DNA of 56,466 nucleotides, taken from positions 1-56,466 of the IMG/VR virus record IMGVR_UViG_3300020403_000012. One strand, written 5' to 3'. Position 1 is the stretch's first letter. Each line of letters starts with the position of its first letter. The notes beneath the pieces were generated by a model. It worked only from the letters and a program-made list of their open reading frames with translations, was not told the DNA's origin and ran no database searches. The position numbers and the translations under genes were made by a program. Source of the DNA: a virus (Duplodnaviria; Caudoviricetes). Positions 1 through 56,466 of this stretch are shown here, piece by piece.

Positions 1-1
1 C

Positions 2-1306
2 AGGCTTGCTTGTATCCATATCAATAGTAGCCTGTGTAGGAAATAATTTTACACCACCATAACCATAAACTAAACCATTTATAGGATTTCTGCTACGCCA
101 TACGTGAACGTGATCCCATTGCCAAACAGGAACTTGATAATCAAAATTGAAATCTTCAACTATATCAGCATCACCGTCAATTATCCAAAACATAGGAGTA
201 GTACAAATTTTTGCAGCTTCTATATGAGCTTGGTGTATTCCTTTAACACCGTGTATTCTTTTACATTCTGGAAAACGTTTAAGAATACGTTTATAATTTT
301 CATCAGCATTTGGTTCTTGATAGCTAATAAAAACAATATCATATGGTTTTGGTTTGCTAACAATTTTATTATGTTCTTTTTTGTTTGCAATGAACATAAA
401 ATGCCATTCTCTTTGGCTAATTTTAGAATGCTTGCTACACAATACAACACCATCGTGATATTCGCCATTAAGGTAAACGTGATTAATTTTTCTGTCATAC
501 TCATTATCAAATGTAAAGTATTCATCAAATGTATAATTATCGTCTAAGTCAATATGATTTGGAACAACATAAAACATTTCAGTTTCTGACTTTGCAAGTG
601 CTTTTAAATAATCTTCATAACTATTAACAAAATAAATTTCATATTTTGCAGGACCTGATCCAATTTCATTCCATTCTTTACGTGCTACAGGAAATCTGTA
701 ATCAACTTCTTTTTGTGTTAGAGGTTGATCTTTACTACATAAAAATAAACCATTGTACAATTTTTTATCATCAACTTGATGTACAAAAGCGTGATTTTGT
801 TTTCTTAAAGAAGCATTATGATGTGTAATATAAAAACTTTTTACTAAATCAGTTTGAGAAATATTTTTACTTCCCATCCAAAACATTTGTGTTTTAGACT
901 GTTCTAAAGCATTACAATATTCGTCATAATTATCTATTTCAAAATAATCAAATGGTTTTGGTTTACTTGCCACTATATCTACAAATTTTTTATTGCTGTA
1001 AAATCTGTAATCTACTTCTCGTTGTGTAATTTTTAAATTTTTTGGTATTAAGGAAATTCCGTCAAACTCGTTGTCGTTTAAGAATAAATGCACATAGTCG
1101 TGACTCCAATCATCTGGAACATAATCAAAGTAAAAATTTGGATCAATTTCTAAATCAGGATACACTACCCACAAAAATTTTGTCACACAACTTTGTTGTG
1201 CTTGTTCTATTGTTTTAACACATTTAACTGTAGGAATGCTTTGTTTTAAACGTTTGTAATCTTCTTCGTACAAACTTTTATCGGCAATTAAAAATACATC
1301 ATACAT
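2..1306 (-). CDS. Multi-module glycosyltransferase-like protein, partial (runs off the window; absent from the ORF track)
   Basis: Manually translated from ATG at 1306 (MYDVFLIADK...) and open to the window edge. The distal part YDIVFISYQEPNA...RIHGVKGIHQAH...FWIIDGDAD...NPINGLVYGYGGVKLFP is paralogous to ORF 4766-5686 and has a DxD motif. Confidence 0.75.
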   Translation of the reverse strand, partial: MYDVFLIADKSLYEEDYKRLKQSIPTVKCVKTIEQAQQSCVTKFLWVVYPDLEIDPNFYFDYVPDDWSHDYVHLFLNDNEFDGISLIPKNLKITQREVDYRFYSNKKFVDIVASKPKPFDYFEIDNYDEYCNALEQSKTQMFWMGSKNISQTDLVKSFYITHHNASLRKQNHAFVHQVDDKKLYNGLFLCSKDQPLTQKEVDYRFPVARKEWNEIGSGPAKYEIYFVNSYEDYLKALAKSETEMFYVVPNHIDLDDNYTFDEYFTFDNEYDRKINHVYLNGEYHDGVVLCSKHSKISQREWHFMFIANKKEHNKIVSKPKPYDIVFISYQEPNADENYKRILKRFPECKRIHGVKGIHQAHIEAAKICTTPMFWIIDGDADIVEDFNFDYQVPVWQWDHVHVWRSRNPINGLVYGYGGVKLFPTQATIDMDTSKP

Positions 1307-1312
1307 AACTTA

Positions 1313-1341
1313 ATTATACTAAATATTTTTATCTTTGTCAA
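1313..1341 (-). promoter_or_regulatory. Consensus sigma70 promoter TTGACA-17-TATAAT
   Basis: Minus strand: TTGACA at 1341-1336, 17-nt spacer, TATAAT at 1318-1313. The ATG at 1306 follows after 6 nt. Confidence 0.85.
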
Positions 1342-1347
1342 TATTAG

Positions 1348-1360
1348 AATAAATACATTG
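1348..1360 (+). promoter_or_regulatory. T4-type late promoter (ATAAATA)
   Basis: AATAAATACATTG, then GAGGAG and ATG 1372. The same 13-mer occurs at 12082-12094 on the minus strand. Confidence 0.7.
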
Positions 1361-1371
1361 AGGAGAAAAAT

Positions 1372-2814
1372 ATGACTGATTTTATACCTGGAGATTCGTA
1401 TCGCATTGATGTAGTTGGTGCAGATAGTACACTAATGATTGACAGTTGGACAAGCCAAGTTAAAGCCAATGTTGTGAATAGAGACGGTGTTGTACAAGTT
1501 GATACTACGTTTGGCAAACTATATGGTCCAATGATAGGCAATATCGAAGATGATGAAGGCGGTATTCTTTTAAATTCAAATAGTAAACAAGTGCATATGG
1601 ATCTTGTAGGAAATGTAAAAGACGAAAGTGGTAATGTAGTTCTAAATTCTTCTACTGGCTTGTTATCAGGTAACTTACAAGGAAGTATTGTAGACCAAGA
1701 AGGTGATATGGTTTATGATGCTCAGACAAGTACTTTGACTGTGGATAGAATAGTAGGTGATTTTTATGGTAACCTATACGGCGAAGTTAACCTTGTTGGA
1801 ACAATAGAAGGTGCTTTTATTGGTAATTTACAAGGAAATACAACAGGAACACATTCAGGTCCTGTAATTGGTAATTTGACAGGTGATGTATCAGGAAGTA
1901 TTACTAATGAAAACGGCACAGTTCTAGATGGTGGAAGCGGAGTTTTGTATGGTAGTTTAGCAGGAAATATTGTTAGACCAGACACATTGGATTCAGTTTT
2001 AAATTGGCACGATTTGCATAAACACTACAACTTGAAATGTGGTATAGAACACCCTGACACTAATTCAACTATTTTGTTTGTAAATGATAATGAACAACAA
2101 ACCCATATTCGTGCAGGTGTTCATTATTTTGATGGCACTCCTGTTGTTGCACTAACACCGTGGACGGACACTGATAAACCTAGCGTTATTGCAGAATTTT
2201 ATGGCAATGTAATAGGCGGTATTGTAGATACTGATAAAACTCCAATACTTACGGTTAATGATGGACAGATACAATTATGTGGCGGTGCTACAGGTGAAAT
2301 CAACATAGGTAAAGATGCTACAGAAACACTTGAAATTTATTCTGATAATATTAGTTTTAAAATGCAATCAAATCCTGTAAACACATCAAATTTAGGACAA
2401 ATTAATATGTTTGCTTTTAACGGTGATGAAGAAAATAAATTGCCATTAAACCCAGGCGATCATATGATGGTAATAACTTCACACGCTTGGGACGGAGAAG
2501 CATATAAGATTGGTGGCGGAATGGGTTTTTACGCAAATACTGAAATAGAACCAGATCCAGATTTAGAAATATATCCAACAGACTTTGCAATAACATTAAG
2601 TGATGGTAGGAACTTACCTAGTGCGTTTTGGGATAATCCTACAGGTTTAAATTTTAACGGTGCAGGAATTTTATCTGCTCCAGTCCTAAAACCAAAAGGA
2701 CATACCACAGCCGATTTAACAGATATAATTCCAGAAGAAGGAATGATAATTTACAATAAATCATCAAAAACATTTCAAGGATGGAATGGTACTTCTTGGG
2801 TTACGCTTGGGTAA
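1372..2814 (+). CDS. Virion structural / fibre-like protein
   Basis: Has G-N-L/V-x-G beta repeats and a C-terminal PEEGMIIYNKSSKTFQGWNGTSW motif typical of phage fibre proteins. Preceded by a late promoter and RBS. Confidence 0.6.
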   Translation: MTDFIPGDSYRIDVVGADSTLMIDSWTSQVKANVVNRDGVVQVDTTFGKLYGPMIGNIEDDEGGILLNSNSKQVHMDLVGNVKDESGNVVLNSSTGLLSGNLQGSIVDQEGDMVYDAQTSTLTVDRIVGDFYGNLYGEVNLVGTIEGAFIGNLQGNTTGTHSGPVIGNLTGDVSGSITNENGTVLDGGSGVLYGSLAGNIVRPDTLDSVLNWHDLHKHYNLKCGIEHPDTNSTILFVNDNEQQTHIRAGVHYFDGTPVVALTPWTDTDKPSVIAEFYGNVIGGIVDTDKTPILTVNDGQIQLCGGATGEINIGKDATETLEIYSDNISFKMQSNPVNTSNLGQINMFAFNGDEENKLPLNPGDHMMVITSHAWDGEAYKIGGGMGFYANTEIEPDPDLEIYPTDFAITLSDGRNLPSAFWDNPTGLNFNGAGILSAPVLKPKGHTTADLTDIIPEEGMIIYNKSSKTFQGWNGTSWVTLG

Positions 2815-3418
2815 ACAAAGGTAAAATACTTTCGGCTTCAGGCCACCTTGTTTCCTTTAATGTTTCATAAAACTTATCAACATTAATTTTCCAAAATGTT
2901 TGAAACGTACCTCTATATTCTAATTCTATTGGATTTTGCAATACACCAGCAATATGAAAATATTTTGCCCAAAATAAATGTACCTTGTTTTGACTTCCAA
3001 CATTACCAATATGAGTGCTAAGATATAAAGGTTTATCTTTACCGATTCCTTCTATACAAGCTGGCAGTAGAAACTGAGAAGCGTGAGAATAATGAATATC
3101 TTTTTTACCTTTTAAACTTTTTACTCTTTGCTTTCCAATTAAGTGAGTAAGCACACAAGTCCTTGCACCTATTCTATATGCATCTTTGCCTAGTATTCCC
3201 AACTCTTGTAACTTGTGTGCTACAACGGTACCAACTGGCTGTTTGTTATACAACAAAACCCATAACTTTGCATCTTCATATTTTTTAATATAATCAATTA
3301 ACATTTCTTGACTACTATTATTATAAAATTTTTTCTTTTCAGCTTCTTTATAAAAATTTGTTAAGTCAATATCATTATTATATAATTTTATTTCAAACAT
3401 ATGTTTTACATAAATCAA
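2801..3418 (-). CDS. Hypothetical protein, possibly a GNAT-fold acyltransferase (true start may be ATG 3400)
   Basis: LWVLLYNKQPVGTVVAH...YRIGARTCVL pattern resembles GNAT strands. Overlaps the end of the radical SAM gene. Confidence 0.4.
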   Translation of the reverse strand: MIYVKHMFEIKLYNNDIDLTNFYKEAEKKKFYNNSSQEMLIDYIKKYEDAKLWVLLYNKQPVGTVVAHKLQELGILGKDAYRIGARTCVLTHLIGKQRVKSLKGKKDIHYSHASQFLLPACIEGIGKDKPLYLSTHIGNVGSQNKVHLFWAKYFHIAGVLQNPIELEYRGTFQTFWKINVDKFYETLKETRWPEAESILPLFTQA

Positions 3419-4766
3419 AAAAATCAGTCATTTCAGGAAAAACTTCTAAATGATTTACTCCACGTCTACGATTTTGTTCAGTAAAAAACTTATGAAAATC
3501 TTGACGTCCTTGAATAACTTTTTCCAAAGGATATTCAGTAGTTTCCATATAGTCAACAACACGTCTAAACTTTTCATATTCAATAGTGCTAAATGCATCT
3601 TTTCGATTATCATCAACGTTTTCTTTTATAAACTGCAAATGGTCACGCATATAACCTAAATATTCTTTTGGCAATATATTCATATCATATTGCAAAGGTT
3701 CTTTCAAGTGTGGTGTATCAAACCCCAAGCGTTGCCATCTGTGTGTTTCTACGTCATTGTATTTTGCACGCCATTCTAAGATTTTTTCTAAGAGTGTGCG
3801 GAATGTTGTTACACTGAATATATTGAACGTAATCATCAACACCATAGGTGCTTCACAGTTGCGCATAAAATAATCCAAGTTGCGTTCAAACACTTCAATG
3901 TCTAATCCGTCACGTATGTATTCTGCACGTTTGCCCCAAGTATCAATACTTGTAAACATTTTAAAGCGTCTAATCTTGTTGTTTGTTAATAAGTCATTTA
4001 CACGATTTGTAAACTTTTCTAATTGCTTTGGTTTGCCGCCTAAGTTGCTGTTACAGTTTAGTTCTAGTTCTGGCTTAGGATCTGCATCTAACATATCAAA
4101 CAACCTATATGTGCTTTGTTGGATAGTCGGTTCGCCTCCTGTAATACGTAATATGTGTAGCTCTTTACTTAGTTCAGGCCACCATCGCCAAAACGCATCT
4201 AAATATGGATTGTTTTCTTCTTCAAAAATTTGAAACCAATCAATATCACATCTATGATTTTTAACCATATCATATGGCCCGTGTTGTTTGATTTCTTGAT
4301 AATATCTACTGCTGGCTTTAGGATGACAATATCCACAACGAAAGTTACACTCGTTACCAAAACTAACTTCTAAGTATTCAGGATTTACATCAAACTCTGC
4401 ACCTCCTTCTTTTACAGCATTTAATCTATGTTTGAAGAAAATAGTTTGATTGCGTTGTTTTCTGTCACTTACATAATCTTTACCCATTGCTTCAATTTTC
4501 CAGCAATAGTTACAACCAGCAGGTTGATCACCACGCATCATTGCAGCACGTTCTTGTTTCTTTTGTGCTGTGTTGTGTATTGCACTTGGATTTTCTAGTA
4601 ATGGTGCTGTGTCAATCTTATGGGGAGCAGGATGATAACAACTATGTGTTTCACCTGTTTGGAAATAAATGTTGGCGTGATACCATTTTGCAAAACAAAA
4701 TGTAGGCGAAATTTGTTTTGTTATTTCATCAATACGTTTGATTTCTTCTGCTTCAGAGCGTTCCAT
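3393..4766 (-). CDS. Radical SAM enzyme with an N-terminal Cys-rich (twitch/SPASM-like) domain
   Basis: CNFRCGYC (CxxxCxxC), ITGGEP, SID...EYIR, and N-terminal CFAKW...SCYH...CNYCW. Confidence 0.9.
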   Translation of the reverse strand: MERSEAEEIKRIDEITKQISPTFCFAKWYHANIYFQTGETHSCYHPAPHKIDTAPLLENPSAIHNTAQKKQERAAMMRGDQPAGCNYCWKIEAMGKDYVSDRKQRNQTIFFKHRLNAVKEGGAEFDVNPEYLEVSFGNECNFRCGYCHPKASSRYYQEIKQHGPYDMVKNHRCDIDWFQIFEEENNPYLDAFWRWWPELSKELHILRITGGEPTIQQSTYRLFDMLDADPKPELELNCNSNLGGKPKQLEKFTNRVNDLLTNNKIRRFKMFTSIDTWGKRAEYIRDGLDIEVFERNLDYFMRNCEAPMVLMITFNIFSVTTFRTLLEKILEWRAKYNDVETHRWQRLGFDTPHLKEPLQYDMNILPKEYLGYMRDHLQFIKENVDDNRKDAFSTIEYEKFRRVVDYMETTEYPLEKVIQGRQDFHKFFTEQNRRRGVNHLEVFPEMTDFFDLCKTYV

Positions 4767-5686
4767 TACTCTCTGTCCAAAAACTGCTTGCTATTATCTC
4801 TGCTAGGATTTTGATATACAGTCTTAAAAAAAGTGCTTTGACCTGCATCTAAAGGCTCTATTGCTATAGGCAACAGAAGTTCATTAATTAATTTTACTCC
4901 ATAATCTTCAGTAGCAAGAAACATAGCTTCGTCATCTATTTTTTTGTCATCCCAATATTCATTCAAATACTTAAAATCTCTAACATTTATATGGTCCCAA
5001 TCTGTACACATTGTTTTATACAAACCTTCTCTAGCACCATATATTGCCCAACGTCCGTTTTCTACATCTGCTCCTACCATTAACCATATGTACAAACGAT
5101 GTAAGTTTTTCCAATGATTTTTATGAAACTGCTCTGCTGTGACACGCAATCCTTGATCTAGTGCCATTTTTACACCTTCTCTAAAACCTGCACGCCAGGC
5201 TTGATGAGGTGTAGCATTATTATGCACATCACTAAAAGTGCCATTCATTTGCACATATTGTGTGTTCCAACAAAAATCTACTTGAGCGTGTGGATTATCT
5301 TTAGGCGCATTTTCGTGTGTACGCATATCAAGTACATACTGCTTAGGCCAGCACTTGATTCCTCCGTTACCATAACTTAAACCATTGATTATATTTTTTG
5401 CTGTCCAACTTATAACTTTATCTGTTAAATCTAAATTTTCGTCAAAATCAATCGACTGTGATAGGAAATCATCACGTATACAGTTGTCACCATCTACAGT
5501 TATAAATCTATCTGTTTCAGACAATTCAGCACAGGCTTTGTGGGCGGCATCACTGCCTTCAACTCCGTGGACACGTTTTGCCCAAGGAACTTTCTTGCAT
5601 AAATCTGCATAATTTTTTTCTGCATTTGGTTCATCATAACTTAGATAAACAATATCATAATCAATTACACGAAATGTGTTAGCCAT
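4766..5686 (-). CDS. Glycosyltransferase-like protein (GT-A type)
   Basis: YDIVYLSYDEPNA...RVHGVEGSDAAH...ITVDGDN (DxD) and AWRAGFREGVKM. Paralog of 2-1306. Confidence 0.65.
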   Translation of the reverse strand: MANTFRVIDYDIVYLSYDEPNAEKNYADLCKKVPWAKRVHGVEGSDAAHKACAELSETDRFITVDGDNCIRDDFLSQSIDFDENLDLTDKVISWTAKNIINGLSYGNGGIKCWPKQYVLDMRTHENAPKDNPHAQVDFCWNTQYVQMNGTFSDVHNNATPHQAWRAGFREGVKMALDQGLRVTAEQFHKNHWKNLHRLYIWLMVGADVENGRWAIYGAREGLYKTMCTDWDHINVRDFKYLNEYWDDKKIDDEAMFLATEDYGVKLINELLLPIAIEPLDAGQSTFFKTVYQNPSRDNSKQFLDRE

Positions 5687-6242
5687 TTATAACCTCGTGG
5701 TAGTATGTAGAAAACTTTCTTACAGTATAAAGGCTAACATTAATTTTGTCAAATTCAAAATCACTATCAAATTTAATTTTATCTTGTGTTGAAAAATCTA
5801 AAGTTCTGTATAAAACATTAGGATCATACAACTTTGTAACACTATAAATTTGGTTATTTGGATTTATTGTAATTTTTTGTAAATCTATGTATTCTTTAAA
5901 TGTAACATCTAATTTTAATTCCCAACATTTATCAATATTATTTTGGACAATTGTAATTTCGTTAAGCCCAGTTAATTCTTTTGGTATTTCATACAAAAAG
6001 TTTTGCGTATTGTCGCCTTCATTATATTGTTGTATGCTCTTTACAATGTATCTTTTTTCAATAAAATCGTATTCTACTTTGTAGTTTGTTAATGATTCTT
6101 TACCTTCAGCAAACTTCCTAACTTCTTCAAAATCTACGAGCAAATTTTCAAAGTTTTCATCTGGAGTCCTTGCAATTTTGTTTATTACACCCTTTTCGTC
6201 AAAACAAATATATCTATCGTTGTTTATAGTAACTTTTATCAT
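5679..6242 (-). CDS. Hypothetical protein
   Basis: 187-aa ORF that overlaps both neighbours. Confidence 0.7.
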   Translation of the reverse strand: MIKVTINNDRYICFDEKGVINKIARTPDENFENLLVDFEEVRKFAEGKESLTNYKVEYDFIEKRYIVKSIQQYNEGDNTQNFLYEIPKELTGLNEITIVQNNIDKCWELKLDVTFKEYIDLQKITINPNNQIYSVTKLYDPNVLYRTLDFSTQDKIKFDSDFEFDKINVSLYTVRKFSTYYHEVING

Positions 6243-7078
6243 ATTCCTAAATACTTTTCATATATGTTAATTATCCTTTGAGTAACAAAGTCATCTTCTG
6301 TATAATGAAAAATTCCATTCTGTGAATAATTTCCAATTTTTAATTGTAAATCTTCTCCAAGATATGTTCCTACTCTATTTTGCCATCTATCGACAACATT
6401 ATTTGTCCAGTTTTGTATCCTTGGTTTCATATGTGTAAAGCTAGGATACTTAACTCGTGAATTTGTAACTTGACTTTCTATATTCATAATTTTTGTTGCT
6501 ATTGCAGACGATAAATCTATGCTACATTTACGCTGATACATTCTTCCGCCAGCGTGTTGTCTGTAAAACTTTTGCCAATTATTTGTAATCATTTCTAACC
6601 AAGTATAAAATTCGTGAGATAAATCACATTTTTTAAAATAATGTACACCACAGTAAATATTTGGCAGATAATTTTTTTCAAATGTGTGCCTGTAATAATT
6701 ATTAGTAATTAATTCATTCCTGTAAGTATATACATTGCTTGTAAAAAACAAATCATAATTTTGCAAAAAATCAAACCAAGATGATATATCTTGTAATACA
6801 AGCATATCAGTATCCATTACAAGTGTATCATCATAAGGTGATGCGTGATAAATCTTCCATCTGTTTTCAATTTTCCAATCTGAATCTTTTGCGTGATCGC
6901 CCCAAGGTATTTCTACAATATGATCAAACAAAGGTTTATATTTTGTAGGCACTTCGTCGTTTGTAATAAGACAAATGTTTGCATCATTGTTTGTTGCCTT
7001 TATACTCATAGCATTTAGATAGGCTTGTTGTACATAATCAACTTCTGTATTTTGTGCTAACATTGTAAAATTAGGCAT
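6239..7078 (-). CDS. Glycosyltransferase (GT-A, GT8/mannosyltransferase-like)
   Basis: SPYDDTLVMDTDM DxD motif and FTHMKP. Paralog of 7071-7886. Confidence 0.75.
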   Translation of the reverse strand: MPNFTMLAQNTEVDYVQQAYLNAMSIKATNNDANICLITNDEVPTKYKPLFDHIVEIPWGDHAKDSDWKIENRWKIYHASPYDDTLVMDTDMLVLQDISSWFDFLQNYDLFFTSNVYTYRNELITNNYYRHTFEKNYLPNIYCGVHYFKKCDLSHEFYTWLEMITNNWQKFYRQHAGGRMYQRKCSIDLSSAIATKIMNIESQVTNSRVKYPSFTHMKPRIQNWTNNVVDRWQNRVGTYLGEDLQLKIGNYSQNGIFHYTEDDFVTQRIINIYEKYLGI

Positions 7079-7886
7079 TGATAATTCTTTCCAAACTAAA
7101 TTTGTTCATTATATGTAAATTACTACCTTTTAATTTTACTAGTGTGTATTCACCAAGTCTATCTTGCTTTTCTACTAAAAGTTTGAATTCGTCGTTGTTC
7201 AAATCAATCAATATATCTCTATCAATAGAATAATATTTTTTGCCTGGTATTGTGCCGATAAAATTATTTTCAACATAACCAGATAACATATGCACAGCAA
7301 TGCTAAATGCAAAATCATTTCTATATACGGTATTCTTAAACTGATATACACCTCTGTAATGTATATAATTTTCTTTGATATGTTTTACTAAATTAAAAAA
7401 AGTTTCGGTTACAAAAGTTTTTTTAAAATAAATTACAGTTGCCCAATAAAACGTAATTCCGCTGTCACTTATTTTTTTAAATTCACTTGTGTTGTTATGA
7501 ATACCTAAATGTGTCGCATCTTTAAACATAAGTAAATCTTTTTGTTGTTTGAAACAATTTAATAATTTATCATTTGCTACTATGTAATCTGTATCCATAA
7601 CAATTGTTTCATCATATGGCGATAAGTCAAAACTAAATTCTCTACCACTATTGTTAAATGATAGCATTCTTTTACTTAAAGATCCATCTCTATAAGATTT
7701 TTTGTTAGATTGTTTTTGATTTAATTTGATAATTTTATCAAAACAACTATCGTTAACATCAACATTAGTAACTAAACTTACAGGTAGTTGCAAATATTTT
7801 TGTATACGTTTAGCACAAAATATTGCCTGTTTTACGTAATTTATACTTTCGTTATTAAATGCAAATAACAGTACACCTTGGCTCAT
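7071..7886 (-). CDS. Glycosyltransferase (GT-A, GT8-like)
   Basis: GVLLFAFN, SPYDETIVMDTDY, YRNDFAFSIA, LHIMNK. Confidence 0.75.
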   Translation of the reverse strand: MSQGVLLFAFNNESINYVKQAIFCAKRIQKYLQLPVSLVTNVDVNDSCFDKIIKLNQKQSNKKSYRDGSLSKRMLSFNNSGREFSFDLSPYDETIVMDTDYIVANDKLLNCFKQQKDLLMFKDATHLGIHNNTSEFKKISDSGITFYWATVIYFKKTFVTETFFNLVKHIKENYIHYRGVYQFKNTVYRNDFAFSIAVHMLSGYVENNFIGTIPGKKYYSIDRDILIDLNNDEFKLLVEKQDRLGEYTLVKLKGSNLHIMNKFSLERIINA

Positions 7887-8230
7887 AAATCCATAATACT
7901 TTCGATTGATCTATTTTTCTTAAGTTTATTATATTCTGTAAGGTATCTATTAGATGCTTCAAAATATGTACTTATAATTGAGTTTGTAAAACTTTCTAAA
8001 TCTTCAACTTCAATAGGTATATTATTATCATCAATTAGTATAGTTGATTGTTGTTTCAAGGAAAGCAAACTTTGACAAAAACTAACTAATTGTTGTGTAA
8101 TAGAAAACTGTCCGCCATTAAAATAATAGACAAGATTCTCAGAATATTGTTCTTTAAGCAATCTCGTTTGATTGTTTAATGTAACCATATAGTTGCTAAT
8201 GTCAAGTGCTTTTTCAAGACGTTCGTCCAT
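7883..8230 (-). CDS. Hypothetical protein, first gene of the modification operon
   Basis: The ORF track starts it at 8242. ATG 8230 has an upstream GGAG RBS (GGAGATTTCTATG) and is preferred. Confidence 0.7.
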   Translation of the reverse strand: MDERLEKALDISNYMVTLNNQTRLLKEQYSENLVYYFNGGQFSITQQLVSFCQSLLSLKQQSTILIDDNNIPIEVEDLESFTNSIISTYFEASNRYLTEYNKLKKNRSIESIMDL

Positions 8231-8253
8231 AGAAATCTCCATATATAATTAAT

Positions 8254-8282
8254 ATTATATAACAAATTTATTCAATTGTCAA
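8254..8282 (-). promoter_or_regulatory. Consensus sigma70 promoter TTGACA-17-TATAAT
   Basis: Minus strand: TTGACA at 8282-8277, TATAAT at 8259-8254, 17-nt spacer. Confidence 0.85.
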
Positions 8283-8285
8283 AGG

Positions 8286-9347
8286 CTAAAGTGAACTATC
8301 TACAGTTCCAGTTGGAGCAGTTTGAACAATAGCATCAAATGTACTTGCGCCAATTGTAAAATTACTATTAGGTGTAAAAGTATATAAATTACTTGTAACT
8401 GTACCACCAACTGATTCATCAACTGGATCATTAACACTTTCTGACTGGCCACCTGTACCTGTATCAGCATCATCAAATACAATTTCAAAAATCATTTGTG
8501 ATGTGTTGGGAACAACAATATTAATTTGGTATTCATTATCATCATATATTTGTGTAACTGGTACAGTGCCTGGATTTCCTCCAGTTACACCACCACCTTG
8601 TTTAGTGTATAATCTTGTTGGAGATGTGAAGAATCCACCACTTGTATTTGTGTTTGTACTCAACGATCCTAAACCTAATGATGTTCCTGTGCCGCCTGTA
8701 CCAAGTGAATCAGTTACATAATTAGATCCTTTTTTTCTAATTCGTATTTTGCCCATTTCAGCAAGTATTCTATTCCAATCCCAATCTTTTGTATTAGATG
8801 TACCACTTGTACCGCCTGTCAAACTAGCATCAAAACGCATTTGTCCACCTGCGTTCCAAAAATGGTTACGTGCATTTGCACTTGGCCAGCTTACTGTTAC
8901 CCTGTGCCCGATCCTTGATGTTGCACCAGTACCCCAAGCTGTAGACCTAGAACTACTTGTACTTGTAGATGAAGATGTAAGCAATGATGCTTCATCAAAG
9001 TTAGCTGTTGGAAAATCTGTTGATACTGGATTAAATGCTACCACATCATCTGCAAATAAATCAAAATTAGTTACATTTACAAATCTAATTAAATCTCCTA
9101 CTTCTACATCGTCAATATCTACACGAGTGTTTGCAATATTAGTTTGATGTATATATCCTGCTTGTAAATCTTTCCATAGATTTGTTTGTTGAAGTGAAGT
9201 TACTGTGTTTCCAATAGCAACTGGTGAACTTAAAAGAGTTCTACCATATCCTAAATCAACATTACTAGTAGTAGGACCAACTATTGGTGCCATTAAATTA
9301 TATATTGCATTGTATTCAGATGCTAATATCTTGTCTCCTACACCCAT
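8286..9347 (-). CDS. Virion structural protein (paralog of 9357-10538)
   Basis: Thr/Gly-rich. Shares H-x-x-x-V...R-x-F-F/W-NAGG...ASL...DW...MG...NEY with the neighbouring ORF. Confidence 0.7.
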   Translation of the reverse strand: MGVGDKILASEYNAIYNLMAPIVGPTTSNVDLGYGRTLLSSPVAIGNTVTSLQQTNLWKDLQAGYIHQTNIANTRVDIDDVEVGDLIRFVNVTNFDLFADDVVAFNPVSTDFPTANFDEASLLTSSSTSTSSSRSTAWGTGATSRIGHRVTVSWPSANARNHFWNAGGQMRFDASLTGGTSGTSNTKDWDWNRILAEMGKIRIRKKGSNYVTDSLGTGGTGTSLGLGSLSTNTNTSGGFFTSPTRLYTKQGGGVTGGNPGTVPVTQIYDDNEYQINIVVPNTSQMIFEIVFDDADTGTGGQSESVNDPVDESVGGTVTSNLYTFTPNSNFTIGASTFDAIVQTAPTGTVDSSL

Positions 9348-9356
9348 TGTAGATCC

Positions 9357-10538
9357 TTATAAACTTTGTAATACAGTAATTGTTGGCGATTCACTTTCAA
9401 CATATGGTCCTGTAGATCTATATTCTGTAAGAACACTTTCTAATGTACCTTCTACTCTTTCGTCAGCTCCACCGGAGCCATTTGCATCATCCGTAAATTC
9501 TATTAAAAATTGTAACTGTAAATTACTATTTTCTTTAACTTTAATTGTATATTCATTTTCAATATAAACTGCACTACCTGTTTTAGTATATATTGTTTGA
9601 TATGTACTTGTCAAGTCATAATTTCCGATTGTTGATCCTGTACCGTTTGCTAGACTGCTAACTGTTTCTTGATAGTTAAATGATATAACCCCCATATTGG
9701 TAAGCATTGCATCCCAGTCTCCAGATTTTGCATAATTGTCTGCTCCTGGAGTAGGTATGTTATTTAAACTTGCAGAAAATCTTAATTCTCCTCCTGCATT
9801 AAAGAAACCTCTACGTGCATTTGCTGTAGTAAATGTAACTTGGAATTCGTGTGAAACAACTTGAGGTGTTGCGGTACCTCCCCATAAAGCAGTTCTGGTT
9901 CTTGTATTTTTTATTGCTGGATCTGCTTGGGTTGAATCCACATTATACTTTGCGGTTTCACAAAGTGTTGTAAGTGCTTCGTATGTTTGATAAGATTCTT
10001 CGCCAATTGTATGGTAAAATGATCCGCCAGATACATATGAGCCCCAAGTTGCATCTCCAATTGGGTTTGTAAATGGCAGTCCTTGTGTTCGGTCATAATT
10101 AGAATACAATTCAAATTCTGTTGCAGACAAAACTTTAGCATAACCTGATACACCATTTAATTGTGTCATACCTTCTACGCCTCTAATTTGGTCAACCCAT
10201 AGTCCGTTTACTAACCTATGATTAACAACAGTAGTTATTGTTACTACATTATTATTACCTGTGTTTATGTACGCATTTTGAATTAGATATTGAAATGTAT
10301 TATCATTAACTTGCTTTATAGCATCTGTAGGTTCTGTTCCAGTTTGATGAGTTCTAATTTTTATTAAATCTGCATAAAGCTGATTCATTTCTAAAGCGGT
10401 TACTGTGTTTTCTTTAGGTACCTGTTGAGAACTTACTGCTTGATTATATCCAGTTGCTCCTACGCCAACTCCTAACACAGTTGCTATTCTCGATTGTAAC
10501 ACATTGTATCGTGCAGCAGATATAATTTGGTTAACCAT
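9357..10538 (-). CDS. Virion structural protein with an inserted FCCH-like beta domain
   Basis: RGFFNAGGELRFSASL, plus an insert ITTVVNHRLVNG...IRGVEGMTQLNG...VLSATEFEL. Confidence 0.7.
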   Translation of the reverse strand: MVNQIISAARYNVLQSRIATVLGVGVGATGYNQAVSSQQVPKENTVTALEMNQLYADLIKIRTHQTGTEPTDAIKQVNDNTFQYLIQNAYINTGNNNVVTITTVVNHRLVNGLWVDQIRGVEGMTQLNGVSGYAKVLSATEFELYSNYDRTQGLPFTNPIGDATWGSYVSGGSFYHTIGEESYQTYEALTTLCETAKYNVDSTQADPAIKNTRTRTALWGGTATPQVVSHEFQVTFTTANARRGFFNAGGELRFSASLNNIPTPGADNYAKSGDWDAMLTNMGVISFNYQETVSSLANGTGSTIGNYDLTSTYQTIYTKTGSAVYIENEYTIKVKENSNLQLQFLIEFTDDANGSGGADERVEGTLESVLTEYRSTGPYVESESPTITVLQSL

Positions 10539-10558
10539 AAAACTATCCTTTTATATAC

Positions 10559-12064
10559 TTATGTCTTTAGCACACACTCTACAAGTTTTTCATCACCTAT
10601 TTCGTTTGATTCTAAAGCAATACCTACTAAAGCAGTTGTTTGCACTGTAGAACATACACCGTCTTCCCAAGCATAAATTGCTTGTCCTTTTGCAACAGGA
10701 CCTTTTACCCTAATTGGTAATCTTCCTTTAAGTCCTATATATTGTCCTTCAGCGTCACTGTTCATCATATATGCTGGATCTGTTGATACGACACCAATAC
10801 AAACATCACTTGATTTTGCAGGACGAACTTCATAGTCATCATCTCCACCAACTGCAACTGCCGTGCCAGGCGCTAGTTCTTCTGCTGTCGTATATTTTTC
10901 TGCTAAATCTGCATATCTTGCTCTGGATGCTGTACCAGTAAATACGTTTGCAACTAAATTTCCATTTACATCTCTAATAGCTACAGTTTCTCCTGTGCTA
11001 TCAAGAGCACCTGGATAGTCAGTTCCTGAAACTCTAACTGCATCTGCAGAAGTTGCATTACCAGAAAAGGTAGTTGCGTGTACTGTATTCCATTTTTTTG
11101 CAGATGTTCCTAAAACATATGCATTGTTAATAAATGGAACAAATCCTGTATCAGTATCATTTTGAATTCTTGCAATTTCTATTAATCCAGTACTAGCTGT
11201 ATATGATTGGAATTTAATTTCATTGCCAATTAAATTTGATATTGTAGCTTCATTACCATTAGTAACGTGTAATTGTAAATCTAAACTATCACCAATTTTA
11301 ATACCTTCGTCGTCAGGTATTTCTAATGCTTGACCAGCACCTGCAGATGAAATAAAGTTACTTGAATCTAACCCATTAAGTTTTAAAGCATTACTTGAAG
11401 TACCCCAATAAATTGCTGTATTTGTATCATCATCTTGTCCTGTAATTCCTGTACTAGGAGTTCTAATTAATGTTAAGCCTTTTTTAACTACAGGAAAATG
11501 TCCTGTAATGTCATAATCGTCTAATGCTGACGGTTGTGTAGAACTTGGTGTAAAATCAACATCACTAATCATATAAACTGGATTGTTATTTACAAGGGCA
11601 ATAACTACAGGAATAGCAACATCTGACGGACTGGAATTAACATTTGTACTTAACAATTGTGTTGTACCTGTACCAGCAGCTTGAGGTCCTACTAATACAA
11701 ATTCACTTGCACTTGTTCTAGCAAACAACTGATTTGTGTTGCTATTATACCAAAGATCTCCTTCAACTAAACCAGCTGGTTCTACTGAAGCAACTTCTGC
11801 TCCGCCTGCTGTTTTCCAGGTTGTTCCTGTATAATATTTTAATTTGTTGGTAGAACTATCAAACCAAACTTGTCCGCTTATTGCTTTTGCAGGACTTGTT
11901 GACCCAGCAAAACTTTCTAGTAAAAATAAAAAGTTTTCGTTTTGTGCTTCGCCATATCCGCTATAGTTTTTACCTATTAATTTTAAATCAGTTGTGTTGT
12001 CAACTGTACCATCTTCTAGTGATAATAATTGTGCTCCACTAAATCTATTAATTATGTATGCCAT
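10559..12064 (-). CDS. Tail fibre / baseplate protein with a C-terminal intramolecular-chaperone-like domain
   Basis: N-terminal LIGKNYSGYGE..NENF..LLESFA..GQVWFD and C-terminal ADLAEKY...IGVVSTDPAYMMN...GLKGRLP. Confidence 0.75.
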   Translation of the reverse strand: MAYIINRFSGAQLLSLEDGTVDNTTDLKLIGKNYSGYGEAQNENFLFLLESFAGSTSPAKAISGQVWFDSSTNKLKYYTGTTWKTAGGAEVASVEPAGLVEGDLWYNSNTNQLFARTSASEFVLVGPQAAGTGTTQLLSTNVNSSPSDVAIPVVIALVNNNPVYMISDVDFTPSSTQPSALDDYDITGHFPVVKKGLTLIRTPSTGITGQDDDTNTAIYWGTSSNALKLNGLDSSNFISSAGAGQALEIPDDEGIKIGDSLDLQLHVTNGNEATISNLIGNEIKFQSYTASTGLIEIARIQNDTDTGFVPFINNAYVLGTSAKKWNTVHATTFSGNATSADAVRVSGTDYPGALDSTGETVAIRDVNGNLVANVFTGTASRARYADLAEKYTTAEELAPGTAVAVGGDDDYEVRPAKSSDVCIGVVSTDPAYMMNSDAEGQYIGLKGRLPIRVKGPVAKGQAIYAWEDGVCSTVQTTALVGIALESNEIGDEKLVECVLKT

Positions 12065-12081
12065 TGTTATTCCTCAAGTTG

Positions 12082-12094
12082 CAATGTATTTATT
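12082..12094 (-). promoter_or_regulatory. Late promoter (ATAAATA)
   Basis: AATAAATACATTG upstream of GAGGA and ATG 12064. Confidence 0.7.
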
Positions 12095-12098
12095 TGTT

Positions 12099-13997
12099 TT
12101 ACGGCGTATAAACAGTTGTCTCCTGGTGTGTCCAAACTCCAGCAATTACTTTGAATCTCATTGTGTAACGTGTAATATTAAACGTTACATTAATTGGTAC
12201 TGCTGTGGCACTAACGTCTTGTACTACACTAACGTTTTGTGTACCACCACTATCTACAGCAATAAAACTTTTATTCAATTGCGCATTAACGTCTGCTGTA
12301 TCAGTTCCAGATGCTGCAATTGCACTGGCGTGTATGTATGCCAGTGTTTGATTAGGTACTGTAGTAGCATTTACTAGTGCTTGAAGTATTCCTTTTACAT
12401 CATTGTTATCTGCTGAATTTGTGCTTGCTGTAACTGTTAATCCGGTAACATCTAATCCAAAAACATACGGTTTAGATCCTAATTCAACATCAACATATTG
12501 TTTTGTAGCAACTGCATCATTATCTGATTCTGTTAGTAAAGGATTTTCTGTAACAGCTCTTGCACTTATTGGTGTTTTTACGCCTTTTATTTCTTGTGCT
12601 GTACCAACTACCTCAATTGGACCATTTGATGTAAGTTCAATGCCAGCACTAGAGTTTGTTATTCTATTGCTGTCTATATTGATATTGTCAATTGTTATAG
12701 ATTCAAGAGATCCAATATTTACAAGTCCTGGTGCTGAGGTTACAGTCGATGCTATTGATGTTTTATCAATAAGAACGTTTCCTTCTAGTAGTAAGCCTCC
12801 GTCAGCATTGTCAATGTTAATATTGTCTTCTGTTGTCCAAGCAGTTGTTGCTGTTCTATAAGTCCACTTGATACTTCCGCCAGTTGTTTCTATTAACAAA
12901 CCTGCATCATCAACAAATTCGCTACTACTATCAAGTAAGCTACTATCATCTGGGATAGCTAACTGAATGTTTTTATCTGCTACCCTCAACGATGTTACTG
13001 ATTCATTTACAAGTGTACCAACTGTTAAATCGCCTTCGATTCTTAAATCACCTGTAATTCGTTGATTGCCTGTAACATCTAAATCGTACGCAGGTGTTTG
13101 TGTAAAAAATCCTATTTTTCTAGTGCTTGCATCAAAATATTGAGCTGTGTAAGGAGCAGTAGAATCTTTCATTTTAATTTCATAATCTACATCAGTAATA
13201 GTATTTGAATGAGTAACAACACCTCCGGAAATTAACAAATTGTAGTCAGAATCTGCTCCTATTACAATACCTTGATCGTTAGCAATTCTTAATTTTCCAG
13301 CCATTGTATCACCGGCTGTGTCAGTTGCACTTACAAAATCGTTGATTCTAAATTCTGTTCCTAGCTCGTCTGTTATAGCAAGTGCTTTATCAGCAATACC
13401 ATCAAGTACAAAAGTGCTAAAAGCACTATTAACATTCATACCCATTCTTAGTGTTGAGAATCCTGTTATTTCTATAGCAGGTGTAAATGCTTCTCTTGCA
13501 ATAACTATTAACGGTGTTCCACCAACATATATGTACACAATAACTTTGTTCAAACCAAATAAATCTTTAACAGTATCTACTTTAATTCCGCTAAGACCTT
13601 GTGTTTTAGTATAATTAGGGCCTATAAGAATCCAAGACTGTCCGTCCCAAAAATAAACTTGATTTGTAGTGCTATCAATCCATATATCACCTTCTACTTT
13701 TTCTAAAGGTGCTGTTGCACTTATTACACTACTGTCTGTGCTTCTAAATGTAGTGCCATCATATACTTTTACTCTATCTACTGTAGAGTCAAACCAAAGT
13801 TGTCCTTTTATAGGTTTAGATGGCGCTGATACGTTTGCAAAATTTTCAAGCAACTTTATAAAATTTTCATTTAAAAATTCACCAAAACCAGAATAATTCT
13901 TTCCTATAAAAGTAAGATCGGTTGACGTATTATCTATTTTACCATCAATTAATTCTGTTAATAATGTACCATCAGTTTTGTTTAACCTATAACTCAT
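12099..13997 (-). CDS. Tail fibre / baseplate protein (paralog family)
   Basis: FIGKNYSGFGEFLNENFIKLLENFA...GQLWFD...EGDIWID, followed by beta repeats. Confidence 0.75.
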   Translation of the reverse strand: MSYRLNKTDGTLLTELIDGKIDNTSTDLTFIGKNYSGFGEFLNENFIKLLENFANVSAPSKPIKGQLWFDSTVDRVKVYDGTTFRSTDSSVISATAPLEKVEGDIWIDSTTNQVYFWDGQSWILIGPNYTKTQGLSGIKVDTVKDLFGLNKVIVYIYVGGTPLIVIAREAFTPAIEITGFSTLRMGMNVNSAFSTFVLDGIADKALAITDELGTEFRINDFVSATDTAGDTMAGKLRIANDQGIVIGADSDYNLLISGGVVTHSNTITDVDYEIKMKDSTAPYTAQYFDASTRKIGFFTQTPAYDLDVTGNQRITGDLRIEGDLTVGTLVNESVTSLRVADKNIQLAIPDDSSLLDSSSEFVDDAGLLIETTGGSIKWTYRTATTAWTTEDNINIDNADGGLLLEGNVLIDKTSIASTVTSAPGLVNIGSLESITIDNINIDSNRITNSSAGIELTSNGPIEVVGTAQEIKGVKTPISARAVTENPLLTESDNDAVATKQYVDVELGSKPYVFGLDVTGLTVTASTNSADNNDVKGILQALVNATTVPNQTLAYIHASAIAASGTDTADVNAQLNKSFIAVDSGGTQNVSVVQDVSATAVPINVTFNITRYTMRFKVIAGVWTHQETTVYTP

Positions 13998-16021
13998 ATC
14001 ACTTGCCCCGTATATATAATAAAGTTCATTGCAAGGAACGGATCAGTAGTATCTAATGGATTATTTGTAGCACCCGGTATACCACCAGTTACTGAAATTT
14101 TAGTTCCGCTTGCTCCATCTGCAGCAGCTCCACCTGCACTAGAACCTGATCCAGTTTGTGATGCAACTGTAGTTGTAGCATAATATTGGTCTCCGGTGTC
14201 ACTTTCTAAATCGTGTGTGTGATCAGGTAAATTAGCTGAAGTAATTGTATTGGTTGCGTTACCGCTTACACCTCCGAGAGATGCGGTACCTGATGTGATT
14301 CTATTGTTATTACTACTAGGTGAACCAAGTAAGCCGACTGGATGTCTACCTCTTAAATCAGGAAGTGCAAATGTGTTTGCACCAGAAGATCCATATGTTG
14401 TTCCGATTACATCATATAGTAAATTATATGTTGTAGCAATTTGAATAGATCCATCACAAAATAACCATCCTGATGGTGCTGTGCCTCCAGCATATGGCAT
14501 TACCGATCCAATTGGAATTGTTTGAATGCTTCCTATAATATCGTTCTGTGTTGCTTTATATAATGTGCTTCCTCTTGCAACTAGGAGTTCATCTGTTCCA
14601 ACAATAGGCGCCGGTACAGCTGGCTTATTTGTAACAAAAGTAGGATCAATTACACTATTTGCAAAAGTTTTTGTAAGCCCGCCTGTTTGTCCGTCATAAG
14701 TGAAACTGTCAGCAGTAACCTCACCAACTAATCTAAATGTTGTTAAACTGTTGAGTTTTCCAGCACTTGTTGATGTTCCGTTCAATGTTCCTGTAATACT
14801 TAAACTCGATCCACTCTTTGGCTGAATTGATGTAGTGTTTATACGGTTTGCGTATAAATTATCATAGTAAAGAGAAGTATTACCAATATTATTTGCACTA
14901 TCTGTTTCTGGTAGTAAAGTTTCAGCAGTTATATTGCTGTTTACTGTAAGACTACCGCCAACGTGCAAGTCTTGTGCTACACCTATACCTCCAGGAGTTG
15001 TAATAGAACCTGTAATACTACTTGTAGAATTTGTTGTATCTGTAGTTTTTAATGTTCCGCTTGTTAATATATTTCCAGTTACATCTAATGCTTCTGTTGG
15101 GTTTGGATTATTAATTCCTGTATTGTTTGTATTTTCTGATTGTTTAACTCTTATTGCAGGAGTTGAAGATACAATCGACCTAATATCTAATGTTCCTGTA
15201 CCAAAATGTTCAATAATACTATCTGCATCTTCAATTTGTAAACTTAAGGTTTTTGTTTGTCCTAGTTCAATACCTCTATTATCACTTATTCTAACAGGTG
15301 CATCAATTGTTTGCTTTCCAGCTTCTGCATCGTTACGAACAAAGTTTGTACCTGGTACAGGCAAATTGTTTATAACAATATTATTTGCTCTATCTGCTGT
15401 ACCGTTAAGCACAGATGATAATGTCCTGTTTAAGTTGATACCAACCTTAAAAGGAACCGATGATGTATAACCTGCAATATTTGTTTTTGGTGCAAATTCT
15501 TCATCTGATATAATTGCTACAATAACATCTTCTGCATATATTGCTGTTACTTGTTTTGCAGGAGTGTCATCTGCTCTATCAATACTATATGCGATTGCAC
15601 CAGTAATTTGTGCAGAACTATATTGTGGACCTACAAGTACATAACCACTACCTGAATAAATGTACATTTGACTATTATTAGTGTCAACCCAAATATCTCC
15701 TACAACACTATTATCTGTTGCTGGTTGAACTGTTGATTTTTTTAATCCGCCGGCTGATACCCATTGTGTACCATCATATATTTTTAATTGATCAATTCCT
15801 GCTGTAGTATCATACCACAATTGTCCTTCAACAGGATTGCTAGGTGGATTTGCATTAGCAAAATTTTCTAACATATGTAATAAATTTGTATTAAAACTTA
15901 TTCCATAACCTGTAGAGTTTTGTCCAATCAATCCAAGACTTGTATCTGTATTGATTGCATTATCTTCTACAGTTATTGTACCTTTATTTGCTTCATCTGT
16001 AAAGGGTATTTCATATGCCAT
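13994..16021 (-). CDS. Tail fibre protein with a tail-collar domain
   Basis: Shared N-terminal LENFA/GQLWYD module. C-terminal IPIGSVMPYAGGTAPSGWLFCDG...LPDLRGR collar. Confidence 0.85.
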   Translation of the reverse strand: MAYEIPFTDEANKGTITVEDNAINTDTSLGLIGQNSTGYGISFNTNLLHMLENFANANPPSNPVEGQLWYDTTAGIDQLKIYDGTQWVSAGGLKKSTVQPATDNSVVGDIWVDTNNSQMYIYSGSGYVLVGPQYSSAQITGAIAYSIDRADDTPAKQVTAIYAEDVIVAIISDEEFAPKTNIAGYTSSVPFKVGINLNRTLSSVLNGTADRANNIVINNLPVPGTNFVRNDAEAGKQTIDAPVRISDNRGIELGQTKTLSLQIEDADSIIEHFGTGTLDIRSIVSSTPAIRVKQSENTNNTGINNPNPTEALDVTGNILTSGTLKTTDTTNSTSSITGSITTPGGIGVAQDLHVGGSLTVNSNITAETLLPETDSANNIGNTSLYYDNLYANRINTTSIQPKSGSSLSITGTLNGTSTSAGKLNSLTTFRLVGEVTADSFTYDGQTGGLTKTFANSVIDPTFVTNKPAVPAPIVGTDELLVARGSTLYKATQNDIIGSIQTIPIGSVMPYAGGTAPSGWLFCDGSIQIATTYNLLYDVIGTTYGSSGANTFALPDLRGRHPVGLLGSPSSNNNRITSGTASLGGVSGNATNTITSANLPDHTHDLESDTGDQYYATTTVASQTGSGSSAGGAAADGASGTKISVTGGIPGATNNPLDTTDPFLAMNFIIYTGQVI

Positions 16022-16626
16022 TAGCTATTCCCTCCGCTAAGGCTTTGTACTCTTACAGTGTAGTCAATTTGAATCAATCTATTCAATGATTTTTGCACTG
16101 GATGAAAAATTACGTGTGTAATTAATCTTCCTGTACCACTAGCACTATAGCCTCTCAATCCTAACTCGTCAAATACAAATTGTTGCTCAGTATCTGCGGC
16201 AGTATCAAATGCATCTTGTCCATCTGGTTCGCCATAATCAAGTAGACAGCTGATGACAATATCGGTGTAATTAGTGCCGGCAACGTGTCTAGTTTCAATT
16301 TTATTACGTGTAGGATCAAGATTGTTAACATTATTTGCATCAACAACTTTAGTATAAGTTTGATTGTATAAACTTGCGTTTGTTCCTGTGCTATTAGGTG
16401 TCAAATAAGTAATAATTCCAGTTGGATCAACAATTGTTCCACCGTTACCAAAACTCATTTCACTTATAAATCCTTGGCCAATATTTCCAAGACTTTCTGC
16501 AAGGCTTATACTCATATTCTCATAATGAATTGCATTGCGTTTGTCAACAAACACAAAGCCCGTTTCTGGGTTGAATATTTTTATATGACCTTCTATATGT
16601 ACACCGTTTTGTTCTTTTTCTATCAT
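16021..16626 (-). CDS. Baseplate/tail structural protein
   Basis: GHIKI...DKRNAIH...FGNGG...FDELGL...LITHVIFHPVQKSLNR. Lies between the giant structural gene and the fibre genes. Confidence 0.65.
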   Translation of the reverse strand: MIEKEQNGVHIEGHIKIFNPETGFVFVDKRNAIHYENMSISLAESLGNIGQGFISEMSFGNGGTIVDPTGIITYLTPNSTGTNASLYNQTYTKVVDANNVNNLDPTRNKIETRHVAGTNYTDIVISCLLDYGEPDGQDAFDTAADTEQQFVFDELGLRGYSASGTGRLITHVIFHPVQKSLNRLIQIDYTVRVQSLSGGNS

Positions 16627-16642
16627 AATACTATCCTTATTG

Positions 16643-16649
16643 TATTTAT
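16643..16649 (-). promoter_or_regulatory. Late promoter ATAAATA overlapping the stop codon of the giant ORF
   Basis: GATAAATACAATAAGGA upstream of ATG 16626. Confidence 0.6.
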
Positions 16650-19600
16650 CGGGCGAGCTTATATGTGCTATCTGTTAGAAACTTGCTTATAGTGTTTTTA
16701 CTATTAGCTAAACTGACACCGTCGTCATTCCAAATTTTTCCTGTTTTTCTTATAATTTTAACTTCAGTATTATTCAACGGAGCATTTACCACAGTCAAAA
16801 TATTGTTTTGTATTGTAAATTCTGGAGCAACAACAACATCACCTCCAGGGCTATCTTGATCCTTTGTTTCATCATATACATAGTAATTATAATCAGCCGT
16901 TGTATTATTAGGATCAACTGGTATAGCTTTTCTAAGTCGTTTACCTGCAACAAATACATCAAATTCATTCACACTAGAAGGCGTCCAATTTAATATAAAC
17001 TCGTTAGTGCTTCCGTCTCCAACAAACTTTTGAGTGTACGTTGTGTCTTGGTACGGTATAGTTTCGCTAGTACCTTGATGAAATACTCTACTTCCTTGGT
17101 TGTGTAATTCTTTTACACCAGTACCTAAAGTGCCTCTGCGAAGCTGTCGTAAAACATTACCATCTTTTTCATAATATTCAATTCTTTCACCATCTATAAA
17201 AATTATACCAGGAATAGATGCTTGTCTATTTGGCTCGTCTAATCCATCAGAGCTGTCTAAGACTATTGCTAAATCATAATAATTTAATGGTGAAGATAAT
17301 CTGTATTCTCTTTCACTGTTAATACGTTTATAATGATATCTATTCAACATATCTTTGAATATTCTAAATGCAAATTTCTTTTTACTTACTGGTGCTGTAA
17401 AATACAATATTTCTATTTGATCATTCAAAATAGGAGCATTTGATAAAATTATAGTTTTGCCATCTTCGGCAAGAGTATAATCTGCCTGTGCAGTCAAAAA
17501 TTTACCGTTCAAAAACACCCAAGCATAATTTGCACTAGGTATAATACTATTTAAAACAATATGTCCTTTGCTTAATAGATTTTTTGCAAAGTAATCTGCG
17601 GAACCTTCTGGTGCTTCTGTGCCGTCATAATTTACACAATAACTTAATCTCTCAAACTCATTTGTATCGTGATTAGAAAATACGTAAATTTTTACATCTT
17701 CTGTAGGAATATCTTTTAGACTCAATCTATCACTTTCTACTACATCAATACTATCTATTCTAAAATCTGTACTATCATCAAAATATAATGTAGGTGTATT
17801 GTCTTTTTCTGATAATAATATCAAATCTCGAACATAACCTTGCAATTTAATAGTTACATCATCGCCGGATTTTGTGTATTCTTGAACTGTAGCAATTACA
17901 TTTGTACTATCATTCAGTGTAAAATTGATTTGATCAAGTGACTCGTAATCTACAAGGCTTCCTGCATTTGACAAGTTTACTACAGTGTCAACAAAGAAAT
18001 ATTCTGCACTGTCTATAATGTAAACACGCATCACATCTCCTGGTTTGCCTACTGCTCTAGTTGTCAAGTCTAGTCTACCATTTATAGTATCATAAACATA
18101 ATTTACAGGATCTATTTTACTATCGTTGATATAAACTAATATATCAGATTGTTTAATAAGTGTTTTATCTTTAAACTGCCAATTATCAATTTCGTATGTT
18201 CTGTCAGTTGTAAGCGTATGTTTTATAACGTGTCCTGCTTCTAAAAATTTATCTCCGACTTTGACTAATATGTTATGGCTGATTGGTTTTTTGTTGAAAG
18301 GTAATGTAACAGCTCCATTTACTCCAAATGTATGCGAGCGTTGTGTTGATACAGATCTATCAAATGTATCATCTATTGCAAGCTGACTATACTTAGTTCC
18401 TGTACCTAAATATAAAGAATAAGTTACTATTGAATTTAATGTAGGTGCTTCTCCAAGAGTGATAATAATTCTATCTGCATTTTCCCCATATTCTGGACCT
18501 GCTTGATCAATAGTGAAGTTTGTGGTTACTACACCATTTATTGCTACAACACCAGTAATATTTTGTACCCAATTATATCCTGTAATAAATGTCCTTGTCT
18601 TTCCATCACCAGTGAAAGTATCGCTATCAATGATACTAGATCCATTTGTTCCAATTGTTAGTAATGATAAATGTTTACCTACAGGAAGTAAAGAACTATC
18701 ACTTATTCTTAGTATTTTTTCAATGTAATCTATTTCATATTGAGTAGGGTCTAAAACTACATTATCTAGTTTAACAATTACGCTATCTTGGTTTGCTGGT
18801 AAATCCTCTAAATAATATTCTGCTGAAATACCATCTGTTTTGAAGTTTTGTACTGTTATTGCACCTTGCCCATCACTAACTCTTTCTATTACTTGAATGT
18901 CAAGTGTATCTAAAACTTGTCCTGGAACTTGTTCTTCAGGACCTTTACTAGATGTAGGTGTAACAAATCCATCACCATCAACTACTACGTCACCTGAAGC
19001 AACTCCTGTTGCTGTTTGGAAAATGTTACCAAGATTTGTTAGAGATCCGCCACTTATTTCAGTATCAAAAATTACACCAGAAGGAGTAAATGCGCCATCA
19101 CTTGATTCTTTTCTTATAATTATTGTATCACCATCTTTTGTTACAAGTAAATCTTCATTAATATCAAATGTAGATGTTATGCCGTCTCCAGTAATTGTAA
19201 GCATAACAGCATTTGTATTATCTTGTCCTACTGTTCCAAATTCAGGATCATCTATTCTTATAGGATTATCACTAAGTCCAGCAGTTGCAGACTTGTAATA
19301 AATGTTATATTTTATACCAGATTCAAAAGGCTTACTTGCTGTAATCGTTTTTGTACTTCCATCAAGAATTATAACTTCATCTTCTAAATTTCCTGAGAAT
19401 CTATCAAAGTCGGTTACTCCAAATTTATCACCTGAGTCAAAGCCTGTGTTTGCGCCAAAAGTTGCTGTGTCAATTTGTACACCGCCATAATCAACTCCAT
19501 CCATCAATTGTGATAATTCTTTACCAAACTGTCCAGTTGTTGGATTGTAATAAAAATTAATTCTATCAGTAGCACTTAAATAATTAATATCTTTTTTGTA

Positions 19601-22600
19601 TTTTATAACTATACTTGTAGCATTAGACGGAGGATTAGTAAACGTTATTCTTCCAAAGTTTCTTGTGTAAGATGCAGTAGTGTCTAAAATATTTTCAACA
19701 GTGTAATCACTAGATAGTTGTTCTACAGTATCTACCACAACTTTTGTGTCTGCAGGTTTTACACTTATAGGCCATTTCACATTAAATTCTATTTGCGAAC
19801 CTGTGCCTGTAAAGTTTTCAGTAACGTCAAGATCTGTAACCAAGTAAGAACCGGATACTCTATCAAATTTAATCAACATATGTGTTGATCGTACAGGAGA
19901 GTTGCCAATTATTGCATAAGCTATAACAGGAGTTCCTGTATCACTTTGACTGCCTGTGACTGTAATATTTGGTGCAGTTATGTATTTTTTACCTTGTGTG
20001 TTAACAACAATACCTGTTACTGTATCACCTGATAAAGTTGTAGTGCCTGTAATTGTTGGACCACCACCTCCTGAAATAGTTACAGTAGGCGATGAATACC
20101 AACCAGATCCTCCATTAGTTATTTTGATTTCTTTTATTTCAAAACCAACATTATCAAACCAATTCTTTTGAGGATATGTTGTAACAAATTCACTGTAGTT
20201 ACTTATTTGGCTATCTACAACCTGTGCAGGTTCAGGAATGATTTTTTGTGCATTTGCATCATAGCGCGGCGGTAAGTCAAAATCGCTAACAACTGTTGAT
20301 GTTGGTTCTATATTTTCATATGCACTTACATATTCTCTAATTTTTGCACTGTACGGTTTGACTTCGTTAACATATTCTAAATAACTATCAAGACTATCAT
20401 TTTTGTATGTCACTTTTTGTGATAATTGACCTACGTTGTGTTTTGCTTTGATAAAAGATGTTTTAAATATCCAATCTACATTAGGTTGTTCTGCTAGTGC
20501 ATATCTTACGCTACTAAAAAATAATTTATTCCACTCAACTAATAATTGGTCAACAAATATATCTTCTTTGATTGCATTTAGTATTACTCTTACTTCTTCA
20601 CCAGCATCTCTATCATACAAAGCACTATCATACACAGCTTTGTCAAATCCAAATTTTTCATTGCTGTAAAGTAGTCTACTGAATTCTAATGTTCCGTTTT
20701 GTCTACCAATAGTTTCATAATTAACTGTGTAATCCACTTCTGCTTGATTGTCTATTTTGCGTAATAACAACCAACCACCTGAGCCTATTGTTTCAACTTT
20801 GACAATATCCCCTAGGTTGTCTTGTAATCCTTCTAATGCATAACTTCCTGGTACAAGATAATCAATTGCTGTTTCAACATTATAGCCGCTTGCATACCAG
20901 TCAATATAATTCCAATACAAACTTGCATCATAATTTTGATTATTAGTTCTGACCCATTCTTTCTCTGTTTGATTCCATATGTAAGTTGTCCAAAAACCTA
21001 ACAACGTTGAGTCAGATTGTATAAGTGCAGTAAACGGTCTAACTGTTATCACTGTGCTTTGAGAATAATTTATACCAGCATTTACAATGTTTGCTTCTAC
21101 AACTTGTCCTAAATTGTTTATATAAGTTTCAATTTCTGCACCAGTTCCTGAACCTTGTATTAAAACACTAGGTCCTCTACGTTTTGTTTCTGTTGCACTA
21201 TTAAATGCAGGATCTATATAACCTCTACCGGGTTCAGTAATTACTACGTTTGTTAATCTTCCATCTGTAATTGTTACATTTAATGTGGCTTGTTTAATTT
21301 TTGAAGTTCCAACAAATCGTAAAAGTGTTTCATTTTCAATAGCAGTATCATATGTTCTTGAAACAGCAGTGGGAACAGGATCTTTGCTAGACAATTTGCT
21401 AATATCAAATTCATCTACAATAAGATTTTTTGCTAAAACTAAATTTATGCGCTCTATTACTTGCTTTAATGCTTCTGTTTTATTCACAAACATAGTTTGT
21501 AATGGGTTGTCTAAAATACCATATCTTCTAGCCGGACTTAAGGTAGTAACAGGTAGTAATGTTTTTTGTTCGTCATACCCAACTAAACTATCTATCCATT
21601 TGTCTACAATCTTATCACTTGGTTGACTTGTTGATAATCCTTCAGTTATTAAAGAGTACTCTCTATGTAAATTGTTTGGTAACACTTCCTCTGTATTATA
21701 ATATTCAAAATGCAAAATTGTATCTTCATCTTTTACTAAACTTTGACAATTATAAACTGCAAAATTATCTGTGCCAAACAATCCAACAAACCTATAACCA
21801 TTACCAGCAGGATCTTCTATTAAAGATGCAACAGTGTCTGCACTGATTGTTCTGTTTTCAAGTACAGGAACCACTTTTGAATTTTTTACCCAATAAAAAT
21901 ACTTTGACGAAAATAAACCAGTAATAGGATCATAAACATTTTTTCTTACATAGTTAGTGTTGCCGTATTTTGAACTACCACTTACTCCTTGTGATAATCC
22001 TTCAGTAGTATCTGCAATGGCATCCCATTCTTCAGGCAATAGTGTGCTCTCTACCCATTCATAAATGTCTACACTGTATCCTGGAACTACCTTGTTCCAT
22101 ACATTTGAACTATACTCAGTATTTTTTTGGTAAGGATTATACCATTTAACAGCATTCAAATCCCAAAGCAATTTGCCAACATATTCTTCACCCCAAGGAT
22201 TTACTTCTCCTGTGCTTGTAGATCCAATATTATAAACTGCCGGGTCATAGTATAGTTTGTAGTCTAGTTCTCTTTCTGCTGCATTTGCAATTTTACCTTG
22301 TATAGGATCAATTGCATCTAAATATGTAATTAGATCACTAGTCTGCCTATCGTATAAAAATGTTCCACGCATTTTATTGTAATCAATAAAATCTGTTGCC
22401 GCACCTAATGTTGTCCAATTTACAGCATCTCTATTAGCTCGCAAATCAAAAATAATTCCTCTTTTATTATTGTTTGTATCAATACCTTCAAATCCTAAGT
22501 ACAAATGGTTATCTTGATATTCTATTTCTACATCTCTAGCACCAGATAAATCTCTTGCTATAACTACGCCATTTGGTTGTGTATAGTAACTTTCATAGTC

Positions 22601-25600
22601 AATTGTTTCACTAGCAGTATACTGATCATTAAGTAATTCAAAAGTGTATGCTTGTGGCCTTCTAGTTGATATATTTAATAATCTAGTAGTGTTGTTGTCA
22701 AATATAGTTAGATTACTATCAAAAGTAGTTGAATCTATATTTCTTCCATTTACGCCAAGAACACATAGTTTGTTGTTACTAAAATCTAGCTTATAACCAA
22801 ATCTTTCATTCTTTGAAGATTTTGGTGCTTGCAATGTTTGTGTATTTTCAAATTGTAAACTTGAAGTATTGTATTTGTGTATGTATACAATACCTTTATC
22901 TGTTCCTGTATCTGTGCTATCTTCAATATCAGCACGATTGGCACCTACAGCAATATAATTTCCATTGTCACTAATAGCTAAACTAGTTCCCCATAAATCG
23001 TCAACTTCGGGAGCTGTCAATACTTCATAAAAAGCATATCTACCTTCTACTAATCTATAAACATAAACTTGGAATTCTTCTGTTGATGTGTTAAAAGCAG
23101 TAAATGCAAGCACTTCTCCATTTTTACTTACATCAATATTTTTACCTGCTTGATTTGTGTTATTAAAAACTGTACTATCATTATCGCCATCTATTGTAGT
23201 TGTATTAGGCAAATACCCAAACCTGTCTATACTAGAATCTATAGCTTCCCAAAGTGTTGCATTTGACGGATTGTCTCCTCCAGGCGGTATATCTACTTTT
23301 GCTTGGAACAACGATCCTTCATAATAAACTATCTCATCTATAGTGTATCCGAATATATTATTATGAACACCCCTATAATTTTCATCTTGTGTTCCTAAAA
23401 AGTCCATTTGAATATAAGTTGAATCGTATATGTATACCCGTCCGTTGTTGCCTTCACTACGTACAAATAATTTGTAATTTAGATCAGTTGTAAATGCAGT
23501 TTCTAATCCAATACCAAACTTTTCATCTGCGGTAGGAATACTAGATACAAATTGATCTAATAGAAAATAGTTATTGTCGAGCTGTTTTTTGTATACATAA
23601 ACAATACCTTGATTTGTTAAACCACTAGGTGTACCATCTCTGTCTGCAGGTATTTTGTAAACTTGTCTCCAGTCTTGGCTAGTGGTATGTATTGTACTAC
23701 CGTCGTCTTGTGTATCACGTAATGCACGCCAAAGTGTTTCTCTATCAGTAACAATATCTCCTGCTAAAATTGTTAGTGAAGGATCTATATCTCCTTTGTA
23801 TTTTGTTTTTACATTACTTGCAAGTGGAGCAGAAACAAACATAAACTGTCCGTCTTCTGAAAATTTAATTTTTTTACCAAAGCCACTATTACTATCGTGG
23901 AAACCATCAGGTACGTTTATTTCTTGTACAAAAACAAGTGCGAGTGTTTCGCTACTTCTTGTATAAATGTAAACTTTTTCGTCATCTGGTCTACCTGCTG
24001 CAAATATTGAATTTGATTTATTCACTGCAAAAGAAGATGCAAAACTTCCGTCTCCATCATCATTATTTTGTAATTCTGTTTTACCATCAAAGATTTTTTT
24101 ATTTCTAAAAACGCCAAATTTATCATTAGCTACATTATCAATCCAGATAGTATTGTTTTCATTTAATCCAAATTCATTTAAGTCATCATTAACATTATTA
24201 GGTGTTGAATATCTTTTAGATAGTAATTTAGTAACTAATCCTGTTGTACTATCTCTTAGGTCTACACGTTCTTCAGTAAATGTTGTGTTTGTTACCACAC
24301 TTACAATTGTGTCTGATATACTTGCAACTTTATAAAATCCATCAACTGCATCATCAATGAATTGCAAACCAAAAATATCATTGACTGATATTTCAGGAAC
24401 ACTGTCAAATAACAAATTAAAACCACTATCTGTTTTAATATATTCTACAACCCTATTAGGCACTACAACGTGCTGGTATATATTCCAACTATTTTTTTCA
24501 GAAGTTACCCAGATTATGTTATCAATTTCAACATTTGCAATATCCAGTTCTAAAATATCGTTTGGAGTCTTTGCTATAAAATCAACTTGATCTAAACTTA
24601 CATAGCCTGCTGTTTTGCTAAATTCAGTTGTATCATATTTTTTAGGAAAAGGATTATTTGTATAATTTTGTGGCTTTATATAAACTTTTGATTCTGGTAT
24701 TTCATAGACTAAATCTGTTCTTGAAATATCTTCCCTTGTCACCAATTCAATTAATTGTGGTTCTATTCTAAATTTAGTTTCGTCTAGTCTATACTCTAAT
24801 TCATCAAATGTATCTGTAGCACCGTATTGTGCATTTCTGATTGCCCATTCTTCATAAAAATTTAAACTGTCTTGATCGGCAGATCCTAATTTATCGAATA
24901 ATTTAGTTAAACTATTTTTACTTCCTTTTTCTTGTATAAATCCTTGATAAAATTTGTATTGACTTATATCATCTTCTATTATATTATTTAAATAGTTTCT
25001 TTTTTGATATCCTATAAGGTGTTGAGCAAGACGTTGCTGTTCACTATCAAAATTATCTGTATCCAAATCGTAAAAATCTGCAAATTGATTTATTTTATAA
25101 TCAAAGTTTGTTTTCAAACCGCTTGTTGGTCTTTCATCTAAACGATTCCATTTGTTATTTTCAAAAATAGAATTACCAGAAATAAATTCATTTGCTGAAT
25201 AATAAAACTCTTTATATTTTACAACATCACCAAGTGCATAGTCTTTCCATTGTTCCCATTCTGTAATTTTTGCTTGATCATATAAAAACCCAGGAATATT
25301 AAGATTGCCATTCCAGTTATCTGTTCTGTATCCTACAACCTTTAATCTTTCTTGTCTATATCCGCTGTTTGGGTTATAAATTGTATCATTAAAAACTGTG
25401 GTATTATCAATAATTACAGCGTGATCTTTTTGAATTAATCCTAATTTTGCAAAATAAACACTACTATCGTTTGCAGTTATTTCAACAGTATTTCCTGCAT
25501 CTCTGTTTATATTAATAGATAAATCTGCTACACTTGTACCATCAAGTGAAAGCACTTTATATCCAAATATATTATCTTTAATATTATCAACAACAAAATA

Positions 25601-28600
25601 ATCTTTAGAAAATTGTAATCTATTGGCGCCAGGACTTAATGTAATAATTGTGCCAACTGACCAGTTTTGTGTTGTATAAAATAAAAACTCTTTTATACTT
25701 AGTGTCCAGTTTTCAATAGCTTCAGTTTCTCTGTTGAAGTAATCAAAACTAAATCCTTTTTGTTTTAAATTGTGTTCGTAGCCTTGTAAAAAATCAACAA
25801 CTTCTTGTATTGTTGATAATACAGATCCATATTGCAATTCTTGTGTTTGTTCTGTAAAGTTTTTTCTTAATGTAGCAGTGGCACCACCTACAACAGGCAA
25901 AGTTTTGAGTGCAGTATAAAAACTTATATCAAAAGTATCGCCACTTGTATGATTAACATTTACTCTATAATATGCATTTTGAAACTTAACAATTTTTCCT
26001 GCAACATATTGTTTGCCTTCTGCCCAATTAATAAATCCTTCACTTATGCCGCCAACATTTATAGCAATATCGTTTTGTGATATAAATGGTAAGTTGTATG
26101 TAAACTTTGGAAATTCTTTGTCATACCCATTTATTTTAAATCCATTTGTTTGTTTTTCTATAATAACACCACTGTAAGTTACAACCTCTAAAGGCGAACT
26201 AGAAACTAAATCTATTTTATAATTTTCAAACGGTACAAATACATTTCCTTTGTTGCTTGGATTTTTACTATCTAAAACAAGTTTTAGTTTATCTTTGTCA
26301 GCAAATCCGCCAAGTTTAAAACTAATTTTTTGTTTTAAATTAGATAATTCTGTTACAAAATTATTGTATTCTGTAGTGATATCACTTGCCATATAATTGT
26401 AAATATAATTTACTAATCCAGTTGCTAATATGTTTTTGTTATTTGCATCAACTGTTGCAGGAAACTTTAAATTAGATAATTTAATTCTTCTTGTTTCATC
26501 TGCCTTGTATGAAAGTTGGTTTGTATAATCTCTACAAACACGTGATCTATCAAACCCTACGCCCAAAACTTTTGCTGGTCTATTTAACATAATTGCTTTT
26601 ATTAAAGCAAAAGGATATTCACTGCTCCTACGCCAAGCAGTTTCTACAGGCGTATGATCACCAAATTTAAAACGTTTCCCTTTTTGAGTTACAAAACTAA
26701 ACTCATTTACATAACCACTATCAAGAGGACTTAATACATTACCGCTTGAGTCTACAGGAATGTGTTTTGTCAATCCAGGTCTTATAAATCTTTTATCTGC
26801 TTTAACTTTTGCTGTTGCTCTAATAATACCTCTTTCAAGGTCACTCCACAAAACCAAATTGTCTTTAGTATAAGGCGCAGGTCCATATTTACTTTCCCAC
26901 CAGCTAGGCTTTACACTAAATCCTAACATCTCCCAAGGTCTTAAATTAGGACTATCAGTGTCATATGCATTGATATAAATTCCTCTCCAAAAGCCAGCTA
27001 ATGGTTGATTTGTTTTACTACTACCAAATCCATAATTATATGTAAATGTTTCAGTGTCTTTTACAAAACTATTATCTGTATAATCTGGATTGCCAGTTTT
27101 TGTTAACCATTTTACAAAATCCGAAATTAAAACATCATCAATGTCTTTTTTAGAAATTTGAGTATTTCTAAATTCTCCACCTATGTAATCATAGATGTTA
27201 AAAATATTTTCATCATATGGAACTTTGATGTTATTATATAAACGTTTTTCCATTTCTATGATTAGATCATCTCGATAATCATCATAACCAATTATGATAC
27301 TGCCATCGTGTCCTCTAATTGCAGTTTTGTTTTCACCATAAGTTGTATCTGTAAACTTTTCAGGTTTGTATGCAGGAAACAATCCTAATTTAGTAGGTGT
27401 TTCAGGTATATAACTACCATTTGTTGTTTCATATTCATATATTTCTATCTTATCATCAACTTGTAGTGAAAATGAAGTAGTAAATTGGACAAATCCTTCG
27501 CTTGAAAATGTGTAGTCTAAACCGTGGCAGGCTTGCGTATCGTTTACATAGACATATACTGCCTTTTCACTTAATTCGTCAAGTGTGAAAGGCATTGTTA
27601 ATGCATAAAATTTTAAATCTGAATCTAAAACAGTATATTCTATTTTTTTGTATGCACCTATGCCAACCATATCCGAACGATAAAAAGGCATAGTTTCTTT
27701 TTTGTTTGAAGCTAACGATAATAATATTTGATCTACTTGTTCTCTAATTGTTCCGTTTAGGTTCAATGTTTCTGCTTCTTGTATAAATGCCCTTTTAAGT
27801 TTGCTATATTCATTTTTAGCAAATGTCATTGCAGAAACAAGATTACTTTCTTTTTTGGCTAATGTATACAAAGGTAAATTTATTGGCCCGCTGTGTTGAA
27901 CAAATTTACGTCCATACGGTTTTACATTTCCTAAATCTCTCAAATTATTTGCACCAGGTTGGCGTCCTGAAAAATTTGGAACTTCTGTAGCTACACTATC
28001 AACGTGATCGGAAACTTCGCCTAAAGTAAATTCAGTAATGTTGTCATTCAAAGGATTACGTTCAAAGTTGTGAGGTGTTTCATAATATCCGTTACTATTT
28101 TTTGTAGCTTTTGAATGTGCTTTAATAACAATCACATCACTTGTTTTTAAATCAGTGTAAAACTGTACAAATTTATTACTGTTATTATCTGCATTAAAAG
28201 TATAGTCTACACCTTCGGTTTGAAATATGTTATTGACATAAACAAGAACTTTTAAGTCTGATAAATTATTACTATTATCAAACATATCAATAATATAATT
28301 ATTTGTAGATTGTTGACCAGTATATTTACGTATTACATATTGCTTACTTAGATTTGGTGCTTTTACCCATCCGTTGACATATTCAAAATCTATACCCTGA
28401 TGTAAATATTTTCTAAGATATCCATTTGATGTATCTTTTGTAAAAATAACATTGTTAATTTCATATGTAAACTTTTCTGAAAGTAAACTAAAATTAAAAA
28501 CAATATCGCCTGTATTTGTAATGTTTTTGTATGCTAAAGGAAAGCCTAATTCAGCATCATTTATACCTTCACCAACTTTATAATTATAAACTCTATTACC

Positions 28601-30415
28601 TGTGAAATCACTATTAGGATATGTAATCGAGTCTGCAAATGAAACTCCTGTATCGTCATACAAATCAAACAAAGGTGCTTGATTGACTCCTGTTTTATCT
28701 TGCGCTAATTTCCAAGTAGTACCATCGAAATAATACATATTTCCTGCTTGTTTATTTCCGCTTGTAATTAACACAGTATCATTTTCTAAAGGATTAGTAT
28801 CTGTAGTTTCAACTAAACTTATTTGGTTATTTCCTTTAAAATCAAAAAACTTAACTTGGAAGATTTTACCGTAGACAAATGGATCGGTATCATTGATAAA
28901 CATCACTCTTTGTCCGTCTGCAAGTTCTACTCCGTCAACACTGTATCCTGTTTTTCCTTCTATTTTTGATTTCACATCATTTGTATATGTGTCAATTAAA
29001 TCAATATTATCTTTTGCTCGAGTACCAAAATTATATAATTTTAAGCCTGCGTCAAATTCAATAATAGGACGTTTTGCTCGTAACTCTTCGTTCAAGTCGA
29101 ATACTTGATTGTTTAAACTAGCACTTAGTTCTATCACATCTTTATGGAACCAACGGTTGTACCTAGCCCAAGGATTTCTATCTGCACTAGCTTTGTTTAC
29201 AACAATATAATCCTTTGTGCCCGGAAAACTTTTTGCATCACTGTACGGAACTCTATCAAATCCATTTGTATCAAATGGTACCTGTGTATCATTTGTAAAA
29301 ATAGCAGGAACAATTAAATCTTGTGCATTAATTAATCTTATTTCATCTCCAACGCCTTCTACATAATAAACACCGCTTGCATATTTTTCAGGAGTTACAT
29401 TGCCAATAAAATACACTTTCATTCCGTTGCTAAAGTCCCACCCATCAGCCGTTGTATAAGTTCTTTTGTCTAAAATTTCCTCTTCAACATTGATAACAGA
29501 ATTTTCGTCTATATTTCCAATTATTAATCTAGTGCTTACATTTAAATCATACTGACTAACAAAATACAATGTATCAGGTGCATTTTCAGGAATAGTAAAC
29601 TCAAGAATACCCTTTTCAATATAATCCTGTGCAACAAAATCAGCTTGATTTAATAATGTGTCGTCTGTGTCAGGAAATAGTGTTACACCTTCTGTGTATG
29701 TTTGATTTAAGATAGAACTATCATCTAGTCTTTCATTTGGATCAACACCCCTATACAAAGCTATTGTCAAAGGATTATTAGGAGCATCGATTAAAAATCT
29801 ATAAGTTTGTCCTCTATATAGTTTTAAATTTGGATTTTTTGTAAGTCCATCAGGATGGAATAATAATGATATTTCATTAGCCTCTTCTAAAACTTCAACT
29901 CTATATGTGCTAATAATATTTTTACTCTGACCTTTAACTGGTATTTCGTAAGGACCGTCTGGTAACCAATAGTATTCTCTAAAATTTCCAAACTTATCAA
30001 GATTAATATTAGGATTCCAAGCATAATATTCTTGTTCATTTAGAGAACTTTGATTTGTTGTATTTGCATTATAGGTTTGCAACAATCCAAGATAGTCGTT
30101 ATAATCACTGTAATACTTGGTAGTTGATAAAAAATCTTCGTAAATACTTACAGGCTCAAACTGATAATCTTGTCTTGTTTTTGTCACATCATCAAGATAA
30201 TTATCTGTTACCTTAGAGGCTTTTGCTTCACGCTTACCTACAAATCCGTTTATTTTTTCAATAACACCCGGATTAGTCATTTGATCTAATGTACTAGTTA
30301 AAAACTTTTTGTTTTGCGGTGTTCTAAAAAATCTAGGAAGTTGCTCTACACTACTTCTTTCCTTATTTTTACCTCCTGGCAACGGAAGTTCGTTTTGATC
30401 ATCATTATAAGACAT
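16646..30415 (-). CDS. Giant (4589 aa) baseplate-associated structural protein, in the gp7-like position
   Basis: Uninterrupted 13.8-kb ORF coupled to gp6 by TAATG. Contains beta-propeller-like FG repeats, CBM5/12-like W...Y..G..V motifs and GDG.T..F repeats. Confidence 0.8.
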   Translation of the reverse strand: MSYNDDQNELPLPGGKNKERSSVEQLPRFFRTPQNKKFLTSTLDQMTNPGVIEKINGFVGKREAKASKVTDNYLDDVTKTRQDYQFEPVSIYEDFLSTTKYYSDYNDYLGLLQTYNANTTNQSSLNEQEYYAWNPNINLDKFGNFREYYWLPDGPYEIPVKGQSKNIISTYRVEVLEEANEISLLFHPDGLTKNPNLKLYRGQTYRFLIDAPNNPLTIALYRGVDPNERLDDSSILNQTYTEGVTLFPDTDDTLLNQADFVAQDYIEKGILEFTIPENAPDTLYFVSQYDLNVSTRLIIGNIDENSVINVEEEILDKRTYTTADGWDFSNGMKVYFIGNVTPEKYASGVYYVEGVGDEIRLINAQDLIVPAIFTNDTQVPFDTNGFDRVPYSDAKSFPGTKDYIVVNKASADRNPWARYNRWFHKDVIELSASLNNQVFDLNEELRAKRPIIEFDAGLKLYNFGTRAKDNIDLIDTYTNDVKSKIEGKTGYSVDGVELADGQRVMFINDTDPFVYGKIFQVKFFDFKGNNQISLVETTDTNPLENDTVLITSGNKQAGNMYYFDGTTWKLAQDKTGVNQAPLFDLYDDTGVSFADSITYPNSDFTGNRVYNYKVGEGINDAELGFPLAYKNITNTGDIVFNFSLLSEKFTYEINNVIFTKDTSNGYLRKYLHQGIDFEYVNGWVKAPNLSKQYVIRKYTGQQSTNNYIIDMFDNSNNLSDLKVLVYVNNIFQTEGVDYTFNADNNSNKFVQFYTDLKTSDVIVIKAHSKATKNSNGYYETPHNFERNPLNDNITEFTLGEVSDHVDSVATEVPNFSGRQPGANNLRDLGNVKPYGRKFVQHSGPINLPLYTLAKKESNLVSAMTFAKNEYSKLKRAFIQEAETLNLNGTIREQVDQILLSLASNKKETMPFYRSDMVGIGAYKKIEYTVLDSDLKFYALTMPFTLDELSEKAVYVYVNDTQACHGLDYTFSSEGFVQFTTSFSLQVDDKIEIYEYETTNGSYIPETPTKLGLFPAYKPEKFTDTTYGENKTAIRGHDGSIIIGYDDYRDDLIIEMEKRLYNNIKVPYDENIFNIYDYIGGEFRNTQISKKDIDDVLISDFVKWLTKTGNPDYTDNSFVKDTETFTYNYGFGSSKTNQPLAGFWRGIYINAYDTDSPNLRPWEMLGFSVKPSWWESKYGPAPYTKDNLVLWSDLERGIIRATAKVKADKRFIRPGLTKHIPVDSSGNVLSPLDSGYVNEFSFVTQKGKRFKFGDHTPVETAWRRSSEYPFALIKAIMLNRPAKVLGVGFDRSRVCRDYTNQLSYKADETRRIKLSNLKFPATVDANNKNILATGLVNYIYNYMASDITTEYNNFVTELSNLKQKISFKLGGFADKDKLKLVLDSKNPSNKGNVFVPFENYKIDLVSSSPLEVVTYSGVIIEKQTNGFKINGYDKEFPKFTYNLPFISQNDIAINVGGISEGFINWAEGKQYVAGKIVKFQNAYYRVNVNHTSGDTFDISFYTALKTLPVVGGATATLRKNFTEQTQELQYGSVLSTIQEVVDFLQGYEHNLKQKGFSFDYFNRETEAIENWTLSIKEFLFYTTQNWSVGTIITLSPGANRLQFSKDYFVVDNIKDNIFGYKVLSLDGTSVADLSININRDAGNTVEITANDSSVYFAKLGLIQKDHAVIIDNTTVFNDTIYNPNSGYRQERLKVVGYRTDNWNGNLNIPGFLYDQAKITEWEQWKDYALGDVVKYKEFYYSANEFISGNSIFENNKWNRLDERPTSGLKTNFDYKINQFADFYDLDTDNFDSEQQRLAQHLIGYQKRNYLNNIIEDDISQYKFYQGFIQEKGSKNSLTKLFDKLGSADQDSLNFYEEWAIRNAQYGATDTFDELEYRLDETKFRIEPQLIELVTREDISRTDLVYEIPESKVYIKPQNYTNNPFPKKYDTTEFSKTAGYVSLDQVDFIAKTPNDILELDIANVEIDNIIWVTSEKNSWNIYQHVVVPNRVVEYIKTDSGFNLLFDSVPEISVNDIFGLQFIDDAVDGFYKVASISDTIVSVVTNTTFTEERVDLRDSTTGLVTKLLSKRYSTPNNVNDDLNEFGLNENNTIWIDNVANDKFGVFRNKKIFDGKTELQNNDDGDGSFASSFAVNKSNSIFAAGRPDDEKVYIYTRSSETLALVFVQEINVPDGFHDSNSGFGKKIKFSEDGQFMFVSAPLASNVKTKYKGDIDPSLTILAGDIVTDRETLWRALRDTQDDGSTIHTTSQDWRQVYKIPADRDGTPSGLTNQGIVYVYKKQLDNNYFLLDQFVSSIPTADEKFGIGLETAFTTDLNYKLFVRSEGNNGRVYIYDSTYIQMDFLGTQDENYRGVHNNIFGYTIDEIVYYEGSLFQAKVDIPPGGDNPSNATLWEAIDSSIDRFGYLPNTTTIDGDNDSTVFNNTNQAGKNIDVSKNGEVLAFTAFNTSTEEFQVYVYRLVEGRYAFYEVLTAPEVDDLWGTSLAISDNGNYIAVGANRADIEDSTDTGTDKGIVYIHKYNTSSLQFENTQTLQAPKSSKNERFGYKLDFSNNKLCVLGVNGRNIDSTTFDSNLTIFDNNTTRLLNISTRRPQAYTFELLNDQYTASETIDYESYYTQPNGVVIARDLSGARDVEIEYQDNHLYLGFEGIDTNNNKRGIIFDLRANRDAVNWTTLGAATDFIDYNKMRGTFLYDRQTSDLITYLDAIDPIQGKIANAAERELDYKLYYDPAVYNIGSTSTGEVNPWGEEYVGKLLWDLNAVKWYNPYQKNTEYSSNVWNKVVPGYSVDIYEWVESTLLPEEWDAIADTTEGLSQGVSGSSKYGNTNYVRKNVYDPITGLFSSKYFYWVKNSKVVPVLENRTISADTVASLIEDPAGNGYRFVGLFGTDNFAVYNCQSLVKDEDTILHFEYYNTEEVLPNNLHREYSLITEGLSTSQPSDKIVDKWIDSLVGYDEQKTLLPVTTLSPARRYGILDNPLQTMFVNKTEALKQVIERINLVLAKNLIVDEFDISKLSSKDPVPTAVSRTYDTAIENETLLRFVGTSKIKQATLNVTITDGRLTNVVITEPGRGYIDPAFNSATETKRRGPSVLIQGSGTGAEIETYINNLGQVVEANIVNAGINYSQSTVITVRPFTALIQSDSTLLGFWTTYIWNQTEKEWVRTNNQNYDASLYWNYIDWYASGYNVETAIDYLVPGSYALEGLQDNLGDIVKVETIGSGGWLLLRKIDNQAEVDYTVNYETIGRQNGTLEFSRLLYSNEKFGFDKAVYDSALYDRDAGEEVRVILNAIKEDIFVDQLLVEWNKLFFSSVRYALAEQPNVDWIFKTSFIKAKHNVGQLSQKVTYKNDSLDSYLEYVNEVKPYSAKIREYVSAYENIEPTSTVVSDFDLPPRYDANAQKIIPEPAQVVDSQISNYSEFVTTYPQKNWFDNVGFEIKEIKITNGGSGWYSSPTVTISGGGGPTITGTTTLSGDTVTGIVVNTQGKKYITAPNITVTGSQSDTGTPVIAYAIIGNSPVRSTHMLIKFDRVSGSYLVTDLDVTENFTGTGSQIEFNVKWPISVKPADTKVVVDTVEQLSSDYTVENILDTTASYTRNFGRITFTNPPSNATSIVIKYKKDINYLSATDRINFYYNPTTGQFGKELSQLMDGVDYGGVQIDTATFGANTGFDSGDKFGVTDFDRFSGNLEDEVIILDGSTKTITASKPFESGIKYNIYYKSATAGLSDNPIRIDDPEFGTVGQDNTNAVMLTITGDGITSTFDINEDLLVTKDGDTIIIRKESSDGAFTPSGVIFDTEISGGSLTNLGNIFQTATGVASGDVVVDGDGFVTPTSSKGPEEQVPGQVLDTLDIQVIERVSDGQGAITVQNFKTDGISAEYYLEDLPANQDSVIVKLDNVVLDPTQYEIDYIEKILRISDSSLLPVGKHLSLLTIGTNGSSIIDSDTFTGDGKTRTFITGYNWVQNITGVVAINGVVTTNFTIDQAGPEYGENADRIIITLGEAPTLNSIVTYSLYLGTGTKYSQLAIDDTFDRSVSTQRSHTFGVNGAVTLPFNKKPISHNILVKVGDKFLEAGHVIKHTLTTDRTYEIDNWQFKDKTLIKQSDILVYINDSKIDPVNYVYDTINGRLDLTTRAVGKPGDVMRVYIIDSAEYFFVDTVVNLSNAGSLVDYESLDQINFTLNDSTNVIATVQEYTKSGDDVTIKLQGYVRDLILLSEKDNTPTLYFDDSTDFRIDSIDVVESDRLSLKDIPTEDVKIYVFSNHDTNEFERLSYCVNYDGTEAPEGSADYFAKNLLSKGHIVLNSIIPSANYAWVFLNGKFLTAQADYTLAEDGKTIILSNAPILNDQIEILYFTAPVSKKKFAFRIFKDMLNRYHYKRINSEREYRLSSPLNYYDLAIVLDSSDGLDEPNRQASIPGIIFIDGERIEYYEKDGNVLRQLRRGTLGTGVKELHNQGSRVFHQGTSETIPYQDTTYTQKFVGDGSTNEFILNWTPSSVNEFDVFVAGKRLRKAIPVDPNNTTADYNYYVYDETKDQDSPGGDVVVAPEFTIQNNILTVVNAPLNNTEVKIIRKTGKIWNDDGVSLANSKNTISKFLTDSTYKLAR

Positions 30416-33400
30416 TAGTAGCTTGATCCTCCACCGCCGCTTGATCCACTGCCGCTTGATCCACTGCCGCTTGAACCAGTTGATACATTACTATAACTTG
30501 TTGTTCCTGTGGTTGTAACATCAGAACTTTGTACTCCAACATTTAAAATATCATCACTTGTTACTACTAATCCAGATGCTTTTAATCTAGATTGTGTAAT
30601 TGCATCTATAATTTCAACATCGTCAACTGTAGCACTACTAATAAGTATTTCGTCATTTTCAGATTTAATTTCATATAAACTTCCAAAACTTTGTGTCTCT
30701 TGTTTTGGTACTAATACAATACTTACAAGATCAGGCGATAGTTTATTAATTATGTAGGTTGCTAATTCACTAAAATAAAACGTTTCTCCAAAGTCCCAGT
30801 TCTCTAATGCAAAAAATGAATTTACTGCATCAATTACTCTACTTTTTACATCATTATCATTTACAACTCTATCTTCGTTTTTAACAACTTTGATAGTAGC
30901 TTGTAAATCTACATCACTTTTACTACCAAGTATTGGTTTATATTTTACTGGATGATAAATTACATCATCGCTAATACTTTTTATTGCACTTATATCAGCA
31001 TTATAGTTTAGATATAAATTATCACTACTTGGTGGTAATGGTTTAATTGCAACATTTCCTTTTAAATAATCTCTATAGGTATTGTCATATGATTTTGTAA
31101 GCATATAAACATCAATTATGTTGCTACTACTAGGATCTATTCTTGCTTGTTCGTCAGCCGCGTGTGAATATTCAAATTTTATATCAGTTCTTCCTACATA
31201 AGCAAGATAATCAGATGTAAATTCTAAAGCGTTTGAAGTTTGGTTATATTTTAAAAATACATCTCTATCTATTAAGTAAAACACATCTCCGTTGTTATAT
31301 TGACTTAGTGCGCCAACAGCTCCTTGACTTGTTTTTGTGTATATAGGTTCTTTGTTTGCGTCTATATAATTAAATGTTTCCGTTTTGTTAACAATTGACT
31401 TTTTTTGGTATACGTACTTTGTATTTGGATTAGTCTCAGGTGCAACAATGTGTTCAAACAAATCAGGGTCATCAACAACACCATCACTATCTGCATCAAA
31501 AAATGATACTTCAATTTTTTTGCTATTGATATAGCCTGCACTGTTTTTATATTCTTTGTCTATTTGCCAAGACCAGTCAACAGTAAAAGGTGTCAAAGCA
31601 TCAGGCTTAGTGTTTATGCTTAATACTTTAATTACATCTTGTACAATTGTTCCTGTTTTGCTATCATAAATTTTATTTTTACTATCAAAGAAAAATCTTA
31701 TTTGATCGTTACTTTCAAAAATATACTTTCTACATCTAGCAGTAATTGTATATTTTTGTCCATCAGTTTCAAATAACAACAACCAACTATTATCACTTTG
31801 TGTATTAGTGCTATCTCCTGTTTTTCCTAAACTGAATTGATTAAAAGTATCAAGATTGTTATTATCAATTACTCGCCATTGACTTGATTCATAATCATAA
31901 CGTAATCCAAATGTTTTATATGAAAACACTTGATCAATAATTTGAGTTTTGACACTATCAATAATACTAGTATCTAGCACTGGAATAATTTCAGATATTA
32001 TTGCATTGCTTGGAATATTATCATTTAATACTATAGGCCCAAGTCCTGTATCAGGATTTACTACTGTTCCGTTTTCATCAATGGAAACTGCTTTCACCCA
32101 TAGATAATCTTTTGATCCTTTGTGGTCTGCGGTTCCTTGCATTAAAGTTCCATCTGGCATAAAATGAAAACCATCTGGTGCTGTAAACTTTAGCAATGAT
32201 CCTGGAGTAATAAAACGCATTATGCTTTTTGTAAAACTTGATACTGCAATTGATGTGTTGTTTGAATCAACAAAGTATCCTGTAGTTCTGTTGTTATCTT
32301 GTGTTTCTTTAACCCAAGTATAATTTAAATTAGATACATTGGTGTTCCTTGGAAAGTTTTTATAATAAAAATTTCTAAGTTGTGTTTCTTTGATTGCAGG
32401 AATAATAATATTGTTAATTGCTTGTTCAATATCATTTCTTGTTGTAAAATCAAAACTATATTTTAAATTTGTATTTTCTGCAAACAAAATTCCGTCGTCA
32501 CTATACAATAAAGTGTTGCTATATTTTCCACTTGCATCTCTTAAATCAAAATATCTACTTATTCCGCTACTAGTTCTGTTTATAGCTTTAGTCTTTACTA
32601 TGTTTTGATTAACTCCTAATGTACCTACGTTGTAATCTTCACCTGTCACTAATCTATTTTGAGTATAATATGTGCTAGGTGCATTTGTTTTTATAGAAGA
32701 ATTACTTTCAGTTGATGCACTGTTATCAACTGTTTGTTTCAATTCCATTGTAATTGTTAAAGTTTCTGGCTTATTACTTGCACTAATATACGGAATGTTT
32801 ATTGTAACACCTGTCATATCGCTAGGAACAATTTTATAATTCCTTGCATTACTTGTTCTATAATACAATTTAAAATTACCTTTTGGTAAAGTGCCAAAAG
32901 TTCCATCGCTGAATATTAAACTTACTCTATCTTGTATTCTGCTTAAAACGCCATAAATGTTTCTAATTTTTTTACTTACACTGTTGTAAATAATATTATT
33001 ACCTTCAATGTTATCTACTTTTGTCCATAATTCTGATTCAAAATTATTGCTATCTAGTTTATACAACCATACATCTGAATTATTAATATTATCAGTGTCA
33101 ATGTTTACAGTTGAATTTGGTGTTGGATTTGCTATTTGAAATGTGTTATTTTCTAATCTACCTTGTCTAAAATGTAAGAAAAATCCACTGTTGTTTGAGC
33201 CAGCACCTTGTCCGTCATCCCTATACAAGAAAGCTAATCTGTTTCCTGGTAATGGCTCTTCTTCATAAATTTTTTCATTATCGATAGCTGTGCTTACAAT
33301 TTCAAAAGAAGTTGTTATACTATCAATGTTTTTTGAAAAACTGTATATAGGTAATCCATTTGATGTTGTAGCGTTGAGTCTGTATTGTTCTGTTAATACA

Positions 33401-33942
33401 CTGTCAATAGTTTCTTTTTTGATACTTTTACCAAATTTTGCTTCTGCAGGTAAGGCTGCATTTAACACTTTTATAAATTGCTCATACCAATCTGCATTTG
33501 TAGAATCATTCCATTGTACAACTTGCTGACTTAAATTTGTGCCGTTCGAATCAAAGACATCTTCTGTGGTGCTAACACTTTCAAATTTTAATAATCCATT
33601 TGCACTTTGATTTCTTTTTGGATTGTAGCTTACTAGTCTTGCTAATCTTAAAACACTTTCTCTGCGTTCAGCTGTTTCTATATAGTTTTCTCTAGCATTA
33701 AGATCAGCACGAAATGCAAGGTTCTGGCCAAGAAATGCAATCAAATCAATTAACGCTAAGTATTCTGAACTTTCAATATAATCATTAAAATCTTCTGGGT
33801 AGTTTTGCCGAATATAATTAATCATTGTTCTACGCAAATTATCAAAGTCATAACTTTGAAAATCGGCATATTTAAAACTTTGATAAACTTTCTTCCAATC
33901 TTCTGCTAAAAGAAGTCTATTTTGACGTTCAGTACTGGCCAT
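30415..33942 (-). CDS. gp6: Baseplate wedge protein gp6-like
   Basis: DFQSYDFDNLR...YPEDFNDYIESSE...ETAERRESVLRLARLVSYNPKR and APSTYYTQNRLVTGEDY. Directly follows gp25. Confidence 0.9.
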   Translation of the reverse strand: MASTERQNRLLLAEDWKKVYQSFKYADFQSYDFDNLRRTMINYIRQNYPEDFNDYIESSEYLALIDLIAFLGQNLAFRADLNARENYIETAERRESVLRLARLVSYNPKRNQSANGLLKFESVSTTEDVFDSNGTNLSQQVVQWNDSTNADWYEQFIKVLNAALPAEAKFGKSIKKETIDSVLTEQYRLNATTSNGLPIYSFSKNIDSITTSFEIVSTAIDNEKIYEEEPLPGNRLAFLYRDDGQGAGSNNSGFFLHFRQGRLENNTFQIANPTPNSTVNIDTDNINNSDVWLYKLDSNNFESELWTKVDNIEGNNIIYNSVSKKIRNIYGVLSRIQDRVSLIFSDGTFGTLPKGNFKLYYRTSNARNYKIVPSDMTGVTINIPYISASNKPETLTITMELKQTVDNSASTESNSSIKTNAPSTYYTQNRLVTGEDYNVGTLGVNQNIVKTKAINRTSSGISRYFDLRDASGKYSNTLLYSDDGILFAENTNLKYSFDFTTRNDIEQAINNIIIPAIKETQLRNFYYKNFPRNTNVSNLNYTWVKETQDNNRTTGYFVDSNNTSIAVSSFTKSIMRFITPGSLLKFTAPDGFHFMPDGTLMQGTADHKGSKDYLWVKAVSIDENGTVVNPDTGLGPIVLNDNIPSNAIISEIIPVLDTSIIDSVKTQIIDQVFSYKTFGLRYDYESSQWRVIDNNNLDTFNQFSLGKTGDSTNTQSDNSWLLLFETDGQKYTITARCRKYIFESNDQIRFFFDSKNKIYDSKTGTIVQDVIKVLSINTKPDALTPFTVDWSWQIDKEYKNSAGYINSKKIEVSFFDADSDGVVDDPDLFEHIVAPETNPNTKYVYQKKSIVNKTETFNYIDANKEPIYTKTSQGAVGALSQYNNGDVFYLIDRDVFLKYNQTSNALEFTSDYLAYVGRTDIKFEYSHAADEQARIDPSSSNIIDVYMLTKSYDNTYRDYLKGNVAIKPLPPSSDNLYLNYNADISAIKSISDDVIYHPVKYKPILGSKSDVDLQATIKVVKNEDRVVNDNDVKSRVIDAVNSFFALENWDFGETFYFSELATYIINKLSPDLVSIVLVPKQETQSFGSLYEIKSENDEILISSATVDDVEIIDAITQSRLKASGLVVTSDDILNVGVQSSDVTTTGTTSYSNVSTGSSGSGSSGSGSSGGGGSSY
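30421..30477. repeat. 15-bp tandem repeat (CCACTGCCGCTTGAT, about 3 copies) encoding a Ser/Gly tail on gp6
   Basis: Visible directly in the DNA. The protein ends GSSGSGSSGSGSSGGGGSSY. Confidence 0.85.
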
Positions 33943-33965
33943 TTATCATTCCTTAATTTATATAA

Positions 33966-33972
33966 TATTTAT
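33966..33972 (-). promoter_or_regulatory. Late promoter ATAAATA for gp6
   Basis: GATAAATATTATATAAATTAAGGA upstream of ATG 33942. Confidence 0.65.
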
Positions 33973-33993
33973 CTGAAAAATAAAGTACGCACT

Positions 33994-34434
33994 TTAAATT
34001 AAACCAGCAGATTCATCAAATGTTAAACGCATACTTTCCGAAATGTTGTAAGGCAAATATGTTAAGTTACATTCTATTTGAATACCGCTTTCAAAACTAT
34101 CAATAGTAACATTATTGACACTTACTCTTGGATCGTAATTGATAATATCAGTAACATTTTTTATAATTGCTTCTTTCAAACTGTCTGTTAAAGGTTCAAA
34201 AAGCACATCCCATATAATTGTGCCAAACTCAGGATTTTCTAATTTTTCGCCTTGACGTATGTGAAAATGATTTACAATATCTTGCTTTATTAATTGTAAG
34301 TCATATTTTACAAAATTTTTAGTATTTTTATCTACAGTGCTAATACCTCTGTATTTTTTAGACTGCACAGGTGATTCGTTAGAACTAGATCCAACTGCAA
34401 TACTTTTATATAATTGTTTTTCATTTACTGACAT
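33994..34434 (-). CDS. gp25: Baseplate wedge subunit gp25
   Basis: LIKQDIVNHFHIRQGEKLENPEFGT...LFEP...YDPRV. Confidence 0.92.
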   Translation of the reverse strand: MSVNEKQLYKSIAVGSSSNESPVQSKKYRGISTVDKNTKNFVKYDLQLIKQDIVNHFHIRQGEKLENPEFGTIIWDVLFEPLTDSLKEAIIKNVTDIINYDPRVSVNNVTIDSFESGIQIECNLTYLPYNISESMRLTFDESAGLI

Positions 34435-34438
34435 AACG

Positions 34439-34445
34439 TATTTAT
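34439..34445 (-). promoter_or_regulatory. Late promoter ATAAATA, 4 nt before the gp25 ATG
   Basis: ATAAATA-CGTT-ATG, with no Shine-Dalgarno sequence. Confidence 0.65.
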
Positions 34446-34451
34446 TTCCGC

Positions 34452-35525
34452 TTATAATGGCACAACATAACTTTTACCATTGTAATTTTTTATTCTTTGG
34501 TTTGAAAAAATTGTGCCTGTGAATAATTCAGCACCTGCTGGTATTACATCTTGTAATACTTGGTTTGATACTTGTCTTACTTCGTTAACTAGATTTACTG
34601 GCACATTATTAAAAGTAAAGTTTGTGCCTGTGCTAGTTGTTAAAACTTTTTCTAATTCTTTGGCAGCTAATTCTGACTTTGCCGCTAAGTTTCCAAAAAC
34701 ATTATCTCCTGTTACAGGAAATACTTTTGCATCCATTGTTCTAGCGGTTGTTGCAATATCTTTCATATTATTTGCAGGATTTACAAAAAAACTTATTCCG
34801 CCTGCAACAAGTCCTGCTGTTTTAGGATCAATGCTAGGCAAACCAATTTTATCTAACACCTTAGCACCTACACTACCTATTGCTCCATCTATAACAGCTT
34901 TCGGTAAGGGATCTAATCCGTTATAAGCAGTAGATAGTGTATCACCTAATCCTTTTACAGCAGATGAAAAATCTCTTACCACAGGACCCATTCCTGGTAT
35001 CTCACTTATTACATTGCCTAAACCAGTAAATAATGTTTGACCTACGTCTGCTAAAGCACCTGCCATTCCGCTGATTGCATTACCTATGCCTTCTTGAATT
35101 GAACCTACAACATTGCCAAATACATTTGTTAATGAAGTTGTGCTTAAAAGATTGCTCATTACACTGTCTAGTTGTCCTAACAATCCTTGTACTGCTCCAC
35201 CTATAATTTGACTCAAACTACCTGGTAATCCTTGTAAAAAAGAATCTAATGTAATTTCAACCACTGACTGAGAAGCATCTTGTATTGCAGTTCTTGTTTC
35301 AACATAATCTTCTTTTGGTGCAGCAGTAGTGCCTGCTTTTGTTGTTGGTGCACCACCTTCACCTCCTCCTTGTGCATTTCTGCCCATTGCTTGATCGGCT
35401 TGTTGTTGATTTGTAGGAGATGTTGTTGTTCTTCCCATTGCTTCATCAGCTTGTTGCTGATTAGTTCTATTTGCACTGCCCTTTGTGCCAACTGCTCCGT
35501 TGTTTACAGGCCAGGTATCTGCCAT
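34452..35525 (-). CDS. Hypothetical Gly-rich amphipathic protein between gp5 and gp25
   Basis: 357 aa, coupled to gp5 by TAATG. Has an N-terminal NQQQADxAMGR duplication. Confidence 0.7.
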   Translation of the reverse strand: MADTWPVNNGAVGTKGSANRTNQQQADEAMGRTTTSPTNQQQADQAMGRNAQGGGEGGAPTTKAGTTAAPKEDYVETRTAIQDASQSVVEITLDSFLQGLPGSLSQIIGGAVQGLLGQLDSVMSNLLSTTSLTNVFGNVVGSIQEGIGNAISGMAGALADVGQTLFTGLGNVISEIPGMGPVVRDFSSAVKGLGDTLSTAYNGLDPLPKAVIDGAIGSVGAKVLDKIGLPSIDPKTAGLVAGGISFFVNPANNMKDIATTARTMDAKVFPVTGDNVFGNLAAKSELAAKELEKVLTTSTGTNFTFNNVPVNLVNEVRQVSNQVLQDVIPAGAELFTGTIFSNQRIKNYNGKSYVVPL

Positions 35526-37072
35526 TATTCTTCTCCTGGTGTTAATTCATTCATTGGTTTTCTATCAGTTTGTACAGGTCTGTCTTCATAATGTTTGTCT
35601 TGGCTTTCTGTATCTACTGCTTCTGTTTTATCTGGTAGTGTTTCGGGTGGGTTCCAGTTTTCGTGTCCGTCCCAAGGTTCGTGTTGCGGAACACGTTTAG
35701 GAAACTTTGCTTTCAAAGGTAGTGTTGCTTCAGCAGCACTTTCTCCGCCGTTTAATTGTACATCAGGACCACCGTCTATCCAAACAGTTCCCCCAGATGT
35801 TATCTTTAAATCTTTTGAACTCTTAATGCCTATTTCATTTGCTACTGTTGTAAGCATATCGTTTGTAACTGTAGTTTCTAAATTATTTTTACATTTGATT
35901 TTGCCATCTATTCCTACAAGTAATTCATAGTTTTTTGCAACACTTTGAAATATATTTTCATTTACTATCATATTGATATTTCTTCCGGCTTCAAAATTAA
36001 TATCTCTGTCTGCTGTAAAATTCATATCAACTTCTGTATGGAAACTAATTGTGTCCTGTGCATATACATCTAATTTACCGTTACTTGTCATTTCAATCCA
36101 ACAAGTTCCTTTACTATTGTTAATGTAAATTAAATCTTCACTTGTATTCATTAAAATTTGTGCGCCGGTACGTGTGCGTAAGCGTATCATTTCATTTGCA
36201 GGACGAGTAACATCTCCACCGCTTTCGCTTGCTTCTTTGTTGATATATTCATATGGTGTATCAGCTGGCGAACCTTTGCGTATTAATTTATCATCACCAT
36301 CGTCTATAACAATGCTACTACTACCTAATCTGCTTACTGGAATATTTGCTTTTGATTCTTTTAATCCAATTGGTGCTGTTGGTTTACCGCCTCTTTTATC
36401 TAAAGGTCCTGGGCTACTAAATCCTACCACTGCACTAGGTGTTTCTCTTTGGGCACTTGTTGATGTTATTCCCCTAATGTCATCCTCTACAAGTCCTTGT
36501 TCTAACAACTGGTTTACAAATTCATCATTTATAGGACGTTTGTATTTTAATAAATTATTAGTTTGTGGTTTTGTAAGTACTTTGTTATATTCTCCTGCTG
36601 GCAATCTTTTACCTTTAAGATCACTCGGTACTTGACCTGTAAGTTGTTCGGTTGCTGGTTGTCCTCCAGGCAACATAAATGTCATTCCTTTTTCAGGAAT
36701 ACAAGCAAACCAATAGCCAAAATCTCTACTGCCTTCAACAAATGTTACAAGAACTAGACTACCAGGATCAGGAGGTACTGCCCACCAACCATAACTTTTT
36801 TGTGTGCTTGCATAGTCATCATTTTTCCGTGGACCGTTTTGGCTATTTGTTGTTCCATAAAAAGGACTTGCATAATAAACTTCAACTGTTTGACCTACAG
36901 TTTCTCCTATATTTCCTGCTTCTGATGTTTTTAAAAGCTCAACTCGTAAACCTCCAAGATATAGACTATCTAAATGTTCTATCACTCTTGCAATATACGG
37001 TCCAGGATTGCGAGTTGCTACACCTGAATCTGTATTTCTTGTTACTTCATTTTTATTAGGTATATCATTCAT
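35525..37072 (-). CDS. gp5: Baseplate central spike gp5/VgrG-like, with no lysozyme domain evident
   Basis: OB-fold-like GPYIARV...LRVELL...SYGWWAVPPDPGSLVLVTF, RLRTRTGAQILM, and beta-helix repeats. Confidence 0.8.
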   Translation of the reverse strand: MNDIPNKNEVTRNTDSGVATRNPGPYIARVIEHLDSLYLGGLRVELLKTSEAGNIGETVGQTVEVYYASPFYGTTNSQNGPRKNDDYASTQKSYGWWAVPPDPGSLVLVTFVEGSRDFGYWFACIPEKGMTFMLPGGQPATEQLTGQVPSDLKGKRLPAGEYNKVLTKPQTNNLLKYKRPINDEFVNQLLEQGLVEDDIRGITSTSAQRETPSAVVGFSSPGPLDKRGGKPTAPIGLKESKANIPVSRLGSSSIVIDDGDDKLIRKGSPADTPYEYINKEASESGGDVTRPANEMIRLRTRTGAQILMNTSEDLIYINNSKGTCWIEMTSNGKLDVYAQDTISFHTEVDMNFTADRDINFEAGRNINMIVNENIFQSVAKNYELLVGIDGKIKCKNNLETTVTNDMLTTVANEIGIKSSKDLKITSGGTVWIDGGPDVQLNGGESAAEATLPLKAKFPKRVPQHEPWDGHENWNPPETLPDKTEAVDTESQDKHYEDRPVQTDRKPMNELTPGEE

Positions 37073-39415
37073 TTAGTTTGGCCCATATGGTGTGTAGCTC
37101 TGTTGCGACGGTGCAGCATTTATAATTTTTGTTTTTAGATCACCTGTAGCAGTTTGCTTGTTATCTTGTGGCTGATTAGGTCTGCGTAATAATTTTAATC
37201 TTTGTGTAAATTGTCCTTTGTTAAATCTATTTGTTAGTGTAGTAACACGATACAATCCACTGAACGCATCTACTGGTATTGTTTCTTCTGGAAATATCAT
37301 TCCTCCAGTTGCATCATTATAATCAATTGGTGTTCTAAAATTAACAATCACATCAACTTCACCACGTTGATATTCTATGCTTCCGTTTGCAGTTTCGTTT
37401 TCATCTATTTGACCAGCTGTAAAATTTCCCATACCACTATCAAATACATAATACGGATCTCCTATTATTTCTAAATCTAACATTACCAAATCAACAAAAC
37501 TGTTTATAATATTATCGTTGAACATTTTAGCAATACGTACTTTATTATTATCAATAGCGCCTCCACCGCCGCCTTGCAATGTGCTTCGTTGAGTTGGTAT
37601 TTGTTGTGAGAAACCTGTACCACTAAGACTTGTTGTAGCTTGATTTGTAATAAACAAATCGTTTTTTTGTTTTACAATATTTTGTTGTAATCCGCCGCCT
37701 TTTCGTTCAAAATTGTTTTGACCTGCATCGGACATAATAGATTTAAAAAATGCCGCATTAATCTGTATATCAAAATTAATTATATCATTATTTGCACCTG
37801 TGTAGATGTAATTGTATTCTCTTTTAGCAAGTTCTCTTAGTTGCTCGTAACTTAAACCTGGATCAGAAGGTTTCTGTAAAGCACTACTATGTACTTTGTA
37901 AGGCACTACTCTATAGTGATACGTTTTTGCTGTAGTTCCGTCTTGTAATTCTTTTCCAGTGCCATTTTTAATAAATGTTTGTGCATCAATTCTAAACCAA
38001 TCAACCATACCTTTATCATCAGCAGGCCTGTCTTTAAGTTCTTGAGCCCAACTACTAGATGTAACAACTTCTTCGATTATTTTTGTTATTTTTTCGTCAG
38101 AATCAAATGTAAAACTACGTTGCACAGGATCAACAACATTCTTTCCTCTTGTATAAACCATATTCTTCTTATCGTACTGCTGACCACTTTTGCCCATAGG
38201 TACTTTACCGCCATCGTTGTAATTTTTTGCAACAACTGCATTACCAATTTGATTTACAGTTGCACTATCTTGTGCCAAAGTAATTAAACCTTCAGTGATA
38301 TTACTTTTATTAAAAACCATTCCTGTAACACTACTAAGAAAAGCATCAAAATCTTGTGGTGCTTGTGCTCCAAGAAATCCAGTTATACTCTGAAAAACAG
38401 CATTTATATCTCCTGATCTAAAAGCTCCTAAAACACCTTGTAAAGCTCCAAAATTTGCTCCACCAAATGCACCTCCTAATGCTCCAACAAGTCCTCCGCC
38501 TAAAGCGGCTTTTCCTAAATTTTTCTCGCCAGAGGCTGCGCCTGCAATAACACCACCTATCACACCTGTAACAATATTTCCAAACAATGGACTTTTAGTT
38601 TTTTTTGGTGACGTTACAGCACCTTTGTCAATTGTATTTTTATTAGTAGTATTACTTACACTGGATGTTATATCGTTAGGAAAAGATACTACTATCTCAT
38701 CTGCTGTAGGAAAATTTCCTTCTTTTCTTAGTTCTTCATATCTACCATTTATAATAGTGGTTAAACTTTCTGGACCTGTTTGTAATAATTCGACAACGTT
38801 TTTGCCTGTAATAGTGATATCAGAATAAGTCCTATCTATTTGATCTACTAAAGCCTGTTCGTTCCAAGGTATGGCAGTAACATCATAAGTTGTTCCGCTT
38901 CCACTAACATTGAATTCAACATTGGCCAACTTCATAGGTATTTTACGTTGCAGGTTTACAGTTTTTCCTTCTTTATCTACTGTTACTGGATTACCATCGT
39001 CATCAAAACCAACAAATTCAATAGTTAATAAAAACGGTGCTTGAATGTAATTTGTAAACCCAGCTTGCAATGCAGCTATTTGTAATGTTTGCAAAAATAA
39101 ACCCATACTGTAAGGTTCTAAAACTTGAAACGATATATTTGTTGCATTTGTTAATCTTGTTCTTGTATTAGGTACAATGATACCTTCTATTTCAACATCT
39201 TCAATATAATATTCTAATTTTCCACCAATCTGGTCTTCAAAAACAGTTGATACAAAACTTTCACTTTTTCCTCCGCTACGGAATATTTCTAATTGAGGTG
39301 CTCCGCCTGCATAAGTATCGTCAGGAAAATTGATTTCATCTGCTGTCAATACAGCAAATGTAAAGATACAATTATAACTAGAAAATACGTGTAACGGATT
39401 TATTTCTTTTGCCAT
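37073..39415 (-). CDS. Baseplate hub protein (gp27-like position)
   Basis: Lies between gp53-like and gp5. Motifs EPYSMGLF, LEIIGDPYY and FSGLYRVTTLTNRFNKGQFTQRLKLLR resemble hub C-termini. Confidence 0.65.
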   Translation of the reverse strand: MAKEINPLHVFSSYNCIFTFAVLTADEINFPDDTYAGGAPQLEIFRSGGKSESFVSTVFEDQIGGKLEYYIEDVEIEGIIVPNTRTRLTNATNISFQVLEPYSMGLFLQTLQIAALQAGFTNYIQAPFLLTIEFVGFDDDGNPVTVDKEGKTVNLQRKIPMKLANVEFNVSGSGTTYDVTAIPWNEQALVDQIDRTYSDITITGKNVVELLQTGPESLTTIINGRYEELRKEGNFPTADEIVVSFPNDITSSVSNTTNKNTIDKGAVTSPKKTKSPLFGNIVTGVIGGVIAGAASGEKNLGKAALGGGLVGALGGAFGGANFGALQGVLGAFRSGDINAVFQSITGFLGAQAPQDFDAFLSSVTGMVFNKSNITEGLITLAQDSATVNQIGNAVVAKNYNDGGKVPMGKSGQQYDKKNMVYTRGKNVVDPVQRSFTFDSDEKITKIIEEVVTSSSWAQELKDRPADDKGMVDWFRIDAQTFIKNGTGKELQDGTTAKTYHYRVVPYKVHSSALQKPSDPGLSYEQLRELAKREYNYIYTGANNDIINFDIQINAAFFKSIMSDAGQNNFERKGGGLQQNIVKQKNDLFITNQATTSLSGTGFSQQIPTQRSTLQGGGGGAIDNNKVRIAKMFNDNIINSFVDLVMLDLEIIGDPYYVFDSGMGNFTAGQIDENETANGSIEYQRGEVDVIVNFRTPIDYNDATGGMIFPEETIPVDAFSGLYRVTTLTNRFNKGQFTQRLKLLRRPNQPQDNKQTATGDLKTKIINAAPSQQSYTPYGPN

Positions 39416-39721
39416 TTATAATCCCAATTCGGCTTTTATATTACTTTGCTTTGGTAAAAATATTTTAGTTCCTGTTTGCATATCAAATACAGGATCTTTA
39501 ACTATATCCATATTTCTTTGTGCAAATACCCACCATAATTTTGGTGTACCATACAAGTCAAAGGCTAACAAATCAGGTCTATGATTGTATTGCGGTTCTA
39601 TGGTGTATAAAATATCATCATCTTCTGCTGGAATTGGTACAATTTGTAAAACTCCTAGTTCTCCACTAGACTCAACTTCAGTTTTATTCCAAGGACTGGT
39701 TTTTGGATAACTTACTGCCAT
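39416..39721 (-). CDS. gp53: Baseplate wedge protein gp53-like (LysM-like)
   Basis: YNHRPDLLAFDLYGTPKLWWVFAQRN...IFLP. Confidence 0.8.
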   Translation of the reverse strand: MAVSYPKTSPWNKTEVESSGELGVLQIVPIPAEDDDILYTIEPQYNHRPDLLAFDLYGTPKLWWVFAQRNMDIVKDPVFDMQTGTKIFLPKQSNIKAELGL

Positions 39722-40536
39722 TATAAAAATCCTTCAGATTTCAAATCACCATTAACAAAACGATCTAAACTAAACGATGAAGCTTTTGCTCTGCTGTAGA
39801 TTGGTTGTAGTGTAAGCGATAAAGTTGATTGTGTAGGTACCCAAGAATATTCTTCAACAACTTGCGATGATTGCACAGTTTGTATTGGCACTCTTATATA
39901 ATCATTTGCATTTTCAAGTGAATAACTAAAATTTTGTACCACAGCAGGAACATTATTCAATACATATTTTCCATATCCGTTTACTTTTACAATCGGAGGT
40001 GGTGCTCCTTTATTGCTTGTATCGCCAAAAGCCATTTTAGTCACGCTTTTGAAAAAATGCACTGCGGCAATCCAATATCTACCGTCATCTTCGTTTTGTA
40101 CTGGGAACTCTCCTGCTATAACAAATGGTTCAACACTGCTGTTTTCATATACAGGAAAGGGATAATTACTATGTGTAGGTGCAACACTTCCATAATTGGC
40201 TGTGTGTTGAAAAGTAATTTGTGGCGTTAAAGGAAATACAACATTGTTCCCAGTTTTTTGTAATGGTGATAATATAGGACTAGATCTAAATGTTGACAAA
40301 TCAGGAACAGAAATTTTTACCCGCCAGTCTTCGCCTTCTTCTTTATTACTTGGATTAAACGCAGCTGTTGCAAAATTTGCAGAAAGTGGTTCCGCACCTG
40401 GTGCTAAATTTTTACTACGTAAGTTACTCATAAATCGATTAACATTGTTTAAGAAATCTCCTATACTCTGTTTGTTTTGTATATTATTTTCACTACCAAT
40501 GTTACTATCTATACCTGTAATTGGATCAATTGCCAT
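39721..40536 (-). CDS. Baseplate tail-tube cap/initiator (gp48/gp54-like)
   Basis: VFPLTP...HSNY...GAPPPIVKVNGYG...NVPAVVQNFSY...WVP. Directly precedes gp53-like. Confidence 0.65.
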   Translation of the reverse strand: MAIDPITGIDSNIGSENNIQNKQSIGDFLNNVNRFMSNLRSKNLAPGAEPLSANFATAAFNPSNKEEGEDWRVKISVPDLSTFRSSPILSPLQKTGNNVVFPLTPQITFQHTANYGSVAPTHSNYPFPVYENSSVEPFVIAGEFPVQNEDDGRYWIAAVHFFKSVTKMAFGDTSNKGAPPPIVKVNGYGKYVLNNVPAVVQNFSYSLENANDYIRVPIQTVQSSQVVEEYSWVPTQSTLSLTLQPIYSRAKASSFSLDRFVNGDLKSEGFL

Positions 40537-40554
40537 AGTTGTACTCCTATACTG

Positions 40555-40561
40555 TATTTAG
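40555..40561 (-). promoter_or_regulatory. Late promoter CTAAATA for the baseplate operon
   Basis: CTAAATACAGTATAGGAG upstream of ATG 40536, back-to-back with the gp55 promoter. Confidence 0.6.
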
Positions 40562-40590
40562 TTGACAAAAATATGTGCGTAGTTTATAAT
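40562..40590 (+). promoter_or_regulatory. Consensus sigma70 promoter TTGACA-17-TATAAT for gp55
   Basis: TTGACA at 40562-40567 and TATAAT at 40585-40590. Confidence 0.85.
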
Positions 40591-40612
40591 AGAATAAAGC
40601 AAAGGAATAATA

Positions 40613-41437
40613 ATGGCCAAAAGAATAAATTATCTTAACAATAAAGATATGTTAAAAGAAATACACAAAAGTAAAAGTACATTTAATAGTTATGTTGATC
40701 CTGTTTATGCAAATTACGATATCATTTTACCAAGTATAGAAAAAGTAAATGTTAGAACAATTGCTGAAGCAAAACGCAACAGAGCAAAAAAAATGTCAAC
40801 TGAAGCATATGAAATTGCTAAAGCAGAAAACAAGAAAGTTAAAATGTCAGAATTTACTGTAGATTATAGATCTATAGAAAAAACTGACTTAATTTTTAGA
40901 ATTATGATGTTTGATCATATTCCAGACGAACCTGGTAGAAAGAAAACACCAAAAACAATTGCTGATACTAAAACAAAACTTAATTTTCCTCCTTTTCAAC
41001 ATTACAAATTTGACGAAAATGACGTATTAGTATGTGTAGGTAAGTCTCATTGGACAGGTGGTATGGAAAATGGTTATTTTAGTAAAGATCACGGAAAAGC
41101 AACTAACGAACTTGCTCGTATGTGGATGAAACTTGTTGATCGTTATGCAACAAGAGGTAATGTACGTGGATACACATACAATGACGAAATGAAAGGGCAA
41201 GCAATATTACAACTTTCACAGATAGGACTACAATTTGATGAATCCAAATCCAATAATCCTTTTGCATATTATACCGCTGCTGTTACTAATAGTTTTGTAC
41301 GTGTCATTAATTTAGAAAAACGCAATCAAAACATTAGAGATGATATTCTTGAAATGAATAATCTCAACCCATCGCACACTAGACAACACGCAGGTGAATG
41401 GGAAGCCGCACTAAAACGTGAAAGAGAAATGAAATAG
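40613..41437 (+). CDS. gp55: Late-transcription sigma factor gp55
   Basis: NYLNNKDML, NVRGYTYNDEM...FDESKSNNPFAYYT...RVINLEKR. Immediately upstream of gp47/gp46. Confidence 0.88.
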   Translation: MAKRINYLNNKDMLKEIHKSKSTFNSYVDPVYANYDIILPSIEKVNVRTIAEAKRNRAKKMSTEAYEIAKAENKKVKMSEFTVDYRSIEKTDLIFRIMMFDHIPDEPGRKKTPKTIADTKTKLNFPPFQHYKFDENDVLVCVGKSHWTGGMENGYFSKDHGKATNELARMWMKLVDRYATRGNVRGYTYNDEMKGQAILQLSQIGLQFDESKSNNPFAYYTAAVTNSFVRVINLEKRNQNIRDDILEMNNLNPSHTRQHAGEWEAALKREREMK

Positions 41438-41440
41438 AGG

Positions 41441-41469
41441 TTGATTTTAAGATTAACCTAGTTTATACT
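41441..41469 (+). promoter_or_regulatory. Sigma70-like promoter TTGATT-17-TATACT for gp47
   Basis: TTGATT at 41441-41446, TATACT at 41464-41469, then GGAG and GTG 41492. Confidence 0.6.
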
Positions 41470-41491
41470 ACTAGCGAAGTGGAGATTTCTA

Positions 41492-42505
41492 GTGTTTAAC
41501 AAAGCAGCTGTGTTTACAGACATTCATTTAGGTATGAAGGGTAACTCACGAGTACATAATCAAGACTGTGAGGATTATATTGATTGGTATATCGAAACAG
41601 CAAAGGCAAATAACTGTGAAACAGGTATTTTTTGCGGAGATTGGCATCACAATAGAAATAGTTTGAATCTAACAACTATGGATACAACTATTAAGTTATT
41701 AGAAAAGTTAGGTAATGCATTTGATAAGTTTTTTATGTTTGCTGGTAATCACGATTTGTATTACAAAGATAAGCGTGATGTAAAATCAACTGAATTTGCA
41801 AAACATATACCAGGTATTACTGTTGTAGATGAAATACAAGTTATCGAAGATGTAGCATTAGTGCCTTGGCTAGTAGGAGATGAATGGAAACGCATTGAAA
41901 AATTGCAGGCAAAGTACCTTTTTGGGCACTTTGAATTACCTAGCTTCTATATGAACGCAATGGTCCAGATGCCAGATCACGGAGATTTGAAAGCACAACA
42001 TTTTAAAAATCAAGAATATGTGTTCAGTGGACATTTCCATAAAAGACAAAAGCAAGGTAAGATACATTATATTGGTAATGCTTTTCCGCACAACTATGCA
42101 GATGCTTGGGATGACGACCGAGGTATGATGATACTGGATCGCGAAAACAATGCAGAACCAGAGTATATTAATTGGTTAGACTGTCCTAAATATAGAACAG
42201 TAAAGTTATCAAAGTTGATTGATGAGAAAGATACACTTATCAAGCCAAGTATGTATCTAAGAGTTACACTTGATATTGATATAAGTTATGAAGAAGCAAG
42301 TTATATAAAAGAAACATTTATTGATCAGTACAACTGTAGAGAAATAACACTAATACCACAAAAACAACTTGAAGAAATAAACACAGACTTGGATATAGAA
42401 CAATTTGAAAGTGTAGATCAAATTGTAAGTAATGAAATCCAATCAATTGACACAGATAGTTTTGATAAAAAACTACTTTTAGACATATACAATGAGCTAG
42501 TATGA
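41492..42505 (+). CDS. gp47: Recombination endonuclease subunit gp47 (Mre11/SbcD-like)
   Basis: Metallophosphoesterase motifs DIHLG, GDWHH, GNHD, GHFE, SGHFH. Confidence 0.95.
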   Translation: MFNKAAVFTDIHLGMKGNSRVHNQDCEDYIDWYIETAKANNCETGIFCGDWHHNRNSLNLTTMDTTIKLLEKLGNAFDKFFMFAGNHDLYYKDKRDVKSTEFAKHIPGITVVDEIQVIEDVALVPWLVGDEWKRIEKLQAKYLFGHFELPSFYMNAMVQMPDHGDLKAQHFKNQEYVFSGHFHKRQKQGKIHYIGNAFPHNYADAWDDDRGMMILDRENNAEPEYINWLDCPKYRTVKLSKLIDEKDTLIKPSMYLRVTLDIDISYEEASYIKETFIDQYNCREITLIPQKQLEEINTDLDIEQFESVDQIVSNEIQSIDTDSFDKKLLLDIYNELV

Positions 42506-44277
42506 TAAAAATTAAAGATTTAACAGTTAAAAACTTTATGAGTGTGGGTAATGTTACCCAAGCAGTTGACTTCAACAAGGAGCAACTTACTCTAGTGCTT
42601 GGTGAAAACTTAGATCAAGGAGGTGATGATACTGGATCACGTAACGGTACAGGTAAAACAACCATTATTAATGCATTGTCTTACGCATTGTACGGTCAAG
42701 CACTAACAAATATCAAGCGTAACAACTTGATTAACAAAACCAATAGCAAAGGTATGTTAGTTACGCTAAATTTTGAAAAAGGTGGGAACAAATATAGGAT
42801 TGAACGTGGTAGATCTCCTAATGTACTAAAATTCTACATAAACGATCACGAACAAGAAGAAGATGTTAACGAATCACAAGGCGATAGTAGAAAAACACAA
42901 GAAGATATTAGCAATTTACTTGATATGAGTCACGATATGTTCAAACACGTTGTTGCTTTGAACACTTACACTGAACCTTTCTTGAGTATGCGAGCAAATG
43001 ACCAACGTGCTATTATCGAACAACTACTTGGTATAACAATTCTTACAGAAAAAGCAGAATTGTTGAAGGAAAAAACAAAACAAACAAAAGATTTTATTAC
43101 AGAAGAAACATTAAAGATCAATGCAATAGAATCTAGTAATAAAAAAATACAATCTAGTATAGAAACACTTGCTGGTAGGCAACGTGCTTGGTTTTCAAAG
43201 CAAAAACAAGACATTGAAAAACTTGATGAAGCAATTGAGGAACTTGAAAAGCTAGATATTGATACAGAACTCGATAATCACGATAAATTAACTAACTGGA
43301 ACGAGTTAAACAACAAATTAACAAGTTTAAACAAAGAAAAAGCTACATTAGAGTCTGCATTAATGAGAGCAACCAAAAGTGTTGAAAAAGCAGAAAAAGA
43401 TGTAAAAGATCTTGATTCAGCAATATGTTATACGTGTGGACAAGAGCTTCACGCAGACAAAAAAGAAGAAATTGAAACAAGAAAAACAAAAGAATTAGCC
43501 GATGCAATTGCATATCAAACAGAAGTTGCTGGAAAATTAGAAAAAACAATGAATTTTTTAAATGAAATCGGCGATATTAACGGACGTCCTACAACATTTT
43601 ACGAAACAGCTAAAGAAGCATACGAACATAGAAACAACGTAGATAATCTTCGTCAAAGTTTGGTAAGTAAACAGCAAGAGGACGATCCGTATCAGGCACA
43701 AATAGACGACTTAACTAATACTGCACTACAAAAAATTGATTGGACAAACGTAAATGACTTGACAAGTTTACGTGATCATCAAGAGTTTCTCCTTAAACTC
43801 TTAACAAACAAAGATTCGTTTATACGCAAAAAGATTATAGATCAAAACTTAGCGTATCTAAACAACAGGCTAACAAATTATTTAGACAAATTAGGCTTAC
43901 CACATCAAGTTGTGTTCCAAAACGATTTATCAGTAGAAATTACACAACTAGGACAGGATTTAGACTTTGATAACTTGTCAAGAGGCGAACGAAATAGGCT
44001 AATATTAGGAATGAGCTGGGCATTTAGAGATGTTTGGGAGTCTTTGTATCAAGGAATAAACTTATTGTTTATTGATGAACTTATAGACTCTGGTATGGAC
44101 ACCGCTGGCGTTGAAAACTCGCTTGCTGTACTGAAAAAAATGGGCAGAGAGCGTGACAAAAACATATTCTTAATATCACATAAGGATGAATTAGTAGGTA
44201 GAGTCAATCACGTAATGAAAGTTGTAAAAGAAAACGGCTTTACCAATTACGAAAACGATGTTGAAATTGTAGAATGA
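42502..44277 (+). CDS. gp46: Recombination endonuclease subunit gp46 (Rad50/SbcC-like ATPase)
   Basis: KNFMSVGN, Walker A NGTGKTT, zinc hook CYTCGQ, LSRGE signature, Walker B LFIDE, LISH. Confidence 0.95.
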   Translation: MIKIKDLTVKNFMSVGNVTQAVDFNKEQLTLVLGENLDQGGDDTGSRNGTGKTTIINALSYALYGQALTNIKRNNLINKTNSKGMLVTLNFEKGGNKYRIERGRSPNVLKFYINDHEQEEDVNESQGDSRKTQEDISNLLDMSHDMFKHVVALNTYTEPFLSMRANDQRAIIEQLLGITILTEKAELLKEKTKQTKDFITEETLKINAIESSNKKIQSSIETLAGRQRAWFSKQKQDIEKLDEAIEELEKLDIDTELDNHDKLTNWNELNNKLTSLNKEKATLESALMRATKSVEKAEKDVKDLDSAICYTCGQELHADKKEEIETRKTKELADAIAYQTEVAGKLEKTMNFLNEIGDINGRPTTFYETAKEAYEHRNNVDNLRQSLVSKQQEDDPYQAQIDDLTNTALQKIDWTNVNDLTSLRDHQEFLLKLLTNKDSFIRKKIIDQNLAYLNNRLTNYLDKLGLPHQVVFQNDLSVEITQLGQDLDFDNLSRGERNRLILGMSWAFRDVWESLYQGINLLFIDELIDSGMDTAGVENSLAVLKKMGRERDKNIFLISHKDELVGRVNHVMKVVKENGFTNYENDVEIVE

Positions 44278-44540
44278 ATGACGATACACACGACAAACTT
44301 GTAAAAACATATTTGAACTACTTTGAAGCAAATGAAAAGTTTGAACAAGGTCCAAGCGAAAGAACAAAAAGATCTGCAAGGCGTGAGTTGCGTGAACTTA
44401 TGCGTCTTGCAAAAACTAGGCAACAAGAAATTAAAGACACCTATAATGACGTGCTTGCAGACATTAGAGCAAGCGGAAAATGGGCAATGAACAAAGGCAA
44501 ATCAAAAAAGACAAAGATGAATAAACAAGAAAATACATAG
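44274..44540 (+). CDS. Small basic hypothetical protein
   Basis: 88 aa, ATGA overlap with gp46, helical and basic. Confidence 0.7.
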   Translation: MNDDTHDKLVKTYLNYFEANEKFEQGPSERTKRSARRELRELMRLAKTRQQEIKDTYNDVLADIRASGKWAMNKGKSKKTKMNKQENT

Positions 44541-44543
44541 TAT

Positions 44544-44969
44544 ATGAGTTGGACATACAAAGGTAAAAAAGTAAACACTATACCAGATGAATACGAAGGC
44601 TTTGTATATCTAATTACAAACAAAAAGACAAAACAAAAATACGTAGGCAAGAAACTAGCAAAATTTAAAACAACCAAGCCACCATTAAAAGGCAAAAAGA
44701 ACAAACGTCGAGGCTACAAAGAAAGCGATTGGCGTGAATACTGGGGAAGTTCAGATAGACTGAACGAAGATGTACAAAAGCTAGGCGAAAAAAACTTTAC
44801 TCGTGAAATACTTTATTACTGCAAAAGCAGAGCAGAGATGAGTTACATTGAAGCACGAGAACAGTTTGACAGGCGTGTATTAGAAACAGACGAATATTAT
44901 AACGGTATCATCAATGTAAGAGTTGGTGGTTCGCAAAAACTACGCCAGGCACTACTAGAACACAAATAG
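44544..44969 (+). CDS. Small GIY-YIG family endonuclease (catalytic domain only)
   Basis: GFVYLITN...KYVGKK, YWGSS, FTREIL, the conserved E in YIEARE, and YYN. Confidence 0.85.
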   Translation: MSWTYKGKKVNTIPDEYEGFVYLITNKKTKQKYVGKKLAKFKTTKPPLKGKKNKRRGYKESDWREYWGSSDRLNEDVQKLGEKNFTREILYYCKSRAEMSYIEAREQFDRRVLETDEYYNGIINVRVGGSQKLRQALLEHK

Positions 44970-44974
44970 GCTAT

Positions 44975-45405
44975 ATAACGAGCTCTGAAAAAAATCCAAG
45001 ATCCAGCCGAGGTAATGCTCGTCGCCGGTGGTGTGGTATGCTCGCGTGAAGAAACATACGATAGGTTTTAAAGGATTGTGGCTCTGAGAAAAAGCAACCA
45101 CAGGGTAAGTGTTTTCGCTTGTTAGGGAATTACTGCCTTCCGTTGATATGACGAAGCTAGAGTAGGAGGATACAGGTCAACCGCCTCCGACAATGCAAAT
45201 TGAATCTCTTTTGACAAGATGGCTGAAGCGACTCGAATAATGCTCAAAAGCTACCTTCGCCCGGCAACGGGCGAATTATGACTTCACAATCTGAATAATA
45301 CTAAAAGCATATGCAAAGCATATGCCTTATTAATATTGTTATCAAGAACTAATGATTCGTGTTGAGTGATAACGAAAACACAGATGAACGTAGTTCATCT
45401 TGAAT
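44975..45405 (+). ncRNA. Putative large structured RNA (or structured DNA element); family not recognised
   Basis: No ORF and richer in G+C than its flanks. Contains many complementary segments, including TTCGCCCG-GCAA-CGGGCGAA (GNRA loop), GGAGG/CCTCC, TGTGG/CCACA, ACGAGC/GCTCGT and CTTGTTAG/TTGACAAG (G-U pairs). Confidence 0.55.
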
Positions 45406-45408
45406 AAA

Positions 45409-45415
45409 CTAAATA
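45409..45415 (+). promoter_or_regulatory. Late promoter CTAAATA
   Basis: CTAAATACATT upstream of ATG 45441. Confidence 0.55.
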
Positions 45416-45440
45416 CATTATACAGTTGGAATACGTGTGA

Positions 45441-47012
45441 ATGAAGTTAGCTGAACTAATATCAGAAGAAAAAATTATCATAAGAGAAGAAGCACCTGTG
45501 CAAGCATTGAATTCACAGAGCCTTAATGGTATTGATTACATATGGAAAAATGGAAAATATGTTAATGCAAAAGATAATTCACCTGCTCCAAAAAATATCA
45601 ATAAGAAATTAATTGCAAGTAGTAATAAAATTAACCAAATGCACTTTTCTAAAAAAGGAAGTGTGGTTTACAAGCCTGTACAAGTTGGAAACAGGCATAT
45701 TGTAAATCTTGCAGGTGAATCATATAGTTTTACCAAAAGTGCAGATGCTAAAAAATTTATGGATAACTTAGCCAGCGGCAAAAGCACACAAGCATCATTA
45801 AGCAAAATTGATCCTAAAAACGTTAAAAAGATTGGTACAAATGTACTAAGTAAAATCAATCTTGGTAGAGTTATGTCTGATGCTGAAATAAAAGTTGCTA
45901 AAGCTAGAAGTCAGTCAGCAACAAGATTACTTCAAAATACAAAATTACTTGCATTTTTTAAATTTTTAGGAGTTCTTGGTATTTCAGCACAGCTATTTCA
46001 ATCAATGATTATTAATTACGATACTGTGCGTAATGAACCAATAACTGACGACTTTACACAAGATGACAAAGAAGAATTACTTGCTGTTATTGAAGGATTG
46101 TGGGTAACACAAACTGTGGTAATATTACTGGCTGTGTTTAGGATAGTTAAAGTAGGAAGACTTATTACACTGTTGAGAGCACCAATACGTGCATTTCAAG
46201 CAGGTGCTGCCGCAACTGGTGTTGGGTTTGTTCCTTCGCTTATCAGTATGATAGTTACTGAAGCTGCATTTTGGGGAGCAACATATTTGTTAACCAGGCC
46301 GGCTGTTCAAATGAAGTTAGCAGAATGGTTAGCAGGAAGTTCAGTTGATTGGTTGTTCGAAGGCATTGGAAACACTGTTGATCTTGCATCACAGGCATTG
46401 GAAAAAATTACCAATGGTGCTTTTGGAGGTCCAACTTTAAGAGATGCATTATCATTTGAAAAAGGTGTTAAGAAAATGCCAACAGGTACTGCATATGCAT
46501 CAAGCGAATGGGCAAAACTTGCATTTCAGGATATGATATTTCCTCCTGATATGGAAAAAATTAAAGTTCCGTACTATGTTATGAGTGACAGAAGCAAAGG
46601 CATTTACGATGCATTAGACATTGATCCTACACAGCGTCCATCAAATACAATTCAAGCAAGGGAAGTATCTCGTAATGAACTTGGAGGCTTGTCAGATTAT
46701 GTTTTCAATTATACACCAGAGCTGGCAGATGAACTAAAAGACACACACGAAATTGTGGTTGTAAATGATCAAATGGGAGCTAGACCAGGAGGTTCTAATT
46801 CAATTTACTACCTAATGCCATCGGCAAAAGCATTAAAAGATTTCCAAGAAGGTACAATAACTACACTGCCACAGCCTGACAATAGAACTGTGACTAGACA
46901 AGGTCAACCAATTGAAAGAGAGCCTCAGCAAGATCCAACACAAGATCCTATAGTAAATATCGCTAATGATGCAATCAATAGTGTACCTGATAATAGACCA
47001 GGTCCTCAATAA
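45441..47012 (+). CDS. Hypothetical late protein with hydrophobic/TM segments
   Basis: 523 aa. Hydrophobic stretches LLAFFKFLGVLGISA, LWVTQTVVILLAVFRIV and GVGFVPSLISMIVTEAAFWGATYLL. Confidence 0.7.
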   Translation: MKLAELISEEKIIIREEAPVQALNSQSLNGIDYIWKNGKYVNAKDNSPAPKNINKKLIASSNKINQMHFSKKGSVVYKPVQVGNRHIVNLAGESYSFTKSADAKKFMDNLASGKSTQASLSKIDPKNVKKIGTNVLSKINLGRVMSDAEIKVAKARSQSATRLLQNTKLLAFFKFLGVLGISAQLFQSMIINYDTVRNEPITDDFTQDDKEELLAVIEGLWVTQTVVILLAVFRIVKVGRLITLLRAPIRAFQAGAAATGVGFVPSLISMIVTEAAFWGATYLLTRPAVQMKLAEWLAGSSVDWLFEGIGNTVDLASQALEKITNGAFGGPTLRDALSFEKGVKKMPTGTAYASSEWAKLAFQDMIFPPDMEKIKVPYYVMSDRSKGIYDALDIDPTQRPSNTIQAREVSRNELGGLSDYVFNYTPELADELKDTHEIVVVNDQMGARPGGSNSIYYLMPSAKALKDFQEGTITTLPQPDNRTVTRQGQPIEREPQQDPTQDPIVNIANDAINSVPDNRPGPQ

Positions 47013-47246
47013 TTACAACAGAGGCATCCTAGCGTTTTTTGTATTTTCAATATTGTCTTTGATAATTTTGCTAATGATTTCTTGATCTTCGATATCAGTG
47101 TCGTAGAGGAGTTTATCAACTGTTATACCTCCTCGCATATACCAGCTTAATCTGTAGATAGTGTCTTTTAGTCTTTTGATATCGTTTTCGTATTCATCGG
47201 CTAAATCCTGAACTTCACTATCATCTAGCAGGATTAGCCTCTGACG
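47013..47246 (-). CDS. Unannotated 77-codon frame (gp51-like chaperone extension), probably reached by a -1 frameshift
   Basis: RQRLILLDDSEVQDLADEYENDIKRLKDTIYRLSWYMRGG...NARMPLL-stop. It has no suitable start codon and opens at the slippery run. Confidence 0.7.
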   Translation of the reverse strand, partial: RQRLILLDDSEVQDLADEYENDIKRLKDTIYRLSWYMRGGITVDKLLYDTDIEDQEIISKIIKDNIENTKNARMPLL

Positions 47247-48070
47247 AAAAAATCCGTTTGGTCCACTGTAATACGTAATTTATTTTCTGCACCACAAGAT
47301 TCACATTTTACTGTTTCTTCAGGCAGTAACCAATTGTTGTATTGTTTGTCAATGTGTGCTTTTACAGCTCTGAACATTTCAACATCATACCCTTCAACAA
47401 ATTCGTAAATTGCTTTGGTATCTGTTTCAATAGTACCATCAACTTCTATACTTTGGATAGAATAGAAAATAGATTTAATATTCATTTTAGCCATTGAATT
47501 TAAAATGCTATCTTGAAATTTTTCTTTTTCTTTTTCATCTGTTATCTTTGGCGCTTGGATTGCAAGAGCTCTTTGATACCCAACTGATTCTTTTTGAAGA
47601 TCAGTCCATTCTTGATATGTGAGTGGTCTGATATTAAATTTGAAATTCTCGTAAATCAAAGTATCTTCAAACTCAAGTGTATTCAAATAATCTATGTATC
47701 TAGTAATGTCAATGTCGTATTGATTGTCCTCACTGCATTTTGAACACTTTTTTCCTATTGTCATAGTTTTACCATATGATGATAACCTAATTGACAATAA
47801 CAAAGCATCGATATCTAAAGTTACCAGCTCAAACGGCTTTTGTATTGATGGAACACAACTTTGGATATTTTTAGCAGTTGCCTGTCCGTTTATCAATGCA
47901 TCTGGTGTTTTGTACAATATTTCATCGTTTGCAGTCATACTAAAAACTGCTAAGTTTGAATAAGTATCTTCGTACAACACACCATTTTTGTAAAATTTGC
48001 CTTTGCTGGGCAAGTCAACGTAGATTTTTGGCTGTCTTGCGTACTTTTTTAGAGGGCTTTCATTTTCCAT
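47234..48070 (-). CDS. gp26: Baseplate hub assembly / tail chaperone gp26-like
   Basis: LPSKG.FY, MTANDEI, DIDALLLSIRLSSYG, two CxxC motifs and a C-terminal DFF. Confidence 0.75.
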   Translation of the reverse strand: MENESPLKKYARQPKIYVDLPSKGKFYKNGVLYEDTYSNLAVFSMTANDEILYKTPDALINGQATAKNIQSCVPSIQKPFELVTLDIDALLLSIRLSSYGKTMTIGKKCSKCSEDNQYDIDITRYIDYLNTLEFEDTLIYENFKFNIRPLTYQEWTDLQKESVGYQRALAIQAPKITDEKEKEKFQDSILNSMAKMNIKSIFYSIQSIEVDGTIETDTKAIYEFVEGYDVEMFRAVKAHIDKQYNNWLLPEETVKCESCGAENKLRITVDQTDFFVRG

Positions 48071-48083
48071 AATTTTTCCATAG

Positions 48084-48109
48084 GTAAATAGTAGTATAGA
48101 ATATTTATA
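48084..48109. promoter_or_regulatory. Closely spaced late promoters on opposite strands, for gp26 (-) and tape measure (+)
   Basis: GTAAATA at 48084-48090 (+) and a perfect TATAAATA at 48109-48102 (-). Confidence 0.7.
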
Positions 48110-48135
48110 AACCGTAAACCTTAGGAGCGTGGGAT

Positions 48136-50238
48136 TTGGCAGAATTTGAACTACCAGGTAACGCCGTCAAATTATTTGGCGCAGAATTAAAAGGCGCAAC
48201 AAATAGCGTAGTTGGACTCGCTGGTAACTTGTTATCAGGAAGTATGAAGCTGTCTGACTATAGTAAAGCTCTTGATACAAATACAAAAATATTAGGTAAA
48301 CTTGGTAAAGTTGTAAATGCATTAACAATGTTTGCTGAAGAAAGTTTAGCAGAATATCAAAGTTTAACAGGTATTGGTGCCAGCTTTGGCAAAGAAATGA
48401 CCAATATTAAAATAGCCGCAGCCGAACTGGGTATGACGGTAGAAGAAATGACTACATTGTTCAAAGATAATGCAGAAGGATTAAGTGCTTTTGGTGGGTC
48501 AACTGACCAAGCAATTAGTGCATTTAGGCAATTTAGTAGCGGAGTTTTATCAAGCGATGCAGGCACTAATTTACGTAGATTAGGTTATACGGTAAATGAA
48601 ATAAATGAAAATTTATTAACATATGCTGAAATTGCTGAACAAGATAATCAGTTAGAGCGTAGTGTTGGTAGAGATAGAAATGCAAGTGCATTAGAATTTG
48701 CAAAAGAATTAGATGCATTAAGCAAATTAACAGGAAAACAAAGAGAAGATCTTGCTAATCAAATGAAAGAAGCAAGACGTCAAGGCGATGTGCAAGCGTT
48801 CTTAACTGGACAAAGTGCAGAAGCAAGCGAAGCATTATCAAAAGGATTAACAGAAATTTCAAGCACAATGGGTCCGCAGTATGCAGAACTGTTCAAAGAC
48901 CTGTTAATACGAGGTGCACCTACTACTGATCAGACTAGAGCAGCATTTGTTGCATTAGGTGATAGTGCAGACGAATTCCAAGCACAAGTAGATGCATTTA
49001 AGAGCGGAATGGCATCGTCTGACTTTAGTGCATTTGATAATGAAATGGCAAATACTCAAGCAGCATTTACTCGTTATTTAAACACTGAAGAAGCTAGATC
49101 AATTGGTATGTTAGGAGGCTTGACTGAAGTTAGCCAAGCACAAGGTCAACTACGTGAAGATTCATATACATTTGCTAACAGATTAAATGCAGCAGGTGCC
49201 GCTGCCGAAGATACACTTGTAAAATTACAAAGAATTACTGCTGAAATTGAAAAACAACAAACAATACAAATGCAAGATGCAGGAGATGATGCAAACTTAA
49301 TTGACGAAACAATAAAATTAAATGAAGCTACAAGAGAAATGGTGCTAGCCACACAAAAATCTGCATTGGAAAACTTAGAGGATATGGGTGTAAAAGCCTT
49401 GCAAAAAGTACAAGACGCTCTTCCAACTGCTGGCGAAATTTCAACTCAAATGGGTCAAGCTGTTGATAGATTATTTGAAGCCGCAGAAAAATCGGCAGAA
49501 GTATACCAAAATATGGCCAATGGTGGAATGTCGTTTGAAGATGCAACTGTCAACGCAGATAATGTAGAATTAAATGATATTCAAGATACAGATGTTGCAA
49601 CTGCATCAGCACAACAAGAACTTAGAGAAGATATTGCAAAGGCTGAATCAGAAACTTTTAAAGCACAAGAAGCTGTCAAAGATGCAGAAAAAACTTTATC
49701 TGATTTGCAAAAGACAGCCGCTAGAATGACTCAAGATGGATTTACAAGAATGGATCCACAACTATCTGGTATAAAAGCAGATATTGAAAGAGCAAAAGCA
49801 GACTTACTTAGAGCTCAAGATATAGCAATGAAAAAATACCAAATGGAACAATATAAAAAATCAGGCAGATTTATAGGCGGCCTTGCAGAAGGTGGTATGA
49901 TTAGACGTGGTGAATATGCAGTTACAGGCGAAATGGGTCCTGAACTTATATCTGGTCCAGGAAATGTTTTAAGCACTGAAAATACACGTAACTTAGTTAC
50001 TGCACTTAGGAATTCAGTTGACAATGGCTCCACATCCTCGTATAATAATGAGTCTAGTACGATAAGTAATAATATAACCGAAACAATGGTTAGTATGTTA
50101 GAAGGAAGATTAGATAAACAGAATAGTTTGCTAGAAAATCTGTTGAGAGTTGAAACTTCAGCATCTGAAACAGGCAGAAAACAATTTAAAGCAACTAAAG
50201 GTTTAAGTGGCAATATGCTAAAAGGAATAGGCTCGTGA
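48136..50238 (+). CDS. Tail tape measure protein
   Basis: Ala/Gln-rich helical 700-aa protein with a C-terminal GLAEGG...TGEMGPELI motif. TTG start with an AGGAG RBS. Confidence 0.75.
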   Translation: MAEFELPGNAVKLFGAELKGATNSVVGLAGNLLSGSMKLSDYSKALDTNTKILGKLGKVVNALTMFAEESLAEYQSLTGIGASFGKEMTNIKIAAAELGMTVEEMTTLFKDNAEGLSAFGGSTDQAISAFRQFSSGVLSSDAGTNLRRLGYTVNEINENLLTYAEIAEQDNQLERSVGRDRNASALEFAKELDALSKLTGKQREDLANQMKEARRQGDVQAFLTGQSAEASEALSKGLTEISSTMGPQYAELFKDLLIRGAPTTDQTRAAFVALGDSADEFQAQVDAFKSGMASSDFSAFDNEMANTQAAFTRYLNTEEARSIGMLGGLTEVSQAQGQLREDSYTFANRLNAAGAAAEDTLVKLQRITAEIEKQQTIQMQDAGDDANLIDETIKLNEATREMVLATQKSALENLEDMGVKALQKVQDALPTAGEISTQMGQAVDRLFEAAEKSAEVYQNMANGGMSFEDATVNADNVELNDIQDTDVATASAQQELREDIAKAESETFKAQEAVKDAEKTLSDLQKTAARMTQDGFTRMDPQLSGIKADIERAKADLLRAQDIAMKKYQMEQYKKSGRFIGGLAEGGMIRRGEYAVTGEMGPELISGPGNVLSTENTRNLVTALRNSVDNGSTSSYNNESSTISNNITETMVSMLEGRLDKQNSLLENLLRVETSASETGRKQFKATKGLSGNMLKGIGS

Positions 50239-51980
50239 GTTGGAAAAAATTTTTTACACCGGTACCCACTAATAACAATCCAAGTGGAAGTTATTCACCC
50301 TTTACTATGAAAGGTAATGCTGGTCCAGGTCCTGCCGCGGCTAATTATAGTTCTCATTTGCCAGATGTATATGTTGGTTCTCCAAATCGTATTGAACGTT
50401 ATAATCAATACAATACTATGGATAGTGATAGTGAAGTTAATGCTGCATTAGATATTCTTGCAGAATTTTGTTCACAAAAAGCAAAAGACAACGATACTCA
50501 TTTCAATATAAATTTTAAAAAGTCTGCTAACAATAGCGAAGTCCAAATATTAGGTGAATATTTAAAGCAGTGGTGTAAAATTAATCAATTTGATACACGT
50601 ATGTTTAGAATTATACGTAATGCTTTCAAATATGGTGACCAATTTTTTATTAGGGATCCTGAATCACAAAAATGGTTTCACGTTGATCCTGGGCAAGTTA
50701 CAAAAATTATTGTTAATGAAAGTGAAGGCAAACGTCCTGAGCAATATGTTGTTAAAAATTTAAATTTTGCTTTTGGTGCATTAGAAGCAACACCATTAAA
50801 CACACAAAACAGTTACGGTCCTGGTGGAACTAGTGGATACCAAACTGTAAGTCAGCAACAAATGACTGGTGCCAACACTCCTCCAGCAGGAACCAGTAGA
50901 TGGCAACAAGATCAAGGCGAAACGTTTGTTGACGCAAATCACGTTGTTCATCTTTCTATGAGCGAAGGATTAGACCAAAATTTTCCATTTGGTAATAGTT
51001 TACTTGAAAGTATTTTCAAAGTATACAAGCAAAAAGAATTACTAGAAGATGCTATTATCATTTATCGTGTGCAAAGAGCACCTGAAAGAAGAGTATTTTA
51101 TGTTGATGTGGGGAATATGCCTTCACACCTTGCAATGCAGTTTGTTGAAAGAGTAAAAACCGAGATCCATCAAAGACGAATACCGTCTAAGACAGGCGGG
51201 GGTACAAATGTTATAGACAGTAGTTACAACCCGTTGTCAATCAACGAAGACTACTTCTTTCCGCAAACTGCTGAAGGTAGAGGATCAAAGGTTGAAACAC
51301 TACCAGGCGGTACAAACTTAGGAGAAATTGATGATCTTAGGTATTTTACTAACAAGTTGGTGCGTGGTTTACGTATACCTTCTAGTTATCTACCAACAGG
51401 TGCTGATGACGGCGCATCGCAGTATAATGATGGACGAGTAGGTACTGCATACATTCAAGAACTTCGATTTAACAAATACTGTGAACGTCTACAAGGAATG
51501 CTTGAAGAAGTATTTAATGTAGAATTTAAACTTTATTTAAAAAACAAAGGTGTAAATGTTGATTACGCAATGTTTGACTTGGAATTAACACCACCACAAA
51601 ACTTTGCGGCATATAGACAAGCAGAATTAGATAATAATAGAATAAGCACGTTCAGCACAATACAGGCAGTTCCTTTTATGTCAAACAGATTTGCACTAAG
51701 AAGATTCTTAGGATTGAGCGATGAAGAGATTGCAGAGAACGAACGTCTATGGAAAGAAGAAAATCAAGAAACACTAGACGCAAGTATGGCACAAGCAGGA
51801 GCTGACTTAGGTACACCAGCACTTTCAGGTGCAGGTATCACAGATGACTTAGGTGGACTTGAAGACGATTTAGGAGGAGAAGCAGACGCAGTTGATGCAG
51901 GAGAAGGTACACCACCTGAGACTGCAACAGGTGCTGATTTAGGAGCGGCACCAGCGCCAGCAACTGATCAAACTGTATAA
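50235..51980 (+). CDS. gp20: Portal protein gp20
   Basis: LLEDAIIIYRVQRAPERRVFYVDVGNMP, EDYFFP, GRGSKVETLPGG. Confidence 0.97.
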   Translation: MSWKKFFTPVPTNNNPSGSYSPFTMKGNAGPGPAAANYSSHLPDVYVGSPNRIERYNQYNTMDSDSEVNAALDILAEFCSQKAKDNDTHFNINFKKSANNSEVQILGEYLKQWCKINQFDTRMFRIIRNAFKYGDQFFIRDPESQKWFHVDPGQVTKIIVNESEGKRPEQYVVKNLNFAFGALEATPLNTQNSYGPGGTSGYQTVSQQQMTGANTPPAGTSRWQQDQGETFVDANHVVHLSMSEGLDQNFPFGNSLLESIFKVYKQKELLEDAIIIYRVQRAPERRVFYVDVGNMPSHLAMQFVERVKTEIHQRRIPSKTGGGTNVIDSSYNPLSINEDYFFPQTAEGRGSKVETLPGGTNLGEIDDLRYFTNKLVRGLRIPSSYLPTGADDGASQYNDGRVGTAYIQELRFNKYCERLQGMLEEVFNVEFKLYLKNKGVNVDYAMFDLELTPPQNFAAYRQAELDNNRISTFSTIQAVPFMSNRFALRRFLGLSDEEIAENERLWKEENQETLDASMAQAGADLGTPALSGAGITDDLGGLEDDLGGEADAVDAGEGTPPETATGADLGAAPAPATDQTV

Positions 51981-51983
51981 ATA
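51976..51983 (+). promoter_or_regulatory. Perfect T4 late promoter TATAAATA overlapping the portal stop
   Basis: TATAAATA-ACATT-ATG(51989). Confidence 0.75.
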
Positions 51984-51988
51984 ACATT

Positions 51989-52234
51989 ATGATACTGAGA
52001 GAATTATTTTATTTTGATAAAGACAGCCTAGAACCAATAGAAGACCTTTCATATAGTCCAAAGGACGATAAAAGTGTGATCAAAGTAGATGATAGTAGAA
52101 AAACTAGACTTTCTCTAAAAGATATCAACAAAGCTCGTAAAGCTCAAGATTCTCATCAAAAACAAACAGAATCCGAGCTAGAATTTGTTAAACAAATGTA
52201 CGGATTAGCTGCACAACAAGCTGCCGCTGTTTAA
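51989..52234 (+). CDS. Small head-region protein
   Basis: 81 aa directly after the portal, MILRELF...RKTRLSL...QMYG. Confidence 0.7.
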   Translation: MILRELFYFDKDSLEPIEDLSYSPKDDKSVIKVDDSRKTRLSLKDINKARKAQDSHQKQTESELEFVKQMYGLAAQQAAAV

Positions 52235-52247
52235 CATAGAGTGACAA

Positions 52248-52862
52248 ATGCCAAAGAAAAAGATTGCATTTGTGCTAGGAAATGGCACAAGTAGGAAGAT
52301 AATTAATCCTGTTGACTTGAGACCGTATGGTAAAATATACGGTTGTAATGCTTTGTTTAGAACGTTTGCACCTGATTATCTTGTAGCTGTAGACACAAAA
52401 ATGGTAATAGAAATACAACAAGCAGGTTATCATCATAATCACGAAGTATGGAGCAATCCAAACAAATTAACAAAACAAGATCCAAATATCAACAAATTTA
52501 ATCCTAACAAAGGTTGGAGTAGTGGTCCAACTGCTTTGTTTATGGCTAGTACTCACGACAATCCAGTTATATACATTTTAGGATTTGATTACACAGGTTT
52601 AGGAAAAGAACACGAACTTGTTAATAATTTGTATGCAGGTACAAAAAATTACAAAAATGTCAACGATAGAGCAACATATTACGGAAATTGGCAAAGACAA
52701 ACTTTTAACTGTATAAATCAGTTTAATCGAACTAAATACGTGCGAGTAACTGAAAATGAGGATAGTTATATACCAGATAACTTTATAAATTGTAAAAACT
52801 TAAAACATATTACAATTAACGAATTTATGGAAAATTTTAAGATTTCTCCATATAATTCGTAA
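52248..52862 (+). CDS. Maf/DUF115 (MptE-like, sialyltransferase-like fold) protein
   Basis: AFVLGNGTSR, YGCNALFR, PDYLVAVD, WSSGPTAL, IYILGFD. Confidence 0.6.
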   Translation: MPKKKIAFVLGNGTSRKIINPVDLRPYGKIYGCNALFRTFAPDYLVAVDTKMVIEIQQAGYHHNHEVWSNPNKLTKQDPNINKFNPNKGWSSGPTALFMASTHDNPVIYILGFDYTGLGKEHELVNNLYAGTKNYKNVNDRATYYGNWQRQTFNCINQFNRTKYVRVTENEDSYIPDNFINCKNLKHITINEFMENFKISPYNS

Positions 52863-52915
52863 AATACGCTGTTTTGACCCCATTTTAAGCGTATATTTTC
52901 TAAAAAGTGTAAATA
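52861..52915 (+). promoter_or_regulatory. Imperfect inverted repeat followed by late promoter GTAAATA
   Basis: AAAATACGCT...AGCGTATATTTT, then GTAAATA at 52909-52915 and an AAGGAG RBS before 52955. Confidence 0.5.
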
Positions 52916-52954
52916 TAATAGACAGCCTTGTAAAGATATATAAAGGAGATAACA

Positions 52955-53935
52955 ATGACTGATCGCAACAAGTTTGAAGAAATGCTTGAGCGCCTCGTCA
53001 ATGAAGACAGAGAAGGTGCGGAAGAGCTTTTCCACGAAATCGTGGTAGAAAAATCACGTGAAATTTATGAAAATTTACTAGAAGATGAAGAAGTTGAAGA
53101 AACAACAGACGAAGAAGTAGATGAAGCTACTGATGAAGAAGTTGACGAAGCAACTGAAGATGATCTAGACGAATCTACTGATGAAGAAGTAGATGAAGCA
53201 ACTGATGAAGAAGTTGAAGAAGCAACAGATGAAGAAGTAGATGAAGCAACTGACGAAAAAGTTGAAGAATTTATGGAGCCAACTGTAGAAGCTGATCCAG
53301 TAGACGATATGATGGGTGATATTGAAGATCCAGATATGGGAATGGACGAGCCAGCCGACGACGATATGGGTATGGACGGCGAAGGTGACGAAGACCTTGA
53401 AGATCGTGTAATGGATTTAGAAGATGAGCTAGAAGCACTAAAAGCTGAATTCGAAGATATGATGGCTGATGATGATGGTGAAGAAGCAGGCGACGAAATG
53501 CCAATGGGTGACGAAGAGCCAGGCGACGAAGATCCAGAAGAAGAAGCAATTGCATTTGAAGCAAACGATGAAGAAGTTGAAGAAGCTACAGACGAAGTAG
53601 AAGAATCAACTGCGCCAAAATCAAACACAGAATTGATGAGAGAGTACGTTGACAAAATGTCAGACGAGCCAAAAAAAGGCGATAATGGTGCAAATGCAAA
53701 ATCAGTAGTAGCAGGCGCAAACGATATGGGCGGCACAACAGCTAACATCGCAAAAGGCGGTTCAGCTGATATGGGCGGCACAGGTGCAAGTGCAGCTAAA
53801 GAAGATTCCGCTGGTAACGTAAATGTTCCTGGTGGCAAAGCGGCTAAATCATTAAAGTCGCAACCTGGTCACGGCGCTGAAAAGAAGTCAAAGCCAGAGA
53901 ACGCTGACAATAAAAAATCAACTATTGGAAGCTAA
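52955..53935 (+). CDS. Highly acidic prohead core / scaffold-associated protein
   Basis: Extremely D/E-rich and located between portal and protease, the position of T4 gp67/gp68. Confidence 0.7.
   Translation: MTDRNKFEEMLERLVNEDREGAEELFHEIVVEKSREIYENLLEDEEVEETTDEEVDEATDEEVDEATEDDLDESTDEEVDEATDEEVEEATDEEVDEATDEKVEEFMEPTVEADPVDDMMGDIEDPDMGMDEPADDDMGMDGEGDEDLEDRVMDLEDELEALKAEFEDMMADDDGEEAGDEMPMGDEEPGDEDPEEEAIAFEANDEEVEEATDEVEESTAPKSNTELMREYVDKMSDEPKKGDNGANAKSVVAGANDMGGTTANIAKGGSADMGGTGASAAKEDSAGNVNVPGGKAAKSLKSQPGHGAEKKSKPENADNKKSTIGS
53084..53270 (+). repeat. 24-bp coding tandem repeat (TDEEVDEA, about 7 copies)
   Basis: Repeated GATGAAGAAGTAGATGAAGCAACT-like units. Confidence 0.85.
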
Positions 53936-53946
53936 TAGAGGACTGA

Positions 53947-54567
53947 TTGATGAAAGTACTAAACGAACATTTGAGTTTTGACCAAGCTAAGATTGTTGTT
54001 GAGTCTGCTAACGAAGGCAAAGACCTTTATATGAAAGGTATTTGTATCCAAGGCGGAGTCAAAAACGCCAATCAGCGTGTTTATCCCGTGAATGAGATTA
54101 GCAGGGCTGTCACCACACTCAACGAACAAATTAGTGGCGGCTACTCAGTGTTAGGAGAAGTAGATCATCCTGAAGGACTTAATATTAACCTTGACCGTGT
54201 ATGCCATATGGTTGAAAGTATGTGGATGGACGGACCAAATGGTTACGGCAAATTAAAAATTTTACCAACCCCGATGGGAGGTCTAGTAAAAACAATGCTT
54301 GAAAGCGGAGTTAAACTAGGCGTCTCATCAAGAGGGTCAGGTGAAGTTGATGGCGGAGGTCAAGTTGCCGGATTTGAAATAATTACCGTGGACGTTGTGG
54401 CACAGCCAAGCGCCCCTGGTGCGTATCCTACACCAATTTACGAACATTTGATGAACGAAAAAGGTGGATACAAGGCATTTTTAACTTCGAGAGAAGTCCA
54501 AGGCGATAAACAGGCACAAAAATATTTAAAAGAGAGCTTATTAAACATAATAAGCAGGCTCCAATAA
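53947..54567 (+). CDS. gp21: Prohead protease gp21
   Basis: NANQRVYP, LGEVDHP, GVSSRGSG, DVVAQPSAPGA. Confidence 0.95.
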   Translation: MMKVLNEHLSFDQAKIVVESANEGKDLYMKGICIQGGVKNANQRVYPVNEISRAVTTLNEQISGGYSVLGEVDHPEGLNINLDRVCHMVESMWMDGPNGYGKLKILPTPMGGLVKTMLESGVKLGVSSRGSGEVDGGGQVAGFEIITVDVVAQPSAPGAYPTPIYEHLMNEKGGYKAFLTSREVQGDKQAQKYLKESLLNIISRLQ

Positions 54568-54580
54568 CGAGGAGAAACTA

Positions 54581-55672
54581 ATGTTAGAAGCACTAAAAAA
54601 TCTCTTCGAAAATGATGCACTATCGGAAGAAGTACGTTCAGAGTTAGAAGAAGCGTGGAACGCAAAAATTAAGGAAAATCGCCTTGAAGTCACTGCGGAA
54701 CTACGCGAAGAATTTGCTAAAAAATACGAACACGACAAAACAACAATGGTTGAAGCCATTGACGCTTTAGTCAGCGAAAAATTAGCAGAAGAAATCGCAG
54801 AATTCCAAGATGATCGTAAGCAACTTGCAGAAGCAAAAGCTAAATTTGCAGTTGCACAGCGTAAAAATGCCAATCTAATGAAAACTTTTGTTTCAGAGCA
54901 ATTAGCAGAAGAAATAAAAGAGCTACACGCAGATCAAAAAGCAACTGCTGATAAGTTTGTTGCCTTAGAAGAGTTTGTAGTTGAATCACTTGCAAAAGAG
55001 CTTGCAGAATTTTACGAAGATAAAAAAGACTTGGCTGAAACAAAAGTACGTCTTGTACGTGAAGCTAAGAGTCATCTTAATGATGTTAAAACACAATTCA
55101 TTAAGAAAAGTGCCGCGTTGGTATCAGAAACAGTGTCAAAAGGACTTACAAAAGAAATTTCAGCACTCAAAGAAGATATCGATCAAGCACGACAAAATGA
55201 TTTTGGTCGCAAGTTATTCGAAGCATTTGCAAACGAATACAGTCATTCTTATCTAAATGAGAAGAGTGAAACTTCAAAACTTCTATCAGTTGTAGACACA
55301 AAAGAGAAACAACTTGTAGAAGCTAGAACAGCAGCGGCTAAAGCTATAAAACTTGCGGAAGCAAAGGCAAACGAGGTTAAATCAATCAACGAGTCAATTG
55401 CTCGCAAAGATAAAATTGATGGTCTAGTTGCTCCATTGAGCCACGACCAGAAAGATATTATGATGGACTTACTGGAATCAGTTCAAACAGATCGCTTACA
55501 AGCACAGTTTGACAAATATCTACCGGCAGTTATCGACGGCAAGAGTCCAGCGAAAAAGGCAGTTTTAAAAGAAGGCAAAGAAGTAACAGGCAATAGAACA
55601 GAAAACACTGATATGACAGCTAAAGCAGATAGCAACGTAGTTGATATTAAGCGTTTAGCTGGTTTGAATTAA
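54581..55672 (+). CDS. gp22: Prohead core scaffold protein gp22
   Basis: Coiled-coil E/K/A-rich ORF between the protease and the major capsid gene. Confidence 0.8.
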   Translation: MLEALKNLFENDALSEEVRSELEEAWNAKIKENRLEVTAELREEFAKKYEHDKTTMVEAIDALVSEKLAEEIAEFQDDRKQLAEAKAKFAVAQRKNANLMKTFVSEQLAEEIKELHADQKATADKFVALEEFVVESLAKELAEFYEDKKDLAETKVRLVREAKSHLNDVKTQFIKKSAALVSETVSKGLTKEISALKEDIDQARQNDFGRKLFEAFANEYSHSYLNEKSETSKLLSVVDTKEKQLVEARTAAAKAIKLAEAKANEVKSINESIARKDKIDGLVAPLSHDQKDIMMDLLESVQTDRLQAQFDKYLPAVIDGKSPAKKAVLKEGKEVTGNRTENTDMTAKADSNVVDIKRLAGLN

Positions 55673-55682
55673 GGAGATAACT

Positions 55683-56466
55683 ATGTCAGAACTATTAGAA
55701 AGTCGCTGGCAGGAGACCAAAACAGCACTTCTTGAAGGCCTAAACGGCACAAAGAAAAGCGTAATGGCGTCAACGCTAGAAAATACTCGCAAGTATTTGG
55801 CTGAGACTGCAACAGCTGGTGCTACCTCTGCCGGTAATATCGCAACACTTAATCGTGTTATTCTTCCAGTAATTAGACGTGTAATGCCAACTGTGATCGC
55901 AAACGAGATCGTTGGTGTACAGCCTATGACTGGTCCAGTGGGTCAAATCCACACATTGAGAGTACGCTACTCCGATACAGTAGGCTCAGGCGCAAGCGGA
56001 GCAGTAGCTGGCGAAGAAGCACTTTCACCATTCAAGATCGCTGAAGCATATTCAGGTGCTACAGGCGGAACAGCCGAAGCTACAGCAGCTCTCGAAGGTT
56101 CAGCTGGTAATAAACTAAGCATCCAGATCTTGAAGCAAACTGTTGAAGCTAAATCAAGAAAGCTCTCAGCACGTTGGACATTTGAAGCAGCTCAGGATGC
56201 TCAAAGCCAGCACGGTATCGATGTAGAAGCAGAAATTATGGCTGCATTAGCACAAGAAATTACTGCAGAAATCGATCAAGAGATCTTAGGTTCTCTAAAA
56301 ACACTAGCAGGTACAGGTACAGACACATACAACCAAGCGGCTGTAAGTGGTACTGCTACTTTTGTTGGTGACGAACACGCAGCATTAGCAGTTCTTGTAA
56401 ACAGAGCAGCTAACAGAATTGCACAAAGAACAAGAAGAGGCGCAGGTAACTGGGCTGTTGTTTCTC
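55683..56466 (+). CDS. gp23: Major capsid protein gp23, partial (runs off the window)
   Basis: AAGGAG RBS. MSELLESRW...ILPVIRRVMP...GVQPMTGPVGQI...KSRKLSARWTFEAAQD...EITAEIDQE. Confidence 0.97.
   Translation, partial: MSELLESRWQETKTALLEGLNGTKKSVMASTLENTRKYLAETATAGATSAGNIATLNRVILPVIRRVMPTVIANEIVGVQPMTGPVGQIHTLRVRYSDTVGSGASGAVAGEEALSPFKIAEAYSGATGGTAEATAALEGSAGNKLSIQILKQTVEAKSRKLSARWTFEAAQDAQSQHGIDVEAEIMAALAQEITAEIDQEILGSLKTLAGTGTDTYNQAAVSGTATFVGDEHAALAVLVNRAANRIAQRTRRGAGNWAVVS

Follow-up and report, generated by a model that had tools for sequence, protein, structure and literature searches.

What is the function of the long stretch without open reading frames (ORFs) that follows a small GIY-YIG nuclease gene in the IMG/VR virus record IMGVR_UViG_3300020403_000012? 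Within the window, i.e., the whole 56,466-nt stretch of DNA that was analysed, the gap between the nuclease stop codon and the ATG of the next gene at 45441 spans 471 nt (44970-45440). At the level of 80-aa ORFs it is the longest gap, the second-longest being 222 nt (47013-47233). An earlier examination of the letters alone (hereafter the sequence-only reading) had described it as the sole long ORF-free stretch, beginning at the nuclease stop, and as richer in GC than its flanks. Both observations were confirmed, with GC contents of 0.445-0.485 across 44900-45299 versus 0.29-0.39 in the flanks, and 44970-45440 was the most GC-rich stretch of the window. No ORF of at least 60 aa was found in the gap, the largest (48 and 41 aa) both lying on the minus strand in different frames. 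Hidden coding was rejected, as no open frame was kept across 55 relatives. The same applies to a small ORF that would start at an ATG in the direct repeat R1 (see below) and stop at the TGA within the TGACY block, for start and stop share a frame in just 39 of 80 sequences. The analyses below show that the stretch is neither coding, nor a decayed gene, nor a DNA-only signal.

The gap lies at the 3' end of an operon with the gene order late-sigma, gp47, gp46, p88, nuclease. The nuclease (44544..44969, + strand, 141 aa) is a stand-alone SegE-type GIY-YIG protein, which matched Pfam PF19835 (SegE_GIY-YIG) over the full model (positions 1-123 of 123, E 7.9e-33, 113.8 bits, cutoff 25) and phrog_447 (E 3e-36). 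The motifs GFVY (residues 19-22) and KYVG (32-35) are visible in the translation, with the later R, E and N placed by eye only. A search by sequence found no solved relative. Pfam likewise found no domain beyond the catalytic one, in agreement with the earlier view that the protein is essentially the catalytic domain alone. The ORF directly upstream, p88 (44274..44540, + strand), encodes a small basic protein that had no match in Pfam or PHROG, but most relatives have it ahead of their nuclease gene. Across 16 aligned homologs its N-terminal helix is conserved, whereas conservation of its arginine-rich stretch was not strict.

Seg-type enzymes are free-standing GIY-YIG homing endonucleases, and the window nuclease has the SegE-type catalytic domain in common with these and with T4 EndoII; unlike the Seg-type homing endonucleases, however, it has no C-terminal DNA-binding module. 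A pattern search of IMG/VR gave at least 600 matches, and 593 of the 600 listed encode relatives of the nuclease. In the best 80 of these 593, the nuclease was 84-96% identical, gp46 in the same loci being less conserved (70-91%), and the nuclease gene followed gp46 in 76 of the 80. This combination of synteny and conservation above that of gp46 indicates that the nuclease behaves as a fixed gene in the clade and not as a sporadic invader. A mobile, sporadically distributed homing endonuclease was rejected on the same synteny and the missing DNA-binding module. The family of stand-alone GIY-YIG proteins of about 140 aa is widespread, occurring in 770 phage records, and in cultured phages it is found in contexts other than that of the uncultured clade.

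Well over 100 phage contigs in IMG/VR carry the element itself downstream of the same nuclease gene, and 54 of 55 unique post-nuclease gaps matched its profile. Like the element as a whole, an 18-mer at 45362-79 occurs once in the window. Among the IMG/VR loci listed as 18-mer matches, 111 of 120 carried the element. Where the available sequence reached 500 nt or more upstream, the nuclease lay directly upstream on the same strand in 53 of 56 18-mer loci; in the other three it lay farther upstream, with an ORF inserted between. Querying 50,697 phage records by blastn with the element and one type-2 relative gave no match. An 18-mer scan of prokaryote genomes (596 Gb) yielded at least 121 loci, and 120 of the 121 listed were chance matches. 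The sole listed prokaryote locus with the element, L225, lies on a contig of 72.8 kb that was binned with a Crocinitomicaceae MAG.

Comparison of these relatives delineated a structured RNA domain that runs on the + strand from the nuclease stop to a terminator (44970..45330), as indicated by profile conservation, covariation and RNA-library contigs. It comprises approximately 330 nt with at least 10 helices and one loop-to-distal pseudoknot, as judged by covariation. At its 5' side, hairpin h1 (45005..45019; 45005-07 with 45017-19) showed both-sided changes in all three pairs, and hairpin Hc (45077..45102; TGTGG/CCACA), which has a conserved loop, in three of four. In the 13-bp hairpin Hd (45103..45138; 45103-16 with 45125-38), 10 of 13 pairs changed on both sides and 97.6% of alignment cells were paired. 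The Hd loop provides the 5' strand of the pseudoknot (CTTGTTAG/TTGACAAG; 45118..45124), which covaries with the 3' strand at 45212..45218 (both-sided changes in six of seven pairs), and an equivalent loop-to-distal pairing also covaries in type-3 relatives. Helix Pa (45159..45209; 45159-62 with 45206-09) was paired in 100% of cells, with both-sided changes in four of four pairs. It encloses a site of variable hairpin insertions and hairpin HA (45165..45188), which consists of GGAGG/CCTCC, an inner stem of 2-3 bp and a tetraloop. In HA, two of six pairs were double-changed and 100% of cells paired, and its loop varied without compensating changes elsewhere. Further downstream, the 8-bp hairpin Hmid (45256..45275), capped by a GCAA loop, was present as 52 distinct hairpins in 83 unique sequences. 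Support was weak for the small hairpin Hx (45141..45153; 45141-43 with 45151-53), in which two of three pairs changed on both sides and only 77% of cells paired. A long-range helix, LR, would join 45073..45076 to an invariant ATCT at 45289-92. It was paired in 94.3% of cells, and its changes were one-sided only (A/G opposite U), which is compatible with the helix but does not prove it. The unpaired blocks within this fold were strongly conserved and some were invariant. Two helices suggested by RNAalifold, GGTCA/TGACY and TAGG/TCTA, were dropped, as the loop varies (TCAA, ATGA, CTGA, ACAA and others) without compensation in the wider family.

In the covariation alignment A3 (22 sequences), from which the scored structure was itself partly derived, 95.0% of cells paired versus 81.2% in shuffles, double changes occurred in 36 pairs versus 23.0 +/- 2.5, and the covariation score was 0.387 versus 0.151, with slid controls at 0.04-0.09. 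None of 500 shuffles matched the pairing, double-change or covariation value. Folding energy across 44965-45300 was no better than chance (MFE z-scores of +1.14 and -0.30 for the + and - strands, respectively). The eight helices quoted in the sequence-only reading were all located where it had placed them, and covariation upheld TGTGG/CCACA, CTTGTTAG/TTGACAAG, GGAGG/CCTCC and the 8-bp GCAA hairpin. It did not support ACGAGC/GCTCGT, CAGCC/GGCTG and TGAAG/CTTCA, in which only 63-70% of cells pair; GTATG/CATAC had zero double changes and letters in just 11 of 22 alignment rows. The proposed + polarity was borne out by Hmid, whose pairs across the 83 unique sequences comprised 663 Watson-Crick, 72 G-U and just one A-C, and U-G pairs in Hd and HA were invariant. 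Covariation among relatives on the + strand thus substantiates the earlier proposal of a conserved multi-helix element, and the stretch is very probably a real structured RNA of a clade of uncultured marine T4-like phages.

Flanking Hmid are two direct repeats, R1 (45231..45243), which consists of ACTC, a heptamer (45235-41) and GC, and R2 (45289..45301), which consists of ATCT (the LR 3' strand), a heptamer (45293-99) and AC. The two heptamers were identical to each other in 165 of 168 loci, across which 16 heptamer sequences occurred; that is, they change from lineage to lineage, but stay identical within a locus. The R1 and R2 columns were each other's top mutual-information partners. No third covarying column was found, nor any complementary cis strand at a consistent position. 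Complements of the heptamers were weakly enriched downstream, though scattered over inconsistent positions (66 of 99 versus 55 +/- 2.9 in shuffles). Such parallel co-variation of two direct repeats is an unusual signal and suggests that a partner recognizes both of them; we know of no counterpart to identity-locked twin heptamers in riboswitches or processive-antitermination RNAs. Neither the 18-mer nor the sequence context of the heptamers serves as a repeated promoter-like signal, since each has a single copy in the window.

Could that partner be the adjacent nuclease, with the RNA as its cofactor (ribonucleoprotein scaffold or guide) and the heptamers as specificity determinants? Such an RNP or RNA-guided nuclease had been suggested by the sequence-only reading. 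Consistent with it are the strict same-strand linkage in the 18-mer loci, with the nuclease adjacent in 53 of 56 and farther upstream in the rest, the nuclease's lack of a DNA-binding domain, its greater conservation relative to gp46 in the same loci, and the variation of the heptamers between lineages. The same small nuclease family, however, is present in those 770 phage records, and in the three cultured phages examined (Melnitz, ACG-2014d and phiN3) the next annotated CDS begins about 30-150 nt after the homolog, leaving no room for the element. The Melnitz locus, the one scanned with the element profile, gave no match. Unrelated ORFs separate nuclease and RNA in five relatives (L039, L069, L078, L103 and L172). 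Moreover, nucleases that are 84-96% identical occur across lineages whose heptamers differ at four of seven positions. As for the variable guide-like segment that was to be sought between conserved helices, the only lineage-variable single-stranded parts are the two 7-nt repeats, and a guide would need more than 7 nt. Because close relatives of the nuclease in cultured phages lack the RNA, guidance or scaffolding of the enzyme by RNA is very unlikely. The case also cautions against inferring an RNP whenever a nuclease gene and an RNA lie side by side.

The 3' end of the domain is marked by a terminator-like stem-loop, H_term (45307..45325), which was present as 72 distinct hairpins in 96 unique sequences and whose pairs are almost all Watson-Crick. 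It scored as terminator-like on both strands. Common type-2 relatives have a T-rich tract after H_term in the alignment, and in the window this tract is poor on the + strand and better on the - strand. Beyond it lie the hairpin formed around the 18-mer (45359..45381), in which the outer stem (45359-63/45377-81) and the inner 2-bp stem (45366-67/45372-73) both covary beneath a GNNA loop, and H_3 (45382..45400), a perfect palindrome of variable sequence. H_3 took the form of 56 distinct hairpins in 98 unique sequences, with 819 Watson-Crick pairs, no G-U and one A-C. A conserved alignment block 25 nt upstream of the ATG at 45441 contains the box CTAAATAC (45409..45416, + strand), which we take to resemble a T4 late promoter. 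A scan of the + strand across 44970-45330 found no sigma-70-type promoter.

Being almost purely Watson-Crick, H_term and H_3 could form equally from either strand, or in the DNA itself. The stretch might thus act at the DNA level, as a replication origin or as a recombination or nuclease target, with cruciforms or single-stranded DNA hairpins, and with R1 and R2 as iteron-like or crossover sites. Direct repeats in iterons and crossover cores are identical within a genome and differ between genomes. The presence of the element and of the 18-mer as single copies in the window would fit such a role, as would a neighborhood of recombination nucleases (gp46/gp47) and a DNA nuclease. The core helices, however, need G-U pairs, which become A-C on the opposite strand, and the loop-to-distal pseudoknot with its six of seven covarying pairs is an RNA-type feature. 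The spacing between R1 and R2 varies (20-85 nt from R1 to the TGACY block), so that there is no helical phasing, and the stretch was found in RNA libraries. Taken together, these data make a DNA-level element distinctly improbable.

The RNA-library evidence consists of assembled contigs, which carry no information on ends, strand or level and could include DNA carry-over. Such contigs covered the element in all four RNA libraries examined (four studies), at 44834-45401, 44845-45160, 44861-45130, 45104-45300 and 45135-45478, the first three running from the nuclease 3' end into the element, and it was present in both ocean and salt-marsh metatranscriptomes. Within runs, contig depth over the element was equal to or greater than that over neighboring genes, although contig depth cannot rank genes. 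The region 45546-46200 had no RNA-contig cover in any of the four runs, which is uninformative because relatives share only about 50% identity in that gene.

The window as a whole gave no match in Rfam 15 at the gathering score, and ARAGORN found no tRNA or tmRNA genes, in line with the earlier failure to recognize a tRNA, tmRNA, RNase P or group I/II intron. Apparent likenesses to a group I intron, a TPP riboswitch, a C/D-box RNA, tmRNA or lambda-N/nut sites were dropped, as no tool result favored any of them and the Rfam scans were negative. Relatives, however, carry three different 5' domains on one shared 3' core, and one of these domains is RF01718 (Polynucleobacter-1). In type-3 relatives, RF01718 sits between the homologous nuclease, which it follows directly, and the shared core, with scores of 105.9 (L099), 79.1 (L131) and 59.4 bits (L162) where the gathering score is 37. 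Scanning 44800-45600 at E values up to 10 revealed no RF01718 and only two chance-level snoRNA matches (E 4-10), and a sequence profile of the RF01718 domain matched 10 of 214 loci, the window not among them. A match to a known family was to have removed the novelty of the element; the window itself belongs to none, whereas a sister subfamily has RF01718 in its 5' half. The Polynucleobacter-1 motif came from aquatic metagenomes, and the available text of its description grades it as probably RNA and probably cis-regulatory, with its riboswitch status left open (Weinberg et al., 2010; PMC2864571). This orphan motif of 2010 thus gains a genomic home: it is one of the 5' domains that can precede the common core downstream of a phage GIY-YIG gene.

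How might such an RNA act? The best explanation overall, to which we assign a probability of roughly 0.4, is a conserved folded RNA at the early operon's 3' end that controls termination or read-through in cis; the termination mechanism itself is put forward tentatively. Positions 44970 to about 45330 would be co-transcribed with the GIY-YIG gene on the + strand, and the transcript would fold into the ~330-nt RNA, with the Hd loop pseudoknotted to 45212-18 and Pa closing over HA. GNRA-capped Hmid would lie between the identical heptamers, and the intrinsic terminator H_term would end the domain. Acting on its own transcript, the RNA may set whether polymerase stops at H_term (perhaps H_3) or reads on into the variable late gene, whether by means of a fold that senses a ligand or factor or through processive antitermination. 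The strand that would close the fold, i.e., ATCT with R2, sits 7 nt before the terminator stem, like a riboswitch expression platform. In favor of cis control, the conserved fold is followed at one position by a terminator hairpin in those 72 sequence variants, with a T-tract in type 2, and the combination of aptamer fold and intrinsic terminator by which riboswitches are recognized is present in the covariation-supported fold and this hairpin. The 5' domains are modular, and one of them, RF01718, is rated probably cis-regulatory in the available text (PMC2864571). Against it, no ligand, factor or mutually exclusive antiterminator pairing was found, and the + strand T-tract of the window terminator is poor. 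Past the terminator, the next gene is also provided with a late-promoter-like box and a ribosome-binding site of its own, so that its expression would not depend on read-through. A length of ~330 nt is, in addition, large for a riboswitch.

A stable trans-acting noncoding RNA, derived from the 3'UTR or separately processed and serving as scaffold, sponge or RNA-only assembly, is possible and nearly as likely as cis control of termination or read-through. With at least 10 helices, a pseudoknot and conserved unpaired blocks, the domain resembles large noncoding RNAs more than leaders. A stop codon precedes it and a terminator, which would merely make its 3' end, closes it. It was found in all four RNA libraries examined, and its two identical single-stranded heptamers are candidate binding sites. 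The RNA contigs, however, show no discrete ends, the sigma-70-type scan gave it no promoter of its own between stop codon and fold, and a search for a target or complementary sequence found none. Position at the operon 3' end and numerous stable hairpins would equally suit a structured 3'UTR that only shields the operon mRNA from 3' exonucleases. For such passive stabilization, however, hairpins would suffice; invariant unpaired blocks, the pseudoknot and identity-locked heptamers would be superfluous, and different lineages have retained elaborate alternative 5' domains, which renders it improbable. A long shot is a modular RNA device, in which three interchangeable 5' sensor domains would sit on a pseudoknotted output core and the heptamers would be lineage-specific addresses, both read by one partner. 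If this were true and the partner were the GIY-YIG nuclease or p88, it would constitute a new RNA-specified nuclease or antitermination system.

Cis control of termination or read-through invites comparison with terminating riboswitches and with HK022 put and Bacillus EAR, which are processive-antitermination RNAs. Like these, the window RNA has a complex, conserved, pseudoknotted fold within an operon transcript, and a terminator right after the fold with the closing strand a few nt before the stem. It differs in its ~330-nt length and in following a coding gene rather than forming a leader. The likeness rests on fold and terminator; an antiterminator helix, a ligand and polymerase contact are not among the shared features. 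RF01718 occupies the same genomic slot after a nuclease homolog in type-3 relatives, but its 141-nt model does not include the core of Hd, pseudoknot, Pa, HA, R1, Hmid, R2 and terminator, and the window itself does not match it. GOLLD, ROOL, HEARO and IMES, all in Rfam and none with a model matching the window, are alike in large size, many helices, phage or marine origin and detection by covariation first. With the RNA described here, which is smaller than GOLLD or ROOL and bound to one syntenic slot, an abundant clade of uncultured marine phages gains a structured RNA family that is both large and well supported.

The window, an IMG/VR virus record of 56 kb with an estimated completeness of 16%, encodes on its + strand a late-transcription sigma factor (40613-41437; phrog_12791, E 1.3e-78), a gp47-like SbcD (41492-42505), a gp46-like SbcC (42502-44277), a basic 88-aa protein without Pfam or PHROG family (p88, 44274-44540) and a 141-aa GIY-YIG protein (44544-44969), whose match to Pfam PF19835 SegE_GIY-YIG covers the whole profile (E 7.9e-33) and which also matches phrog_447 (E 3e-36). 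A 471-nt ORF-free gap separates this nuclease gene from that of a 523-aa protein of no family (45441-47012, +). The window is tightly packed, and this is its longest gap as well as its GC peak (0.445-0.485 vs about 0.30-0.39 in the flanks); the sequence-only reading was therefore correct in singling out an ORF-free, GC-rich stretch after the nuclease. The p88 protein has a conserved N-terminal helix, always lies between gp46 and the nuclease, and is a candidate nucleic-acid binder, though its arginine-rich stretch is not strictly conserved. Elsewhere, the minus-strand gene block contains a single 4,589-aa ORF (16646-30415).

At least 593 relatives of the nuclease were confirmed among the 600 IMG/VR pattern matches listed. 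In the best 80 of these, the nuclease was 84-96% identical and thus more conserved than gp46 (70-91%), which lay upstream in 76 loci, the upstream sequence of the other four being no longer than 1,037 nt. Within this clade the nuclease is a fixed, syntenic gene and not a sporadic invader. Almost all relatives' loci have an ORF-free stretch after it, with 300-500 nt in most between the stop codon and the 18-mer (45362-79), the most conserved segment, and an iterated nhmmer profile matched 54 of 55 unique post-nuclease gaps. The 18-mer occurs in at least 120 IMG/VR loci, and the element (44970 to ~45330, +) was present in 111 of the 120 listed. Where at least 500 nt of upstream sequence was available, the nuclease was directly upstream on the same strand in 53 of 56 listed loci; in the remaining three it was further upstream, with an inserted ORF between. 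Such ORFs between nuclease and RNA were seen in L172 (reverse strand), L039, L069, L078 and L103, that of L172 showing, by eye, repeats resembling a homing-endonuclease DNA-binding module. The operon upstream of the element is 70-96% identical among relatives, and homologs of 45441-47012 are hypervariable (23-61% identity or no match; ORFs of about 160 to 563 aa), so that the element marks the border between a conserved and a variable region.

The window contains one copy of the element. Searches with Rfam, ARAGORN and blastn against cultured phages gave no match in the window, and the element was absent from cultured phages. Among the 121 18-mer matches listed in prokaryote genomes, one was a real element and 120 were chance. 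This sole carrier (L225), a GTDB contig of 72,803 nt titled Crocinitomicaceae MAG, probably represents phage sequence that was binned with a Flavobacteriales MAG, which may hint at the host.

Folding energy alone gave no signal (z-score +1.14 on the + strand, -0.30 on the - strand). Structure was assessed on an alignment of 22 type 1-like members, the window's own subfamily, whose nucleases are 56-100% identical. In a model of 14 helices including a pseudoknot, 95.0% of cells were paired vs 81.2% in shuffles, 36 pairs changed on both sides vs 23.0 +/- 2.5, and the covariation score was 0.387 vs 0.151; none of 500 shuffles reached any of these measures, and slid controls scored 0.04-0.09. Double changes were found in 10 of 13 pairs of helix Hd (45103-16 with 45125-38), 4 of 4 of Pa (45159-62 with 45206-09), 3 of 4 of Hc (TGTGG/CCACA) and 3 of 3 of h1 (45005-07 with 45017-19). 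The CTTGTTAG/TTGACAAG pairing proposed from sequence alone was borne out as a pseudoknot between the Hd loop and 45212-18, with double changes in 6 of 7 pairs. Hc, HA (GGAGG/CCTCC) and the GCAA hairpin Hmid (45256-75), all proposed at the same time, were among the best-supported helices, as were the stem and mini-hairpin built on the 18-mer. Three other early proposals, ACGAGC/GCTCGT, CAGCC/GGCTG and TGAAG/CTTCA, paired in only 63-70% of cells and failed in more distant members. For a further one, GTATG/CATAC, there were no double changes, and just 11 of the 22 rows had letters at these positions. The data are compatible with long-range pairing of 45073-76 with the invariant ATCT at 45289-92, where the changes are of wobble type only. 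Two RNAalifold helices proposed from invariant blocks were discarded after wider sampling. Between HA and the Pa 3' strand, relatives L002, L005, L019, L134 and L166 carry AT-rich hairpins of about 35-60 nt and several different sequences; the window (about 45189-45202) has none.

Across the family, Hmid comprised 663 Watson-Crick, 72 G-U and one A-C pair in 52 sequences. Because of these G-U pairs, and of invariant U-G pairs in Hd and HA, the core folds only as + strand RNA. The two distal palindromes are strand-neutral: H_term (45307-25) is almost purely Watson-Crick in 72 variants, with a T-tract after it in type 2, the common form, and H_3 (45382-400) is a perfect palindrome with 56 variants in 98 unique sequences (819 Watson-Crick, no G-U and one A-C pair). 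H_3 has a T-run after it on the minus strand, on which it may act as a terminator; alternatively, it may be a site at the DNA level. A purely DNA-level role, as origin or target sites, is possible for the two palindromes and the 18-mer but hard to reconcile with a G-U-dependent core and a pseudoknot. No conserved open reading frame was found across relatives. Metatranscriptome contigs from four runs in four studies lie on gp46, nuclease and element; three cross from the 3' end of the nuclease gene into the element, and another spans 45135-45478. Because they are assembled, these contigs demonstrate continuity and occurrence in RNA libraries but carry no information on ends, strand or level, and they may derive from DNA carry-over.

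The family comprises three subfamilies with different 5' domains and a common 3' core, namely an Hd-type hairpin with pseudoknot-forming loop, Pa, HA, repeat R1, Hmid and a TGACY block, then ATCT with repeat R2, the terminator, the 18-mer hairpin and H_3. Covariation of the pseudoknot extends to type 3, where seven sequences hold four different complementary combinations of loop and partner. As its 5' domain, type 3 has Rfam RF01718, Polynucleobacter-1 RNA, which sits between the common core and the homologous nuclease gene in L099:1177-1311 (-), L131:1168-1312 (-) and L162:416-560 (+), with scores of 105.9, 79.1 and 59.4 bits (gathering score 37); a fragment cut by a locus end matched additionally. 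A sequence profile of this domain found it in 10 of 214 loci, the window not among them. The discoverers considered Polynucleobacter-1 probably an RNA and probably cis-regulatory, left its riboswitch status open, and reported it from Burkholderiales, fresh water and estuary samples (PMC2864571). A full-text search for the motif found only this 2010 paper. With its place in type 3, the orphan motif gains a phage context.

Hmid lies between two copies of one heptamer, the first preceded by ACTC (together 45231-41) and the second by ATCT (together 45289-99). In the 168 loci passing a screen that demanded at least 6 of 7 matches between copies, the copies were identical in 165 and one base apart in three, with 16 different heptamers; the pair was present in 100 of 100 representative sequences. 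By mutual information, each variable heptamer column partners its counterpart in the other repeat rather than a complementary column. A third, complementary strand in cis, a conserved small ORF and additional copies within the window were all looked for and not found. This parallel covariation implies either a copying process or a partner that reads the two sites, for which a lineage-specific protein, a nucleic acid acting in trans and an overlooked alternative pairing are candidates.

The nuclease itself is nearly constant between lineages with differing heptamers, which argues against the earlier proposal that the RNA is a guide or RNP partner of the adjacent GIY-YIG protein. That proposal is weak also because the nuclease is one of many stand-alone GIY-YIG proteins of about 140 aa that form a large family (770 phage records, often mislabelled NAD synthetase). 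In the cultured phages Melnitz (nuclease 68% identical), ACG-2014d and phiN3 about 30-150 nt separate the nuclease gene from the next one, and a profile scan of the Melnitz locus, the one scanned of the three, did not find the element. Unrelated ORFs can, moreover, separate nuclease from RNA. We therefore consider this role unlikely.

The fold would form the 3' part of an early or middle operon transcript. Its closing strand, ATCT plus R2, lies 7 nt ahead of the terminator stem, and 3' of the terminator are a protein-site-like hairpin, a palindrome and a late-promoter-like box of the next, highly variable gene. We therefore favour a cis-acting RNA that would set termination versus read-through at the early/late boundary. 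With almost equal likelihood, this transcript would instead yield a stable trans-acting ncRNA. For the favoured cis-acting RNA, the interchangeable 5' domains may be alternative input modules.

Taken together, these results describe a real RNA that is abundant and rich in structure, with heptamers that provide an odd, testable signal. It matches no Rfam family in the window and was not found in full-text searches for GIY-YIG with RNA; it represents a new family within a known general kind of structured RNA, and one of its subfamilies absorbs a known orphan motif. The favoured cis-acting RNA may be sensor-like or put/EAR-like, put (HK022) and EAR (Bacillus) being processive-antitermination RNAs.
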